This document shows, in pieces, positions 1 to 64,000 of a DNA stretch of 64,000 nt; the first letter of the stretch is position 1, and each line of letters begins with the position of its first letter. Made by a program: the position numbers and the translations under genes. The stretch comes from a virus. Lineage: Duplodnaviria > Caudoviricetes. The stretch is taken from positions 523 to 64,522 of the IMG/VR virus record IMGVR_UViG_3300024255_000023. One strand, written 5' to 3'. The notes under the pieces are model-generated. The model saw only the letters and a program-made list of their open reading frames with translations, was not told the origin of the DNA and made no database searches.

Positions 1-2
1 AA

Positions 3-263
3 CTACCAGCAGCATTAGCGGCAGGCGAAATGAGTGTTTCATTCAAAATGGACGATGCAGAAACATACACAGTAAGTAAAATTTCTGGACGTAAAGCTAC
101 ATTGTCAGCACCAAGTGCAACAGGTAGTAATGCTTATGATGGCAAAAGTGTTCCATGGAACTTTAGTACAAGTACTACAGATGGTGCAGCACAAGTTGAA
201 GAAGCTGGCGACGACAACACATTAGTTGGAACCGATGACGACGACTTCACAGAAGACGCATAA
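3..263 (+). CDS. 5'-truncated hypothetical (probable virion) protein
   Basis: The frame is open from position 3 (LPAALAAGEMSVSFKM...), so the ATG at 30 is internal; acidic C-terminus. Confidence 0.7.
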   Translation, partial: LPAALAAGEMSVSFKMDDAETYTVSKISGRKATLSAPSATGSNAYDGKSVPWNFSTSTTDGAAQVEEAGDDNTLVGTDDDDFTEDA

Positions 264-274
264 GGACTAACTTA

Positions 275-640
275 ATGGAACGTCCTATAAACATCTTTTA
301 TGATTTATTACAGTCATTAAAGGACTTAGTAGTTTCAGTTAAAATAGGAAACGCTAAGGCAACTCTTTACGGAGTTGTCTTGGCGCAACTATCTGGAAAA
401 ACTTTTAAAGTCAAAGATGATCATGGCAATGAAGGTGTTTGTACACTTGTTAATAAACAAGTAAATGAGTTAAACAACAATGAAATGTCTATTATGGGAT
501 ATGTTTTAAAAAGTACAACATTTATTTTTATCTCTCAAATAGCACAAGGATTGATAACAGATTTTAAAAACAACGTATATACATACGAAGTTGATAATGA
601 TTCAACATCTAGTATCTTATTGTTAACGGAGGCAACATAA
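275..640 (+). CDS. hypothetical protein, distant paralog of the upstream gene
   Basis: AAGGA SD upstream; ELNNNEMSI...FISQI resembles ALAAGEMSV...TVSKI in the upstream ORF. Confidence 0.7.
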   Translation: MERPINIFYDLLQSLKDLVVSVKIGNAKATLYGVVLAQLSGKTFKVKDDHGNEGVCTLVNKQVNELNNNEMSIMGYVLKSTTFIFISQIAQGLITDFKNNVYTYEVDNDSTSSILLLTEAT

Positions 641-643
641 CAC

Positions 644-1936
644 ATGTCTAAGATAATTAGGACAACAGACACAGATTATCGAATAATAACAGGACTAAAC
701 GGTGTTATTACCCTTGATACAACTAATGGAACTGGAGACGGATCAGGTAAAGTAGTTGTGAAAGGTGATTTAGAAATTGCTGGCGGAACAACTACAATTG
801 AATCTACGATTACTACTATTAACGATAATATAATAGTGCTCAGTGCTAATAATGATCAAGAAGGCTTACCTGCTTCTCTTGATAGACCACGTAGTAGTGG
901 AATAGAAATTGAACGTGGATCACTTGCAAATTCTCGTTGGGTGTACGATGATGGTATATCATGGGACTTAGGCGGCAACACTGGCATAGGCGTTTGGTTA
1001 GGTGCAGTTGGTACTATTGGTGCAGAAAGTTTATTACCTCTTAAAACAACTGGAATTATATCAGATGCTAATTTATATATTGATACTAACGATGGTGTAA
1101 TAAGTGTTTCAGGTACTAATAATTATGAATTAAAAATATGGAATTATGAGAATGGAGTTATTACTCCAGATGCTTTAACAAATTCTATTACACAAGATGA
1201 TGATCATATTCCAAATGCAAAGGCTGTAAGAGAACTAGTAGATTACAGTCTAGAAACAATTAAGATTGACAAAATTGCTGAAGACAATTCTTCAGTAGAA
1301 GTTGTTGACAAAAATAATATTATTACATCAATACTTGAAGTAGGTACACGCACTATAGTATCAACACAAAATACACACGGTTATGCTGTTAATGACACTA
1401 TTATAATATCAGGTGTTACTTCAAGTCCTAATGATGCAATTATACAAGGATTAAACGCCCCGTCGGGATTTATAGTACATAGTATTCCGTCATCTACATC
1501 TATTGAAATAAATTATAATTCAACAGGTGGAAATAAATCAAATTATCAAATAAACAGTGGTAGAGCTGTTTCAGCTGAAACAGTTATTTCAGTTACAAAT
1601 GAAGGCAATACTGTTGCATCATTTTATAATAACCGTATTAATCTTTCAGATATTGAGATTAGAGGAACAAATATTTTTACAACAGAAAGTAATAGTGATT
1701 TAATATTAGAATCACAAGGTTCAGGTTCTGTAAAAATTAAAGATGTTTTAGAAATAACAAAAACACCAGGCGGCGACGATGTATTAATTAATCCAAACGC
1801 ACCAATTAACGGTATTAAAATTTATGCAAAAAGTCAAGGCACAGGAAAAAGCGGAATTTATTTCATCAATGACGCTAACTACCAAGACGAATTAATAAGT
1901 AAAAATAGAGCATTATTATATAGTATGCTTTTTTAA
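644..1936 (+). CDS. virion structural / fibre-like protein
   Basis: GGAGG SD; VKGDLEIAGGTTTI...INDNIIVL...SGIEIERG fibre motif; SNSDLILESQGSG repeat; hydrophobic C-terminus RALLYSMLF. Confidence 0.75.
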   Translation: MSKIIRTTDTDYRIITGLNGVITLDTTNGTGDGSGKVVVKGDLEIAGGTTTIESTITTINDNIIVLSANNDQEGLPASLDRPRSSGIEIERGSLANSRWVYDDGISWDLGGNTGIGVWLGAVGTIGAESLLPLKTTGIISDANLYIDTNDGVISVSGTNNYELKIWNYENGVITPDALTNSITQDDDHIPNAKAVRELVDYSLETIKIDKIAEDNSSVEVVDKNNIITSILEVGTRTIVSTQNTHGYAVNDTIIISGVTSSPNDAIIQGLNAPSGFIVHSIPSSTSIEINYNSTGGNKSNYQINSGRAVSAETVISVTNEGNTVASFYNNRINLSDIEIRGTNIFTTESNSDLILESQGSGSVKIKDVLEITKTPGGDDVLINPNAPINGIKIYAKSQGTGKSGIYFINDANYQDELISKNRALLYSMLF

Positions 1937-1946
1937 GGAAAATAAC

Positions 1947-2288
1947 ATGGCAATTGAAAACTTACAATTAGACGGTACACAACAAGATTTACTCGTTGCA
2001 CCTACTGGAAAAACATACGCTATAACAAGCATAATGGTTTGTAATACTTATAGTCCAAGTGGAGCATCACCAGCTTCAAACAATGCACAATTTGATATGC
2101 ATTTTAGAAAAAATAATCAAGCACTAGATGTTGCTACTACAATAGTAATAAGAGAACTTGACTTACCAGCAGGAGAAACTTTTACATTTGATAGTGAAAA
2201 AGTTATTTTAAGTGCAGGAGAAAAGTTAACATTTGTAGGAGATGCAAATAGCAATCTAGCAGCAATGGTAAGTTATTTGGAAGTATAA
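1947..2288 (+). CDS. small beta-rich virion protein (paralog of 12923 and 33742)
   Basis: AAGGA SD; PTGKTYAITSIMVCN...LPAGETF...KVILSAGEKL pattern. Confidence 0.75.
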   Translation: MAIENLQLDGTQQDLLVAPTGKTYAITSIMVCNTYSPSGASPASNNAQFDMHFRKNNQALDVATTIVIRELDLPAGETFTFDSEKVILSAGEKLTFVGDANSNLAAMVSYLEV

Positions 2289-2974
2289 TGAGATTATTAA
2301 AGGCACAAAACACAAACTTACGTAATATTTACGGTAAAGGTGTAAAGTATGATGTAAACGGTCAAGTTATTATGGACTCGACTAATGTAATGCTTGTGCC
2401 TAAAGGTACAACAGCAGAACGTCCGACAGTGAATACTTCCGGACATTTAAGATACAATACTACACTTAATGAACTAGAAGTTTATTCCGAAAGTCAGTGG
2501 CGTAGTGTAAGATACAAAGAGCCAAATAACGATCCAGGAATTGTTAAACAATCACTAGGCAACGGCGATGCTACTATTGAGTTGTTTGGTCCTTTAGATA
2601 GCCAAGATCCTAATAGTACATATAAAGCACCTGCTACAGCAGACAACATATTAGTATTTGTTGAAAATGTTTATCAATTATCAACAACTAACTTTACAAT
2701 GGTACAAAATCCAAGTTCAACAGGAACAGGCCAAGAAGTTGCTTCAGGAAGTTTTAATATAGGATCAGAATATATTATTACTGCTACAGGATCAACAGAC
2801 TTTGCATCTGAACATAGTGCAGCTAATAATACTCCAGGAACAACGTTTACTGCTGCATCTGCAGGAACTGTTGATGCTACAGGCCTAGCAAGACTTACAG
2901 GATACTATTTAGATTTTACTAGTGCTCCAGATATTGCTAAACCAATTACAGTACTACATAACTTCGATAAGTAA
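2288..2974 (+). CDS. virion structural protein
   Basis: TAATG coupling; VPKGTTAERP...GHLRYNT motif shared with the large fibre proteins; ILVFVENVYQ and FTSAP motifs. Confidence 0.75.
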   Translation: MRLLKAQNTNLRNIYGKGVKYDVNGQVIMDSTNVMLVPKGTTAERPTVNTSGHLRYNTTLNELEVYSESQWRSVRYKEPNNDPGIVKQSLGNGDATIELFGPLDSQDPNSTYKAPATADNILVFVENVYQLSTTNFTMVQNPSSTGTGQEVASGSFNIGSEYIITATGSTDFASEHSAANNTPGTTFTAASAGTVDATGLARLTGYYLDFTSAPDIAKPITVLHNFDK

Positions 2975-2978
2975 ATTC

Positions 2979-2986
2979 AATAAATA
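2979..2986 (+). promoter_or_regulatory. T4-type late promoter AATAAATA
   Basis: Intergenic match to (T/N)ATAAATA upstream of a virion gene. Confidence 0.75.
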
Positions 2987-3006
2987 CTGTATGAGGAGTA
3001 CAGTAT
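2984..3006 (+). promoter_or_regulatory. hairpin enclosing the SD and overlapping the start codon
   Basis: ATACTGTA (2984-2991) / TACAGTAT (2999-3006) perfect 8-bp stem; loop TGAGGAG; ATG at 3005. Confidence 0.65.
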
Positions 3007-6000
3007 GAGCCAAGTCGGTAGAATATCAGGACCATTATTAACAGCAAATCTTGAACGTCAAGGAAAAGATTTAGCATTTCGTAACGATCTCAGCACAACA
3101 CAACTTTTATATTTAAATGTAAACACAGGTAAAATTGGTGTTAATACTTCTACTCCGGGTTTTGATTTTGATGTTACAGGTACTACTAGTACTACTGATT
3201 TAATAACAGACTCTTTATCATCTCCATTAAATAATCTTAATATTCAAAACAACACTATTTCAGCATCAGGAAACATTACATTAGATGCGGCTGAAGCAAT
3301 TCGTTTTGGAACTCTTGATAACGGTAGTATACGTATTAATGATAATACTATTAGAACGTTAGATACACATGCTAATATTGATTTAATACCCCGAGGAACT
3401 GCTACTACTGAAATATTTAATAATTTAAATATTTACGGAAATTTAGAAACTCCTGGAAATATTACATTTGGCGGAACACTTACACTTGGTAACGAAGATA
3501 CTGATGATGTTAATTTTAATGCTGATGTAAATTCAAGTATTATACCAGATCAAAGTAATACATATGATCTAGGAACAGATACTAAGCGTTGGCGCACACT
3601 TTATTCAAGACTTATAAATGGACAAGTACTATCAGCTGATCAAGCTATAATTGGCGGAATTAATGTTGCACTACGACCCGGTGGAATACTGTATGTATCA
3701 AAAGGTGGCAACGATACACAAGCTGGCGATTCACCTCAAGGATCACTAGCTACAATAAAAGAAGCACTATCAAGGACAGAAGCAAGCGGAGATCAGCCTT
3801 TAACAATTTTAGTATTGCCTGGAGTTTACGAAGAAATTGCTCCGTTAGTAGTACCAGAATTTGTATCTGTAATTGGTACAGACATTAGAAATACCGTTGT
3901 TACACCAACTAGTGGCACAAGTGATAAAGATATATTTCACCTTAGTGATAAAACAGTAGTTAGTAATTTAACAATCAAAGACTTTACTTACAATAGTACA
4001 GACAACACAGGCTATGCCTTCCGTTTTGCGCCCAATGGTGTAATGAGTGAACGTAGTCCTTATATTCAAGATGTAACTGTACTAACTAATCCTACTACTC
4101 CGGGAGGCAGTGATGCAGGTAGAGGTGCTTGGATTGATGGGGATGAATTAGATTCTGCAAGCCCAAGGGCAACAATGTTGTTCCATAGTTGTACATTTAT
4201 ATCGCCAGGCGCTGATGTAATCAATATGACCAACGGTGTTAGAGTTGAATGGCTTAATAGTTTTACATATTTTGCTAACAGAGGCTTGTATGCGTTTAAT
4301 GGAACAGAAGGTCGTACTAGTATAGACGGCAGTACAACAATTTATGGTGCAGAGCTACGCTCAATAGGGTCAGCAAACGTATACGGCACGTATGGCGCTG
4401 TAGCAGACGGCGCAGACTGTCTAATGTACCTAATACAACATAACTTTGCTTATATAGGTGCAGGCACAGACAGTACAAATGACTTAGATTTAGTTGTACA
4501 AGCAAACGAAGTTGTTGAAACAAATTCAGGAAAAATACATCATGTTAGTACAGACCAAGTTGGTAACTTTAGAGTCGGTGATAATTTCTTTGTAAATTTA
4601 GAAACAGGTGATACTAGTTTAACTATTGATACTGCTGACATTGATACACTGTCAGGATTAGTTATTAATAGTCCAGGCGGTACAACTACAATTGACAGTT
4701 CATATATCACAACAGGTAATATAAGAATATCAGGCAATGACATTGTGTCCGTTGTAGGAGACTTAGATATTGATTCGCCTGCAGAGATTGATTTTAAAGA
4801 TAATACTAATATCACTGGTAACCTAGATATTAGAGATAACTTTACATTTGGCGGAAGTTTAAATATTGCAGGCGACCAACCTGGAAGAGATACAGCTGCC
4901 GATAGGTTAGTTTTTAATGTTGAATTTGAACAAGATTTTAAACCACACAGAGATCAAGTACACTCATTAGGCGAAGTACAACGCCCTTGGCTAGAAACTA
5001 ACTTAGATAAACTATCTGTTGGTGAAATTGAAATAGATGGCAATGTTATTACTACAACTGAATCTAGTGCAGACTTAGAACTACGTGCAAGCGGAACAGG
5101 TAATGTTGTATTTGATACCAGTCTAGAAATAACGAATGACTTTGAAACATCTTCAATTACTAGTTTGCAAGACGTTGGAATTACAGGAACACTAACTCAC
5201 GTAGGTGCATATAATCAAACAGGTAATAGAAATATTACAGGTGACTTAAATGTTACAGGGTGGCTAGACGTAACACAAACTGTTAATCTTGGCAATGTAC
5301 AATTTGATGATAATTTTATTACGTCAACTGGCGCCAATACAAACTTAGAATTACGTGCTAACAGCACTGGTAAAATACTTGTACCTTATGAAAACGTAAA
5401 AGTTATTAACAACTTGTCAGCAAGCAATATAACTGTAGATAATCTTAATGTTGCACAAAATACACAAATGTTTACAGCTGATGTTAGTGAAATTACTATA
5501 CAACAAAATTTCATTGAAACTAATACTACACATGCAAATTTAGAACTACGTGCATCTGGTACTGGTATAATCAATATACAAGATTCGTTAATTGTAACTC
5601 AAAACTTAGATGCTAACTCTGTATTATTACAAAACAGTTCAACTAATTATGAATATGGGCCTGAACTTGTTGTTAATGGCACTTACGATTCTAACCTAAC
5701 AGGTTGGCAACAAACAGGCGGCGGCTTTGCTACAGCATCAAATGGAAATTTAAGAATTGATGCAATTGGTGCGGCACGAAACGTATCACAAGAAATTACA
5801 GTTGAACCGGGAAAGACATATGATTTTGAAGCACAATTTAGATTCGCTGATAACCCTGGTGAGTTTTTCTATCTAAGAATATTTGAGTCTGGAGTAGGAA
5901 CACTACAGGAATGGAGTAATACTACAGGACTTACTGCTGATGAAGTATTAACATACAGTTTTGTACCACAAAGTACAGCAATTGATATTATTTTCCGTTC

Positions 6001-8011
6001 AGTCAATAACATTGTTGAATGGGACAATGTTAGTATGTTTGAAGACATTGGTTTTGTTACAACTTTTACTCCAGTTCAAGTTAATTTTAATTCATCAGTT
6101 GATATTACAGGTACTACTACACAAGTCGGAGATTATAATTTAACAGGTAATGCTGTTGCTAAAGAATTAACAATTTCAAATGATTTAATAGGAAGTCATA
6201 TTACTATTGATGACAACCAAATAAAAAATATAAGAGAAGGGTTAAGGTCAAGCGGAGAATTTACTGATTCACTAAGTATTCCGCCAATAATACAAGCTAT
6301 TATTGGTGGTGCAACAGCTGCTAATTATCCAAATCAAGTAGATAAAAATCTTGTTAATTTCTTAATTAATAATGACTTAGTTGATGTAAACAGAAGTGGT
6401 TCGACTACGACTACTGATTATATTGCATACTTACAATATTTTGCCAACGGCACAACTAATAACGCAGTATGGGACACATTTATTAAAAATGCAGTCGACG
6501 ATATTGTTAAACAAGAATTTAACAATCAAGGATATTTTAATTCAATACTATTTGCTGGCGATTATCTTGATCCAAATTTAGTGTTAAAAGCAAATCAAAC
6601 AGGAAATGTAACTACTTCAAACAATGTTAATGTTACAAATAACTTATTTGCTGCTGAGATAACATCAGGTAACATTAACGTAAGTCAAGACTTAGACTTA
6701 AATGAAATTGTAATTACAGATAGCATTATTGAAATTGATGATAACTTTATATCAACTACAGTATCTCATGCAGATTTAGAATTACGAGCTTATCCTGGCA
6801 GAAAAGTAAAAATAAAAGAAAATGCGTTACTTGGACAAAATTTACAATTAAACGGAATAACTAATTTAAAAAATACTGTTGTTGACGGTTCGATTACACA
6901 AACTGGTAATAGAAATCAGCTCGGTAATTTAAATATTATTGGTAACATTACAGCAACAACATCAAATATTGAAAGCGAAATACAATTTGATGATATTTTA
7001 ATTAACGATAATGTTATTGAATCAACTGAATCTCAAGCTGATTTAGAGCTATCAGCAAACGGTGCTGGCTCTATAGTAATACCAGAAAATAATGTACAAA
7101 TCAACAATAACTTATCTCTTGGATCATTAACTACTAATAACATTAATATTAATTCACAACTAGTATTAGACCAAGCTACTTTAAGTTCTGATATTAAAAT
7201 ATTTGATAATGTTATTACAACTACTGTTACTAGTTCTGATCTTGAACTTAGAAAAATAAATCCTGCTAAGAATACACTTGTTGAAGAGTTTGTTATTAAT
7301 AATAATACAATGTTAACTGATAGTACTGAGATTACGTTAGCAACAACTAATTTTAATGTTAATTCGTCAAAAGCATTATTGATACCTAAAGGAACAACAT
7401 TAGAAAATCAAAACTCTAACAATAGTTTACGATTTAATACAGATTTAAATGTTTTTGAAGGATCTAAAAATAGTAATAACATTTATTTTAACGGAGTGTT
7501 TTCAAGTAATAGAGCAACATCTATTTCAGCAAATCCAACAAATAATGTTATAGATATAATAACTCCTGGAACAATATCAGGAGAAGTAAATTCTTCAGAA
7601 TTACAAATTAACGGCTTACAAGTTGATGATATTTCTATTAATAATAGTTCCATACAAACTACAATAAGCCAGTCAGATCTTGATCTTAAAGCAACTGGTA
7701 AATTAGAAATTGACGATATTACTTTTACAGCAAACAAGATTCAAAATAATGCTGGAGCAGCCTTAGTTATTAGAAACACATTGTATGGAACAACAAAATT
7801 CATTGGACCTGCACTAAAAATTCCTGCAGGTACTACAGCTGAACAGCCTAGCTTTACACCAGATGAAGGTATGACTAGATGGAACACTGAGAATAGTGTA
7901 CTTGAAGTGTGGGATGGATCTACATTCATAACAGCTGCAGGCACAAGTGCTTCCATTAGCCAAGCTGATATGGATGATCTCATATTAGAATACACTCTAA
8001 TCTTTGGGTAA
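3005..8011 (+). CDS. giant virion/tail-fibre protein (1668 aa) with beta-helix-like core, CBM-like and dockerin-like inserts
   Basis: GRISGPLL N-terminus shared with 8155; YVSKGGND, PGVYEE, SPYIQDVT and STDQVGNFRVGD motifs; many xDLELRAxGTG repeats. Confidence 0.8.
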   Translation: MSQVGRISGPLLTANLERQGKDLAFRNDLSTTQLLYLNVNTGKIGVNTSTPGFDFDVTGTTSTTDLITDSLSSPLNNLNIQNNTISASGNITLDAAEAIRFGTLDNGSIRINDNTIRTLDTHANIDLIPRGTATTEIFNNLNIYGNLETPGNITFGGTLTLGNEDTDDVNFNADVNSSIIPDQSNTYDLGTDTKRWRTLYSRLINGQVLSADQAIIGGINVALRPGGILYVSKGGNDTQAGDSPQGSLATIKEALSRTEASGDQPLTILVLPGVYEEIAPLVVPEFVSVIGTDIRNTVVTPTSGTSDKDIFHLSDKTVVSNLTIKDFTYNSTDNTGYAFRFAPNGVMSERSPYIQDVTVLTNPTTPGGSDAGRGAWIDGDELDSASPRATMLFHSCTFISPGADVINMTNGVRVEWLNSFTYFANRGLYAFNGTEGRTSIDGSTTIYGAELRSIGSANVYGTYGAVADGADCLMYLIQHNFAYIGAGTDSTNDLDLVVQANEVVETNSGKIHHVSTDQVGNFRVGDNFFVNLETGDTSLTIDTADIDTLSGLVINSPGGTTTIDSSYITTGNIRISGNDIVSVVGDLDIDSPAEIDFKDNTNITGNLDIRDNFTFGGSLNIAGDQPGRDTAADRLVFNVEFEQDFKPHRDQVHSLGEVQRPWLETNLDKLSVGEIEIDGNVITTTESSADLELRASGTGNVVFDTSLEITNDFETSSITSLQDVGITGTLTHVGAYNQTGNRNITGDLNVTGWLDVTQTVNLGNVQFDDNFITSTGANTNLELRANSTGKILVPYENVKVINNLSASNITVDNLNVAQNTQMFTADVSEITIQQNFIETNTTHANLELRASGTGIINIQDSLIVTQNLDANSVLLQNSSTNYEYGPELVVNGTYDSNLTGWQQTGGGFATASNGNLRIDAIGAARNVSQEITVEPGKTYDFEAQFRFADNPGEFFYLRIFESGVGTLQEWSNTTGLTADEVLTYSFVPQSTAIDIIFRSVNNIVEWDNVSMFEDIGFVTTFTPVQVNFNSSVDITGTTTQVGDYNLTGNAVAKELTISNDLIGSHITIDDNQIKNIREGLRSSGEFTDSLSIPPIIQAIIGGATAANYPNQVDKNLVNFLINNDLVDVNRSGSTTTTDYIAYLQYFANGTTNNAVWDTFIKNAVDDIVKQEFNNQGYFNSILFAGDYLDPNLVLKANQTGNVTTSNNVNVTNNLFAAEITSGNINVSQDLDLNEIVITDSIIEIDDNFISTTVSHADLELRAYPGRKVKIKENALLGQNLQLNGITNLKNTVVDGSITQTGNRNQLGNLNIIGNITATTSNIESEIQFDDILINDNVIESTESQADLELSANGAGSIVIPENNVQINNNLSLGSLTTNNININSQLVLDQATLSSDIKIFDNVITTTVTSSDLELRKINPAKNTLVEEFVINNNTMLTDSTEITLATTNFNVNSSKALLIPKGTTLENQNSNNSLRFNTDLNVFEGSKNSNNIYFNGVFSSNRATSISANPTNNVIDIITPGTISGEVNSSELQINGLQVDDISINNSSIQTTISQSDLDLKATGKLEIDDITFTANKIQNNAGAALVIRNTLYGTTKFIGPALKIPAGTTAEQPSFTPDEGMTRWNTENSVLEVWDGSTFITAAGTSASISQADMDDLILEYTLIFG

Positions 8012-8033
8012 GTAACCCCTTTTTTCTATAAAC

Positions 8034-8041
8034 GATAAATA
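8034..8041 (+). promoter_or_regulatory. late promoter GATAAATA
   Basis: Intergenic match to the late promoter consensus. Confidence 0.75.
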
Positions 8042-8048
8042 CTATTAA

Positions 8049-8140
8049 TGCAAAGTATGACCAATACTTGCAGGGTCAAACTGTGGTTAGCCAGCAAAGA
8101 GCGCAAGCTGAAAACTTAGGCTAGAGGGACAGGATCCCCG
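8049..8140 (+). ncRNA. candidate structured cis-regulatory leader RNA
   Basis: GC-rich intergenic stretch with nested stems CTGT/ACAG, TAGCC/GGCTA, AGC-GCAA-GCT and a 5' hairpin, ending just before the AAGGAG SD. Confidence 0.45.
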
Positions 8141-8154
8141 TACAAGGAGAAAAG

Positions 8155-11100
8155 ATGGCTGTTGGTCGCATATCCGGTCCGCTCTTGAAGTCGAATCTTA
8201 TCCGTAATGGGATAGATTTAGCATTTGAGACCGACCTATTATACCTAGATGTAAATAATCAGCGTATCGGCGTCAAGAATTCAGCTCCTGCGTACGAGGT
8301 AGATGTTACTGGAACTACACAAACTACAGACTTAATTGTTACTAATCAATCAACACTTGGTGATATACAAGTTGTTGGTAACACAATTAGTACAACACAA
8401 CCATACCTAAACATTGCTACATTTGATACTGTTGTATCACTAAACAGATTAAAAGTTGATAGTATTAATATTGAAGGCAATGCTATCTCAACAAATAACG
8501 ATGACTCGTCAGCAGATGTAAACTTAGAGCTAAGACCAAATGGCACAGGCTCAGTTGATGTACATTCGGATATGAATGTAACTGGTGACATTTATGCAAG
8601 TGGAAATATTACAGCAGATGGTAATATTAATATTGGTGATGCAAACACTGATAATGTTATCTTTAATGCTGAAGTTGCAAGTGCTATAATACCAGACTTA
8701 AACAATACATACGACCTTGGTAGTAATCCAGATACTTCTGGAAAAGAATGGGCTAATGTTTACGTTAATAACCTTGAATCATCTGCAATTAATACTGTAG
8801 ATTTAACTGTACAAGGTATTGACTTAACGCAACGATATGGTAACATATACTATGTTGCTCAAAATGGTAATGATGCAAATACAGGTACACATTTATTAGA
8901 TCCAGTAGCAACTATAAAATATGCACTTAGTTTAGCAACCGCCGGCGATACTGTATTCATTTACCCAGGCGATTATACTGAAATATTTCCATTAACTATT
9001 CCGCAAGGAGTAACATTAAAAGGCGAAAGTATTAGAAGTGTAATTGTTCGTCCTACAACACAAACTCGCTATAATGATGCAGTCTTGCTTAATGGCGAAT
9101 CAACTGTAGAAGACCTGACACTTACTGGATTTCAAAGTGGTGGTAATTTTTATTCTAGAACATATACAGATTCAACAAATCCGTTCTTTATTGTTCAAGC
9201 TGGTACAGCACCATTTGCACACACATATGTAAGCGGAGGCACTGTAACAGCAGACGGTACAACATATAATGTAACAGCAGGCACAACATATAATGAAGCA
9301 ACAGGATTTTTAACAGTTTATCACGATGGACCAAACAATTGGCCATTGGCCAATCCGTTTATATCAGGTTTATCATTTAGTTGTAATGGCGATACTAGGA
9401 CATTCCCAGACAACGGTTATGCTTTCCGTTATGCAACAGATTATACAGCAACATCACGTTCGCCATATATTAGAAACATTACAGTAATTACAACTGGTAC
9501 AACAGTAAGTGCATTAGATCCAAGAGGATTTGACGCAGGCGATGCAGGTAAAGGTGCGTATATTGACGGTGCATACGGCACAGCAAGTTCAGTAAACACA
9601 GCACTACTATTCCATAGTGCAACATTTATTACACCAGGTGTTGATGCAATTACAATGACGAACGGTGCTAGAGTTGAATGGCTTAATAGTTTTACATACT
9701 TTGCTAATCGTTCAATGTTTGCATTTGACAGCAAAGGCGGTCAACGATATGCGGGCAAAACAAAGCTCACACTAGCGGGCATTACAGGAACCTTTACACA
9801 AGGCAATACATTAACTATCACTAGCAGTGACGCTTCTACAGTGCTTACAGGCACTATTAGTAGCGTAGATGGCAACGATGTTTATGTAAGTGGATATTTA
9901 GAATTAGACGGGTTTGATTTAACGCCACAAAGTATTACAGACGGCAGTGCAACAGCAACAACTATTTCTAGTTTTGATTTGCGTGAGTTTGGTGCAGAAG
10001 TTAGACTTATTGCATCAGCAAGTGTTTACGGTAATTTTGGATTAGTTGGAAACGGTCCAGGTGTTATTATGTATGCAATTGGACAAAACCTAGCATACAT
10101 TGGTAATGGTAAAGAAGTAACTAACGAAACTGAATCTGTAATACAAGCAAACGAAATTGTTGAAACAAACGGAGCAAAGATCCGTTACAACTCGGTTGAC
10201 CACAAAGGCGACTTTAGAGTTGGTGATTTATTTTATGTTAACCAGGAAACAGGTAATGTAACATTTGCTGTTAGTGAATTTGAAATTAATACAACTAATG
10301 GTGTTTCTTTTACAACTGGCGCAAATACTACGTTTGTTGACGGCAATAAAATTGAAACTGGCGACTGGCGTATTAGCGGAAATAAACTTGAAACACTAAC
10401 ACAAGATGCTGAGTTTGAAGCTGCTAATGGAATAATTAATTTAAAATCAGACGTAAATGTAGAAGGTAGCTTAGATGTAACAGGCAATGTTACAATCGGC
10501 GGCAACATTACAATCGGCGACGAAGCAAGCGATACAATACAAATTGTAGCAGGAATTGATTCCGACATTATTCCAAAAACAGCAAGTACATATACATTAG
10601 GTAGTGCATCTAAAACTTGGTCAGAACTTTTTACAGATAAAGTAAATGTTGATGATATTCAAATAACTGACAACTTTATTACAACTACAGTTACTAGTTC
10701 AAACTTAGAACTACGTGCTAACGGCACAGGCAAAGTTATTGTGCCAAGCAACGACTTTGAAATTTCACAAGGGTTTGTAGTTAGTGGTACAACTACTCTT
10801 GCTGGCACAAATATTACTGGAACAGTAACACACGCAGGCGCAAATAATCAAACTGGCGACACAAGTGTTACAGGTAATGTAACTGTAACTGAAAATTTAG
10901 ATGTTACAGGCGCAGCACAGTTTGAAGAAATTTTAGTTGATGACAATTATATTACAACTACAACAACCAGTGCAGATTTAGAACTACGTGCTAATGGTAC
11001 TGGTAAAATTCTTGTACCAAACAATGATGTAGAAATTACAAACAACTTAACTGTTGATGGAACTATATCCGCAACTAATACAACTGCAACATCAATTATA

Positions 11101-12918
11101 TCAAAGAGCTTTTCAACTGACTCTATTATAATTAAAGACAACTATATTGAAGCAGCAGATACTAATGCAAATTTAGATTTACGTGCTAATGGCACCGGTG
11201 TTATAAACATACCATCTAATAACTTAAAAGTTGATCAAGATTTTACTATATCTGGTACAAGTGATTTACAAGATACAACTATTATAGGTAACGTCACTCA
11301 AACAGGTAACACAACACAAACGGGTAATATTAATTTAACTGGTAATTTAGGTATTACTGGAAATGTTACAGTTTCTGGAGTGTCACAGTTTGAAAATATT
11401 AAAATTGAAACAAATTATATTACAACTACAGACACTAATTCAAATTTAGAATTACGTGCTACTGAATACGGTGATGTATTAATTCCGTCTAATGATGTTG
11501 TTATTAACAACGATTTAACAGTTACCGGAACAATTAGTGTTGGCAATGTAACTTCGTTGGGCACAATTACTGCAAATAGATTTAGTACAGGTGATATTTT
11601 AATTGATGATAATTTTATTACTACAACAGTATCAAGTAGTGATTTAGAATTACGTGCTAACGGAACTGGTGAAGTTATTGTACCTACTAACAATGTTGTA
11701 GTTGAACAAAACTTAACAGTAGAAGGTCAAACTAATTTAAAAAATATAACAGTTACAGGTGATATTACTCATACAGGTGATGTAACACAAACTGGTAATA
11801 TCAATTTAACTGGTAACTTAGATGTCACTGGCGAAGTTATTATTAGTGCAAGTGTTATACAATTTGAACAGATACAATTATCCGGTAATTCTATTACAAC
11901 AACTGAAACTAGTGCAGACTTAGAACTACGTGCTAATGGCACTGGTCAAATATTAATACCAAATAACAATGTTGAAATTACAAATAACTTAGCAGTTGAC
12001 GGAGTACTTAGTGTAGGAAATATTACAAGTACAGGTACTATTACATCAAATAGTTTTTCAACTGGTGACATTTTAATTGATGATAATTTTATTACTACAA
12101 CAGTATCAAGTAGTGATTTAGAACTTAGAACAAATGGTACAGGTTCAGTAATCATTGACGACTTTGATATTAACGGGTCAACAATTACAACTACTGGTGA
12201 AATTAATCTTACACCAGGAAACGGAATAATTAATTTAAATGCAACAGGAGCAGTAAAACTTCCTGTAGGCAACACAACAGATCGTCCAGCAGGGGTAGCT
12301 GGACACCTTAGATACAATAATCAGTTAAACCGCTTTGAAGGATACAACGGTACTAATTGGATAAATCTTAAAGGAGTTGAAGACTTAGACGGTGACACTA
12401 AAGTTACTGCTGAATTAACTGAAGGCGCAAATGATGGTATAATTAGATTTGATATTCAAGGCTCGACTATAGTTACTATCGATGATCAAAAATTAACAGC
12501 ACCGCAAATTAATGTAGATGATATTCAAATTAACGGAAACGTAATTGAAACAACATCAACTAATACTAATCTTAGCTTAACAGCTAACGGAACAGGCTCA
12601 GTAACATTTGATAACTTTGCATTCAAAGACAACACTATAACAAATACTGTTACAAATAGTATAACAACATTTGAGAATACTGGAAACGGTTATGTAAAAT
12701 TTGACGGACCGTATGGTATAGTTTTACCGTCAGGTGGAACAGGAGAAAGACCACCTTTTGCGTATACAGAAACTGGTCAAATGAGATTTAACACTGATGA
12801 TCAACGTGTAGAAATTTGGGACGGAACTAACTGGGTATCAGTTGCTGGTGCCGGCGCAGGTATTACAAGATCAGACGCAGAAGAAATTGCACTATCAACA
12901 GTGCTGGTATTAGGATAA
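8155..12918 (+). CDS. giant virion/tail-fibre protein (1587 aa), paralog of 3005
   Basis: MAVGRISGPLL; YYVAQNGND, PGDYTE, SPYIRNIT and SVDHKGDFRVGD motifs; repeated DDNFITTT...DLELRANGTG units. Confidence 0.8.
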   Translation: MAVGRISGPLLKSNLIRNGIDLAFETDLLYLDVNNQRIGVKNSAPAYEVDVTGTTQTTDLIVTNQSTLGDIQVVGNTISTTQPYLNIATFDTVVSLNRLKVDSINIEGNAISTNNDDSSADVNLELRPNGTGSVDVHSDMNVTGDIYASGNITADGNINIGDANTDNVIFNAEVASAIIPDLNNTYDLGSNPDTSGKEWANVYVNNLESSAINTVDLTVQGIDLTQRYGNIYYVAQNGNDANTGTHLLDPVATIKYALSLATAGDTVFIYPGDYTEIFPLTIPQGVTLKGESIRSVIVRPTTQTRYNDAVLLNGESTVEDLTLTGFQSGGNFYSRTYTDSTNPFFIVQAGTAPFAHTYVSGGTVTADGTTYNVTAGTTYNEATGFLTVYHDGPNNWPLANPFISGLSFSCNGDTRTFPDNGYAFRYATDYTATSRSPYIRNITVITTGTTVSALDPRGFDAGDAGKGAYIDGAYGTASSVNTALLFHSATFITPGVDAITMTNGARVEWLNSFTYFANRSMFAFDSKGGQRYAGKTKLTLAGITGTFTQGNTLTITSSDASTVLTGTISSVDGNDVYVSGYLELDGFDLTPQSITDGSATATTISSFDLREFGAEVRLIASASVYGNFGLVGNGPGVIMYAIGQNLAYIGNGKEVTNETESVIQANEIVETNGAKIRYNSVDHKGDFRVGDLFYVNQETGNVTFAVSEFEINTTNGVSFTTGANTTFVDGNKIETGDWRISGNKLETLTQDAEFEAANGIINLKSDVNVEGSLDVTGNVTIGGNITIGDEASDTIQIVAGIDSDIIPKTASTYTLGSASKTWSELFTDKVNVDDIQITDNFITTTVTSSNLELRANGTGKVIVPSNDFEISQGFVVSGTTTLAGTNITGTVTHAGANNQTGDTSVTGNVTVTENLDVTGAAQFEEILVDDNYITTTTTSADLELRANGTGKILVPNNDVEITNNLTVDGTISATNTTATSIISKSFSTDSIIIKDNYIEAADTNANLDLRANGTGVINIPSNNLKVDQDFTISGTSDLQDTTIIGNVTQTGNTTQTGNINLTGNLGITGNVTVSGVSQFENIKIETNYITTTDTNSNLELRATEYGDVLIPSNDVVINNDLTVTGTISVGNVTSLGTITANRFSTGDILIDDNFITTTVSSSDLELRANGTGEVIVPTNNVVVEQNLTVEGQTNLKNITVTGDITHTGDVTQTGNINLTGNLDVTGEVIISASVIQFEQIQLSGNSITTTETSADLELRANGTGQILIPNNNVEITNNLAVDGVLSVGNITSTGTITSNSFSTGDILIDDNFITTTVSSSDLELRTNGTGSVIIDDFDINGSTITTTGEINLTPGNGIINLNATGAVKLPVGNTTDRPAGVAGHLRYNNQLNRFEGYNGTNWINLKGVEDLDGDTKVTAELTEGANDGIIRFDIQGSTIVTIDDQKLTAPQINVDDIQINGNVIETTSTNTNLSLTANGTGSVTFDNFAFKDNTITNTVTNSITTFENTGNGYVKFDGPYGIVLPSGGTGERPPFAYTETGQMRFNTDDQRVEIWDGTNWVSVAGAGAGITRSDAEEIALSTVLVLG
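11596..12123 (+). repeat. 54-nt exact direct repeat (11596-11649 = 12070-12123)
   Basis: ATTTTAATTGATGATAATTTTATTACTACAACAGTATCAAGTAGTGATTTAGAA occurs twice. Confidence 0.85.
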
Positions 12919-12922
12919 AGAT

Positions 12923-13252
12923 ATGGCAACAACATTTAAAAACGTAGTAGTAGCAAACGTAGGAACAGAACGTACCGAAATAATAGCAACTAACGATAAT
13001 GCTAGAGTAACTGTAGTTGGCTTTAGTTTAGCAAATTTAACCGAAGGTGTTATTTTAGTCGACATTGAATTACAAGATGATGCTAGTGTTACTGGATATT
13101 ATGCTAAAGAATTAATTGTTCCGCCAAATACAAGTTTAAGAGTACTAAACGGTGGCGAGAAATTAATACTTACACCAAATAATAATTTATATGTAAAAAC
13201 TAATGTTAGCGATGCTGTTGACGTTATTTTAAGTACAGTAGAAATACTTTAA
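12923..13252 (+). CDS. small beta-rich virion protein (paralog of 1947 and 33742)
   Basis: VTVVGFSLAN...IVPPNTSL...EKLILTPNNNL pattern. Confidence 0.75.
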   Translation: MATTFKNVVVANVGTERTEIIATNDNARVTVVGFSLANLTEGVILVDIELQDDASVTGYYAKELIVPPNTSLRVLNGGEKLILTPNNNLYVKTNVSDAVDVILSTVEIL

Positions 13253-13263
13253 GGAGATAAGGA

Positions 13264-13644
13264 ATGGCATCAACACATTATGTAGGACAAACTCCAAGTA
13301 TAACAGAACTACTTGGAACAGGACAACCGAGATACTTTTATGCATTACGCAGAGAAGAAGACGGAACATTATATTTTGCAAAAATTGATCAGTTAAAAGA
13401 TACTGATACAATTACAGTTAATAACCCCGGAGCATCAATAGATGACTTTACAGAGTTTGAATATGGCGTAGACTTTTTTGATGGACGTTTAGAAATTGAT
13501 CACAGTCGTCCGTACGATAACTTGCAATGGGATCAATATCGTTGGGATAATAAAAATATGTATTATTATGTAAATTCCGAAGGCGAATTAGTAGTTAGAA
13601 TTAATCAGTCATACGCTTATGACCCAAGTCAGATAGTGTCATAA
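13264..13644 (+). CDS. hypothetical protein, probably virion-associated
   Basis: AAGGA SD; aromatic-rich 126 aa ORF in the structural block. Confidence 0.7.
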   Translation: MASTHYVGQTPSITELLGTGQPRYFYALRREEDGTLYFAKIDQLKDTDTITVNNPGASIDDFTEFEYGVDFFDGRLEIDHSRPYDNLQWDQYRWDNKNMYYYVNSEGELVVRINQSYAYDPSQIVS

Positions 13645-13647
13645 ATA
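13640..13647 (+). promoter_or_regulatory. late promoter CATAAATA
   Basis: Overlaps the stop codon, upstream of the giant virion gene. Confidence 0.7.
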
Positions 13648-13675
13648 CGTAAAATGAATCAAGGAACCGCATAGA

Positions 13676-16600
13676 ATGTCAGAATTTAAAATTAGTAGAT
13701 TAAGATTTAGTTGGGTAGGTAATTGGCAAGACCAATACGTATACAACAAAGATGAAATTGTTCAATACGAAGGTAAAGCATATGTTTGTTTAATACCTCA
13801 CACATCTAATGCATTTTATAGTGATTTAGGCGCTGTTGAACCTAAATGGGAACTAATGATGACAGGCCAAACGTGGAAAGGTCCTTGGTCACAGTTCCAG
13901 CAGTATTCACTAGATAACATTGTAATTTTTGGTGGTGTTGTTTATAAATGTAACGAACAGCATCTCAGCGGTAGCATCATTGATCCTGACATTGATAAAT
14001 GGGATACCTATGCTGAATCTAAAACTTGGAAAAGTGAATGGACATCAAGTACAACATACGGTCCGGGTGATATTGTAAACTATGGTGGTTCATCGTATGA
14101 GTGTATTATAGCACATGTTTCAGCTGAAACTGATTTACTAGGATTAGAAGACGACTATACTGCGATTGACGACAGTACAGAAAAGTTTTGGAAAGTTGCA
14201 CAAGAAGGCGTTCAATGGCGTGGTGACTTTGCAACATCAACTGAAGATAGTTCTACACTAAGATATAAGTTAAACGATCTTGTAAGATACGGGCCAAGCA
14301 TTTATAAATGTAATTGGGGTCACGCTCCGTCAATATTAGGTGAGTTATCAGATGAATTTTACTATGCTGGTCAAATTAAAGATGACGGACGCCATGGAGA
14401 AATATTTGATAGAAGTATTGAAGTAAACGGATTAAAACTTGTTGCCGCAACAAATATTGGCGGACAAATTGCAGTACCAGACGAATGGCTTAGAAAAACT
14501 GCAAGGGCAGTACAGTTATTAACTGATCCTGATAGTATCGGAATTAATGCTGAATATCAAAAGAATTTAATAAAAACACTAAGAGGAGACATTGGAACTC
14601 CACATGCTGGAATTCCAGCTGCCCAGCGTATTGCTTACGGTAGTGGCGATAGTTATACTCCAAATTGGTTACAGGATGCAAACGTAAGTAGTTATACAGG
14701 ATATCAGTATTTCTTAGATAGTCATGTAGTTAATGACATGGTTTGGTATAAAAATACAAGTGGTCCTAATCCTTCAGTTGGTGACAGAGATATTGAAGAA
14801 ATCTTAGAACACTTAATGCACACAATACACTTGTTTGGTATTCCAGGAGCAGTTCCGGGTGCCGACTTAGCAATAGCAGTGCAAGCTCAAGAAAATCCAG
14901 ACTTCCAAACAACTGATTTACATGTTGCAATGATCGAAGCAATGAACGCAGGAGTATTTAATCCTAGCGAGTATGTGACTGTAATTGCAACAGAAGATCC
15001 TGAATCACTTCTTACAACATATAGTATTACAGATGCTGAACAAGCTGAAATAGCATACAAGGAATATTTGTATTTACTAAACTGGTCTATGTGGGAAATG
15101 TCAGAGTTTTGGAATGGCGGAAGTCTTTCTCCTGAATGGACACTAATAGATCAGTTAGGCGTTCAAGAGAATAATCCATTAGGTTATGCATTGTTTAATA
15201 CTTATATTCAACCAGTTTTATCAAAGCCTAATTTTGTTACATTAAGAAATATTTTTCAAAATGGTGATTTAGGAGTATCAGGATATCAACCAGATATAAC
15301 TGACAACTTAGCCGGCGACGAAGGAACTTGGGTTAAAAGTTATTGGGATTTATGGCTACCGGGGTTAGATTACGAAAACGTTTGGAGCAATAACTCAATT
15401 TATCAACCAGGCGACATTGTACTATACGGTGGATACTTATTCCAGTCAATAGTAATTAATAACATAGGTAATACACCTTCAACAACATACGGTGAAGATT
15501 CAACTGATGCATGGGAATTAGTTAGTAAAGCATTTGATGTAGAAGGTATATGGGATAATGTAACTCCTTATAAAATTGGTAGTGTTGTAACATACGGCGG
15601 TGATTTATATGTTGCATTAGTCGACAGTCAAGGTGTTAATCCTGGAAACTCTGTAATCACAGCACCATACGAAGCTGAAGATTCAGCAGGTACACGATTA
15701 CAAGTTAACTTTGGTGACTCGGTATCAGCAAACTCGATTACTATTGGTATGACCGTAACTGGAGAAGGCTTTGCTAGTGGCCAAACAGTTGAAGCAGTAA
15801 GTGTAGATAATGACTCATCTAATGCTTCACAAATTGCTACAATAACACTTAGTCATGCACCAGACGGCACAATAACAGACGAAGCACTAATAACATTTGC
15901 AGGCGCAAAAGCAGGTTACTGGGAAGTAATGATTCCAGGATTTAGTTGGGAAGGTCGTTGGAATACAGATATAGTATACAATATTGATGATATTGCATAT
16001 TACGGAAATGCAACATATTATTGCTTAAGAGAGCACACATCTTCGCTAGTTAATAGACCTGATTATGATTTACAAAATACATACTGGACTATGTACTTAC
16101 AACATGATCAAAGAAACATTTTAACTACTCCAGGCGAAATGATAACAAGAGATAGTAGTGAAAACACTACATTAGCTATTGGCGAACAAAATAGTATTTT
16201 AAAAGTAATTGACGGACTACCAACTTGGAGTGACTTAGACTTTACACCAAATGTTTACTATGTTGCAACAAACGGTATTGATGCTATTGGGCGCGGTACA
16301 ACACCAGATACTGCATGGAGATCAGTTAACTATGCATGTGCTAATGTTTTAGAAGGAACACTTCAACAAAATGCAAAAGTACTATTAGAAAAGAATAAAG
16401 AATTTATTGTTCAAGAAGCATTTAACTGGTTCTTATATCAACAGAATGAAGGCGCTGATCCTTTTGTATCATCATATGATTTTGATAATACTAAAGTAAT
16501 AAGAGATGCAAGACAAATAGTAGATGCAGTAACACGAGATTTAATACGTGGCGGCAACTGTAATACTGTTGCAGCAGCGTTATCATACTTTGATTTAGAA

Positions 16601-19600
16601 AGTACAAACAGATTTACAAATGATTCAGTTGCTGAACAGAGATTGTTTTTCCAAGTATTTTTTGTAGAACTATTTAATTTAATAGAACTATCATTAACTA
16701 ATACAATTCCAGCAGTAAACTATCAACAGCTCGAAGCAGACAGAATTGGCATTAACGATTTAGATCCAGGAGAGGTGGCATTTGCTGCTCAATGGTTTAA
16801 TAGTTCTCTTACACTAGAAAGTGATACATTAACAGTAGTTAATGCACTTGAAAGAATTTATTTAGAGTCTTTTGCTGCAGGATCTCCTGATACAATTCCG
16901 CCAGCAAACGAATCAGCATATTCAACTATTTTTATTAGAGCAGGTACATACGACGAACAAATACCAATTCTAATTCCAGCAAATACAGCACTTAACGGAG
17001 ACGAATTGCGTGGTACTACTATTCAACCGGCAACTCCAATTAACACACTTTGTACTCGTACACAAGGTGATGTGAACTTGTTTACTGTAGGATCTACATT
17101 AAATATGGAAAATAATACTCCAGTACAGTTTGTATCATTAAACCCAGTTGATGAGATTAGTACAATACTAGGCGGTGTAACAGCAGGACAAACTTATTAT
17201 GTAATTGGAAGTTCAATTACTCCTACAACATTTTCAGTAGCAGAAACTAAAGATGCAACTCAAGCAGATTCAGTTGATATAACAACTAATATTGGTAATA
17301 TGTATGTTTACGGCGGCGAAGCATTACACGATATGTTCCATGTAAGAAATGCTACAGGTATTAGAAATATGACTGTTAAAGGTCTACGTGGTACACTAAC
17401 AGCAGAAAATGAATTCTTAACAAGACGCCCAACAGGCGGAGCTTATGTAGCACTTGATCCGGGTGAAGGACCAGATGATACAAGAGCTTGGATCACATAC
17501 AAATCACCATACGTGCAAAATGTAACAACATTTGGTACAGGATGTACAGGCATGAAAATTGATAGTACATTGCATAACGGCGGCAACCGATCAATGGTGT
17601 CAAACGACTTTACACAAATTTTATCAGATGGTATTGGTATTTGGTGTAAAGGCGGCGATGCATTAACAGAAGCTGTTTCGGTGTTCTCATACTACGGGTA
17701 CGCAGGTTACTTTGCTGAAGATGGTGCAAAAATGAGAGCTACAAACGGTAACAGTTCGTATGGTACATACGGTTGTGTTGCTGAAGGATTTGATATTTCA
17801 GAGACACCTGCTGTTGGTACAATTAATAACACATCGGGCGAAGCTACAGCACAAGCAGTTAGTGCATTAGGCGCAAATGCTGAGATTTTGAAAATTCAGT
17901 ATACACACGCAGGCGAGCAATACTATTCTAAAACAACTAACTATTTGAAAGAAAGTAATAATTTAATTTCAACTGAATGGGAAAATGACAGTAATGTAAC
18001 TATTATTAGAGCTCCGACAACTCCGTATGAAAATGAGTTTGCTTGGAAAATTACAGGTAATACTTCGTTGTCAAACAGTGCGTATTTTTGGCAAGATGTT
18101 AGTGTTAGTCCGCAAGGTAGAACATATACTAATGTAGCAGGTATTAACATTAGTGGTTCAGGTATTAATGCTACGTTTAACGTAACTGTAAATAGTGATG
18201 CGTATCAAGTGTCAGTAAATAACGGCGGCGAAAGTTATGTTGTTGGAAACCAAATAACATTATCAGGTAAGTCCTTTGGCGGACGTTCTCCTGAAAACGA
18301 TATTATAGTTTCAGTTGACGAATTGGCAATTACTGCGGTACAACAAATATCTTTTGTAGGAACTGTGCCAGAAGGATCTGCACTAGGATACAATGTAAGT
18401 ATACATGCTAAAAAAGGCGACTCGAGCTACATTGACTTAGGTACTGAATTTTCTGGCAACACGCTAGTTGAAACATCAGTAAGATTTAATTTTGATACTG
18501 GTGCTTTTACAAGTTTAGAAGGCGCTGGGCTTGTATTAGCATCGAATTTAAGGGCAGACTTTTTAGAAGAAGGATGGTATCGACTATCATTTAAAGTTGT
18601 AGACACAACAGCACTTAACACACAGTTGCGAATGAAAGTATATCCAAGAGGTACGGACGGTATTACAGGTTCAACAAGTTTTTATGGAGCACAAATAACT
18701 ACAAGTGATAATGTACAGTTCTTTATAGAGACTACTAATAATACTCCAACAGGATACGCTAATATTAAAGTTACTGGTGCTGGCAATGGCATTAAAGTAC
18801 AAGCAGACGAGTTGAGAACAGGATCAATATTCCAAGCACGATTACTAGAAACAGCAGATGTAAGACTAGGCGGGTTAGGGTACAAGATACAAACAAACAA
18901 TGCACAAACTGGTACTACTGAATACTTGACATTAGCAGGATCAGAAGTTGCTACAGCAGCAGAATATGAAGGCACAAGGCTAGTTGTACAATCAGGGTTA
19001 GGTGCTGGACAGTACGGTATAATTGCAGACTATGATGTAACAAGTAAGCAGGCAACTATTGTTAAGGAATCTTTTGATCCACAAGAAATTGTAGCAAGTA
19101 CAGCAACTGATAATAGACTAACAATTAGTTCTGATTCAGCAAATCAATTCTTTAATGTATACGAAGGACAGAAAATACAATTTACACCAACATTCTATGA
19201 TATTGATATAAACAGTATATCACAAAGTGGAATTAGTGTAGTTGGTACGTTAGGTAATTTAAACAACTATATGTACGTAACTACTACTACAAGATTACGT
19301 GTTGGACAAAAAATTAACTTTAGTGGAACACCGTTTGGTGGAGTAATTATAGGATTTGACTATTATATTATTGATGTAATAGATGATCAAGCTATACAAA
19401 TATCAACATCACAGGGTGGTGCAGTGTGGCCTCTTTCAAATGTTAATATTGAAGATCCTGATGATTCTCCAATAACATTTACTGGCGAAATTCCAAACTT
19501 TACATTAAACTATCCTGATGATACTGGATATCTTAAAGCAGATACCACTACTAATATGGTAACCACGTTGCCAATACAGTTTACAGGAACGTCACTGGGC

Positions 19601-22480
19601 GGAGTTGTATTAGGCTCAGTTTACTATATACAAGATATAATAAACGCAACTCAATTTACAATATCAGAATCTTTAGTTAATGTAAGTGTTACAGAAACAC
19701 AAGCATCAAATAATGGATTAGTTATAGCAGATACTAGCGCATTAACTCCATTAAATCCAGTAATATTTAAAACAGGAATAATAGGCGGACTTGGTGAAAA
19801 GCAAACATATTTTATAAATTCAATTTTAAGTGGAACTGAATTTAGTCTGTCTAGTGATACTATTACTAGAACTGCAACAGCTAGTGAAGCAGTATCAAAC
19901 TTGATTACTGTAGACGATACAACAGGCTTTATTCAAAATGCTCCTATTGTGTTTAATGGAGTTGAGTTTGGAAATATTGATAACGACACTGTTTACTATA
20001 TTCAGGTTGTTAACGATGCAACATCATTTACAGTATCGGAAGCACCTGGTGGTGCAGCACTTCCGTTGCTAACAGCAACTGGCGATTTAATTGTTAGAAC
20101 TGTTACTGATACTGTAGTAGTTACTTCAGAAGTTGGCGCAATGGAAGGTAATACAACCGGAAATAAATTTGCTGTAGACGCTGACAGGGGAACAATGGAA
20201 GGATCTTTCTTTACAGAAATATTCGGCGGCGTAACAGCAGGCGTAACTTATTTTGTTAAAGAAAAATTTAATTTATCAGGCAGTGAAATAACAATTTCCG
20301 AAACATTAGGCGGCGCAGAATTTGTTCCAACTAATGAAACAGGCTCAATGCAATTTAACGAAGTTGGTTGGGATCATATTAATCCTGGGACACCGTTAAC
20401 TACTACATTTGATTCAACATCCATTTATATTATTGAACCAAGGATAAGTTTTGACCGTCCACCTTTTACAAAAGTTGATCTAGAGCCAATTCCAAATGGT
20501 GCAGAATATTCCTTTATAATAAGTGACGGCGAAAACTTTTTTGCTGTTCCTGGAGAGTCAGATACACTAAGAAGTACAACTGATTATCTTAACTTAGATT
20601 TAGCATATACATTACCTATTTCAGGTACCGGAGTTAATCCTTGGGTAGATGGATGTCACGGAAACAATACTTGGTTTATTTTATCTAAAGATGGACAGCA
20701 GTCGTTGTACTCAGTATCAAATGGGCTTACTTGGTTAAGTGTAAATCTTCCTTCGCTATCAAGTGGACAATATACTACAGTTACATATGGTAACGGAGTA
20801 TTTGTTGCTGCATCAGTAGGAAATCAAACACTAGCATACTCAACGAATAATTGTTCTACATGGACAAGTGTAGATATATCGTCTTTAACATATGATGATT
20901 ATAGAGCAGTTGCATACGGAAAAGAAATATTTGTAGCAGTAGATGGTAGTGCTAATGCTGGTATATACTCAACGGATAACGGCGTAACTTGGAACGAAAC
21001 AACAATAGATCCATCAGGAGATTCAACCGTTTACAATTGGAGACATGTAGAATTTGGTAATGGACGTTTTGTAGCAGTATCAGAAGATAATAGACCAGCA
21101 GCATATAGCTTTGACGGCATTAACTGGTATACTTCAGATGTAAGTGTAAGTGCTACTGATTTTAAATATGCACAAGGTGTATTTGTTGCTGTTGATAACA
21201 CAACTGGATATTGTTATACATCACCAGACGGGATAACATGGTTTGAACAAACTGAGTTAGTTGGTATTGATAGTAACGTATTAGGATTTGGAATAGATCC
21301 AACTACCCGACAAGGATGGTTCGTAACTATAGATAGTGCAGGTACTTCAGCAATTAAATTTAGTGCAGGAAGTAGAGCAATAGCTAGAGCGACAGTATCG
21401 AGTTCATCAATATCAGGAGTAAGTATGTTAGAACCAGGTTCAGGATACGATGACGAAAGTCCTGCACCAGGAGTGAAAATTACTGATCCTAATAACTCTG
21501 AAGAAGCACTAATACAAGTAAGAGTAGGTAACGGAACATTAGGTGCGCCGACATTTACTAACTTTGGAGCAGGGTATAATACAACATCAACAGCAATTGC
21601 AATTAGAGGTGACGGATTTAGTGATTCATTCCAAACTGGTTTAAGATTTATTGCTAAAGATATTACTAGATTCCCTGCACCAGGTGACAACTTACAGTTT
21701 GACGGCGATCTTACTGTTTATCGTGTTGCTAAAGCAGAAAGATTATTTGGAACAACAGCACCAAACTTAGAAGCAGTAATAACAATTAGTCCTCAGCTAA
21801 CACAAGAAACAGCACCAGCTAATGATACACCGTTTACAATACGTAGTAGATTTAGTCAGTGTCGTATTACAAACCATGACTTCTTAAATATTGGTTATGG
21901 TAATAAGATACAATCTAATTATCCAAACTTACCAGAGAACACTGGACTAGAACCACAAGATGAAATTGTTGAAACAAACAACGGTCGTGTGTTTTATTCA
22001 AGTACAGACCAAGATGGTAACTTTAGAGTTGGTGACTTATTTGCTGTTGAACAAGCAACAGGTATTGTTACACTAAGTGCTCAAGAGTTTGGATTAGAAG
22101 GACTAACAGAATTAACAATTGGCGGCGTTGCACTTGGTGGATCACCGACAGTAGTTTCAGAATTTTCAACAGACGGAACATTTGTAGCTAATTCTAATAA
22201 CATTGTTCCAACACAGAAGGCAATTAAAACTTATCTTGCAAGCAGATTAAGTCAAGGTGGTTCAGATACATTTACAGGTTTGCTACAAGCAGGTACTGTT
22301 AAGGTAGGTGGACCTGACGAAATTACATCTTCAATTCCAGAAGGTGCAGAAGGTTTTGGTATAAACATGGGTGTAAAAGTTAACGTTACGGGCCCTTACG
22401 CAGGGTGGAGTGGTGACGGACTAGCAATGGCGTATTTCATGAAGACATTTGTCGATCCTACACGTGGATCAGGCAATTAG
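13676..22480 (+). CDS. giant virion protein (2934 aa): WxxxxxYxxGDxVxYGG carbohydrate-binding-like repeats, metal-motif insert, beta-helix core, propeller-like repeats
   Basis: SEFKISRLRFSWVG N-terminus shared with 22513; SPYVQNVTTFG, SNDFTQILSDGIG, YGNGxFVA repeats, STDQDGNFRVGD. Confidence 0.8.
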   Translation: MSEFKISRLRFSWVGNWQDQYVYNKDEIVQYEGKAYVCLIPHTSNAFYSDLGAVEPKWELMMTGQTWKGPWSQFQQYSLDNIVIFGGVVYKCNEQHLSGSIIDPDIDKWDTYAESKTWKSEWTSSTTYGPGDIVNYGGSSYECIIAHVSAETDLLGLEDDYTAIDDSTEKFWKVAQEGVQWRGDFATSTEDSSTLRYKLNDLVRYGPSIYKCNWGHAPSILGELSDEFYYAGQIKDDGRHGEIFDRSIEVNGLKLVAATNIGGQIAVPDEWLRKTARAVQLLTDPDSIGINAEYQKNLIKTLRGDIGTPHAGIPAAQRIAYGSGDSYTPNWLQDANVSSYTGYQYFLDSHVVNDMVWYKNTSGPNPSVGDRDIEEILEHLMHTIHLFGIPGAVPGADLAIAVQAQENPDFQTTDLHVAMIEAMNAGVFNPSEYVTVIATEDPESLLTTYSITDAEQAEIAYKEYLYLLNWSMWEMSEFWNGGSLSPEWTLIDQLGVQENNPLGYALFNTYIQPVLSKPNFVTLRNIFQNGDLGVSGYQPDITDNLAGDEGTWVKSYWDLWLPGLDYENVWSNNSIYQPGDIVLYGGYLFQSIVINNIGNTPSTTYGEDSTDAWELVSKAFDVEGIWDNVTPYKIGSVVTYGGDLYVALVDSQGVNPGNSVITAPYEAEDSAGTRLQVNFGDSVSANSITIGMTVTGEGFASGQTVEAVSVDNDSSNASQIATITLSHAPDGTITDEALITFAGAKAGYWEVMIPGFSWEGRWNTDIVYNIDDIAYYGNATYYCLREHTSSLVNRPDYDLQNTYWTMYLQHDQRNILTTPGEMITRDSSENTTLAIGEQNSILKVIDGLPTWSDLDFTPNVYYVATNGIDAIGRGTTPDTAWRSVNYACANVLEGTLQQNAKVLLEKNKEFIVQEAFNWFLYQQNEGADPFVSSYDFDNTKVIRDARQIVDAVTRDLIRGGNCNTVAAALSYFDLESTNRFTNDSVAEQRLFFQVFFVELFNLIELSLTNTIPAVNYQQLEADRIGINDLDPGEVAFAAQWFNSSLTLESDTLTVVNALERIYLESFAAGSPDTIPPANESAYSTIFIRAGTYDEQIPILIPANTALNGDELRGTTIQPATPINTLCTRTQGDVNLFTVGSTLNMENNTPVQFVSLNPVDEISTILGGVTAGQTYYVIGSSITPTTFSVAETKDATQADSVDITTNIGNMYVYGGEALHDMFHVRNATGIRNMTVKGLRGTLTAENEFLTRRPTGGAYVALDPGEGPDDTRAWITYKSPYVQNVTTFGTGCTGMKIDSTLHNGGNRSMVSNDFTQILSDGIGIWCKGGDALTEAVSVFSYYGYAGYFAEDGAKMRATNGNSSYGTYGCVAEGFDISETPAVGTINNTSGEATAQAVSALGANAEILKIQYTHAGEQYYSKTTNYLKESNNLISTEWENDSNVTIIRAPTTPYENEFAWKITGNTSLSNSAYFWQDVSVSPQGRTYTNVAGINISGSGINATFNVTVNSDAYQVSVNNGGESYVVGNQITLSGKSFGGRSPENDIIVSVDELAITAVQQISFVGTVPEGSALGYNVSIHAKKGDSSYIDLGTEFSGNTLVETSVRFNFDTGAFTSLEGAGLVLASNLRADFLEEGWYRLSFKVVDTTALNTQLRMKVYPRGTDGITGSTSFYGAQITTSDNVQFFIETTNNTPTGYANIKVTGAGNGIKVQADELRTGSIFQARLLETADVRLGGLGYKIQTNNAQTGTTEYLTLAGSEVATAAEYEGTRLVVQSGLGAGQYGIIADYDVTSKQATIVKESFDPQEIVASTATDNRLTISSDSANQFFNVYEGQKIQFTPTFYDIDINSISQSGISVVGTLGNLNNYMYVTTTTRLRVGQKINFSGTPFGGVIIGFDYYIIDVIDDQAIQISTSQGGAVWPLSNVNIEDPDDSPITFTGEIPNFTLNYPDDTGYLKADTTTNMVTTLPIQFTGTSLGGVVLGSVYYIQDIINATQFTISESLVNVSVTETQASNNGLVIADTSALTPLNPVIFKTGIIGGLGEKQTYFINSILSGTEFSLSSDTITRTATASEAVSNLITVDDTTGFIQNAPIVFNGVEFGNIDNDTVYYIQVVNDATSFTVSEAPGGAALPLLTATGDLIVRTVTDTVVVTSEVGAMEGNTTGNKFAVDADRGTMEGSFFTEIFGGVTAGVTYFVKEKFNLSGSEITISETLGGAEFVPTNETGSMQFNEVGWDHINPGTPLTTTFDSTSIYIIEPRISFDRPPFTKVDLEPIPNGAEYSFIISDGENFFAVPGESDTLRSTTDYLNLDLAYTLPISGTGVNPWVDGCHGNNTWFILSKDGQQSLYSVSNGLTWLSVNLPSLSSGQYTTVTYGNGVFVAASVGNQTLAYSTNNCSTWTSVDISSLTYDDYRAVAYGKEIFVAVDGSANAGIYSTDNGVTWNETTIDPSGDSTVYNWRHVEFGNGRFVAVSEDNRPAAYSFDGINWYTSDVSVSATDFKYAQGVFVAVDNTTGYCYTSPDGITWFEQTELVGIDSNVLGFGIDPTTRQGWFVTIDSAGTSAIKFSAGSRAIARATVSSSSISGVSMLEPGSGYDDESPAPGVKITDPNNSEEALIQVRVGNGTLGAPTFTNFGAGYNTTSTAIAIRGDGFSDSFQTGLRFIAKDITRFPAPGDNLQFDGDLTVYRVAKAERLFGTTAPNLEAVITISPQLTQETAPANDTPFTIRSRFSQCRITNHDFLNIGYGNKIQSNYPNLPENTGLEPQDEIVETNNGRVFYSSTDQDGNFRVGDLFAVEQATGIVTLSAQEFGLEGLTELTIGGVALGGSPTVVSEFSTDGTFVANSNNIVPTQKAIKTYLASRLSQGGSDTFTGLLQAGTVKVGGPDEITSSIPEGAEGFGINMGVKVNVTGPYAGWSGDGLAMAYFMKTFVDPTRGSGN

Positions 22481-22488
22481 GATAAATA
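22481..22488 (+). promoter_or_regulatory. late promoter GATAAATA
   Basis: Immediately after the 13676 stop and upstream of a GGAG SD. Confidence 0.75.
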
Positions 22489-22512
22489 TAAGAACACGGA
22501 GTTTTTTAAAAA

Positions 22513-25500
22513 ATGGCAGAATTTAAACTAGGTAGAATTAGGTTTGTATGGCAAGGGGATTGGTCTACAAGTCGCACATACGTTGCAGATGACGTTGTAA
22601 GTTTTGGTGGCAAATCATACATATGTATTAAGAACCACACATCCTCAGCAGCATTTGATACAGATTTTTCAAACGCAATACCAAAGTGGGACATTGTTTC
22701 CGATGGTACAAGTTGGCAAGGTGACTGGCAACCAGAATATGCTTATGCACCAGGTGACGTTGTTAAGTACGGCGCACTTGTATATATTGCTGAAACAGGA
22801 CACACATCAGCTACATTTGTTGCTCCAGACTATTTAGGTCTTGAAGAAGATTTAGACAATTGGACAGAGTTTGCTACTTCGTTTGATTGGAAGGGCGACT
22901 GGACTGTAGCTACAAGATTTAAAATTAACGACCTTGTAAAATATGGTGGTTATGTTTACCTATGTAAAACTGCACACGTTTCTGCCGCAACTGTGACATT
23001 AGGACTTGAACCTGATCAAGCTAAATGGGAATTATTTAGTGATGGATTAGTTTATACAGGTGACTGGACTTTAGGTACTCGTTACCGTGTAAACGATATT
23101 GTAAAGTATGGCGGTAACGTGTTTATTGCAAAAGCTCCACATACAGCAGCAAACTTTATTACAGACGAAGCAGCAAACTGGGATGTGTTTATCGAAGGCT
23201 TCCAATTTGAAGACAGTTGGGCAAATGCTACAGTTTACCAAATTGGTGATACTGTAACGTATGGCGGTTATGTATATGTTGCTAAAACAAACAATACAAA
23301 TGCACAACCAACAGCTAGTCCAGACGATTGGGAAGTATTTACAACAGGCTTTAGTTTCCAAGGAGACTGGAGTTCATTAGATTCTTATAAAGTAGGCGAT
23401 GTTGTTCGCATTGGTGGTACAACATACGTTGCTATTGCTGATAGTTCAGATCAAGAGCCGCCAGAAGCAGCATTTTGGAGTAGATTAAACTCAGGTGTTA
23501 AATGGACAAGAAGTACTGAAAACTTTTCACAGATTGCAGGTGCAAACGCAGCTGGCGGATCTGGATCAGGCGCAAAATTTGATATTGTAAAATCAAACAC
23601 AGTATATACAGTTAGTGTGTCTACTGGCTTTGCAGGAACAGGTTATGCTAATAATGATGTGATAACGCTATCCGGTGCAAACCTTGGTGGAACTACACCA
23701 GCTAACGATATTGTAGTAACAGTAACTGGCGTAACTGGCGGAGCAATTGATACTATAACACATACTGGTTATTCGTCAAGTTGGATTGCAGGAAGAAATT
23801 ATGCAGTAGGCGATGTTGCAATTTATGGCGCAAGTTCATTTATTGTTATTGCTAAACATACTTCAGAAGTAGCAAATAGACCAGATAACGATTTAACAGC
23901 GTCTTACTGGAACTTGTTAACATTAGGTAGTGAAGCATTAGCTCTTGAAGTTGAAGGCGATTTAGTTTATTATGGTAATCAAGGACCTACAAGACTTCCA
24001 ATCGGTGTTGATGGACAAATTTTACGTGCAACTGACGGATTTCCAGACTGGGCAAACTACGGCTTAATTGATAACGTTGTTTATGTTGGACCATTAGGAA
24101 ATAATGTACCAGCACCAGAATCAGGCTTAACAATTGATAAACCTTTTAGTAGTGTACGTTATGCCTTAGACCAAATACGCAATGGATATTTAAATCCTAA
24201 GACTAAACAAATTCTTAAAAATAACAAACAGTTTTTAGTTAAAGAAGCATCAAACTGGGTAAAACATAATTATAATGTTACTATTACTGCTTCAGCTACT
24301 GGTTCACGTACTTTTACATGTAACTCAACAGAAAACTTAGTAGACGGATTACCAATAGTATTTGACGGAGTACTAGGCGGCGTAACAGCTGGAACAGTAT
24401 ACTATGTAGATGCTATTGTAAGTGCAACTGAATTTAGAATTGCAGCAACACCAGGCGGGATATCAGTTATATTAACTAATACTACTGGTAGTATGCAAGG
24501 TGACGCATCTGTAAACTTTGTTAACTTGGAACAAGATTGTTGTTATGTTATTGACGCATTAGTATATGATATTAGTCGCGGCGGAACATTAAAAACAACC
24601 GAAGTTACAAATTCTTATTATACTGCTGCTGGAAATGAGTATATTTCAAATGTACAAAGAGATCAGCGTGTAATTAATGAAGCAGTATATGCACAATTAA
24701 AAGTATTTGTTGATGAAGTATTAAGTAACACAACACCAATAAATTATCAAGGACTAATGGGCATTAATACTAATCAAAGAGCTCAACAGGTTATTGATTT
24801 AGACTTAGTAGCAGAAGCTGAAGGTAAAACAAAAGCTTCTACACTACTTGATATTGTTATTACAGGCATTGAAGCAAAATCAAATACAGCAATTGCATTA
24901 CCAGTATTACCAAATACAACAGTGTTTATTAAAACAGGTACATATAACGAAATACTTCCAATGATTCTTCCAGAGTACACAGCGGTAGTAGGCGATGAAC
25001 TTCGTACAAGTGTTGTTCAACCACAACCGGCAATTGCACTACTAGCAAATGATAAAGCTAAAAGTACAAATGCTTTAAATAGAATTAAAGATATTTCTTC
25101 AGAAATTATTTCAAATGTTGCTATTACTCCAACCACAGGAAACACTGTACCTCAAGCATATATCAATGGATACGGTGGTACTACACAATCAAACAATAGA
25201 TTAAACAATAGTATTGAAGTTGTTAAAAATGTATTAGCTACAGGATTAAGTATTGTAGATACGATGCCAGCTGTTGGCCCAACACCAACAAGCGGATCAA
25301 ACAATGCAAGTGACGCAGGTCATCTAAATGCAATTGCACAAATTGAAGCAAACTACGAATTTATTAAGAAAGAAATTACTGCTTGGATCGCTGTACAAGT
25401 TGCAGGATCAATTGCTCCATTTGCATCAAACTTTGTGTATAATGCAGAGACATGTGCAAGAGATGTTGAATACATCTTAGACGCAATACGTTATGACTTA

Positions 25501-28500
25501 ACATATGGCGGTAACTTCCAAACTTCAGTAGCATCAAGAAGCTATTTTGTAGACGGTAGTCCAGTATATGGCGCAGGCGAAAAAGAAGAAACACTTGCAG
25601 CATACGCTAGACTAAAAGTTGTAGTTGGAGATGTAATTACTGAGACAGCAGTTACAGTAAGTGATGCCGGAGACGGATCAGGCAATGACATAACACAAGA
25701 TACAACTGGTACAGCAGGTAGTGCGGCAGCTGAAACTTTTGCTGAAACAAGAGTACAAGAAATTTATGATACTATTGATACTGATGGTACACTAGCAAGT
25801 GTAATTGCACCAGATACATCTTGGGTTGCAGGAAACTTTACAACTATTAGTGCAGAAATTACAGCACTTAAATCAAGTGTACAAGCAGGTGCTATTACTT
25901 GGGTCAATACAAATTACCCTAACTTTACATTTAATGAATCAAAATGTTCAAGAGATATTGGATATATTGTAGATGGTTTAGAGTATGACATTTTGTTTGG
26001 TAGTACTTTTAATTCATTAAAATCAGGTATGGCTTATCGTAGAGGAATTTCGTCAACGGAAGTTGTACTAGATAATCAACTTGAACCTACACTAGGAACA
26101 ATAGAATATACAAGAAATCGTTTAAAATACATTACTACAAGAACTTACAAAGTGCAAGAAAGCACTGATCTAATTGTTAATATTTTAAATAATGGTTCTG
26201 GGTCAGTTCCAGTTAACTATACAATTACAGATCCAGTAGGTTACGATGCAGGATTTTTCAATGCAAGACGCTTAATTGTAGCTAACAAAGATTTTATCAT
26301 TGCAGAAGCAGAAGCATACATGGTTGATAACTACAACACATTATGGTCAAGTTTTGATTCAGATGTAAAAGCAACTTGGTTAGAAGACGTTGATAGCATT
26401 GTTGATGCATTGCAGTATGACTTAACTTATAGAGGAAATAACGCAACACAGACTCATTCAAACAAATATTATAATGATGCACTTGTGTTTGTTCGTCCAG
26501 GTTCAGAAAAAGATGAAAGTTTAGCATTAATTTTAAGACTACAGAATATAATAGATAATATTGCAGTAGGCGATAGTAGTGGCTGGACTAAATCTTCAAG
26601 TAACAGCGACACACAAGATACAACTGGTACAGCAGGTTCAGCTGGCGCTGGCACATATGCAGCAGATAGATTAGGTGAAATATATGCAACTATAGATACT
26701 GCTATTACTTCTGCAAGTGTTACTCCGTCAGTAGCGTGGACTGATACCGCATTACAAGCATTTAAAACAACATTAGATGCAAGAAAAGCTATAATACAAG
26801 ATGCAACACTTGACTATATCAAATATACATACCCTACACTAAACTTTACTGATTCAGTATGTTCAAGAGATATTGGATTGTTAATTGACTCACTTGTACT
26901 TGACACAGTATTTGATTCAAACTTCCTAACTTCGAAACTAGCAGAACAATATAGATCTGGTGTAGTAGTATTCACAGGTGCAAATCTTACAGAGAACTTA
27001 GCGGCTATTGCATATGTAAACAGTTATATCACAGAAATTACAGACGGCGTAGTAAGTACTCCAGGTTCGAGAAAACACGGTGATCGTGCATATAAACTTA
27101 TTAAAGACATGAACACTGTTGTCCAAAACGGGTTAGGTGCATTACCACCGAGTGTATTCCCAACAGCCCCTGGATACAATACAGCATCGTTTAGTAATAC
27201 TGCGTATGCTACTGCAAGTAATACAACTGGTGTTACTACAACATACGGTGATGCAGCTGCACAGCTAGTAAAAAATGCAGCGTTTATACAAGATGAAATT
27301 CGTCACTGGTTAGAAGATGCAGGCAACGGTTATGACGGTGTTTGGAATAGTATAAGCACTGATGGACAAGATCGCTGTATTCGAGATGTTGGATATATTT
27401 TAGATGCGGCACGTTACGATTTATTATACGGTGGTAACACACAATCAATCGTTGCAGGTAATGCATACTTTAGTAACTTTGTTCTTACAATTAGTGCTAC
27501 TGAAGTACCAGCAACACTTGCAGCATACGCTAGACTAAAAGTTGTAGTTGGCGAAGTAATTGCAGAAACAACTGTAACAGCAAGTACAGGAGTTACAGAG
27601 TCACAGGATACAACTGGTACAGCAGGCAATACAAATGCAGTTGAATTTGCTCAAGCAAGAGTGCAAGACATAGTTGATCATATTAATAATACATTACCAA
27701 ATAACACTATTGAAATTGCAAACACTTGGCAACAGCTAGAACTACAAAATGCATACAACAGAGTTGTTGCTCGTAAAACTGAACTAGTTGAAGATGTTGT
27801 GTTTTGGGTAGAAAAATTTGCTCAAGAACTTACATTTAACCAAGCAACTTGCCGCAGAGATGCAGGACTTATTGTTGATGCACTTGCACGTGATCTTTAT
27901 ACAGGATCTAACTTTGCAACAACTAAAGCTGGTATGAGCTATTATAGATTAATTGCGTCAGCACTGAAAGTTAAAAACGAACAGTTATATGCTACAGTTG
28001 GCTCAATGGAATTCTTAGCACAAAAAGCAAGACGTGTAGCAACACTTCCTGCAAATGCTGCTATAGAAATGTTAATTGAAGATATTAATGCATACATTGA
28101 TGGCGGACAACTTCCAATACAGAAATGGGTAACACCTGCTACAGGCGGAGACGCTAACGATATAGCAGCGGCATCTATTATTTGGGAAAACACTAAATTT
28201 ATACAAGAAGAGGTAATTGCATTTATTGCTGAAACTTATCCTGAGTTAAATTATAATAAAGACAAATGTAGAAGAGACATTGGATATATCATTGATGCTA
28301 TACGTTATGATTTAACATATAGTGGCGATGCTGCAACATTAAGAGCAGCTGAATATTACTGGACAAAAGACTTAAACGACGAAAACGTTCATACTTTAGA
28401 AGCAGATGAAAAAACAGCAACTTTAGCGGCATACGATCATATGAAGTTCTTGTTAGAAGATTTAGCACTAAACACTTTAGGTAGTCCGGGCGCAGTTCAA

Positions 28501-31500
28501 ACAGATTATGCTCCTGTATTTAGAGATGAACTACAAACAATTGGCGATGCTGGATCATTAAGCAAAGTAACAACATTAATGAATACGTTGTATAATACAA
28601 TTGGCGATATATTGGCGAAGCCACAGTTATATATTACTGATGTAACTAATAATATTTTCACTATGGATAACAATGTTCCGCATAACTTAACTGTAGGAGA
28701 CGAAGTTGAATTTACTGATGCTCCTAGTGCAGATTACCTTTTATACTTTGTTAAGTCAACACCATCGGCAACAACGTTTTCACTAGCAACTTATTTTAAT
28801 GGTCCAATATTTGAATATAGCGTTGGTCCAACAGAGTTGTTTGCTTGTCCGTACAGAACAGCATCCTTAACAGATGTTCCAGCAGTACTGCAACAGCAAT
28901 TTACAAACTTAACAGGTTCAGCAGAAGCAATTAAAACTACAATTACTGAATATATTGCAGACAAGTTCCCAACATTAGATTATAATGTTGAGAAATGTGA
29001 AAGAGACGTTGGCTACATTATTAATGCAGTTGGCCGCGATATGATGAATAATAGTAACTATCAAACAGTACTAAATGCACTTGCATACTATAGAGGAACT
29101 AGTGCAGCTAAAGTAACTGGAAGTCAAAAAGTTGCAACAGTACAATCTTACAGAGAATTAAAGAATAAGATTGGAACTTTTGTAAATGGTAGTCCTGTAG
29201 CATTAAAACGTACTAACCAATTAATGGATATTATTATTAATATGCTCGATAACGGTGCAAATGTTACTCCAGAAATTCATGGTACTATTACATACTTTAA
29301 TGATAGAGAAACAATTAACGCTGCAGATATTATGACTGCTAATAAAAACTTCTTAGCAAATGAAGCTACAGCGTGGATAGAACAATACTACGGCGGAACT
29401 GTAGAAGACTTAGCAGGATCTCCGGGAACTGTAACTTTCAATTCAGCACACAACTTAGTAGTAAATGACCCGATCAAATTTGATTCAGGTGCATTTGGTG
29501 ATTTAGTTGCTGGAACAATATATTATGTATCAGAAGTTGTAAGCGCAACTGAGATACAAATTTCCGACAAAGCAGGCGGCGAGTCATTAGTACTTGGGGC
29601 AGCTACTGGATCAAGTGTTGCAACATATGCATTTGATAGAGCAGCATGTCGTAGAGACACTGAAAGCTATATTGATGCAATTGTAATGGACTTGAAATAT
29701 CCAGGTAACGCAAATTCATGGAGAGCTGCACAACTTTACTTAAATGCAGTACAAGGTTCTGAACGTGCAGATATGTATCATGTACGTAATGCAACAGGCG
29801 TAAGAAATATGACTGTTAGTGGATTGCGTGGTAACTTAACTGAACTAAACGATTTTGGAACAAGACGTCCAACAGCAGGTTCGTATGTATCATTGGATCC
29901 AGGCTTTGGTCCTAATGATAGTGTATCATGGGTAACTAACAAATCTTGCTATGTACAAAACGTAACAACATTTGGTGTTGGCTGTGTTGGTTGTAAAATT
30001 GACGGAGCTCTACACGCAGGCGGTAACAGATCGATTGTTAGTAACGACTTTACACAAGTACTATCAGATGGTATTGGTGTATGGTGTTCAGGTAACAACT
30101 CACTAACAGAGCTTGTGTCTGTGTTTGCTTACTATAACTATTCAGGTTACTTAGCAGACTTAGGCGGCAGAATACGTGCTACTAACGGTAACAGTTCATA
30201 TGGTACATATGGTGTTATTGCTGAAGGTACTGACACTGGCGAAAATCCAATTGTTGCAGAAGTTGATAACTTGTCACAAGACGCATTAGTTTATAGTGTA
30301 TTAACAGACGGTGAACAACAAGTGTTAGGATTTGAATTTGCAAACGCAGGTACAAATTATACAAATGCTGAAGTTGCTATTAGTGGTACAGGATTTAATG
30401 CTGCTGTAAACGACACAGAATTTAGAGACAGAGCGGTTATTGAATCAAGAATTATTGACTTAAATGATGGTAACGGTACAGGCGGTGAAGATCATGTTAC
30501 AGCACAAAACGTTGCACAGGGCGGTACTGCTTATAAAGTTACTGTAGCAGCAACTGACACTGCATTAGGTGGTGCATACGTAGGTATGAATATCCAATTA
30601 ACAGCAGGTACAGGTGTTGGACAATACGGTACAGTATTAAGATTTAACAACGGTACTAAAGATGCATTAGTGTACAAGCCTTCATATGATAACTTAACAG
30701 TAAGTGCTTCAGTTAACACTGGAAACTTACTAACGGTTCCAAGTACAGATACATTGTACGTTGATATGCCGATATATTTAAGTGACGATATTGGCGGCGC
30801 AACAAAGGAAACATTATACTTTGTTACAGCACTAGTAAGCGGCACACAGTTTACAATTAGTGACGAAGTAGGCGGTACTGATCTTTCACTAACTAGTGAA
30901 ACTAAGAACGTTGTATTATATGCAGCAGGCTTTGATCATGTTATTCCAGGAACTACAATAGCAACTGGACTTGATCTAACAACAGGTTATACTATTGAAC
31001 CTGCGGTAACATATAGATCACCAGGTTGGAATGCAGTTAATATTGCAACTGCTGGATCCGTTGCATTTGGTAGTATGATATATGTTGATGGTAGATTTGT
31101 TGCATTACAAGAAGGTGGCACAGGTACAAACTATTCAACATCAGGAATTACTTGGCTTGCAGGCGGAGTGTTACCTACATCAGGTAACTGGAATAAAGTA
31201 GCAACAGGCGGAGGCACAGGTGCAACTGCAACAGCAGTAATTGGCGGACTTGGTGGATCAGGTGCTGTGTTAACAACTGAACTTGGTGAACTAAACAATA
31301 TTGGTGCACCAGGGCCAACACAGATTTCTAAGGTAACAGTAGTAAATGGTGGTACAGGGTATCAAACTGCACCAACTATTGTGTTTACTCCAACAGCAGG
31401 CGGCGGTGGAGCTACAGCAGTATGTACAGTTAAAGATGGTATTATTCAAGAAGTTATTATTACAAGTACAGGCGCTGGTTATTCACAAGCACCAACTGTA

Positions 31501-33726
31501 ACAGCTGAAACTGACAAACTTACTGATATTATTGTTAACAGCTTTGGTAACAACTATCTAACAACTCCAACTGTAACTATTACAGGCGGTGGCGCAAGCA
31601 CACAAGCATCAGTAACTGCAACTACTAACAACAATGGTGTTAATAGAATTCTTATTGACACTGATGCTGACAATGATCCATTACGTGGAGACGGCTATAC
31701 TAGTGTACCAACAGTAACAATTACTGATCCTAGTGCAAGAATAGTAGCACTATCAGTTGGATCTACAAACAATGCATACTTACCATTATCAGCAGCAGTT
31801 GATGATGCTTGGACAGCAGGTAATCCATTACCAAGCTCAGTTTACTCAGATATTACATTTGGTAACGGAGTATATGTAGTAACAGGCGGTACTGGCGGTT
31901 CAGGTAGTGCAGCTACATCAACAGATGGATCAACTTGGGTATCGAGAACAATTACTAACCCAGCAGCTGGCAACTTTGTTGCACTAGCATTTGGTGCAAC
32001 TAAATTTGTAGCACTAAATGATAACGGTGCTTCTGCAATATCAACTAACGGTATTGTTTGGACAGTAGGCGGCACATTGCCAGGAAGTTCAACTGATTGG
32101 ATTGACATCACTTACGGTAACGGAAGATTTGTTGCAATAAGTGCAAGTGGTGATTATGCAGTTAGTGTTGATGAAGGAACAAATTGGACTACAGTAGGAA
32201 CAACTTTAGCAAATATGTTCAATACAGGATGGATAGGTATAGAATATGGTCAAGGATTATTCCTTGCATCGAGAGCAGGATCATCGGATTGGGCTGCTAG
32301 CCAAGATGGACTGATTTGGACACCAAGATTAGAATCTGGTACTGAAACGTTCAAAGCATTTGCATTTGGTAACCCATCGAATAACCCAACTTGGGTAGCT
32401 GCTTCTAATGCTGCTAATACTACTGGACAGTATATTGCAACAGGCGCAACACCGATTGGTAGAGCGTATGTAGCTGACGGATCAGTTACTACATTAACTT
32501 TAAGAGAACCAGGAAGTAATTATCCAACTGGAACTATAACAAGTACAACAGCACCTAATACAATAGCATTATCGCTAACCTGGAATATGTATGTCGGACA
32601 ACCAATTACATTTGACGGTACTGCTTTAGAAACTATTGGATTAAGTAGTGAAACACTGTACTATATTAGTGCATTATCGGGTGGTAATATTGAAGTAAGT
32701 TTAACATCAGGTGGCGCAAGTTTTGATATTACAACTGTTACAACAGATAATATTGGAACAGTATCGTTTGAAGCAGGGCCAGTAGTAACAATTACTGATC
32801 CTAACTCAACAATTGATGCAGCAGTTAATCCAAGAATTAGAAGTGGTGCATTAGCTAACCCAACCTTTACTAACAGAGGTACAGGTTATACAACAGCAAC
32901 AGCTGAATTAGCAGGCGATGGTAACGCAGACTTGTATCAACCAAGTACGTTTATTGCTGTTAAAGGATTGTTTGAATTACCAGAACCAGGATCAAATGTT
33001 GAATTTGCAGGCATTGATGGTAGCTATTATAAGTTGGTTACAATTAGTAATGTTATCGGACAGCCTGGAAGCTACACAGCAACATTCCAAGTAAGTCCAG
33101 GACTAACAGTATTAAATTCTCCAAAAGACGGTACAGTAATTACAACTACTAACAAGTATTCACAAGTACGTCTAACAGGACATGACTTCTTGTATATTGG
33201 TACAGGTAACCAAGCAAAAACTAACTATCCATTTGTTGATATCACAACAGCAAGTATTGCAGCACAACAGTTAAGCAGTGGAGGCGGACGAGTATTCTTT
33301 ACAAGTACTGACCAAGATGGTAACTTTAACGTTGGCGGATTGTTTGGAGTGCAACAGTCCACAGGTACTGCGACATTGGATGCTGACGCATTTAACTTAG
33401 CAGGATTGCAGTCATTGCAACTTGGTGGTATTGCGGTTGGTATTGGCTCAGCAGTTATTACACAGTTTAGTACAGACCCGTTCTTTACAGAAAACAGTGA
33501 CAATATTGTTCCAACACAAAGAGCAATTAAATCGTACATCACCGCACAGATTGGTGGTGGACAGAGTAGCTTGAACGTTAACACATTAACAGCAGGTGTT
33601 GTATTCATTGCAAATGATGAAATAACAACTACCAGCGGCGGTCAGCTAAATATTAAAGCGAAGATGAACTTTACAGGTGGCATAGACGGCGCACCTGTAG
33701 CACTTGGATACTTCTTAAGCAGATAA
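22513..33726 (+). CDS. giant virion protein (3737 aa), paralog of 13676, with tandem phycobiliprotein/globin-like repeats
   Basis: AEFKLGRIRFVWQG; many W...YxxGDVVxYGG repeats; 8 CxRD helical repeats; SNDFTQVLSDGIG; STDQDGNFNVG. Confidence 0.8.
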   Translation: MAEFKLGRIRFVWQGDWSTSRTYVADDVVSFGGKSYICIKNHTSSAAFDTDFSNAIPKWDIVSDGTSWQGDWQPEYAYAPGDVVKYGALVYIAETGHTSATFVAPDYLGLEEDLDNWTEFATSFDWKGDWTVATRFKINDLVKYGGYVYLCKTAHVSAATVTLGLEPDQAKWELFSDGLVYTGDWTLGTRYRVNDIVKYGGNVFIAKAPHTAANFITDEAANWDVFIEGFQFEDSWANATVYQIGDTVTYGGYVYVAKTNNTNAQPTASPDDWEVFTTGFSFQGDWSSLDSYKVGDVVRIGGTTYVAIADSSDQEPPEAAFWSRLNSGVKWTRSTENFSQIAGANAAGGSGSGAKFDIVKSNTVYTVSVSTGFAGTGYANNDVITLSGANLGGTTPANDIVVTVTGVTGGAIDTITHTGYSSSWIAGRNYAVGDVAIYGASSFIVIAKHTSEVANRPDNDLTASYWNLLTLGSEALALEVEGDLVYYGNQGPTRLPIGVDGQILRATDGFPDWANYGLIDNVVYVGPLGNNVPAPESGLTIDKPFSSVRYALDQIRNGYLNPKTKQILKNNKQFLVKEASNWVKHNYNVTITASATGSRTFTCNSTENLVDGLPIVFDGVLGGVTAGTVYYVDAIVSATEFRIAATPGGISVILTNTTGSMQGDASVNFVNLEQDCCYVIDALVYDISRGGTLKTTEVTNSYYTAAGNEYISNVQRDQRVINEAVYAQLKVFVDEVLSNTTPINYQGLMGINTNQRAQQVIDLDLVAEAEGKTKASTLLDIVITGIEAKSNTAIALPVLPNTTVFIKTGTYNEILPMILPEYTAVVGDELRTSVVQPQPAIALLANDKAKSTNALNRIKDISSEIISNVAITPTTGNTVPQAYINGYGGTTQSNNRLNNSIEVVKNVLATGLSIVDTMPAVGPTPTSGSNNASDAGHLNAIAQIEANYEFIKKEITAWIAVQVAGSIAPFASNFVYNAETCARDVEYILDAIRYDLTYGGNFQTSVASRSYFVDGSPVYGAGEKEETLAAYARLKVVVGDVITETAVTVSDAGDGSGNDITQDTTGTAGSAAAETFAETRVQEIYDTIDTDGTLASVIAPDTSWVAGNFTTISAEITALKSSVQAGAITWVNTNYPNFTFNESKCSRDIGYIVDGLEYDILFGSTFNSLKSGMAYRRGISSTEVVLDNQLEPTLGTIEYTRNRLKYITTRTYKVQESTDLIVNILNNGSGSVPVNYTITDPVGYDAGFFNARRLIVANKDFIIAEAEAYMVDNYNTLWSSFDSDVKATWLEDVDSIVDALQYDLTYRGNNATQTHSNKYYNDALVFVRPGSEKDESLALILRLQNIIDNIAVGDSSGWTKSSSNSDTQDTTGTAGSAGAGTYAADRLGEIYATIDTAITSASVTPSVAWTDTALQAFKTTLDARKAIIQDATLDYIKYTYPTLNFTDSVCSRDIGLLIDSLVLDTVFDSNFLTSKLAEQYRSGVVVFTGANLTENLAAIAYVNSYITEITDGVVSTPGSRKHGDRAYKLIKDMNTVVQNGLGALPPSVFPTAPGYNTASFSNTAYATASNTTGVTTTYGDAAAQLVKNAAFIQDEIRHWLEDAGNGYDGVWNSISTDGQDRCIRDVGYILDAARYDLLYGGNTQSIVAGNAYFSNFVLTISATEVPATLAAYARLKVVVGEVIAETTVTASTGVTESQDTTGTAGNTNAVEFAQARVQDIVDHINNTLPNNTIEIANTWQQLELQNAYNRVVARKTELVEDVVFWVEKFAQELTFNQATCRRDAGLIVDALARDLYTGSNFATTKAGMSYYRLIASALKVKNEQLYATVGSMEFLAQKARRVATLPANAAIEMLIEDINAYIDGGQLPIQKWVTPATGGDANDIAAASIIWENTKFIQEEVIAFIAETYPELNYNKDKCRRDIGYIIDAIRYDLTYSGDAATLRAAEYYWTKDLNDENVHTLEADEKTATLAAYDHMKFLLEDLALNTLGSPGAVQTDYAPVFRDELQTIGDAGSLSKVTTLMNTLYNTIGDILAKPQLYITDVTNNIFTMDNNVPHNLTVGDEVEFTDAPSADYLLYFVKSTPSATTFSLATYFNGPIFEYSVGPTELFACPYRTASLTDVPAVLQQQFTNLTGSAEAIKTTITEYIADKFPTLDYNVEKCERDVGYIINAVGRDMMNNSNYQTVLNALAYYRGTSAAKVTGSQKVATVQSYRELKNKIGTFVNGSPVALKRTNQLMDIIINMLDNGANVTPEIHGTITYFNDRETINAADIMTANKNFLANEATAWIEQYYGGTVEDLAGSPGTVTFNSAHNLVVNDPIKFDSGAFGDLVAGTIYYVSEVVSATEIQISDKAGGESLVLGAATGSSVATYAFDRAACRRDTESYIDAIVMDLKYPGNANSWRAAQLYLNAVQGSERADMYHVRNATGVRNMTVSGLRGNLTELNDFGTRRPTAGSYVSLDPGFGPNDSVSWVTNKSCYVQNVTTFGVGCVGCKIDGALHAGGNRSIVSNDFTQVLSDGIGVWCSGNNSLTELVSVFAYYNYSGYLADLGGRIRATNGNSSYGTYGVIAEGTDTGENPIVAEVDNLSQDALVYSVLTDGEQQVLGFEFANAGTNYTNAEVAISGTGFNAAVNDTEFRDRAVIESRIIDLNDGNGTGGEDHVTAQNVAQGGTAYKVTVAATDTALGGAYVGMNIQLTAGTGVGQYGTVLRFNNGTKDALVYKPSYDNLTVSASVNTGNLLTVPSTDTLYVDMPIYLSDDIGGATKETLYFVTALVSGTQFTISDEVGGTDLSLTSETKNVVLYAAGFDHVIPGTTIATGLDLTTGYTIEPAVTYRSPGWNAVNIATAGSVAFGSMIYVDGRFVALQEGGTGTNYSTSGITWLAGGVLPTSGNWNKVATGGGTGATATAVIGGLGGSGAVLTTELGELNNIGAPGPTQISKVTVVNGGTGYQTAPTIVFTPTAGGGGATAVCTVKDGIIQEVIITSTGAGYSQAPTVTAETDKLTDIIVNSFGNNYLTTPTVTITGGGASTQASVTATTNNNGVNRILIDTDADNDPLRGDGYTSVPTVTITDPSARIVALSVGSTNNAYLPLSAAVDDAWTAGNPLPSSVYSDITFGNGVYVVTGGTGGSGSAATSTDGSTWVSRTITNPAAGNFVALAFGATKFVALNDNGASAISTNGIVWTVGGTLPGSSTDWIDITYGNGRFVAISASGDYAVSVDEGTNWTTVGTTLANMFNTGWIGIEYGQGLFLASRAGSSDWAASQDGLIWTPRLESGTETFKAFAFGNPSNNPTWVAASNAANTTGQYIATGATPIGRAYVADGSVTTLTLREPGSNYPTGTITSTTAPNTIALSLTWNMYVGQPITFDGTALETIGLSSETLYYISALSGGNIEVSLTSGGASFDITTVTTDNIGTVSFEAGPVVTITDPNSTIDAAVNPRIRSGALANPTFTNRGTGYTTATAELAGDGNADLYQPSTFIAVKGLFELPEPGSNVEFAGIDGSYYKLVTISNVIGQPGSYTATFQVSPGLTVLNSPKDGTVITTTNKYSQVRLTGHDFLYIGTGNQAKTNYPFVDITTASIAAQQLSSGGGRVFFTSTDQDGNFNVGGLFGVQQSTGTATLDADAFNLAGLQSLQLGGIAVGIGSAVITQFSTDPFFTENSDNIVPTQRAIKSYITAQIGGGQSSLNVNTLTAGVVFIANDEITTTSGGQLNIKAKMNFTGGIDGAPVALGYFLSR
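24229..29760 (+). repeat. about 10 helical protein repeats of 140-170 aa with a CxRDxGYxxDAxxYDL motif
   Basis: Cys codons at 25453, 25945, 26860, 27376, 27850, 28267, 28996, 29647; degenerate copies near 24529 and 26377; 39-nt exact DNA repeat 25590-25628 = 27513-27551. Confidence 0.8.
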
Positions 33727-33741
33727 CGGAGATAAATTAAA

Positions 33742-34062
33742 ATGGCAACAGGAAGATTAGGAGTACAGGATCTAACAACAGATACGAATACTACTGTGTA
33801 CACAGTACCAGTAGGAACGTATTCGATAGCTAATGTATCAATCACAAACAGAAATGCAACATCGATTTCGATGAAGCTGGCAATGGCAACAACGGCAACA
33901 CCTACTGCTGAAGAATGGATTGAGTGGAATACAGTTATTATTCCAAACGGTGTATTTGAACGTACAGGTTTAGTTATGCAGGGCGGACTAAATATAGTAG
34001 CAAATGTAAACTCTAATGACGTTGGAATTACAGTGTACGGCATTGAAACATCGACAACATAA
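33742..34062 (+). CDS. small beta-rich virion protein (paralog of 1947 and 12923)
   Basis: GGAG SD; TVYTVPVGTYSIANVSITNR...IIPNGVFERTGLVM. Confidence 0.75.
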   Translation: MATGRLGVQDLTTDTNTTVYTVPVGTYSIANVSITNRNATSISMKLAMATTATPTAEEWIEWNTVIIPNGVFERTGLVMQGGLNIVANVNSNDVGITVYGIETSTT

Positions 34063-34081
34063 TTAGACAGGGGAATTAAGA

Positions 34082-36283
34082 ATGGCACGTTATAATACAG
34101 CACCGCAAACACTGGAGGTAGATAGTGAAACTGAATTCACTTACGCATTCACTGGCGGAATAATATCGTTGACAGGTACACCAGGATACGAAGTAACAAT
34201 GGTAAGTCCAGTGTTTTTTCCAGGTAGTAGACAAACGTTCTATAATGCAACTGCTGACATGATTACTATTAGTACAGCAGCAGGACAAATTACAGGTAAC
34301 GGTGTTACACTAGGATCGTCAGTAGATATTCCAACTAACTCAACATACCAATTAACATCAGATGGTGCAAACTACGTACTAACAAGTGCGTTAGCTGGTA
34401 CTACAGTATTTGAATTACCGTTAACAACAAATGCTTTATTAAATGCAGATGGTCCAGTAGAACTAAATCCAGCAGATGCAAATGTACAAATCAAACCAAC
34501 AGGCACAGGCACAGTAGACATTAGTCCGCAATCTTCCGTTTCAGTTCAGCCAGGCGGGCAAGCTACTATTAGACCAGCAGGTGATTTAACTTTAGCATCT
34601 ACAACAGGAACAATTACACTCGGCGAAGCAGGAAAGCCAACAGCATTTCCAGGTAATTTAGACTTTACAGCAGCAGCACAAACAATTAATATATCACCAA
34701 CAGGTGCAACTAGTTCAGTAACTATTGATCCAGGTGGACCAGTAGTAATTGGATCAGGTGACACCGTAACTATTACTTCTGATACAGCTGGTAACATGGA
34801 CGGCATCAACGTTGGTGCTACTACAGCAGGCACAGGTAGATTTACAACACTTAATGCAAGTGGTAATACAACATTTAGTTCATCAACTGCTAGTTCCGGA
34901 AGCGGAAGCGGAGCAGTTGTTGTAACAGGCGGACTAGGAGTCGGCGGATCAATATTTGCTGGCGCAATGGATAATACTCCAATCGGTGCAGCAACAAAAA
35001 GTACCGGCGGGTTTACTACATTAACTGCAAGCGATTCAGTAACACTTACAAAAAATACAGCGTCAACTAATACTACATCAGGTACACTAGTAGTAACAGG
35101 CGGAATTGGTGCAAGCGGTGCAATTTATGCAGGTAGTTTCCAAGGCCCAATTGGCAATGTATCAAGCAATACAGGTACATTTACAAGTATAAATGCAAGT
35201 GGCGTAGTTGACATTACAGGTACAGGTGATGCAACAAATGCTACAGGCGATACAGGACAGCTACGTTGCGAAGGCGGAGCAAGTATTGCTAAAAGAATAT
35301 ATAGTGGGGGCGGATTTGTAGGAGCAATTGGTAACGTATCAAGAAGTTCAGGACAGTTTACATCATTAGATGCTAACGACACAGTTACATTAAGTCCATC
35401 AAATAAAAATGTTACACTATCGCCGACTGGCACAGGTACAGTTACAATTTCACCAGCTGGATCGTTAACACTATCTCCGGGTAGTGGTACAATTAGTAAC
35501 ATGTCAATATCAGGATCTACTGGCTCATTTACAAATTTAAGTGCAAGTGGAACATTTAGTTATAACGGTAACGGTACATTAGGTAATGCTACAAGTGACT
35601 CACATACTATGAACGGCACGTTAAATGTAAACGGTCCAGGTTTAGTGTTATACGGAAACGCACAGCCACAAATTACATTTAACGGATCAAGTGACTCAGG
35701 TGTTGATGGTGCAATTAGACTGGTATCAGGCGAAGGCTTTGATTTTTATGAGCCAGAAGACAGCAATAAGATTTGGTTCCAAATTAAAGATGATGCAGGT
35801 GTTAACGTAAACGTTGGATCATTCCAAATGGCTGGCAGTGACGTTATTGACGCATCTAAGAATATGACAAGTATACGTTGTATAGGCGTTAACACAGCAG
35901 ATCCAAACGTTGCAGGACGTATTACTGCTACTGAAAATATTGTTTCAAACACATCAGATGCTAGACTTAAAACAAACGTTACAAACATTACAGGTGCATT
36001 AGATAAAGTTATGTCACTTAATGGCGTAACATATAACTGGAATGAAAAAGCAATAGAAGCAGGTTTTAGTGCAGAAGTTGAAGAAGTAGGTCTAATTGCT
36101 CAAGAGGTTCAAGCAGTTATTCCTCAAGTAATTTTTGATGCACCGTTTGATAGAGGTGAGGAAGGCGAAAGCCTTTCAGGCGAAAACTACATAACACTAC
36201 AATACGAAAGAATTGTACCACTATTAGTTGAAGCAATTAAAGAATTAAAACAAGAAATAAATACATTAAAGGGAGACGCATAA
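34082..36283 (+). CDS. tail fibre with C-terminal intramolecular chaperone (peptidase S74-like)
   Basis: SDARLKTNV...LNGVTYNW...GLIAQEV...YERIVPLLVEAIKEL; GAVVVTGGLGVGG-type repeats. Confidence 0.85.
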   Translation: MARYNTAPQTLEVDSETEFTYAFTGGIISLTGTPGYEVTMVSPVFFPGSRQTFYNATADMITISTAAGQITGNGVTLGSSVDIPTNSTYQLTSDGANYVLTSALAGTTVFELPLTTNALLNADGPVELNPADANVQIKPTGTGTVDISPQSSVSVQPGGQATIRPAGDLTLASTTGTITLGEAGKPTAFPGNLDFTAAAQTINISPTGATSSVTIDPGGPVVIGSGDTVTITSDTAGNMDGINVGATTAGTGRFTTLNASGNTTFSSSTASSGSGSGAVVVTGGLGVGGSIFAGAMDNTPIGAATKSTGGFTTLTASDSVTLTKNTASTNTTSGTLVVTGGIGASGAIYAGSFQGPIGNVSSNTGTFTSINASGVVDITGTGDATNATGDTGQLRCEGGASIAKRIYSGGGFVGAIGNVSRSSGQFTSLDANDTVTLSPSNKNVTLSPTGTGTVTISPAGSLTLSPGSGTISNMSISGSTGSFTNLSASGTFSYNGNGTLGNATSDSHTMNGTLNVNGPGLVLYGNAQPQITFNGSSDSGVDGAIRLVSGEGFDFYEPEDSNKIWFQIKDDAGVNVNVGSFQMAGSDVIDASKNMTSIRCIGVNTADPNVAGRITATENIVSNTSDARLKTNVTNITGALDKVMSLNGVTYNWNEKAIEAGFSAEVEEVGLIAQEVQAVIPQVIFDAPFDRGEEGESLSGENYITLQYERIVPLLVEAIKELKQEINTLKGDA
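36256..36263 (+). promoter_or_regulatory. possible late promoter AATAAATA for the Cys-rich gene
   Basis: In the last codons of the fibre gene, just upstream of the GGGAG SD. Confidence 0.5.
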
Positions 36284-36284
36284 T

Positions 36285-37148
36285 ATGGCAACTGAGATGA
36301 TTAGCACGGGTATGAAATACCCAGACGGGACTTGTCAGCGAACAGCTGGTAGATCTCCAGGTGGTACATGTACTTGCTTTAACACTTGTTTAGTATGTTG
36401 TGGTCCACACACATGTAGATCACACTGCCAACGAACAGGCAGTTGGACAGTACCTGATTGTGCCCAAACAGTACAATTTGAAATGTGGAGCGGAGGCGGC
36501 TCAGGCGCAGGACACTGTTGTCAAGGTTGCTGGTGTGACATGGCTAGCTGTGGATCAATGAGTGGCTACTACGGTCGTAGAACACTATTTAGACAGAGCG
36601 GATGCTTTGCACCAGGATGTATTTACTGCTGGTGTATTGGTGCAGGCGGCAACGGTACAGTAAACAACGGCTGTGGCTGTTTTACAGCATGTTGTGATGC
36701 ACCGAGAGGGTGTATGACACGATTTGAAGGACGATGCTTATGTTGTACATGTATGACAGGCGGCAGAGGTGGATATAACCTTTTCTGTACTTGTAGATGT
36801 AATAACCAAGGTAACAGAACAGACGGCATGTGTGCTAACGGACTATGCTTTTGTCAAAAGTTTGACTGGATTGACTTAGGCGATGAACCAAGATTTTTCA
36901 AGTCAAGAGGAAACTGTGATTGTAACTCAAGATACACATCAGTTTCAGCATCTTGGAATATTAGTAACGGACACACTTATCATATTGAAGATTCAGTTGT
37001 TTACTGTGGTTGTACTAACTGTTGTAGAGGATTTAGACAAGTATCCGGCGGTGGATCTAACAACTTAAAATCATACTGCGGTGGATCAGTATCTCACTGT
37101 AGAGGTACTCCAGGCAAACCTGGCATGATGAGAATAACTTGGAGTTAA
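36285..37148 (+). CDS. Cys- and Gly-rich fibre-tip / adhesin-like protein
   Basis: About 41 Cys in 287 aa; SWTVP...FEMWSGGGSG...IGAGG...GKPGMMRITW Gly-rich domain framework. Confidence 0.75.
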   Translation: MATEMISTGMKYPDGTCQRTAGRSPGGTCTCFNTCLVCCGPHTCRSHCQRTGSWTVPDCAQTVQFEMWSGGGSGAGHCCQGCWCDMASCGSMSGYYGRRTLFRQSGCFAPGCIYCWCIGAGGNGTVNNGCGCFTACCDAPRGCMTRFEGRCLCCTCMTGGRGGYNLFCTCRCNNQGNRTDGMCANGLCFCQKFDWIDLGDEPRFFKSRGNCDCNSRYTSVSASWNISNGHTYHIEDSVVYCGCTNCCRGFRQVSGGGSNNLKSYCGGSVSHCRGTPGKPGMMRITWS

Positions 37149-37982
37149 ATGATGAGTGAAGAAGAAAACGTAATTGACGAAGGAAATCCAAACATCGATG
37201 GCAATCGAGACGAGCTAGATAGTGAAGTAATTGACTATAGAGACCTTGAGATGACTGACGAACACGGAACTGAGTGGGTTGAAGTAAACTACTCTTACGA
37301 ATGTCCAATAGATAATTATATGGATGGTGAAGAAACTGAAACTATTGATACTGTATATAAAGGTCCTAAATTTTTGTATCTTTGGGTAGAAAAAGAAACA
37401 AACCTTATCCGTCACATACAACGAGAGTTTGAAGTACTAGAGTCAACAGACAACTGGCAATACATGCCAGATCCTGAAGAAATGGTAATTGTTAAATTAG
37501 ATGCTAGAGAACATCCTTTAGATGCAGAAGTTATGTCCGACTATCATGATAACTATAAAGACAAAGAAGAATGGGTAGAAACTCCAGGATCGAAAACAAT
37601 TCCAGCAGTAGCTCCTGAAGGATACATTGTATTTGAATATGAGTATCCAATTCATCCAGATGATTTGTATGACGAAAAACTTAGTGTATGGAATTTTGAA
37701 ACTAATGAACTAGATTTGTATAAACATACAAATGTAGATATTATAGGCGAAGCAAACACCTGGGCAGAAATACGTTTAGAACGAGATCAGAGACTTGCAG
37801 CTACAGATACATTATTCTTAATTCTAAAGGATATAGATGAAGCAAAGTGGGATAAAATTGTTGCATATAGACAGCAACTACGTGACTTCCCAGCCAAAAT
37901 GCAAGAATTAAACGTTCCGTTAATATTTGTAGATTCTTGTTTTCCATTCTGTGATGTAATAGACAAAGCACCTACTGAATAA
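37149..37982 (+). CDS. acidic protein with C-terminal tail-fibre assembly chaperone domain
   Basis: WAEIRLERDQRLAATD...W...YRQQLRDFP chaperone motif. Confidence 0.75.
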   Translation: MMSEEENVIDEGNPNIDGNRDELDSEVIDYRDLEMTDEHGTEWVEVNYSYECPIDNYMDGEETETIDTVYKGPKFLYLWVEKETNLIRHIQREFEVLESTDNWQYMPDPEEMVIVKLDAREHPLDAEVMSDYHDNYKDKEEWVETPGSKTIPAVAPEGYIVFEYEYPIHPDDLYDEKLSVWNFETNELDLYKHTNVDIIGEANTWAEIRLERDQRLAATDTLFLILKDIDEAKWDKIVAYRQQLRDFPAKMQELNVPLIFVDSCFPFCDVIDKAPTE

Positions 37983-38005
37983 TAATTTATATTAATAACA
38001 ATACT

Positions 38006-38037
38006 AAAAAGGCTGTATGTTTATACAGCCTTTTTTT
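38006..38037 (+). terminator. rho-independent terminator, possibly bidirectional
   Basis: AAAAA-GGCTGTAT-GTTT-ATACAGCC-TTTTTTT. Confidence 0.9.
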
Positions 38038-38072
38038 ATCAGCCAGATCTTTCTTTAATATACTATTGAACC

Positions 38073-38080
38073 TATAAATA
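38073..38080 (+). promoter_or_regulatory. late promoter TATAAATA
   Basis: Exact T4 gp55 consensus upstream of the glycosyltransferase. Confidence 0.75.
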
Positions 38081-38113
38081 TTTTAGTAAATTTACTAAGA
38101 GGTGTATTATTAT

Positions 38114-39079
38114 ATGACAAGATCAACAGCTTTCTTTATCAATGGCGGCGCTGGCCGTGTTATAACTTCAATACCTGCATTTGAAGCATACGAAAAAGAA
38201 AATCCAAACGACGACTTTATTATTGTTTGCGAAGCAGGCACAGACTTTTATAAAGGTCATCCAACACTTCACAAACGAGCATACGACACATGGCATAAGG
38301 GATTGTTTGAATCTTTTATTAAAGAAAGAAATTGTGTTTCGCCAGAACCGTACAGAGTTTGGGAATATTATAATCAAGAATGTAGTTTAGCACAAGCGTT
38401 TGATATAGAAATTAATAACAAAGGCTTACGTGACGTTATTATCCCGTCAGTGTATCTTAATAAAATTGAAAAAGCACAAGGCGAAAATGTAGTTAAAGAA
38501 GTTAAAGAAACAACTGGCAAAGATAAAGTAATTGTAATACAACCGTTTGGACGAACAACTGAAGAAGATTTAATTGATGTTACATCAAGAAGTTTTAGAG
38601 CTGAAGATATGCTTGATATTGCCAATGAACTGAAAAAAGATTTTGCAGTTATATTAATGAGCGAAATACAATTAAATATGAAAAATACAAAAGATGATAA
38701 TATACCTATAGCTCAACCACAAATACCAGACATACGTGTATGGGCTGGAGTTATTAATGCCGCAGATCATTTCTTAGGTTGTGATAGTGTAGGACAACAT
38801 ATTGCTAAAGCACTTGATACACAGTCAACAGTAGTTATCGGAAGTACATATCCTATAAACACATCATACGTAGATGATAAGAGTGTTACAATTTTTGATA
38901 TTGGCAAAGACATGCGTGTGTATAGTCCAATTAGAATTACAAATGAAGAAGAACCTGATAGAGTAAACGACAAATGTATGGATTTATCTAAAGCACAAAC
39001 TAAAGATATTGTTGATTCAATTAGAAAAAAATTAGGAAAACCTAATAAAACATTATTAAGTGTAGGAGGCAGTAAATGA
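38114..39079 (+). CDS. GT9-like glycosyltransferase (ADP-heptose transferase family)
   Basis: GGAGRVI N-terminal loop, IVIQPFG, SRSF and INAADHFLGCDSVGQHIAKAL...VVIGST (GT9 DSxxxHxAxA motif); start moved to ATG 38114 behind the GAGGT SD. Confidence 0.7.
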   Translation: MTRSTAFFINGGAGRVITSIPAFEAYEKENPNDDFIIVCEAGTDFYKGHPTLHKRAYDTWHKGLFESFIKERNCVSPEPYRVWEYYNQECSLAQAFDIEINNKGLRDVIIPSVYLNKIEKAQGENVVKEVKETTGKDKVIVIQPFGRTTEEDLIDVTSRSFRAEDMLDIANELKKDFAVILMSEIQLNMKNTKDDNIPIAQPQIPDIRVWAGVINAADHFLGCDSVGQHIAKALDTQSTVVIGSTYPINTSYVDDKSVTIFDIGKDMRVYSPIRITNEEEPDRVNDKCMDLSKAQTKDIVDSIRKKLGKPNKTLLSVGGSK

Positions 39080-40878
39080 GCCAGTGGATAGCAGGAATAA
39101 CACGTGGTCATAATGGCGGTGTGTGTTTGCTTAAAGACGGTGAAATTGTATTCGCTATAGAAGAAGAAAGACTAAGTCGTCAAAAGTATGACGGCGGTCC
39201 ATATGCAAGTATGATTAAGATACTTGAATATACTGATAAATTAGATTATATATTCGTTGCACATACACAAAGTTTAGAAGAATCAGCGGCAACAGTTGAT
39301 TTTACAGGCGACAATGTGTATACAGGTCTAGCACGTAAACTAGGCTTGATTGAACGAGGTCCAGATGTAAACAATTGGGAACATCCTCAGGTTATTGATT
39401 TATCAAGAATACATCATAAATTACATGCAGGCTGTGCATTTTATCGTAGTGGATTTGACAAGGCAGTAAGTGTTATTGTAGACGGCGCTGGCACATTTAT
39501 TCCAATGAACATTAGTGGCACTGATACTACAGTTTGGGAATTAGAGTCAATCTTTACATGTGCGTACCCAGATAACTTTCATACAGTATACAAACATTTA
39601 GGTGGTAATGGACCGTATATATCAATGCGAGATCCGGCTATGACAAGTGAATGGTTTATGGAAGACAAAGAAACACATGAAGCTATTATTGATGACACTG
39701 CTGGTATTGTTAAAACATACGAAGCAGTAACACAGTATTGCGGATTTCAATCAATTGAAGCAGGTAAAACAATGGGGTTATTTCCATATGGAAAACCTAA
39801 TGATAATATTCCTCCATTGTATACTGATGCTGGCGGCGCTTGGAGATCGTCAGATAGAAACGTTATTATTCCTACATATCCAAATGGTGCGTTAGTTAAT
39901 GAAGGACGGTTTAACGAACTAGTTACACCTGAGAAAATTGACGACTTGACTAAACTACAAAGTAGAAGAGATCTTGCGTATGCTGTGCAAACAGAAAGCC
40001 AAGCAGAAGTATTGCGGTTAATACGTAAGGCTGTGGAAACAACAGGACATAAGAATGTTGTACTTAGTGGCGGGTATGGGTTAAACTGTGTTGCAAATTA
40101 TTGGTACTTAAAAGAACTAAAAGACGAAGGTATTAATTTATACGTTGAACCTATTTCTAGTGATGCTGGTACTGCTATCGGTGCAGCAATGATGGGATAT
40201 CATTCACTTACTAAAAGTACTACACAACGGCCCTTTGGTGAAAGTTTATACTTAGGTCCTGAGAATACATATTCAAGAGACGAAATTGAAATGTTAGCGT
40301 TACAATACAATGCCGATGTTACTGAAGCAACAAATGAAGATATTATTAAATTAATTACTGAAAAGAATATTGTATCATTATTTCAAGGACGATCAGAATC
40401 AGGCCCACGTGCATTAGGTAACAGAAGTATACTTTATGATCCAACTGATCCAAATGGCAAAGATCATGTTAATAGAATTAAACGTAGAGAATACTTCCGT
40501 CCGTTTGCTGGTACTATACTAGCTGAACATGCAGAAGAATGGTTTGATATGCGTGGAATGAAAGATTCACCACATATGATGTATGCTATGAATTGTCAAG
40601 AAGGTGTAGCAGAAAAGATTCCGAGTATTATACATGTTGATGGCACATGTCGTATACAAACAGTAACTAGAGAACAGAATGAAGTTTATTATGATTTAAT
40701 CAACGAGTTTTATAAACAAACAGGCGTCCCAATTATATTTAATACATCATTTAATTTAGGCGGCGAGCCATTAGTAGAAACATTAGATGACGCATTTAGA
40801 ACTCTTGCTAATAGTGGAATTGAGTACTTGTACTTGCCTGAACATAATGTGAAAGTGTCTATTAAAAATGATAGATAG
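39076..40878 (+). CDS. carbamoyltransferase (NodU/CmcH family)
   Basis: AIEEERLSRQK, HHKLHA, VIVDGAG, EAGKTMGL, LSGGYGLNCVAN, SESGPRALGNRSIL, KRREYFRPFA, HVDGTCRIQTV, NTSFNLGGEPLVET. Confidence 0.92.
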   Translation: MSQWIAGITRGHNGGVCLLKDGEIVFAIEEERLSRQKYDGGPYASMIKILEYTDKLDYIFVAHTQSLEESAATVDFTGDNVYTGLARKLGLIERGPDVNNWEHPQVIDLSRIHHKLHAGCAFYRSGFDKAVSVIVDGAGTFIPMNISGTDTTVWELESIFTCAYPDNFHTVYKHLGGNGPYISMRDPAMTSEWFMEDKETHEAIIDDTAGIVKTYEAVTQYCGFQSIEAGKTMGLFPYGKPNDNIPPLYTDAGGAWRSSDRNVIIPTYPNGALVNEGRFNELVTPEKIDDLTKLQSRRDLAYAVQTESQAEVLRLIRKAVETTGHKNVVLSGGYGLNCVANYWYLKELKDEGINLYVEPISSDAGTAIGAAMMGYHSLTKSTTQRPFGESLYLGPENTYSRDEIEMLALQYNADVTEATNEDIIKLITEKNIVSLFQGRSESGPRALGNRSILYDPTDPNGKDHVNRIKRREYFRPFAGTILAEHAEEWFDMRGMKDSPHMMYAMNCQEGVAEKIPSIIHVDGTCRIQTVTREQNEVYYDLINEFYKQTGVPIIFNTSFNLGGEPLVETLDDAFRTLANSGIEYLYLPEHNVKVSIKNDR

Positions 40879-41485
40879 TATTTTTGGTGCACCTATTTTA
40901 AAATGTGAAATGCCTGGGCACAACGAAATAAAAGAACAATTTTCATCTTTTATTAAAGACAGTACTGCATTTCAACATAGTAGTTCGCAGTGGGAATGTA
41001 ATTGCGAAACTACGCATAATTCGCATGAAGAAAATAATCAATTACCGTGGGATATATTTTATGAAAATGTGCAAGGACCGTTACAAGCGTACCTTAATTA
41101 CTTAGGTATGGCTCCAGATGATCTTAAAAATTTATCAGGAAGAGCCTGGGCAAACAAATATAGTCAACATCAACATCAAGACGTACATTCGCACGGTGGC
41201 GGAAATAATTTAGTTAGTTGTGCATATGTACTTGACTTGCCCGATAATGATCCTGATTGTGGACAGTTTATGTTTTACAATAGTGCATTGAATTGGTTTC
41301 CAACTCATATAACTGAAAGATTTTATGGTTCTGGAAATAACGGTAAATTATTTAATCCTTTAATGCAAGAAGGCGATATTGTATTTTTTCCAAGTAACTT
41401 AGATCACTATGTAACATATAATAAAACAGAAAAGTTGCGTGTATCTATTAGTGCTAATTTTGGTATCGATTTTCCAGCCAATTAG
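40868..41485 (+). CDS. putative 2OG-Fe(II) oxygenase (TIGR02466-like)
   Basis: WAN...HSH...SCAY...EGDIVFFPSNLDHYV...RVSISAN. Confidence 0.8.
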   Translation: MIDSIFGAPILKCEMPGHNEIKEQFSSFIKDSTAFQHSSSQWECNCETTHNSHEENNQLPWDIFYENVQGPLQAYLNYLGMAPDDLKNLSGRAWANKYSQHQHQDVHSHGGGNNLVSCAYVLDLPDNDPDCGQFMFYNSALNWFPTHITERFYGSGNNGKLFNPLMQEGDIVFFPSNLDHYVTYNKTEKLRVSISANFGIDFPAN

Positions 41486-42146
41486 CAACAGACATTAAAT
41501 CATCAAATATAATAGTTTTCTTTTTTATCTTTTGATTAGAAAATTTATTTAATTCTTTTATAGTTTCTAAACCGTAACCTGTTTTAACTAGTATTGGAGT
41601 TGCACCAATTTTAAATGCAGCTTTTAGATCGGATATTTTATCTCCAACAAAATATCCTTTCTTAAATTTAATAAATGAATTTTCTTCTTCGCATCTTTTA
41701 AACATACCAACATTGGGTTTAGCATACATATCATTACGTAAACTCGATGCACTATAATATAATGCATCAACACTTAAACAACCTGCTTCGCCAAGTAACT
41801 CAAACATATAGTCGTGTACTTTGTCTACATCAGATTCGGAAAACATTCCTTTAGCAATTCCGCCTTGATTAGTAATAATAGCAATTTTATGTCCCAGGCG
41901 TCTTATTTTAGCAACAGCTTCTAAGCTACCCTCGATTGGTACAAAATCTTTAACTTTATATGTATACTCGCCTTGATCAATATTAATAACACCGTCTCGA
42001 TCTAATCCTACAACAACTTTAGGTGCAATGTTGTCTGTACTATTGTAATAAGGTATTGGGTCGTCAGTACTGTAGCGTATATTACTCTTTTTTGTAGACG
42101 TTTTTGTTGTTTTAGAGTTGTCTGTACTCCAGTCTATTTTATACAT
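41454..42146 (-). CDS. gmhB: D-glycero-D-manno-heptose 1,7-bisphosphate phosphatase (HAD family)
   Basis: LDRDGVINID, ITNQGGIAKG, KPNVGM, VGDKISDLKAA, LVKTGYG; probable start at ATG 42146. Confidence 0.85.
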   Translation of the reverse strand: MYKIDWSTDNSKTTKTSTKKSNIRYSTDDPIPYYNSTDNIAPKVVVGLDRDGVINIDQGEYTYKVKDFVPIEGSLEAVAKIRRLGHKIAIITNQGGIAKGMFSESDVDKVHDYMFELLGEAGCLSVDALYYSASSLRNDMYAKPNVGMFKRCEEENSFIKFKKGYFVGDKISDLKAAFKIGATPILVKTGYGLETIKELNKFSNQKIKKKTIIFDDLMSVANWLENRYQN

Positions 42147-42705
42147 TAGAACATCCAAAGTTAAATGAAACAGAAGTACGAATTGCATTTTTACCACTTT
42201 GCATTACACAATGTTTCATGTATGAAGGGAATAATAACATCATACCTTTTTCAGGCCATATATCTTCGTATGCTACAGTGTATTCGGTCTTTTTATTATG
42301 TAAAACTAAATCACTATGTGGGTTTGTACTAAACAATCTAAATGACCCAGCATCCTCATTTGCTCTAACCCAATATGTGCCACTAATACCGTATATTCCG
42401 TGATGATGCATTTGATGACTATCATTTGGCAAATAATCTTGAGTCCAATATTTAATACGTATTTCAGGATCTATTTCAATACCTGTATGTTCTTGGAATT
42501 CAAGAGCACCTTCAATTGCCTGTTGGAAAAAGTCTGGTACTAGTTCATGTACTGGAATTTGCTTTTCCCAAAAATCTGTAGATACTGAATCGTTTTCTCT
42601 ACTAAGACTACCTAGTAATGGAACTATTTTTTCCTCCATTGCATCTGCAATTTCATCACTAAGTTTTATACGTAAGATAGGTATTGGAAATAAGTTTGTA
42701 AACAT
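42139..42705 (-). CDS. putative 2OG-Fe(II) oxygenase (TIGR02466-like)
   Basis: LFPIPI, HHH...ISGTYWV, GMMLLFPSYMKHCV, RTSVSFN. Confidence 0.8.
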   Translation of the reverse strand: MFTNLFPIPILRIKLSDEIADAMEEKIVPLLGSLSRENDSVSTDFWEKQIPVHELVPDFFQQAIEGALEFQEHTGIEIDPEIRIKYWTQDYLPNDSHQMHHHGIYGISGTYWVRANEDAGSFRLFSTNPHSDLVLHNKKTEYTVAYEDIWPEKGMMLLFPSYMKHCVMQSGKNAIRTSVSFNFGCSNV

Positions 42706-43317
42706 TTAAACTCCAGGACAACAGTCAAATGATATCGAAGTTCTAACAACATCATCATTTCTGCCAGATTCTACAGCATGTTTTATATACGAAGGGAATA
42801 ATAACAACAAGCCTTTTTCAGGCCATATGTCGTGATGTCCTTGTACAAATTTATTTAAAGGATTGCCTGCACGAACATACTCGGCTGTGTTGTTAGGATT
42901 ATAGAAGCGTATTGGTCCTGCATTTTCATTTGCTCTAATAAAATAGGTTCCGCTTATGCCATTTATGCCATGTTGATGTATGTCGTGTCTATCTTGTTTT
43001 ACATAATTTTGTGTCCAGTAACGGACTTTAAAATTAGGATTAACAAAATAGCTTGTTTGATCAGCATACTCGTATGCAGCTGTTCTTACTACGTCCCAAA
43101 AGTCAGGAACAATTTCATGCACTGGAATTTTGTTTTCCCAAAAATCTGTGTACATAGTATCTACAGAAATGTATTCATCACCAACTGAATCTAGTATAGG
43201 TGTGTTACGTTCTAACTTATCTAATAATGGAACAATCTCATTCTCCATTGTGTCGGCCATATCTTTATCTATATGATGCGTTAGTATAGCTACTGGGAAT
43301 AATTCTTTTATTTCCAT
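42706..43317 (-). CDS. putative 2OG-Fe(II) oxygenase, tandem paralog of 42139
   Basis: LFPVAI, HQH...ISGTYFI, GLLLLFPSYIKHAV, RTSISFD. Confidence 0.8.
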   Translation of the reverse strand: MEIKELFPVAILTHHIDKDMADTMENEIVPLLDKLERNTPILDSVGDEYISVDTMYTDFWENKIPVHEIVPDFWDVVRTAAYEYADQTSYFVNPNFKVRYWTQNYVKQDRHDIHQHGINGISGTYFIRANENAGPIRFYNPNNTAEYVRAGNPLNKFVQGHHDIWPEKGLLLLFPSYIKHAVESGRNDDVVRTSISFDCCPGV

Positions 43318-43704
43318 TTACTTACTTTCTATTTTTTGACTATCGCCAGGACCAATTCTATAATTGTCCTCAACACTATCAGCAGTGCTAACTTCAGTTA
43401 CACTTCCTTCTTTACTAACACAAATTAGCTGATGTGGTTGTAACGGAGGATTATGCCATGTTGCACCTTCGATTAATTCTTTTTCATATAATGTAGAATT
43501 ATCAGTATCAATATACGCAACTTTAAATATTCCACTATTTACAAACCAAGTTTCGTCTTTTTCTTTATGAAAGTGCATACTTGTCTTAGCACCTTCTCTA
43601 TTAAATACCATTATCTTACCGCAGTAGTGTTCGTTGGTGGCCCATATCATTTCGTAGCCCCAGCCCTTATTTACTACACCGGTTAATCTAGTTGGTTGAT
43701 CCAT
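43318..43704 (-). CDS. cupin, sugar-phosphate isomerase-like
   Basis: KGWGYE...SMHFHKEKDETWFV...PHQL...EVST cupin motifs. Confidence 0.75.
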   Translation of the reverse strand: MDQPTRLTGVVNKGWGYEMIWATNEHYCGKIMVFNREGAKTSMHFHKEKDETWFVNSGIFKVAYIDTDNSTLYEKELIEGATWHNPPLQPHQLICVSKEGSVTEVSTADSVEDNYRIGPGDSQKIESK

Positions 43705-44509
43705 TAATATATTCCTCTACTGTTTCAAATTCAATTCCACTTGTTACTGTACTTAATTTTTTTATATCAGCGCAAGTGTATTCTTGATATTGTCCTTTTA
43801 ATTTATTAGGCATTGCTATATAGTTTATTTCTGCATTATATTTTTTAGCAATTGCTTCTGCCACTGTTTGAAAACTTGTTGCTTTGCCAGTTCCTGTATT
43901 AAACAGTCCTGACTTTTTATTATTTAATAGTTGTAAATGTATTTTACAAATATCATTAACAGATATAAAATCTCTTTTATATTTGTCACTATTTTCAAAT
44001 AATGTTATAGTTCCAGTTTCTGTAGCTTGGGTAGTAAACTTACTCACCGGACTCATCATATCATTTTTATGATCTTCAAACGGTCCAAATACATTAAAAT
44101 AACGTAATCCTTGAACTACAATATTATGTTTTTGCTGTTGCCATACCCATCTATCAAATAGATATTTACTGTATGCATATGGGCTCTGTGGTTGCTTAGG
44201 AGCGTCTTCGTTAAAGTCTGTATTAGTACCGTATACACTGGCACTACTAGCATATTGAAAGTTTACACCTTTAGTATTACATTGATGATAAAGCCATTTA
44301 GAAAACTCATAGTTTTGTAACATAACTTTGTCTACATCTGTTTCTGTAGTAGCAGAGATTGCTCCAAGGTGTATAACCCAATCAAATCCTTCTACTTCGG
44401 GTAAAAAATCATCCTGCCATTCGTATCCTGATAACTCAAAATTATCTTGTAAATAGAATGTTAAATTCTGTCCTACAAATCCTTTATGACCTGTTATTAG
44501 TATTTTCAT
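43688..44509 (-). CDS. hldD: ADP-L-glycero-D-manno-heptose 6-epimerase
   Basis: ILITGHKGFVG, HLGAISATT, YASSASVYG, YAYSK, RYFNVFG, YQEYTCAD. Confidence 0.88.
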   Translation of the reverse strand: MKILITGHKGFVGQNLTFYLQDNFELSGYEWQDDFLPEVEGFDWVIHLGAISATTETDVDKVMLQNYEFSKWLYHQCNTKGVNFQYASSASVYGTNTDFNEDAPKQPQSPYAYSKYLFDRWVWQQQKHNIVVQGLRYFNVFGPFEDHKNDMMSPVSKFTTQATETGTITLFENSDKYKRDFISVNDICKIHLQLLNNKKSGLFNTGTGKATSFQTVAEAIAKKYNAEINYIAMPNKLKGQYQEYTCADIKKLSTVTSGIEFETVEEYINGSTN

Positions 44510-45644
44510 CTCTTGCCTTTAAAATATCTGTTGTACTATGTCCTTTAACTGTAGGCACAATATAGACAGGTGCTAAATCGTGACCTACTACTTCTTCTAT
44601 TGTATAGTCGCCACCTTTAACAATTAAATTAGGTTTTATATCTTTAATTAAATTATAAGGGGTTTCTTCACTAAATTCAATAATTTCATCTACATACGGA
44701 ATTAATTCAAGTTGTTGTCTACGTATAGCAAAATTATTATAAGGACGATCGTTACCCTTTAAGTTCTGTATAGACTCGTCTGAATTTAATCCTACAATCA
44801 AATAATCACCTTGCGCTTTAGCTTCTTTAAGAAGTGTTAAGTGCCCAGTATGTAGTATGTCAAAACACCCGTTTGTAAATACTGTCTTTTTTCTAATGTC
44901 TTCAGGCGTTAGAACGTAAGTACCATGCCGCTTTACACTTTCGGTTGAACCAACAACAGCAATATCAAGACATTCTTGAAACTTCATTCCGTTTGTTAAT
45001 CCATAAACAAAAGAGGCAAGAAAACAATCTCCAGCACCAGTTACATCTGATACTTCAACTTTATTAGGTGTAGAGATATATCTAATTTTTTCAAATTCAG
45101 CAGTACATGTATTACCGCCGCTAGTGATAATTATATTACCTTCCCATTTATCAAACCCAAGATCAATAAATTCTTTAGCATTAGGTTTAACTAACCATGC
45201 ACCTTTATAATGATCTGCATGTCTTTTTGGATCAACAATAACTTTACAATTGTGCTTATTACAGTGTTTAATTATTCGTGGTGCAGCATCAAGCACACCT
45301 TTATTATAATCACTTAAAATTACATATTCAAAGTCAGACAAATCTAATTCTTCAATATCATCTGCAATACCGTCTCCGTTTGCAATAACATCTTGATCAA
45401 TACGTGTAATATAATGATTATCACTTAGCACTCTTGTCTTTATTGATTTTTCATCATCGTAATGAAGTTGTGTTACATGTACACCAAGTGATTCTAAGTT
45501 TTTAAATACTAAAGATGCACCACCGTACGACTCGTATTCGTTGGTTACATTTACAACAGGAACAGGTGCTTCAGGATTTAATCTAGTAGTAGTTCCATGA
45601 ATATATCTATCGATAATAATATCGCCAATGATTAATACTTGCAT
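44484..45644 (-). CDS. hldE: bifunctional heptose-7-phosphate kinase / heptose-1-phosphate adenylyltransferase
   Basis: RLNPEAPVPVV, LSDYNKGVL, VDPK, DVTGAGD (PfkB) fused to FTNGCFDILHTGH, VGLNSD, KGGDY, GHSTT. Confidence 0.92.
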   Translation of the reverse strand: MQVLIIGDIIIDRYIHGTTTRLNPEAPVPVVNVTNEYESYGGASLVFKNLESLGVHVTQLHYDDEKSIKTRVLSDNHYITRIDQDVIANGDGIADDIEELDLSDFEYVILSDYNKGVLDAAPRIIKHCNKHNCKVIVDPKRHADHYKGAWLVKPNAKEFIDLGFDKWEGNIIITSGGNTCTAEFEKIRYISTPNKVEVSDVTGAGDCFLASFVYGLTNGMKFQECLDIAVVGSTESVKRHGTYVLTPEDIRKKTVFTNGCFDILHTGHLTLLKEAKAQGDYLIVGLNSDESIQNLKGNDRPYNNFAIRRQQLELIPYVDEIIEFSEETPYNLIKDIKPNLIVKGGDYTIEEVVGHDLAPVYIVPTVKGHSTTDILKARDENTNNRS

Positions 45645-45650
45645 ATCTAT

Positions 45651-45679
45651 ATTATACTATACTCCGTTAGGTTAGTCAA
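45651..45679 (-). promoter_or_regulatory. sigma70-type promoter for the hldE operon
   Basis: TTGACT-17 nt-TATAAT on the minus strand, 6 nt before the hldE ATG. Confidence 0.75.
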
Positions 45680-46103
45680 GTAGTTTTATTACATCAATAA
45701 CTGTTTTTAATTTTGTAATATTACTCTTTCTATTTAAAGTGTTCATTAATCCGGAATGTAGGGGCTTTGGCCATTTTCCAAAACTAACCCACGCAAAACC
45801 GTCATGTTCGCTATTTAATTTTGGTAGGAAATCTTTTTCAATAACGCACAGATATGTATGGAAGTGAAACTTAGAGTCATTAGAAATAAAAGTTTCTAAT
45901 GGTATTGTTTTCTTAATATCTATTACGCCAATTTCTTCTTCAATTTCGCGACGCAATCCTTCAAAAGGACTTTCGCCCTCTTCATTACCGCCACCTGCAA
46001 GCCCCCACAGGTTATTACGTTTCCCATTTGCTCTATGCAAAAATAGAAATCTGTTTGATTCTAAAGAATAAATTAATGCGCCACTACAAACGATGTCTCT
46101 CAT
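45672..46103 (-). CDS. NUDIX hydrolase
   Basis: Nudix box GGGNEEGESPFEGLRREIEEEIG. Confidence 0.9.
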   Translation of the reverse strand: MRDIVCSGALIYSLESNRFLFLHRANGKRNNLWGLAGGGNEEGESPFEGLRREIEEEIGVIDIKKTIPLETFISNDSKFHFHTYLCVIEKDFLPKLNSEHDGFAWVSFGKWPKPLHSGLMNTLNRKSNITKLKTVIDVIKLLD

Positions 46104-46116
46104 ACTAATAATTATG

Positions 46117-47541
46117 CTAGTATGTCATTCTCCAAGTGCCGTTTGGATATTCGCCTTCGTATGACAATATCCAATTTTCGCCAGTCCATTTGTATTGAGT
46201 TTGTGTATTAAGATTAGTAACAAAAGTTTCGTTAGATACAGAACTAGCATCAAAGACTATGTGCCAACTTAATCCGTCCCATTCGATAATATCATTTTCG
46301 CTTGCAACAAAATTACTATTATCTTCATTTTTCCAAGCAATTGCTCCGTTGACATTTGATGCATCGCCGATACTACCTAGTAATAATAATCGAGTATTTG
46401 TTGAACTATCTTGAACTTGTCTTGGATCAAAGCGTGTAGGATCGATTATATATTCTATACTTCCTCTAGTACCGTTAGGCCCAACAATGTCACTATCTGA
46501 AGGTAATGAATCTTCATCAAGTGAAACAATTTGTAATTCTGTTTCATCTAATGTATTAATTTGAACAGTTCCGACAATCTCTAATCCTGTACTTCGTTGT
46601 AATCTAAGTTGTGTTACCCCTGCTTCATAAATAAATGGCTGTGCAATCATCCAGGCTGTCCATGAAGTTGATCCAACAACTCCGTTCTTTATTAGTTTAG
46701 CAACTCCGTCAATAAACACAATGTCATAATCTTGATATGTAGTAACAACTAATGCATCTTCATTAGTTAATGCTTGCCCGTTGTTAATTTTATCAGTTTC
46801 TTCATTTTCTTTAATTTTTTGTTCAACTAAACTTTGTGTATATGCGTTTTCGTCTATATTTACTTCTAGTCCGTTGTCTGCAAATATAGCTGTAATGATT
46901 TTAGTAATAACACCAAGTTTCTTAACTTTTGCCGGCGGACTAATAAAGATTGGTGTAGTTAATGTTATAGTAGCTACGTCGATCTCGTTTTCAGTACCAG
47001 TTGGGATTGATCTTGAAGTAAAATTAATATTATCCATATTTAACACACTTAGACTAGTCCAGTCAATATAGTTGTCTGTAGTTTGTATTTCTAAACTAGG
47101 ATTAAACAACATAAAAATTTGTTCGAGTATTTGTAATTTTTGATCTGTATTTGTACTCCAAATATCAACATTAACAGTAAGAGTATACGGAGTAGGCATT
47201 AAGCGTTCAACTGTATAATTTTTTCCTGCTTGATTTAAATATTCTTGTCCTGCACTATCATATGCACGTTCTCGTACGTTTAGTTTGTTTACGTAACTAC
47301 TATCAGCTAATCTTGCAGTATCCATTTCTAAATTAGTAATGTATACAGCCATACGTGGCGCACTAGGTATTTTGTTCTCGCTATTGTCACGTAAAATGCT
47401 TCCAACTTGCCTAGTTAAATCACCATACATAACTGGTACTTGTACTAATCTACCTTGACCATCTTTATAACTAAATTGTCCAAACAGACGTATAATCTGT
47501 GTCAAGTACCTTCTTATTTGTCCATCATAAAAATGTTGCAT
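46117..47541 (-). CDS. T4 gp15-like tail sheath stabiliser / tail completion protein with C-terminal extension
   Basis: HFYDGQIRRYL...VPVMYG...PRM...MPTPY...QILEQI...FNPS pattern; position next to the neck genes. Confidence 0.75.
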   Translation of the reverse strand: MQHFYDGQIRRYLTQIIRLFGQFSYKDGQGRLVQVPVMYGDLTRQVGSILRDNSENKIPSAPRMAVYITNLEMDTARLADSSYVNKLNVRERAYDSAGQEYLNQAGKNYTVERLMPTPYTLTVNVDIWSTNTDQKLQILEQIFMLFNPSLEIQTTDNYIDWTSLSVLNMDNINFTSRSIPTGTENEIDVATITLTTPIFISPPAKVKKLGVITKIITAIFADNGLEVNIDENAYTQSLVEQKIKENEETDKINNGQALTNEDALVVTTYQDYDIVFIDGVAKLIKNGVVGSTSWTAWMIAQPFIYEAGVTQLRLQRSTGLEIVGTVQINTLDETELQIVSLDEDSLPSDSDIVGPNGTRGSIEYIIDPTRFDPRQVQDSSTNTRLLLLGSIGDASNVNGAIAWKNEDNSNFVASENDIIEWDGLSWHIVFDASSVSNETFVTNLNTQTQYKWTGENWILSYEGEYPNGTWRMTY

Positions 47542-48644
47542 TAGTTATCCGCCTTTGGTCTAAGTGCTTTAGATAAACTTTGTCTCTCAGTAACTTGTTC
47601 ACCTGCAATATTGTTTGTACCAGTGTTATTAATAAAGTCGCCTTTTTGTGTATTTGTATTATCGTCACCATAAACAAATGCACGTTTAACATCATAAACT
47701 TTGTTCCATTTATTATTTTTATATTGAAATAATCGGTTAGGTAAAAAGTCTGTTCTTAAAAAATAGTCATTAGTTTGCGGATCACCCGGAAATGCTACGC
47801 CAAACCCAAATGCTTCACCATTAGGAGATATAGCATCGCCGATAATATATCCTCTATATCCTGCTCTATCTGGCGGCGCCATTTGAGACAAGCCGGAAGA
47901 ATCTTTAGTTTCAGTTAGCTCAACAATACCGTCATCGTCGACAGCAAGTGAAAAGTAATGACTAATGTCATACCCTGATTTTTCTACGTTAGTAGTTGCT
48001 TCACTGACTACCGCTTGTGCAATTTGCATTTCTTTTTCGTATGTAGATAAAATATCTCTAAGATTGTCTCCGCCTGGATCTTCTTCAACGGCAGGTAAGT
48101 CAAGTATGTCTTTGTATTCTTGTCCATCGTATATTTGTTTTAATTTTATACGATATAAGTGTGGGTACCAAGTTTGTGAAAACCCATCAGCTGAACGATT
48201 AATGTCTTCAACAACATAAAATCTTTTTAATGCTACAGATGCATCGTTTTCTGCATATTCATCTATTAAATGAGGAAGTTCAAATACATCGCCGGGCATA
48301 ATCTTTCTTCCCATTGTTTCAACTGTACCTCTTATGTGTACAGACATAAACAATGTATCATTGCTTAAGAATAAACCAAATTGACTTAGGTCAAAATCGT
48401 TATCCTGTACACTATAGATTCCTCTAATTCTGTAAATGTCTTTATCATACTTACGATCTCTATTTTCTAAAAATAGCATATCTTGTATTTGTGTATGATC
48501 TTTCGCGGTTGTCCCGTCATCTGTACCGATGTATTTGTATACATGGATATCAGTCCCGCCAATAGTAAACATCTCTAGAATCTGTTTATCTAGAAATTCA
48601 AAATCAGCGCCGCGTTCGGGTTTATATAAACTAAGTCTTGGCAT
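47541..48644 (-). CDS. T4 gp14-like neck protein
   Basis: QDMLFLENRDRKY...LSQFGLFL...GDVFELP pattern; start moved to ATG 48644 (MPRLSLYK). Confidence 0.7.
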   Translation of the reverse strand: MPRLSLYKPERGADFEFLDKQILEMFTIGGTDIHVYKYIGTDDGTTAKDHTQIQDMLFLENRDRKYDKDIYRIRGIYSVQDNDFDLSQFGLFLSNDTLFMSVHIRGTVETMGRKIMPGDVFELPHLIDEYAENDASVALKRFYVVEDINRSADGFSQTWYPHLYRIKLKQIYDGQEYKDILDLPAVEEDPGGDNLRDILSTYEKEMQIAQAVVSEATTNVEKSGYDISHYFSLAVDDDGIVELTETKDSSGLSQMAPPDRAGYRGYIIGDAISPNGEAFGFGVAFPGDPQTNDYFLRTDFLPNRLFQYKNNKWNKVYDVKRAFVYGDDNTNTQKGDFINNTGTNNIAGEQVTERQSLSKALRPKADN

Positions 48645-48649
48645 ATACA

Positions 48650-48669
48650 TATTTATCGCGAGATAAATA
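48650..48669. promoter_or_regulatory. back-to-back divergent late promoters
   Basis: TATTTATC-GCGA-GATAAATA inverted repeat gives GATAAATA on both strands between gp14 and gp13. Confidence 0.8.
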
Positions 48670-48690
48670 CTTGTACGGAGAACTTTGTAT

Positions 48691-49665
48691 ATGGCCACTA
48701 AAAAACAAGAAGTATTTGATTATGTTAACGCTATGCTCGGCGGCGGAATGATTGATGTTGAACTAGACCCAATTCATTATGAAACTGCATTGAATAAAGC
48801 ATTAAGCCGCTTTAGACAACGTAGTGATAATGCAGTTGAAGAATCGTATTTGTTTCTAGATACTATTATAGACGTTAACGAGTACACTCTTCCAGGTGAA
48901 GTTATGGAGGTTAGAAAAATGTTTCGCAGAAGTATTGGATCACGTCCTGGAACTTCGGCATCCGGAGGACCAATATACTCAACTACAGTAATAGCGTCTG
49001 CTTCTCAACAAGTGTTTGATGTGAACTATAACCTTGCAGCTATAGCAACAGTTGTAGTAACTATAAATGGTACAACAACGACTAGCTATGGCATTGACAA
49101 TGATGCAAGAACTATTACGTTTAATTCAGGGTTAACTGCAAATGATGTTGTTAGTATCAAACTCTACGAAAACGGAAAAAATGGTGGCGGCAGTTTGTTT
49201 GATCCGTTCAGTTTAGCATATACAAATGCATACCTGTTATCAAGTTCAAATATGGGCGGTCTAGCAACATATGATATGTTTAGCCAATACCAAGAACTAG
49301 TAGGTAGAATGTTTGGTAGTTTCATTGAATTTAAATGGAATTCAACAACTAAAAAATTAACATTACTACAACGTCCTCGAGCAGTAGAAACTATAATGCT
49401 ATATGCATATAACTATCGTCCAGATGAACAATTACTGTCTGACTATCTAGCACAACAGTGGATCAAAGATTACACACTTGCTAGTTGTAAGTATATGTTA
49501 GGCGAAGCACGTTCAAAGTTTGCTACTATTGCAGGTCCACAAGGTGGGTCAACACTCAATGGTAATGATCTTAAAAATGAAGCAATGCAAGAAATGGAAA
49601 GATTAGATCAAGAAGTAATTCAACAAGTCGGCGGCGGCGTTGGTTACGGATTTACAATAGGTTAA
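48691..49665 (+). CDS. T4 gp13-like neck protein with inserted beta domain
   Basis: LGGGMIDVELD...WIKDYTLA..K..LGEARSKF...GPQGGSTLNG; GGAG SD before ATG 48691. Confidence 0.8.
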   Translation: MATKKQEVFDYVNAMLGGGMIDVELDPIHYETALNKALSRFRQRSDNAVEESYLFLDTIIDVNEYTLPGEVMEVRKMFRRSIGSRPGTSASGGPIYSTTVIASASQQVFDVNYNLAAIATVVVTINGTTTTSYGIDNDARTITFNSGLTANDVVSIKLYENGKNGGGSLFDPFSLAYTNAYLLSSSNMGGLATYDMFSQYQELVGRMFGSFIEFKWNSTTKKLTLLQRPRAVETIMLYAYNYRPDEQLLSDYLAQQWIKDYTLASCKYMLGEARSKFATIAGPQGGSTLNGNDLKNEAMQEMERLDQEVIQQVGGGVGYGFTIG

Positions 49666-49701
49666 AACCCCTAGAAGTTAACGCTAACGATTTTAGTTCC
49701 T

Positions 49702-49709
49702 TGTAAATA
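49702..49709 (+). promoter_or_regulatory. late promoter variant TGTAAATA
   Basis: Intergenic, upstream of an AAGGAGG SD. Confidence 0.5.
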
Positions 49710-49731
49710 CAAAGTAACAAGGAGGTCCATA

Positions 49732-49977
49732 ATGTGTTCACCAGAAGTACGTAAAGAAGCTAACCGATATAATTGGTTAATTAAAGGCCAACTAATTGAT
49801 AGAAACGAATCAGACGCAACTATCGAATACTTATATGACTCCTATTTTAGAAGACTTTGGAATAACACAGAAAGAGCAGAGTACGGAGCAAATGGCTTCG
49901 AAGCTGCATACGAACAGCGTGTTCAAGAACTACTCACAGAAGAAATGGAAAATGTAGCTCATTTAGGCTACGATTAA
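49732..49977 (+). CDS. hypothetical protein
   Basis: Strong AAGGAGG SD, 81 aa. Confidence 0.7.
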   Translation: MCSPEVRKEANRYNWLIKGQLIDRNESDATIEYLYDSYFRRLWNNTERAEYGANGFEAAYEQRVQELLTEEMENVAHLGYD

Positions 49978-49979
49978 GG

Positions 49980-50008
49980 TTGACATACTTGTTTATGTAG
50001 TGTATACT
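49980..50008 (+). promoter_or_regulatory. sigma70-type promoter
   Basis: TTGACA-17 nt-TATACT with TG immediately before the -10. Confidence 0.8.
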
Positions 50009-50036
50009 TTAAAGTATATTTAAATAAGGAGCTAGT

Positions 50037-50585
50037 GTGTTACCTAAGTTATTAGTAGTAGGTCATGGTCGTCATGGCAAGGATACGGTATGCGAGATGT
50101 TAGAAGCATACGGATATACATTCCAATCATCAAGTAAATTTTGTTCAGAACTTTTTATCTATAATGATCTAAAGGATCAATACGGATACGCCAATGAAGA
50201 TGAGTGTTACGTTGATCGTCATAACCATCGTACTGAATGGTACAACATGATCCATAATTACTGTAAAGATGACTTAGCAAAGCTAGGACGAAACTTATTT
50301 GCTAAACATGATATCTATTGCGGACTACGTAACAAGCGTGAATTTTTTGCAATGCAGAATGAAGAAATATTTGACTATGCTATTTGGGTAGACAGAAGTG
50401 ACCATTTGCCTACAGAAGATCCTAGTTCAATGAGCATCGAACAATGGATGTGTAATTATACAATTGATAATAATAGTGACTTAGAAAGATTAAAATTAAA
50501 TGTAGATATCTTAATGCGAACTATTCTTATTAAAAATCAGGAACAAGATCTCCCTGCTTCCAAACAACTCCATCTTTTTGAATAA
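50037..50585 (+). CDS. deoxynucleoside monophosphate kinase (T4 gp1-like)
   Basis: P-loop VGHGRHGKDTV; GLRNKRE; YTIDNNSDL; AAGGAG SD with GTG start. Confidence 0.75.
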   Translation: MLPKLLVVGHGRHGKDTVCEMLEAYGYTFQSSSKFCSELFIYNDLKDQYGYANEDECYVDRHNHRTEWYNMIHNYCKDDLAKLGRNLFAKHDIYCGLRNKREFFAMQNEEIFDYAIWVDRSDHLPTEDPSSMSIEQWMCNYTIDNNSDLERLKLNVDILMRTILIKNQEQDLPASKQLHLFE

Positions 50586-50865
50586 CCCGTTGGCAGTTAG
50601 CACATATAGTTTTTAAGTTAGCAGGGCGACAATTTTCTAAATCCCCATCAATATGATATACATTAAACTGCTCAGGGTGTTTAGATTTAAAATTACATTT
50701 TTCACAAGCATCTTTTTTCTCGTATCCACGTTGTTTCCATTTAGGTATACCGTGTCCTAAACCGTTACGCAAACAAGTTTCACATAACTTACGATAGTAT
50801 GTTTTCTTACCTTTTTTGTAATTTATTGCGGCAGGACGCTCTCCGCATTTGCATAATGGTCTCAT
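50530..50865 (-). CDS. HNH-type zinc-binding endonuclease-like protein
   Basis: CEKC...YHIDGDLENC..NLKTICANC; N-terminal CKC...CETC. Confidence 0.7.
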   Translation of the reverse strand: MRPLCKCGERPAAINYKKGKKTYYRKLCETCLRNGLGHGIPKWKQRGYEKKDACEKCNFKSKHPEQFNVYHIDGDLENCRPANLKTICANCQRVIQKDGVVWKQGDLVPDF

Positions 50866-50932
50866 ACTGTATTTAGCTCACCTTTTTGGTACCTTTTTAT
50901 ATGGTGTTTGCACAGGCTTTTTTATTTAAAAT

Positions 50933-50940
50933 GGTAAATA
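50933..50940 (+). promoter_or_regulatory. late promoter variant GGTAAATA
   Basis: Upstream of the tail sheath SD AGGAG. Confidence 0.55.
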
Positions 50941-50981
50941 CAATTAATAAACAGAACACAGTTCCAATAGGAGAATAAAAA

Positions 50982-53900
50982 ATGGCATTGACATCACCAG
51001 GTGTACAGGTAAGCGTAATAGATGAAAGTTTCTACACACCCGCTGAACCAGGTACAGTACCAGTAATTTTTGTTGCATCGCAAGCAAATAAACTAAATGC
51101 TTCAGCATCGGGCACAGCAATCGGAACACTAGCAGTAAATGCTGGTAAGCCGTACTTGCTAACATCACAACGTGACTTAGCTGAAACATTTGGAGATCCT
51201 GTTTTCCAAACAGATGCAAGTAATAATCCAGTTCACGGAAGTGAACTTAACGAATACGGCTTACAGGCTGCATATTCATATTTAGGCGTAAGCAACAGAG
51301 CTTGGGTTGTAAGAGCAAATGTAGATTTAGGCGAACTTTCTCCGACATCAACAGTACCAGTAAGTGCTCCAGACGCAGGCACATATTGGTTAGATACAGC
51401 AGCATCTGTATACGGAATTCAACAGTGGAATAACGCTAGTGAGTCAGTAACAGGTGGACAAACATTTACTAACAAAGTGCCACTTGCTATTACACAGCAA
51501 GCACAGGTAGTTGACTTTGATAACGCAGATTATACGCCGTTAGGTTCAATTGGTGCAATTGGCGATTACGCTATTGTTTCAGTAACTACACTTAATACAA
51601 TTTGGTATAGAAGTACTGGTGGCTGGCTTAAAGTAGGTTCATCGCAGTGGATTGGTTCTGTTCCAACTGTAACTAGTGCAAAGGCAAGTACTACATACGG
51701 TGAAGATTCTTCCGAAAGCGGTTCAGAAGTGTTCTTATTAAATGGCACAACAGTAACAGTAACTACAGGCGATTCAATAGCAACAGTAGTAGCAGCAATT
51801 AATGGCTTTGCTATTCCAGGTGTTTCGGCAGCTGAAGTTAGCGGCGAATTAGCATTGTATAACACAGGTTCTTCAACTGATAGAATTACGTTTGCATTAG
51901 GACCAAACGACAATGCATCAGTACTAACTTGGTTAGGACTATCAGCAACACAATATTTAATTCCAGCAGTGCAAATTAGTAAGCACACTGAAATTCCAGA
52001 TACATTTAAATCAGGCACAAACTATAATGGTCGCCCAAGTGGCAGTGTTTGGATTAAAACAACTACACCTAATCAAGGTGCTCGTTGGAGAGTAAAACAG
52101 TGGAACGATGCAACTAAGATTTGGGATTCAGTTTCGGCTCCGTTATATCCAACTGCACAAGATGCAATTGTAGATTTAGATTTAACAGGCGGCGGCGCAA
52201 ACTTAACAATTGGTAACTTGTTTGTTCAAACTAATGTTGCAGGCGACACTAGCCCACTTGCTACTTTTAAAATATTTAAACGTGCAGCAGTTGGCGCAAC
52301 TACAGTAATAACAAATGTAATAACACCAGCTAACTTTACAGATGGACAAGTGTATAAACTAGAAATTAGTGCAACTTCACCAGGAGCAAATACATTCTCA
52401 GCACATTCTATATCATGGAATGCAGCTGCACAAGGTACAGATACAGCAACTAATCTTGCAACTGCTATTACAAGTGCTAATATTCCAAATGTTAGTGCAA
52501 GTGTTGATAATGATCGTGTAGTTATAACACACAGTACAGGCGGCGAAATGAAACTTAAAGATGATGTATCAAGTTTTGCACCAGCATTAACACAGTTAGG
52601 TATTTCACCTTACAATATTGTTACAGGTGCAGGAACACGCTTTGTTGCAGACGAACCAGGTGTTGACAACAACGTTGCACCAATTGAGTACAGAGTAAGT
52701 AACTGGGAAGTATTAAGTTATACTCCTAGCAACAGTACTCCGTCAAATACAGCAAGTCAAGGACAATTATGGTACAACTCAACTATTGACGAAGTTGACA
52801 TTATGGTTAACAACGGTAGTGTTTGGGTAGGCTATAAAGATTCAACAAGTCCAGTCTATAATGCAGTTAGTGGTACTGACGCAAACGGACCAATTGTTTC
52901 AGCTACAAAACCAACTAAACAGTCAGATGGTACAAGTGCATTAGTAGCAGGTGATCTTTGGATCGATACTAGTGACATTGAAAACTATCCAACAATATAT
53001 CGCTACAAAGGACCATTGCTTGATCGCTGGGACTTAGTAGATAACGGTGACCAAACAACTGAAAACGGTATAGTTTTTGCTGATGCACGTTACGGCGAAA
53101 GTGGAGCAAAAGGAAATACAGCAGCAACAATTAAATCATTGTTAACTAAAAACTTTGTAGATCCAGATTGCCCAGATCCAGCATTATATCCAAAAGGTAC
53201 ATTATTGTTTAATACACGTAGAAGTGGATTTAATGTTAAGCGTTACGAAATTGGATATGTTGATAAAACAGCTCTTAACAAACGCTTTAATGACGAAGTG
53301 ATGACAAGCTATGCAGCAGATCGCTGGGTAACTGAATCAGCAAACAACGAAGACGGATCAGGTAGCTTTGGACGTAAAGCACAGCGTAAAGTTGTTGTAC
53401 AAAAACTACAAGCAGTAGTTAATAGCAATGATGATATTAGAAATGAAGATTCACGTAGATTTAACTTAATTGCATGTCCTGGGTATCCAGAACTAATCGG
53501 TGAGTTAACTACACTAAACAACGACAGAGGCTTAACAGCATTTGTTGTTGGTGATAGCCCAGCAAGACTAACACCAGATGCAACTTCACTTAACGAATGG
53601 GGAACAAACGTTCGTGCAGCTGTTGAAGATAACGACGACGGACTTGTTACTAACGATGAATACTTAGGTGTATTTTATCCATGGGGCTTTACAAGCGATA
53701 ACTTTGGAAACAATGTTGTAGTTCCGCCAAGTCATATGATGATGCGTACTATTGCACTAAGTGATCAAGTTAGCTATCCATGGTTTGCACCAGCAGGTAC
53801 AAGACGTGGCGGAGTAAGCAATGCAAGTTCAACAGGCTACATTAGTAGTGGAGGCGAATTTGTTTCAACGTCCTTAAACGAAGGACAGCGTGATACATTG

Positions 53901-54311
53901 TATGCACAAGGTGTTAACCCAATTACGTTTATTACTGGCGCAGGACTTGTTAACTTTGGACAGAAGACTCGTGCAAGAGGTGCAAGCTCGTTAGATAGAA
54001 TTAACGTTGCAAGACTAGTAGTGTACTTACGTTCACAACTAAACACACTTGCTAAACCGTATATCTTTGAACCAAATGATAAAATTACTAGAGATGAAAT
54101 GAAACAGCAAGTTGAAAGTTTACTTCTTGAGCTAGTAGGACAAAGAGCCTTATACGACTACTTAGTTGTGTGTGACGAAACAAACAACACTCCAGCAAGA
54201 GTAGATCGCAACGAATTATATGTTGATATTGCAATTGAACCAGTTAAGTCAATTGAATTTATATACATTCCGTTGAGATTGAAAAACACTGGTGAAATAT
54301 CAGGCTTATAA
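50982..54311 (+). CDS. contractile tail sheath protein (T4 gp18-like)
   Basis: MALTSPGVQVSVIDES; YPWFAPAGTRRG; RDTLY..GVNPI; FGQKT..ASSLDRINVARL; IFEPND; VCDETNNTP. Confidence 0.95.
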   Translation: MALTSPGVQVSVIDESFYTPAEPGTVPVIFVASQANKLNASASGTAIGTLAVNAGKPYLLTSQRDLAETFGDPVFQTDASNNPVHGSELNEYGLQAAYSYLGVSNRAWVVRANVDLGELSPTSTVPVSAPDAGTYWLDTAASVYGIQQWNNASESVTGGQTFTNKVPLAITQQAQVVDFDNADYTPLGSIGAIGDYAIVSVTTLNTIWYRSTGGWLKVGSSQWIGSVPTVTSAKASTTYGEDSSESGSEVFLLNGTTVTVTTGDSIATVVAAINGFAIPGVSAAEVSGELALYNTGSSTDRITFALGPNDNASVLTWLGLSATQYLIPAVQISKHTEIPDTFKSGTNYNGRPSGSVWIKTTTPNQGARWRVKQWNDATKIWDSVSAPLYPTAQDAIVDLDLTGGGANLTIGNLFVQTNVAGDTSPLATFKIFKRAAVGATTVITNVITPANFTDGQVYKLEISATSPGANTFSAHSISWNAAAQGTDTATNLATAITSANIPNVSASVDNDRVVITHSTGGEMKLKDDVSSFAPALTQLGISPYNIVTGAGTRFVADEPGVDNNVAPIEYRVSNWEVLSYTPSNSTPSNTASQGQLWYNSTIDEVDIMVNNGSVWVGYKDSTSPVYNAVSGTDANGPIVSATKPTKQSDGTSALVAGDLWIDTSDIENYPTIYRYKGPLLDRWDLVDNGDQTTENGIVFADARYGESGAKGNTAATIKSLLTKNFVDPDCPDPALYPKGTLLFNTRRSGFNVKRYEIGYVDKTALNKRFNDEVMTSYAADRWVTESANNEDGSGSFGRKAQRKVVVQKLQAVVNSNDDIRNEDSRRFNLIACPGYPELIGELTTLNNDRGLTAFVVGDSPARLTPDATSLNEWGTNVRAAVEDNDDGLVTNDEYLGVFYPWGFTSDNFGNNVVVPPSHMMMRTIALSDQVSYPWFAPAGTRRGGVSNASSTGYISSGGEFVSTSLNEGQRDTLYAQGVNPITFITGAGLVNFGQKTRARGASSLDRINVARLVVYLRSQLNTLAKPYIFEPNDKITRDEMKQQVESLLLELVGQRALYDYLVVCDETNNTPARVDRNELYVDIAIEPVKSIEFIYIPLRLKNTGEISGL

Positions 54312-54314
54312 GAT

Positions 54315-54322
54315 GATAAATA
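54315..54322 (+). promoter_or_regulatory. late promoter GATAAATA
   Basis: Between the sheath and tube genes. Confidence 0.75.
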
Positions 54323-54348
54323 ATATTAAGCAATTAGGAGCAAATTAA

Positions 54349-54975
54349 ATGGCAATCTCATCATTATCGAAAATCACAGTTCCGTTAGCAAGTGGCGACT
54401 CAGCTGCAAGCCAGGGCTTGTTAATGCCAAAGCTCCAGTACCGCTTTAGAGTGTCGCTGGAAAACTTTGGTGTTTCAACTCCGACAACAGAACTAACAAA
54501 ACAAGTTATTGACGTAACTAGACCAACAGTAGCATTTGAGCCAATGGAAATACATGCATACAACTCAAAAGCATACTTAGCAGGCAAGCACACATGGCAA
54601 CCAATTACACTGAACTTACGTGAAGATGTAAATAATGCTGTACAGAAGCTTGTAGGCGAACAGTTACAGAAGCAATTTGATTTTATGGAACAGTCAAGTC
54701 CGGTATCAGGTCAAGATTATAAATTTACAACACGTATTGAGATCTTAGACGGTGGTAACGGTGTGTATACGCCAAACGTTCTTGAAACTTTTGAATTATA
54801 CGGTTGCTTTATTACTAACGCAAACTATAACTCATTAGCATATCAAAACAATGAGCCAGTAACAGTAACACTAGAAATGCAGTACGACAATGCAATCCAA
54901 ACAGATGCAGATGGCGGTATTGGTGTAAGTGTACCGAGACAGAATGGTTCGTTAATAACAGGCGGCGGTTCGTAA
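54349..54975 (+). CDS. tail tube protein (T4 gp19-like)
   Basis: Follows the sheath; RFRV...AGKHTWQPITLNLRED...FELYGCF...YD tube pattern. Confidence 0.85.
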   Translation: MAISSLSKITVPLASGDSAASQGLLMPKLQYRFRVSLENFGVSTPTTELTKQVIDVTRPTVAFEPMEIHAYNSKAYLAGKHTWQPITLNLREDVNNAVQKLVGEQLQKQFDFMEQSSPVSGQDYKFTTRIEILDGGNGVYTPNVLETFELYGCFITNANYNSLAYQNNEPVTVTLEMQYDNAIQTDADGGIGVSVPRQNGSLITGGGS

Positions 54976-54994
54976 GTTACTTAAACATAACAGT

Positions 54995-55020
54995 AAAAGG
55001 GGGCTTTATGCCCCTTTTTT
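54995..55020 (+). terminator. rho-independent terminator
   Basis: AAAAGGGGGC-TTTAT-GCCCCTTTTTT. Confidence 0.85.
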
Positions 55021-55045
55021 ATTATCTACGCACATAAAAGATATA

Positions 55046-55053
55046 GATAAATA
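55046..55053 (+). promoter_or_regulatory. late promoter GATAAATA (leaderless)
   Basis: 5 nt before ATG 55059; no SD. Confidence 0.75.
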
Positions 55054-55058
55054 TTAGT

Positions 55059-56291
55059 ATGACAACTAATGCATATTCAAACAACCTAAATTCCTATAAT
55101 GGACCTAAAGGTAATCTAGCTGATTACAATCATGCTTCGCGACTATTCCTCAGCAACAATTTAAAGTTTGCACCAAAAACCAAATATCTGTTTCATACGT
55201 TTTTTGCAATTGATCCGAACGTAGCTAATACTATACAAGCATTAATTGAAAAGTATGGTATTGAAATTGGTATGCTTGTTAAAGCAGCAGACTTACCTAA
55301 ATTTCAAGCTACTGTTGAAACACGTAAGAAATATAATCGTATAAAAAATATGCAAACAGCAATTCAATATCAGCCTATTACTATTACATTTCATGACGAT
55401 AATCATGGCGTAACAACAGCATTACTTGAAGCATATTATAGATACTATTATGCTGATGCCTGGTACGGGAATGATGCAGGAGCATATAACAAAGCTGGTG
55501 ACGGTGATGCTACATACAAAGGTAGAGAACGTAACCAATTTAGATATGGATTAGATAATAATTTATCTGTTCCGTTTTTTAGAAATATACAAATATCTCA
55601 ATTATCACGATCACAGTTTACAACATACACATTAGTAAATCCAATAATTACAAATTGGGAACATGATCAAGTTGAAAGTTCAGACAACGGAACCTTCATG
55701 CAGAATACTATTACGCTTCAATACGAAGCTGTTCATTATAGTAGAGGAACTGTAGAAGCAGGCGATGACGGTAATCCAGTTGGATTCGGAACAGTACATT
55801 ATGATACACAGCCAAGTCCATTAGCTGTGCCTAATGCTACACAAGAAGAAGTTGACTTAGTTGCAAATACAAATATTGAACAATACACAAATAACGATCC
55901 TAATATTGATTATGATAACGGACCTTTAACATACTTGCCAGATGCGGTTAATGATCTTTATACTAGAATATCGCAAGTAACAAATATTGACAACATTGGC
56001 GGACTAGCTGACATTAATATACCAAAAACACGAGGTGCAGGCGGACAACAAAGTGTAACAAAATCTTCAAGTAGTAATATTACATCTAATAGTAATACTA
56101 ACTCTAGTTTAAGTGTAGAAGATTTAACTAAGAATCCAGCAGCATTAGACTCATTAGCTAAGTTATTATTCTTAGCAGACTTTTTAAGTGATGGCGGGGC
56201 TGGTATTAATGGATTAACTGCTGCTTGGGCAGCATTGCCGATTACACAAAGAGAATCTTATAAGAAACAAATTTTAGAGGAAGCTGTATAA
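55059..56291 (+). CDS. tube-fold protein (gp19/gp54-like tail tube initiator)
   Basis: VKAADLPKF...YQPITITFHDD...YTLVNPII...TITLQYE tube-like pattern. Confidence 0.65.
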   Translation: MTTNAYSNNLNSYNGPKGNLADYNHASRLFLSNNLKFAPKTKYLFHTFFAIDPNVANTIQALIEKYGIEIGMLVKAADLPKFQATVETRKKYNRIKNMQTAIQYQPITITFHDDNHGVTTALLEAYYRYYYADAWYGNDAGAYNKAGDGDATYKGRERNQFRYGLDNNLSVPFFRNIQISQLSRSQFTTYTLVNPIITNWEHDQVESSDNGTFMQNTITLQYEAVHYSRGTVEAGDDGNPVGFGTVHYDTQPSPLAVPNATQEEVDLVANTNIEQYTNNDPNIDYDNGPLTYLPDAVNDLYTRISQVTNIDNIGGLADINIPKTRGAGGQQSVTKSSSSNITSNSNTNSSLSVEDLTKNPAALDSLAKLLFLADFLSDGGAGINGLTAAWAALPITQRESYKKQILEEAV

Positions 56292-56662
56292 TGAGTAGTT
56301 TACCAATTCCAAACATATCAAAAAGATCTGATAAAGGAGTGCAATTATTTTTTGACACTTATTATAACACACAAATTAATTTATCAGACAACGAACTAAG
56401 TGTGGTAATTGCATTTTTTGAAGATGCAGGATTTGACAAAACAGCTGCAATAGCTGTTAGTACCCTTTTATTAAGACAAGCAAAAAATGAAAACATCAAA
56501 ATATTTGAATTATTAGATACACTAAAAACAATTGATAGTACACGATTAAGTTCTATTGTTGCTGAAATACTTAATTACAATCGAAAAAGAACAAGCGTTG
56601 TTGGATTTAGAAAACAAAAAAATGCAACAATTGAAACAAGAAATATACTTGAAGGTTCCTAA
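56291..56662 (+). CDS. hypothetical protein
   Basis: TAATG coupling at both ends, 123 aa. Confidence 0.7.
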   Translation: MSSLPIPNISKRSDKGVQLFFDTYYNTQINLSDNELSVVIAFFEDAGFDKTAAIAVSTLLLRQAKNENIKIFELLDTLKTIDSTRLSSIVAEILNYNRKRTSVVGFRKQKNATIETRNILEGS

Positions 56663-57099
56663 TGGCCAAATTTGCCCAAGGGAAATATACTTTAAAATTT
56701 CCTGAAAAGTATGTTGGAAATAAAACCCCAACATACCGCAGTAGTTGGGAATTTGCTTTTATGCGTTTTTGTGACGAGCATACTAGTGTTGAACAATGGG
56801 CAAGTGAAGCAATAAAGATTCCGTATAGAAATCCATTAACAGGAAAAAACACAATATACGTGCCTGACTTTTTTATAGTATATGGTGACAAAGTTGGTAA
56901 AAAGCGAGTCGAGTTAATAGAAGTTAAGCCAGCTAATCAAACTCTACGCGAAAAGGTTGGGCGTAGTAAACACAATCAAGCACACTACGTAATTAATCAA
57001 GCTAAGTGGCAAGCTGCAAGGGCGTGGTGCAGTCAAAAAAATATTTTCTTTAGAATTATAAATGAACAAGATATGTTTCACCAAGGCAAAAGAAGATAA
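56662..57099 (+). CDS. head completion nuclease (T4 gp4-like, TnsA-type fold)
   Basis: PEKYVG...YRSSWE...WASE..IPY..P...YVPDF...IEVKP...NQAKW.AA. Confidence 0.9.
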   Translation: MAKFAQGKYTLKFPEKYVGNKTPTYRSSWEFAFMRFCDEHTSVEQWASEAIKIPYRNPLTGKNTIYVPDFFIVYGDKVGKKRVELIEVKPANQTLREKVGRSKHNQAHYVINQAKWQAARAWCSQKNIFFRIINEQDMFHQGKRR

Positions 57100-57102
57100 A
57101 TA
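57095..57102 (+). promoter_or_regulatory. late promoter GATAAATA
   Basis: Overlaps the gp4 stop codon. Confidence 0.65.
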
Positions 57103-57129
57103 AAACTAGCATATAATGGTATAGGACAC

Positions 57130-57633
57130 ATGACCAAGAAACTAGAAGACTTACTAAATTTGCCCGAGAGCAAAGAAATTATAAAAGATGCAGAAATGCA
57201 AGAGACTGAACAACAGTCTTATCATCTTGAACAACAACAAGAAACAATGCGAGACATTGCCGAATTTGATAAGATATCAAGTGCATTGCCGCAAGTAAAA
57301 GGTTTAGGTGATTTAGCTGATAAAGAACTTAGTGAAGTATCAGACAAAGCAATGCAAGCATACGAAGACTTAATGGACTTAGGTATGAACGTAGAAGCAC
57401 GTTACAGTGGCAGAGTATTTGAAGTTGCTGGTAATATGTTAAAAACAAACCTTGATGCTAAAGTTGCTAAGTTAGACAAAAAACTAAAAATGGTTGAGTT
57501 ACAATTAAAGAAAGAAAAATTAGATAGTGACAAAGGAGCCAAAGGCGATGATTTCGTTAACGGTGAAGGTTATGTTGTTACTGACAGGAATAGTCTATTA
57601 GAACGTCTAAAAGGACTAGATAATGATAAATAA
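57130..57633 (+). CDS. probable terminase small subunit (gp16-like)
   Basis: Helical; RYSGRVFEVAGNML resembles the gp16 PRxxEV motif; near the large terminase. Confidence 0.6.
   Translation: MTKKLEDLLNLPESKEIIKDAEMQETEQQSYHLEQQQETMRDIAEFDKISSALPQVKGLGDLADKELSEVSDKAMQAYEDLMDLGMNVEARYSGRVFEVAGNMLKTNLDAKVAKLDKKLKMVELQLKKEKLDSDKGAKGDDFVNGEGYVVTDRNSLLERLKGLDNDK
57625..57632 (+). promoter_or_regulatory. late promoter GATAAATA
   Basis: At the end of the 57130 ORF, upstream of an AGGA SD. Confidence 0.65.
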
Positions 57634-57653
57634 CATATAATAGGAAACATAAC

Positions 57654-58211
57654 ATGCGCAAATTTAATGAAATTCTTACAGAAGCAAAAAAAACATACGA
57701 GTTTAAAGTAGGCATTGCTGGCAATTGTCCAGATGAATGTGTGCAACAAATGAAAATGGCACTTGAAAAATATGATGTTGTAAATATAACAGCAGGCAAG
57801 AAAACACCAATTCAAGAACGTCCATTAGATTTTCCACAATTACAAAATATGGAAGTAACATATTTTGAAGCAGAAGTTAACTATCCAACTACGCCGCAAG
57901 TATTACAAGAGTATTTAGGCAAGTGTTGCGGTGTTGATCAAGCATATATTATTGTGCGCAATATGAATGATCCTAGAGAAGAATATCAAGACGCTCCAGA
58001 AGAAACTACATACGATGTGTTATTAACACAAGAAGATATGGGTGGCGAATCTGCACAAAAAGAAGTAGCAGGAGAACGCATAATGGGATTACTAAAAGAA
58101 TTAGAAACTGCCCGTAAGGAACGAGATCATGAACCTACTGAAGGCGTACACGTAGGCGATAGCAAAGATATTGACAACAAAGAAAACAGTGCCAGCACTG
58201 TAGGGAGTTAA
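57654..58211 (+). CDS. hypothetical late protein with a capsid-targeting-like N-terminus
   Basis: MRKFNEILTE resembles the T4 internal protein leader MKTYQEFIAE. Confidence 0.7.
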   Translation: MRKFNEILTEAKKTYEFKVGIAGNCPDECVQQMKMALEKYDVVNITAGKKTPIQERPLDFPQLQNMEVTYFEAEVNYPTTPQVLQEYLGKCCGVDQAYIIVRNMNDPREEYQDAPEETTYDVLLTQEDMGGESAQKEVAGERIMGLLKELETARKERDHEPTEGVHVGDSKDIDNKENSASTVGS

Positions 58212-58215
58212 AAAA

Positions 58216-58940
58216 ATGGATATGAAAAATATTTTACAAAACATGGATGCAGCCGCAAGTGGTGATAAACCTTCCGCTGATACAAAAGATGTTAACAGTA
58301 TGAAAACTATCTTAGAGTCTATACAAGAATGTGGTAGCCCAATGATGGCAGGACAAGAAATGCCAATGGCGTCAGAAGGTGGACAACCAGTAACAGTAAG
58401 TATTACAGCATCAGGTAAAGATAATGTATCAGACTTAATTGCAATGATGCAGATGCTGCTGGCATTACACAGATGGGTCCAGCAGTTACAGATGAACCAA
58501 AAATGTTACCAGCACCAGATGGCGATGACCAAGAAATGGACATGGCTACTATGAGAGACTTAATAGTTGGTAAACCTGATGAACCAACTGAAGAAAATTA
58601 TGCCAATTCACCAGATCCAGAATACGGTGATATGAGCGATGCTATTCCAGATGGTAATGATTTGAACCGCAAGAAGAAAGCATACCCTGCTACACAAGAT
58701 GGCGACAACCCAATGGCTGTTGAAGACGATAGCGATGATACATCTGAGTTAGAAGCACGTATTAAAGAAGAACTAAAAGCAGCATTAGAAGGTAAGTATT
58801 CTAAAAAAAAAGTCGACAAAAAAGTAAGTGAAAAAGAATCACCAGCAGGCGGTCCAGCATGTTGGGATGGTAAAAAGATTGGAAGCCCTAAAACTAAAAT
58901 GAAGGGCGGAAAAAGAGTAAACAACTGCGTATCAGCTTAA
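58216..58940 (+). CDS. acidic late protein split by an apparent 1-nt frameshift near 58450-58452
   Basis: ORF 58216 reads sensibly to ...LIAMMQ; the -1 frame continues DAAGITQMGPAV... into ORF 58473. Confidence 0.6.
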
Positions 58941-58955
58941 TTCCTTAAACTAATC

Positions 58956-58982
58956 AATAGGCTCTTCGGGGCCTATTTTTTT
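58956..58982 (+). terminator. rho-independent terminator with C(UUCG)G tetraloop
   Basis: AATAGGCTC-TTCG-GGGCCTATT-TTTTT. Confidence 0.9.
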
Positions 58983-58983
58983 G

Positions 58984-58991
58984 AATAAATA
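58984..58991 (+). promoter_or_regulatory. late promoter AATAAATA (leaderless)
   Basis: 5 nt before the terminase ATG; no SD. Confidence 0.75.
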
Positions 58992-58996
58992 TTATT

Positions 58997-60577
58997 ATGG
59001 CAGCATCACTAGACGGCGTCTTAATTAAGAAAGCCAATAAACAAGAAACATTTACAAATGCACAAGTAGAAGACTTGATGAAGTGCATGGATCCTGACGA
59101 AGGGTATCTACACTTTGCAAAACACTTTGCATTTATTCAACATCCTGTGAAGGGAAAACTGTTATTTGATCCTTACGAGTATCAGTTAAGACTGATGCAC
59201 AGTTATCATAACTATCGTTTTAATATTAATATGATGCCTAGACAAACAGGTAAAACTACCTGTGCTAGTATCTACCTAGCATGGTATGCAATGTTTAAAC
59301 CAGATCAAACTATTCTAGTTGCTGCACACAAATACACAGGCGCACAAGAAATTATGTCACGCATACGCTTTGTGTATGAGACTTGTCCTGATCATATACG
59401 TGCAGGTGTTACAAGTTATAACAAACAATCGATTGAATTTGAAAATGGTTCACGTATTGTAGCACAAACAACAACAGGCAACACAGGACGTGGTATGAGT
59501 ATTTCGTTACTGTACTGTGACGAGTTTGCATTTGTTATGCCTAACATTGCTGAAGAGTTTTGGACATCAATATCTCCTACACTAGCAACAGGTGGTCGTG
59601 CTATTATTACTAGTACGCCTAACAGTGATGAAGATACATTTGCTACTATTTGGAAACAAGCAGAAGAAAAGTTTGATGCACACGGCAATGAACAAGAGCT
59701 TGGAATAAATGGATTTCATAGTTTTGTTGCCGAGTGGCACGAACATCCCGATAGAGATGAAGAATGGAAGACAGAAGAAATTGGACGCATTGGCGAAGAA
59801 AAGTTTAGACGTGAGTATGGTTGTGAATTTTTAGTATTTGACGAAACATTAATCAACAGTATTAAACTTGCAACCATGGACGGCAGAAGCCCTATACTTA
59901 ATATGGGGCAAACACGTTGGTATAAAAAACCAACCAGCCAATATACATATGCAGTAGCACTTGATCCTAGTATGGGCACAGGTGGCGATAATGCTGCTAT
60001 ACAAGTTTTTGAATTACCTAGTTACGAACAAGTTGCCGAATGGCAACACAATCAAACTGCAATACCCGGACAAGTTAGAGTGTTAAGTGATATATGCAAG
60101 TATCTAGAAGAGCAAACTAAAAACCCGCAAGGAATTTACTGGAGCGTGGAGAACAATGGACTAGGCGAGGCTGCCCTTATCGTTATAAACGACTACGGAG
60201 AAGAGAACATTCCGGGTTTGTTCGTCAGTGAGCCTATCCGCAAGGGACACGTTCGTAAATTCCGCAAAGGATTTAATACTACACACAGCACAAAAGTAAC
60301 TGCTTGTAGTAGATTAAAGACTATGATTGAAAACGATAAAATGATTATCAACAGCAAACCGTTTGTATCTGAACTTAAAGGCTTTGTTGCTACAGGTTCA
60401 AGCTATCAAGCAAAATCTGGTATGAGTGATGATTTAGTAAGTGCAACATTACTTGCTATCAGAATGATGAGTGTGTTAAAAGACTGGGATCCTAGAGTGT
60501 ACAATTCGTTTAATCAAGCAGAGGATATTGAAGACTACGAAGCACCCATGCCAATCTTCGTTAGCAGCAATTATTGA
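58997..60577 (+). CDS. terminase large subunit (T4 gp17-like)
   Basis: LFDPYEYQ, Walker A MPRQTGKTT, Walker B LLYCDEFAF, ITSTPN, nuclease ALDPSMGTGGD and DDLV. Confidence 0.95.
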   Translation: MAASLDGVLIKKANKQETFTNAQVEDLMKCMDPDEGYLHFAKHFAFIQHPVKGKLLFDPYEYQLRLMHSYHNYRFNINMMPRQTGKTTCASIYLAWYAMFKPDQTILVAAHKYTGAQEIMSRIRFVYETCPDHIRAGVTSYNKQSIEFENGSRIVAQTTTGNTGRGMSISLLYCDEFAFVMPNIAEEFWTSISPTLATGGRAIITSTPNSDEDTFATIWKQAEEKFDAHGNEQELGINGFHSFVAEWHEHPDRDEEWKTEEIGRIGEEKFRREYGCEFLVFDETLINSIKLATMDGRSPILNMGQTRWYKKPTSQYTYAVALDPSMGTGGDNAAIQVFELPSYEQVAEWQHNQTAIPGQVRVLSDICKYLEEQTKNPQGIYWSVENNGLGEAALIVINDYGEENIPGLFVSEPIRKGHVRKFRKGFNTTHSTKVTACSRLKTMIENDKMIINSKPFVSELKGFVATGSSYQAKSGMSDDLVSATLLAIRMMSVLKDWDPRVYNSFNQAEDIEDYEAPMPIFVSSNY

Positions 60578-60583
60578 TAAATA
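60576..60583 (+). promoter_or_regulatory. late promoter GATAAATA (leaderless)
   Basis: 5 nt before ATG 60589. Confidence 0.7.
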
Positions 60584-60588
60584 CTTTT

Positions 60589-62640
60589 ATGAAGAATCTT
60601 GACAACATAGCAGATGAACTATTTAATAAAGTTCGAGGACGTTTTCCGAATGTTACTATTGGTGACGAAGAAGGAAAAATAACTAATGTACCTGAAGAAG
60701 CTCGTTTCTTTGACTTTGAGTACAAAGAGTCAAACAGAGCATTAGGTAAAGTAAGTATTAGTATTGACGATACTAGTTTAAGTGTTATGTATAGTAATGA
60801 TTTTGTTGCTAATGAAGACGCAATGACTAGAGACAATTGGTATAATTTTCTTAAAGAGCTTAGAGTATTCAGCAAGAAAAGAATGTTAAATTTTGATACT
60901 AGAAATATTACAAAATCAAACTTAGATCGCAGAGATTACAACTTTTTAGCGTCAAACCGCACTGAGGAAGAACAGATGACAGAGTCAACAATGTATGGAA
61001 CAGATAAAACAAGTTTTCAAAAATTTGGAAACGCAAAATTATCTATAAAACATTCTACGCCAATTAGCGTAGAAGAGAATAGCAGAGCCAGAAGTCAAAA
61101 GATTGGCAAAATTTATATTGAAAATGCAGAGGGTGAAAAGTTTAAATATCCTTACAAACACCTAAGCGGTGCAAGAGCAATGGCAACACATGTTGCAGAA
61201 GGCGGTTATCCTTATGATGACTTTGGTAAACATATTGTAGGTTTGTCAGAAGAACTAAACAAGTTACGTAAGTTTAAAACTTATATGGGCCGTTCAAGTG
61301 TAATGGCAGAAAGTCTAGCTGGATATGTAGACATTGTTAAAGAACGTGCAGTAGCAATTAAAAAAGAAATTTCAAATTTACAAAAACCAGGTTATTATAA
61401 AGAAGCAGTTGACGGCTTTGAAACACCTGTACTAGAAGATGTACCAAGTGATGTTGCAGAAAATTGGATTGATCAACTTACTATCAAACAGTTTAACGAA
61501 GAATTACAAGATGTTTTTCCATACATTTATAATCTTGTAAGTGAAGCAACAAAAGCACAAGACGTAACATTAGAAGAATTAGAAGAAGGTCCTATTGATT
61601 GGGCTAAAGGTAAGATTGCTGACTTTAAACAAGGTCGTGCTGACAATATGAAACAGTATGATCAAGACTTACATATATTAAGAACGGTATTGTCAAGCAA
61701 CGGCATGGACAAAACAATGATCAGCAGACTAGAACAAGGTTGTTTAAATGATCCAAGAGTTTGTTTGTATAATGAAATTCGTAAAAAGAATATGCAAGCC
61801 GGTGATATGGATGTAGAAGTAGAACGCATTGGTAAAGAATTAAACAGTGGGTGGACTACACGTTCGGGTACAACAGATGAACAAGCTATTGAAGATGCAT
61901 TTGAAGAAATGATGGGACAGTTTGGTGAAGGTAACAGCCCGCACAAAAAAGGTACTGCAAAGTACAAGAAGCATATGGCAGCAATGCATGCCGAAGACTT
62001 TGATCCTGAACATTTTGATGGAGAGTTTCAAGGTTATGCTACAGGTGACGACGGTGAAGAAGACGGAGCAGATATAGAGTACACAGCAACAATAGTTAAC
62101 GGTAAGCCAGTTGTGCATCCTAAGTCAATTAGAGTACATGCACATGGTACCAATCCAAGTAGCAAATTAGGCCATGATGTTGATATGGATACTGAAATGC
62201 AAGATCCAGAAGACATGATGCAACAGTGTCAAGATCATGCAAACGAACTTTGGGCAAAGCAACAACAAGCACAAGGCGAAGGTAATGCATATTCAGGTGC
62301 TGTAGCAAAAGCTAAAATGAACGGCAAGAAAAAAGGTGACAAAATTGACGGTCCAGACGGTGACGAGATTACACTTGAAAAGGACGAAAAGACACCATTA
62401 GGCGAGTTCATACTAAGTTACTTTGATAGAGAAAACGGACAGTTTCCAAAAGGTGAAACAGCAGTACTAACAATGGTAGAGAAAGACTACGGCGAGAAAT
62501 TTATTACACCTGCTAAACAATTTATTGAAATGATCAATAACAAAGTAGCAGAAGTAATGGGCTACAGAGATACTGAAATGGAACCAACGATACAACAAGA
62601 CGAAGAACTAGGCGATATACGTAGATTATCAGGGCTGTAA
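60589..62640 (+). CDS. large acidic late protein, possibly prohead core / internal protein
   Basis: Start moved to ATG 60589 (MKNLDNIADE); modular acidic C-half; ends IRRLSGL. Confidence 0.7.
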   Translation: MKNLDNIADELFNKVRGRFPNVTIGDEEGKITNVPEEARFFDFEYKESNRALGKVSISIDDTSLSVMYSNDFVANEDAMTRDNWYNFLKELRVFSKKRMLNFDTRNITKSNLDRRDYNFLASNRTEEEQMTESTMYGTDKTSFQKFGNAKLSIKHSTPISVEENSRARSQKIGKIYIENAEGEKFKYPYKHLSGARAMATHVAEGGYPYDDFGKHIVGLSEELNKLRKFKTYMGRSSVMAESLAGYVDIVKERAVAIKKEISNLQKPGYYKEAVDGFETPVLEDVPSDVAENWIDQLTIKQFNEELQDVFPYIYNLVSEATKAQDVTLEELEEGPIDWAKGKIADFKQGRADNMKQYDQDLHILRTVLSSNGMDKTMISRLEQGCLNDPRVCLYNEIRKKNMQAGDMDVEVERIGKELNSGWTTRSGTTDEQAIEDAFEEMMGQFGEGNSPHKKGTAKYKKHMAAMHAEDFDPEHFDGEFQGYATGDDGEEDGADIEYTATIVNGKPVVHPKSIRVHAHGTNPSSKLGHDVDMDTEMQDPEDMMQQCQDHANELWAKQQQAQGEGNAYSGAVAKAKMNGKKKGDKIDGPDGDEITLEKDEKTPLGEFILSYFDRENGQFPKGETAVLTMVEKDYGEKFITPAKQFIEMINNKVAEVMGYRDTEMEPTIQQDEELGDIRRLSGL

Positions 62641-62683
62641 TAGTCCTGTTATAAGTTTTATTTCTTTTTCTTTAAAAAAAGAC

Positions 62684-62712
62684 TTGACAACGTAAATAGC
62701 AGAGTGTATAAT
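62684..62712 (+). promoter_or_regulatory. consensus sigma70 promoter
   Basis: TTGACA-17 nt-TATAAT with TG before the -10 and an A/T-rich upstream tract. Confidence 0.9.
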
Positions 62713-62792
62713 AACAACTGTGCTATATACAAAATAGGCACTAGTAGCAATATAGCTACTGCACATAGGCATAACAATTAGGAGGCATAACT

Positions 62793-63770
62793 ATGGCATC
62801 ATTAGCAGAAATCCGTGCAAAGCTCAAAGAGCAAGAAGCAGGTAACAACAACAACCGCTCATCAGGCGGTGATAACGGCATTTACCCATTTTGGAATATG
62901 AAAGAAGGCGAGAACTCGGTTCTACGTTTCCTTCCAGATGGCGATGGCGATAATACTTTCTTTTGGAAAGAACGTTTAGTAATTAAACTTCCATTTGCAG
63001 GTATTAAAGGTGAGACAGACTCACGTCCAGTACAAGTACAAATTCCGTGTATGGAAATGTACGGCGAAACATGTAACATTCTAAACGAAGTACGTGGCTG
63101 GTTTAAAGATCCAAGTCTTGAAGATATGGGTCGCAAGTATTGGAAGAAACGTTCTTATATCTTCCAAGGGTTTGTAACTGATAACCCGCTATCCGATGAT
63201 CAAACTCCGGAGAATCCAATCCGTAGATTTATTATTGGTCCACAAATCTTCCAAATCATTAAGCAGGCGCTTATGGATCCGGATATGGAAGAGTTACCAA
63301 CAGATTATACTGCTGGTGTAGACTTCCGTCTTAACAAAACAAGTAAAGGCGGTTATGCAGACTATTCAACATCTAATTGGGCACGTAGAGATCGTCCACT
63401 AGGTGACACTGAAATGAATGCAGTTAATACACACGGGTTGTTTAATTTAAGTGACTTCCTTCCTAAAAAGCCAGGTGATGTAGAACTAAAGGTTATGCAA
63501 GAAATGTTTGAAGCGTCAGTAGACGGTGAAGCATATGATGCAGAACGTTGGAGTAATTACTTCCGTCCAGCAGGTATGGCACAGCGTACAGGTGATCCTG
63601 TAAAAGCATCCACACCAGCACCGGCAGCACCAGTAGCGGCTCCAGAAGCGGCACCAGAAGCGGCTCCAGAAGCAGCACCAGTAGCAGCTCCGACAGTAGA
63701 TCAGGCCAAAGCAGTAGGCGCGGGCGCAGACGATATTCTAGCAATGATTAGAGCACGTCAAGGACAGTAA
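62793..63770 (+). CDS. single-stranded DNA-binding protein (T4 gp32-like)
   Basis: LRFLPDGD, C..MYGETC, YWKKRSY, GVDFRLNK..KGGYADYSTS; AGGAGG SD; followed by uvsX. Confidence 0.88.
   Translation: MASLAEIRAKLKEQEAGNNNNRSSGGDNGIYPFWNMKEGENSVLRFLPDGDGDNTFFWKERLVIKLPFAGIKGETDSRPVQVQIPCMEMYGETCNILNEVRGWFKDPSLEDMGRKYWKKRSYIFQGFVTDNPLSDDQTPENPIRRFIIGPQIFQIIKQALMDPDMEELPTDYTAGVDFRLNKTSKGGYADYSTSNWARRDRPLGDTEMNAVNTHGLFNLSDFLPKKPGDVELKVMQEMFEASVDGEAYDAERWSNYFRPAGMAQRTGDPVKASTPAPAAPVAAPEAAPEAAPEAAPVAAPTVDQAKAVGAGADDILAMIRARQGQ
63619..63691 (+). repeat. 12-nt tandem repeat encoding the AAPV/AAPE linker of the SSB
   Basis: GCGGCTCCAGAA / GCGGCACCAGAA units; PAAPVAAPEAAPEAAPEAAPVAAP. Confidence 0.8.
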
Positions 63771-63779
63771 GAGCAAGCT

Positions 63780-63813
63780 AAAAGGGTTGCTTTGCTAAAG
63801 AGCAACCCTTTTT
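63780..63813 (+). terminator. rho-independent terminator
   Basis: AAAAGGGTTGCT...AGCAACCCTTTTT. Confidence 0.85.
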
Positions 63814-63844
63814 AGTTGCCCAACTTTTTAGATAGGAGAATAAT

Positions 63845-64000
63845 ATGGCGAATAAATCATTCGATCCGACTAAGTTCCGTAAGGACTTAACAAAATCCAT
63901 CTCAGGCATGAGTAGTGGATTCAACGATCCTAAAGACTGGATCAGCACAGGTAACTTTGCACTAAACTATCTTATTAGTGGCGACTTTCACAAAGGTGTT
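63845..64000 (+). CDS. uvsX: RecA-like recombinase UvsX, 3'-truncated
   Basis: MANKSFDPTKFRK...DWISTGNFALNYLISGDFHKGV matches the RecA/UvsX N-terminal ISTG..ALN..ISG motif; GGAG SD; missing from the ORF track. Confidence 0.8.
   Translation, partial: MANKSFDPTKFRKDLTKSISGMSSGFNDPKDWISTGNFALNYLISGDFHKGV

Follow-up and report, generated by a model that had tools for sequence, protein, structure and literature searches.

Arrays of phycobiliprotein-like globin domains with a candidate bilin-attachment site in a giant phage tail-fibre-type protein

In light-harvesting phycobiliproteins, Cys84 forms a thioether to the bilin, Arg86 and Asp87 hold the bilin, and Asp13 and Arg93 pair across the alpha-beta interface. 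The bilin-binding domain of the phycobilisome core-membrane linker ApcE attaches its bilin by itself. According to PMC10151467, CXRD is the bilin-binding motif of the clade of phycobiliproteins and bilin biosynthesis-associated globins (BBAGs). The same paper describes BBAGs as occurring alongside genes for heme oxygenase and bilin reductase, and the CXRD-bearing BBAG-1 and BBAG-3 as binding bilins without lyases. On the phage side, PMC11480375 calls the role of heme oxygenase and bilin reductase in phages not infecting phototrophs "still enigmatic", and PMC6628666 describes the phages P-HM1, P-HM2 and S-PM2 as adsorbing only in light. We found no published report of phycobiliprotein-like domains in phage virion proteins, including in a 2021 jumbo-phage survey and a 2023 paper on phycobiliprotein origin, both searched by term, one of the literature queries being noisy. 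Such domains were known as antenna subunits and, more recently, small cellular BBAGs; here they occur as arrays in virion proteins.

The repeat array and its host protein

We analysed a window of 64,000 nucleotides, the whole stretch from positions 523 to 64,522 of IMG/VR record IMGVR_UViG_3300024255_000023, which comes from a large uncultured phage. All features given with coordinates below lie on the plus strand. The open frame P0001 (22513..33726) encodes a giant tail-fibre-type virion protein of 3737 aa, with matches to PHROG tail-fibre, short-tail-fibre and virion-structural families (E-values of 7e-171 to 9e-35) and seven CBM_5_12 stretches close to the N-terminus (Pfam, E-value of 1.7e-29). 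Its gene neighbours, as assigned by PHROG and Pfam, encode baseplate wedge, tail-fibre, fibre chaperone, sheath and gp15 proteins. The PHROG families and gene context support, at the sequence level, its assignment as a phage tail-fibre or virion structural protein, in line with an earlier note on this DNA that had called it a virion protein.

Ten repeats, each some 150-165 aa long and directly adjoining, make up the middle part of P0001; types A and B alternate among them with a spacing of 139-243 aa. A repeat HMM located these ten copies at 24529-29748. Since the HMM was trained on the window's own eight full copies, internal blastp is the sole independent evidence for repetition in this window; it aligned the repeats to one another, with E-values as low as 9e-34 and 44.6% of residues identical across 166 aa. 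C-x-R-D occurs eight times in P0001, at the Cys positions given below, versus 0.034 occurrences expected by chance from composition. Both the roughly ten helical repeats claimed in the earlier note (within 24229-29760) and the eight C-x-R-D copies were thus recovered. P0001 contains 19 Cys residues, eight of which are inside C-x-R-D motifs.

The array opens with Repeat 0 (24529..24891; HMM positions 53-144, E-value of 1.8e-9; blastp against the other copies, E-value of 6e-8), a partial and degenerate copy with D-C-C-Y at residue 676 instead of C-x-R-D. The following copies were delineated by motif and HMM. Repeat 1 (A-type, 25297..25794; C-A-R-D, Cys981) and Repeat 2 (B-type, 25798..26250; C-S-R-D, Cys1145) are the two halves of the A+B pair modelled below. 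In Repeat 3 (A-type, 26239..26727) the candidate pigment site is lost and reads W-L-E-D at residue 1292; this state, with Trp for Cys and Arg gone, recurs at the equivalent array place in L001, L002 and L009. Repeat 4 (B-type, 26710..27186; C-S-R-D, Cys1450), Repeat 5 (A-type, 27214..27708; C-I-R-D, Cys1622), Repeat 6 (B-type, 27697..28155; C-R-R-D, Cys1780) and Repeat 7 (A-type, 28114..28647; C-R-R-D, Cys1919) follow. A beta-rich insert precedes Repeat 8 (B-type, 28846..29307; C-E-R-D, Cys2162), which was also found by blastp. The array ends with Repeat 9 (29617..29748; C-R-R-D, Cys2379; HMM positions 42-85, E-value of 2e-8), a partial copy comprising helix E only. A-type repeats carry a Thr/Gly/Ala-rich insert of 25-30 aa between their last two helices. 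The adjoining giant ORF (13676..22480) contains a single Cys-less copy with V-I-R-D at 16358..16636 (HMM positions 14-98, E-value of 1.4e-15).

Fold and homology of the repeats

The AlphaFold model of the A+B pair reached a pLDDT of 82.8 and a pTM of 0.78. All 32 of the 32 matches listed by Foldseek were phycobiliproteins, none of them reaching E <= 0.001. In VIA-align, 49 of the 50 rows listed were phycobiliprotein entries; the best was phycoerythrin beta with a Z of 15.4 (rmsd 2.5, 137 aligned, model 1-160 versus chain 30-177), a value to be read against the Z of about 14 that helical models can score by chance according to the tool's documentation. We compared the B-type model, built from Repeat 6 alone, with 48,161 chains without a Foldseek prefilter. 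Its best match was allophycocyanin (Z 14.2, rmsd 3.0, 124 aligned), followed by the ApcE bilin-binding domain 4xxi (Z 13.4, rmsd 3.1, 119 aligned). Ranks 1-10 comprised allophycocyanin, the ApcE bilin domain, phycoerythrins, phycobilisome ApcE chains and the photocobilins 8j2w and 8j2y (ranks 5 and 10, Z 12.5 and 11.1). Bilin binders scored 12-14, versus at most 10.7 for sensor globins and 6-8 for haemoglobins. Both the A- and B-type models show the all-alpha core of the globin fold, with helices A, B, E, F', F, G and H, and for both phycobiliproteins ranked first. The N-terminal X-Y helical hairpin is missing, as structural and profile alignments begin at chain residue 30-37; because the phage repeats abut, there is no room for it.

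At the sequence level, a HMMER profile searched against the PDB ranked phycocyanin alpha first, which made up eight of the nine matches (26 of 28 in a second search) and placed the phage Cys on Cys84, with E-values of 0.03-0.4. Using hhalign, we aligned 72 non-redundant phage repeats (A2) with 29 cyanobacterial phycobiliproteins (A3), which gave a probability of 92.7% and a P of 4.3e-7 over 115 columns (17-142 versus 37-162). The real score of 46.2 was reached by none of 100 column shuffles, the best of which scored 21.7. Upon removal of 4-12 motif columns, the score halved to 23.0 (P 0.004, probability 8-9%) and barely exceeded the best shuffle, with the register unchanged across 102-111 columns. 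The motif itself supplies about half of the sequence signal. In both HMMER and hhalign, the phage Cys, Arg and Asp align with Cys84, Arg86 and Asp87 at the start of helix E. The Pfam model PF00502 matched one of ten single repeats (Repeat 5, 13.1 bits) and the whole record (12.3 bits), both under the 22.2-bit gathering cut-off, and found nothing at E <= 1 in whole P0001.

The earlier note had described a match to phycocyanin alpha at Cys84, Arg86, Asp87, Gly89, Tyr90, Tyr97, Leu99 and Gly102-103, together with an upstream F/Y-P. HMMER and hhalign reproduced this match, which is complete for the copy at residue 1622, with one or two of the positions changed in the remaining copies. The note had proposed a chain of globin/phycobiliprotein-fold domains that might bind a tetrapyrrole or serve merely as a spacer, and had named a predicted fold other than globin-like as grounds for rejection. 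The models did not give such a fold. The proposed chain agrees with the two AlphaFold models, the PDB profile searches and the controlled profile-profile comparison, and we consider the phycobiliprotein fold and homology of the phage repeats very probable.

The candidate pigment site is well conserved. C-x-R-D is intact in 60 of the 72 non-redundant copies and in 29 of 32 copies of a second sample, and is invariant among 28 B-type copies. The Cys is kept in 63 of the 72 copies (88%). Cys and Arg losses are coupled, with Arg absent in seven of the nine Cys-less copies versus three of the 63 Cys-bearing copies, and Trp replaces Cys in five of the nine. The strictest residue of the family is an Asp at Cys+14 (72/72 and 32/32), which has no phycobiliprotein counterpart, and a Tyr at Cys+30 is also among the most conserved. 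At the position of phycobiliprotein Arg93 (Cys+9), 63 of the 72 phage copies have Asp; the A3 sequences show no variation at either Asp13 or Arg93.

Distribution of the domain and of bilin genes

The domain family, for which there is no Pfam model, numbers at least 1598 representative proteins, and a single protein can hold as many as 37 copies. Among the cultured phages searched, only cyanophages had the domain, and 317 isolate records matched it. The domain occurs with C-x-R-D in S-PM2p091, S-PM2 YP_195253.1 and P-HM2 PHM2_086. In a comparison of four phages, it was present in P-HM1, P-HM2 and S-PM2 and absent from P-SSM2.

Consistent with the lack of bilin synthesis and lyase genes stated in the earlier note, the 64.5-kb record contained no heme oxygenase or bilin reductase, and Pfam scans of its larger ORFs detected no bilin lyase. 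Heme oxygenase and bilin reductase are adjacent in both of two complete domain-bearing genomes, one of 357 kb and the other of 283 kb. These represent separate lineages, since the terminase of the first shares 81% identity with that of the window and the terminase of the second about 33%, and neither genome contained psbA, GAF or phytochrome PAS_2. The cassette is also carried by a 275-kb relative with an 87% identical terminase. Thus, both of the nearest relatives of the window phage that span the right region (terminase 81% and 87%) carry the two genes; in phage relatives, the domain arrays lie 70-85 kb from the cassette rather than adjacent to it.

Twelve of 13 reductase-bearing contigs of at least 77 kb have the domain. 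Within the large-phage clade, this co-occurrence is a matter of shared ancestry and not of many independent events, and bilin genes and domain do not always go together. In Pelagibacter phage Mosig the cassette occurs without the domain, ten domain-bearing cyanophages were not among the pcyA-type matches, and bilin reductase was found in none of 13 contigs, 18-53% complete, from further lineages that carry the domain. CpeT was present in none of 28 domain-bearing records.

Readings of the conserved site and comparison with known systems

Very probably, the phage domains are distant relatives of the globin domain with which phycobiliproteins and BBAGs bind bilins; that the phage domains bind a bilin themselves we infer with slightly better than even confidence. 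Each intact domain would most likely carry a covalently bound linear tetrapyrrole, resulting in a pigmented fibre, and attachment may need no lyase, like that of BBAG-1 and BBAG-3. The pigment might be supplied by a phage cassette of heme oxygenase and ferredoxin-dependent bilin reductase, as in the nearest relatives, or, for cyanophages, by the host; we count the bilin-rich cyanobacterial hosts of domain-bearing cultured phages as support for such a supply. Its role may be light-gated adsorption or photoprotection.

Alternatively, the domains may descend from a bilin-binding globin and now be pigment-free, bead-like fibre segments, with Cys, Arg and Asp kept for folding or inter-domain contacts. 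This possibility, which we regard as real if doubtful, is consistent with the head-to-tail strings of up to 37 copies, an arrangement frequent among spacer modules, with the persistence of Cys-less copies at conserved array places, and with the absence of CpeT. Moreover, the most conserved residues, Asp Cys+14 and Tyr Cys+30, are not phycobiliprotein pocket residues, and bilin genes and domain are uncoupled in Mosig, P-SSM2 and pcyA-carrying cyanophages. Folding alone, however, hardly explains a lone Cys retained with Arg and Asp in 88% of the copies of a Cys-poor extracellular protein. The joint loss of Cys and Arg, often with a bulky Trp replacing Cys, argues for a pigment as well, as do the complete genomes, which are without psbA yet make bilins, and in which no acceptor of another known type is encoded.

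Other chemistry at the conserved Cys, involving another tetrapyrrole (heme, biliverdin), a metal or an inter-chain covalent cross-link that hardens the fibre, seems improbable. Sensor globins and haemoglobins also match the globin-like fold, photocobilins, which are light sensors, are within the top ten matches, and the acidic Asp residues at Cys+9 and Cys+14 could bind a cation. Nevertheless, bilin binders outrank the heme globins structurally, the clade's specific bilin motif is Cys-x-Arg-Asp (PMC10151467), and with one Cys per domain, a disulfide within a domain is impossible. Very improbable, in our view, is a helical repeat of other descent in which C-x-R-D is present by coincidence. The weak signal outside the motif, the modest PDB E-values and the Z that helical models can reach by chance would fit such convergence or chance resemblance, but the register holds without the motif, the position of the motif within the helix is identical, and two independently built models cover the whole globin core with phycobiliproteins first, one of them among 48,161 chains.

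Bilin binding by these domains would mean pigmented virus particles. The fibre could then be a virion-borne photoreceptor, in which light absorption by the bilin changes fibre conformation so that adsorption occurs only in light. We think this unlikely, though the presence of the domain in P-HM1, P-HM2 and S-PM2 and its absence from P-SSM2 fit it. If true, it would provide a molecular basis for the light-dependent cyanophage adsorption described in PMC6628666, and would explain the presence of heme oxygenase and bilin reductase in large phages that lack photosynthesis genes (PMC11480375), with pigment made for the virion and not for the host. Because the cultured S-PM2, P-HM1 and P-HM2 carry the domain, both the purpose of phage bilin genes and light-only adsorption are directly testable.

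The phage domains share with light-harvesting phycobiliproteins (CpcA/B, ApcA/B, CpeA/B; PF00502) the globin-type core (137 residues at 2.5 A), a domain size of about 150-165 aa, Cys-x-Arg-Asp at the start of helix E, and Tyr97 and Gly-Gly after it. They differ in lacking the X-Y hairpin, in having Asp for the invariant Arg93, in the insert of the A-type repeats and in a PF00502 score under cut-off. Furthermore, they are joined end to end within one virion protein of 3737 aa, whereas phycobiliproteins are free alpha and beta subunits. Like P0001, ApcE holds a phycobiliprotein-like domain inside a large multidomain protein, but in one copy and within the phycobilisome. BBAGs, compared by their description in PMC10151467, are likewise phycobiliprotein relatives outside light harvesting, and their pairing with heme oxygenase and reductase is mirrored at the genome level in phage relatives. 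However, BBAGs are small, cellular and encoded next to the biosynthesis genes, unlike the distant virion-protein arrays. Photoglobins and photocobilins (8j2w, 8j2y) are light-sensing proteins with a globin-type fold and belong to this wider clade, but their motif is CXQD (PMC10151467) and they are coupled to B12 domains, of which the phage protein has none. In T4-like cyanophages, giant proteins annotated as "short tail fiber", "tail fiber" and "gp7 baseplate wedge" (S-PM2p091, S-PM2 YP_195253.1, P-HM2 PHM2_086) contain the same domain with C-x-R-D. Fewer copies were detected in each of these proteins, and the hosts are cyanobacteria. The clade of the window phage comprises phages of about 350 kb, and the records searched for it had no psbA.

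A repeat array within a giant fibre protein

The middle part of the giant fibre-type ORF at 22513..33726 on the plus strand (3737 aa) carries an array of phycobiliprotein-like repeats. The earlier note had described about ten helical repeats, eight of them with a C-x-R-D motif, and motif count, internal blastp and a repeat HMM all bore this out. C-x-R-D is found eight times (residues 981, 1145, 1450, 1622, 1780, 1919, 2162 and 2379), where 0.034 occurrences are expected from the composition of the protein, and these motifs hold eight of its 19 cysteines. Two copies, at residues 676 and 1292, are degenerate. The repeats were significant by internal blastp, with E-values down to 9e-34, and alternate between two types, A and B. 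The repeat HMM placed ten copies at 24529-29748; because it was trained on the window's own copies, only the blastp result is independent for the window. A Cys-less copy (V-I-R-D) was found with the same HMM at 16358-16636, in the neighbouring giant ORF at 13676-22480. This neighbour is a fibre-type protein of 2934 aa that has PHROG tail-fibre families in common with the main protein.

Two other features are present in the main protein. Its N-terminus (approximately 22513-23500) contains seven stretches of the carbohydrate-binding family CBM_5_12 (E-value of 1.7e-29), which suggests that the same fibre may bind glycans. A second repeat, beta-rich and of roughly 70-95 aa, occurs four times (24211-24492, 29329-29613, 30691-30903 and 32518-32742; residues 567-660, 2273-2367, 2727-2797 and 3336-3410), with blastp E-values down to 3e-22. 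Two of its copies sit immediately before partial globin copies, one at each end of the array.

The window is a region of tail, baseplate and packaging genes from a large T4-type phage. It encodes baseplate wedge proteins, a fibre chaperone, the sheath, gp15 and the terminase, along with several giant fibre-type ORFs, and the 64.5-kb record is about 17% complete (CheckV estimate). The phage is not a typical cyanomyovirus. Its nearest cultured relatives by sheath identity (43-48%) are Pseudomonas PA5oct-like phages (43%) and the Sinorhizobium jumbo phage Phosso (48%) rather than cyanophages, and psbA was found in none of 28 related domain-bearing viral records, two of them complete. The sheath gene itself (50982-54311) encodes a protein of unusual length, 1109 aa. 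Genes for sugar modification separate the fibre genes from the tail genes (39076-40878, 41454-42197, 43688-44509 and 44484-45644); they encode a carbamoyltransferase, a HAD/PNK3P-type phosphatase, an NAD-dependent epimerase and a fused PfkB kinase and cytidylyltransferase-like protein. Near gp15 and the neck region are three paralogous 2OG-Fe(II) oxygenase genes, at 40868-41485 (+), 42139-42705 (-) and 42706-43317 (-). Three such genes adjoin the heme oxygenase and bilin reductase of Pelagibacter phage Mosig; the corresponding place in the window is taken by heptose and LPS-type genes.

Fold and sequence relationship to phycobiliproteins

The earlier note had also proposed a phycobiliprotein or globin-like fold, to be checked with AlphaFold and Foldseek. 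That check was run, and models of both repeat types match phycobiliproteins first. The first A+B pair was modelled by AlphaFold2 from an alignment that also included 27 homologous pairs, taken from the window and viral contigs; the pLDDT was 82.8 and the pTM 0.78. Foldseek of this model against the PDB gave no match at E ≤ 0.001, and all 32 matches listed were phycobiliproteins, with E-values of 0.012-0.093. When these candidates were realigned with VIA-align, in which chance alone can take helical models to a Z of about 14, the best was Gloeobacter phycoerythrin beta (Z 15.4, rmsd 2.5 Å, 137 residues aligned); 49 of the 50 entries listed were phycobiliproteins, the remaining one being titled 'Bacterial fluorescent protein'. 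Residues 1-160 of the model align to residues 30-177 of the phycoerythrin beta chain, and the A-type repeat therefore corresponds to the whole globin core, without the X-Y hairpin.

For one B-type repeat, modelled singly (pLDDT 74.5), 48,161 chains were screened with no Foldseek prefilter. Its top ten matches comprised allophycocyanin (Z 14.2), the bilin-binding domain of ApcE (13.4), phycoerythrins, phycobilisome ApcE chains and two photocobilins, followed by sensor globins at Z ≤ 10.7 and haemoglobins at Z 6-8. Here, the graded ranking and the coverage of the full domain argue against chance scores. A match of one repeat to Prophage_tail clusters in the ESM Atlas had a best score of 0.83, under the useful range, and was set aside.

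Sequence comparisons pointed to the same family. A profile of the pair had nine matches at E ≤ 10 among PDB sequences, eight of which were phycocyanin alpha (E 0.12-0.44). The top match, a fragment of a trimeric autotransporter adhesin (E-value of 0.038), aligns to a Thr/Gly-rich insert and not to the globin core, and was discarded. With a profile built from 72 non-redundant single repeats, 26 of 28 PDB matches were phycocyanin alpha (best E-value of 0.028), and the repeat Cys falls on Cys84 in every phycocyanin alpha profile alignment. Matches to Pfam PF00502 stayed below the cut-off (13.1 bits in one of the ten repeats; 12.3 bits on the record), so that by Pfam's own criterion the domain is outside this family. 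Other weak Pfam matches of single repeats (Cyt-b5, DUF2110_N, Acyltransf_2 and Plug) belong to unrelated families and were taken as noise.

Using hhalign, we aligned the 72 repeats with 29 phycobiliproteins that cover every main class and come from five cyanobacterial genomes. This gave a probability of 92.7% and a P-value of 4.3e-7 over 115 columns (17-142 against 37-162), with a score of 46.2; the best of 100 column shuffles scored 21.7 and the reversed alignment 8.4. Removing 4, 7 or 12 columns, starting at the Cys, lowered the score to 23.0 (P-value of 0.004) and left the register unchanged, so about half of the sequence signal comes from the motif. The signal outside the motif is weak but consistent. 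We consider the fold and a homologous pigment site to be well supported, and hold this conclusion with high confidence.

Distribution of the domain and of bilin genes

Among 1.84 billion proteins, the 72-repeat profile matched 1598 representatives at E ≤ 0.001 and 683 at E ≤ 1e-30; those listed are mostly 1000-6400 aa long and contain up to 37 copies. A piece of the S-PM2 protein matched 317 of 50,697 cultured-phage records; the name is Synechococcus, Cyanophage or Prochlorococcus in 316 of them and 'Marine virus' in one. The window's own A+B pair matched 21 cultured-phage records, all cyanophages. The window sheath had matches in 377 records named Synechococcus and 61 named Cyanophage, which puts the share of cyanomyovirus records with the domain at roughly two thirds or higher.

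A search of the 64.5-kb record for heme oxygenase and bilin reductase found neither, in agreement with the earlier remark that the window has no bilin synthesis genes. Four of 28 domain-bearing viral records, including both complete genomes (357 kb and 283 kb), encode a reductase with an adjoining heme oxygenase. Identity to the window terminase is 92% in G076, 87% in G059, 81% in G031, 64% in G012 and about 33% in G033. Both cassette and domain are present in G031 (complete) and G059 (77% complete), where 72-85 kb separate the cassette from the terminase, on the opposite side to the fibres. By synteny, it would fall beyond the present record and beyond G076, G077, G078 and G012, and the reductase misses in these contigs would thus be uninformative; within the window's clade, one of 18 contigs of at least 42 kb has a reductase. 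Starting from reductase-bearing contigs of at least 35 kb, 15 of 43 have the domain: 12 of 13 at 77 kb or longer, and three of 30 shorter ones. As GAF and phytochrome PAS_2 domains are absent from the two complete genomes and G059, no known type of acceptor other than the fibre domains was found in those three genomes.

A strict one-to-one link between domain and cassette was rejected: Mosig carries the cassette (54.8% identity), and the domain was not found in it at E ≤ 0.01. The pcyA-type matches included none of the ten domain-bearing cyanophages matched by the window's pair, no bilin reductase was found in 13 fragments from other lineages that have the domain (relatives of L021 and L028), and CpeT lyase was found in none of the 28 domain-bearing viral records. 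Co-occurrence within the large-phage clade is one inherited state, and G033 represents one further, independent lineage. The pattern, with few complete genomes behind it, fits domain-bearing phages that have bilin-rich cyanobacteria as hosts or else produce bilin themselves. Frankenberg-Dinkel and colleagues (PMC11480375) describe what hemO and bilin reductase genes do for phages as 'still enigmatic' and propose partners resembling bilin biosynthesis-associated globins (BBAG).

The putative pigment site

Pigment binding by the domains is putative and, in our view, the most likely reading, with somewhat better than an even chance of being right; its main rival is that the domains have a purely structural role. 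Conservation of the site bears on this choice. Among the 72 non-redundant copies, Cys is kept in 63, Arg in 62, Asp in 66 and all three in 60; the triad is intact in 29 of 32 copies of a second sample and invariant in 28 B-type copies. Arg is also missing from seven of the nine Cys-less copies of the 72-copy set versus three of the 63 with Cys, and five of the nine have Trp at the Cys position. Such coupled loss would be expected if a ligand site either stays complete or becomes filled.

Liu et al. (PMC6628666) report that in the dark P-HM1 and P-HM2 fail to adsorb and P-SSM2 adsorbs less than in light, and in their paper adsorption of S-PM2 is described as light-dependent. The repeat profile found no copy in P-SSM2, four each in P-HM2 and P-HM1, nine in S-PM2 and eight in S-H9-1, which served as positive control. 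The match across four phages is only a lead because the base rate of the domain is near two thirds and n = 4. The cyanophage copies reside in S-PM2p091, YP_195253.1 and PHM2_086, and C-x-R-D is mostly kept in those examined. In the S-PM2 RefSeq record (NC_006820, 166300-170300), 14 tRNA features fall inside an 11-kb 'short tail fiber protein' CDS, apparently through a conflict of annotation or coordinates in that record.

The strictest residue of the domain lies outside the triad. Asp at Cys+14 is present in 104 of 104 copies (in the window, for example, residues 995, 1159, 1306, 1464, 1636, 1794, 1933 and 2176), on the same face of helix E as the Cys and about four helical turns away. Tyr at Cys+30 is also among the strictest residues. 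Neither has a counterpart in phycobiliproteins, whose Arg93, invariant in the 29-protein set, is Asp in the phage repeats. These differences argue against the phage site being a simple copy of the phycobiliprotein site. Within the phycobiliprotein/BBAG superfamily, the domain forms a divergent branch that occurs in a new setting.
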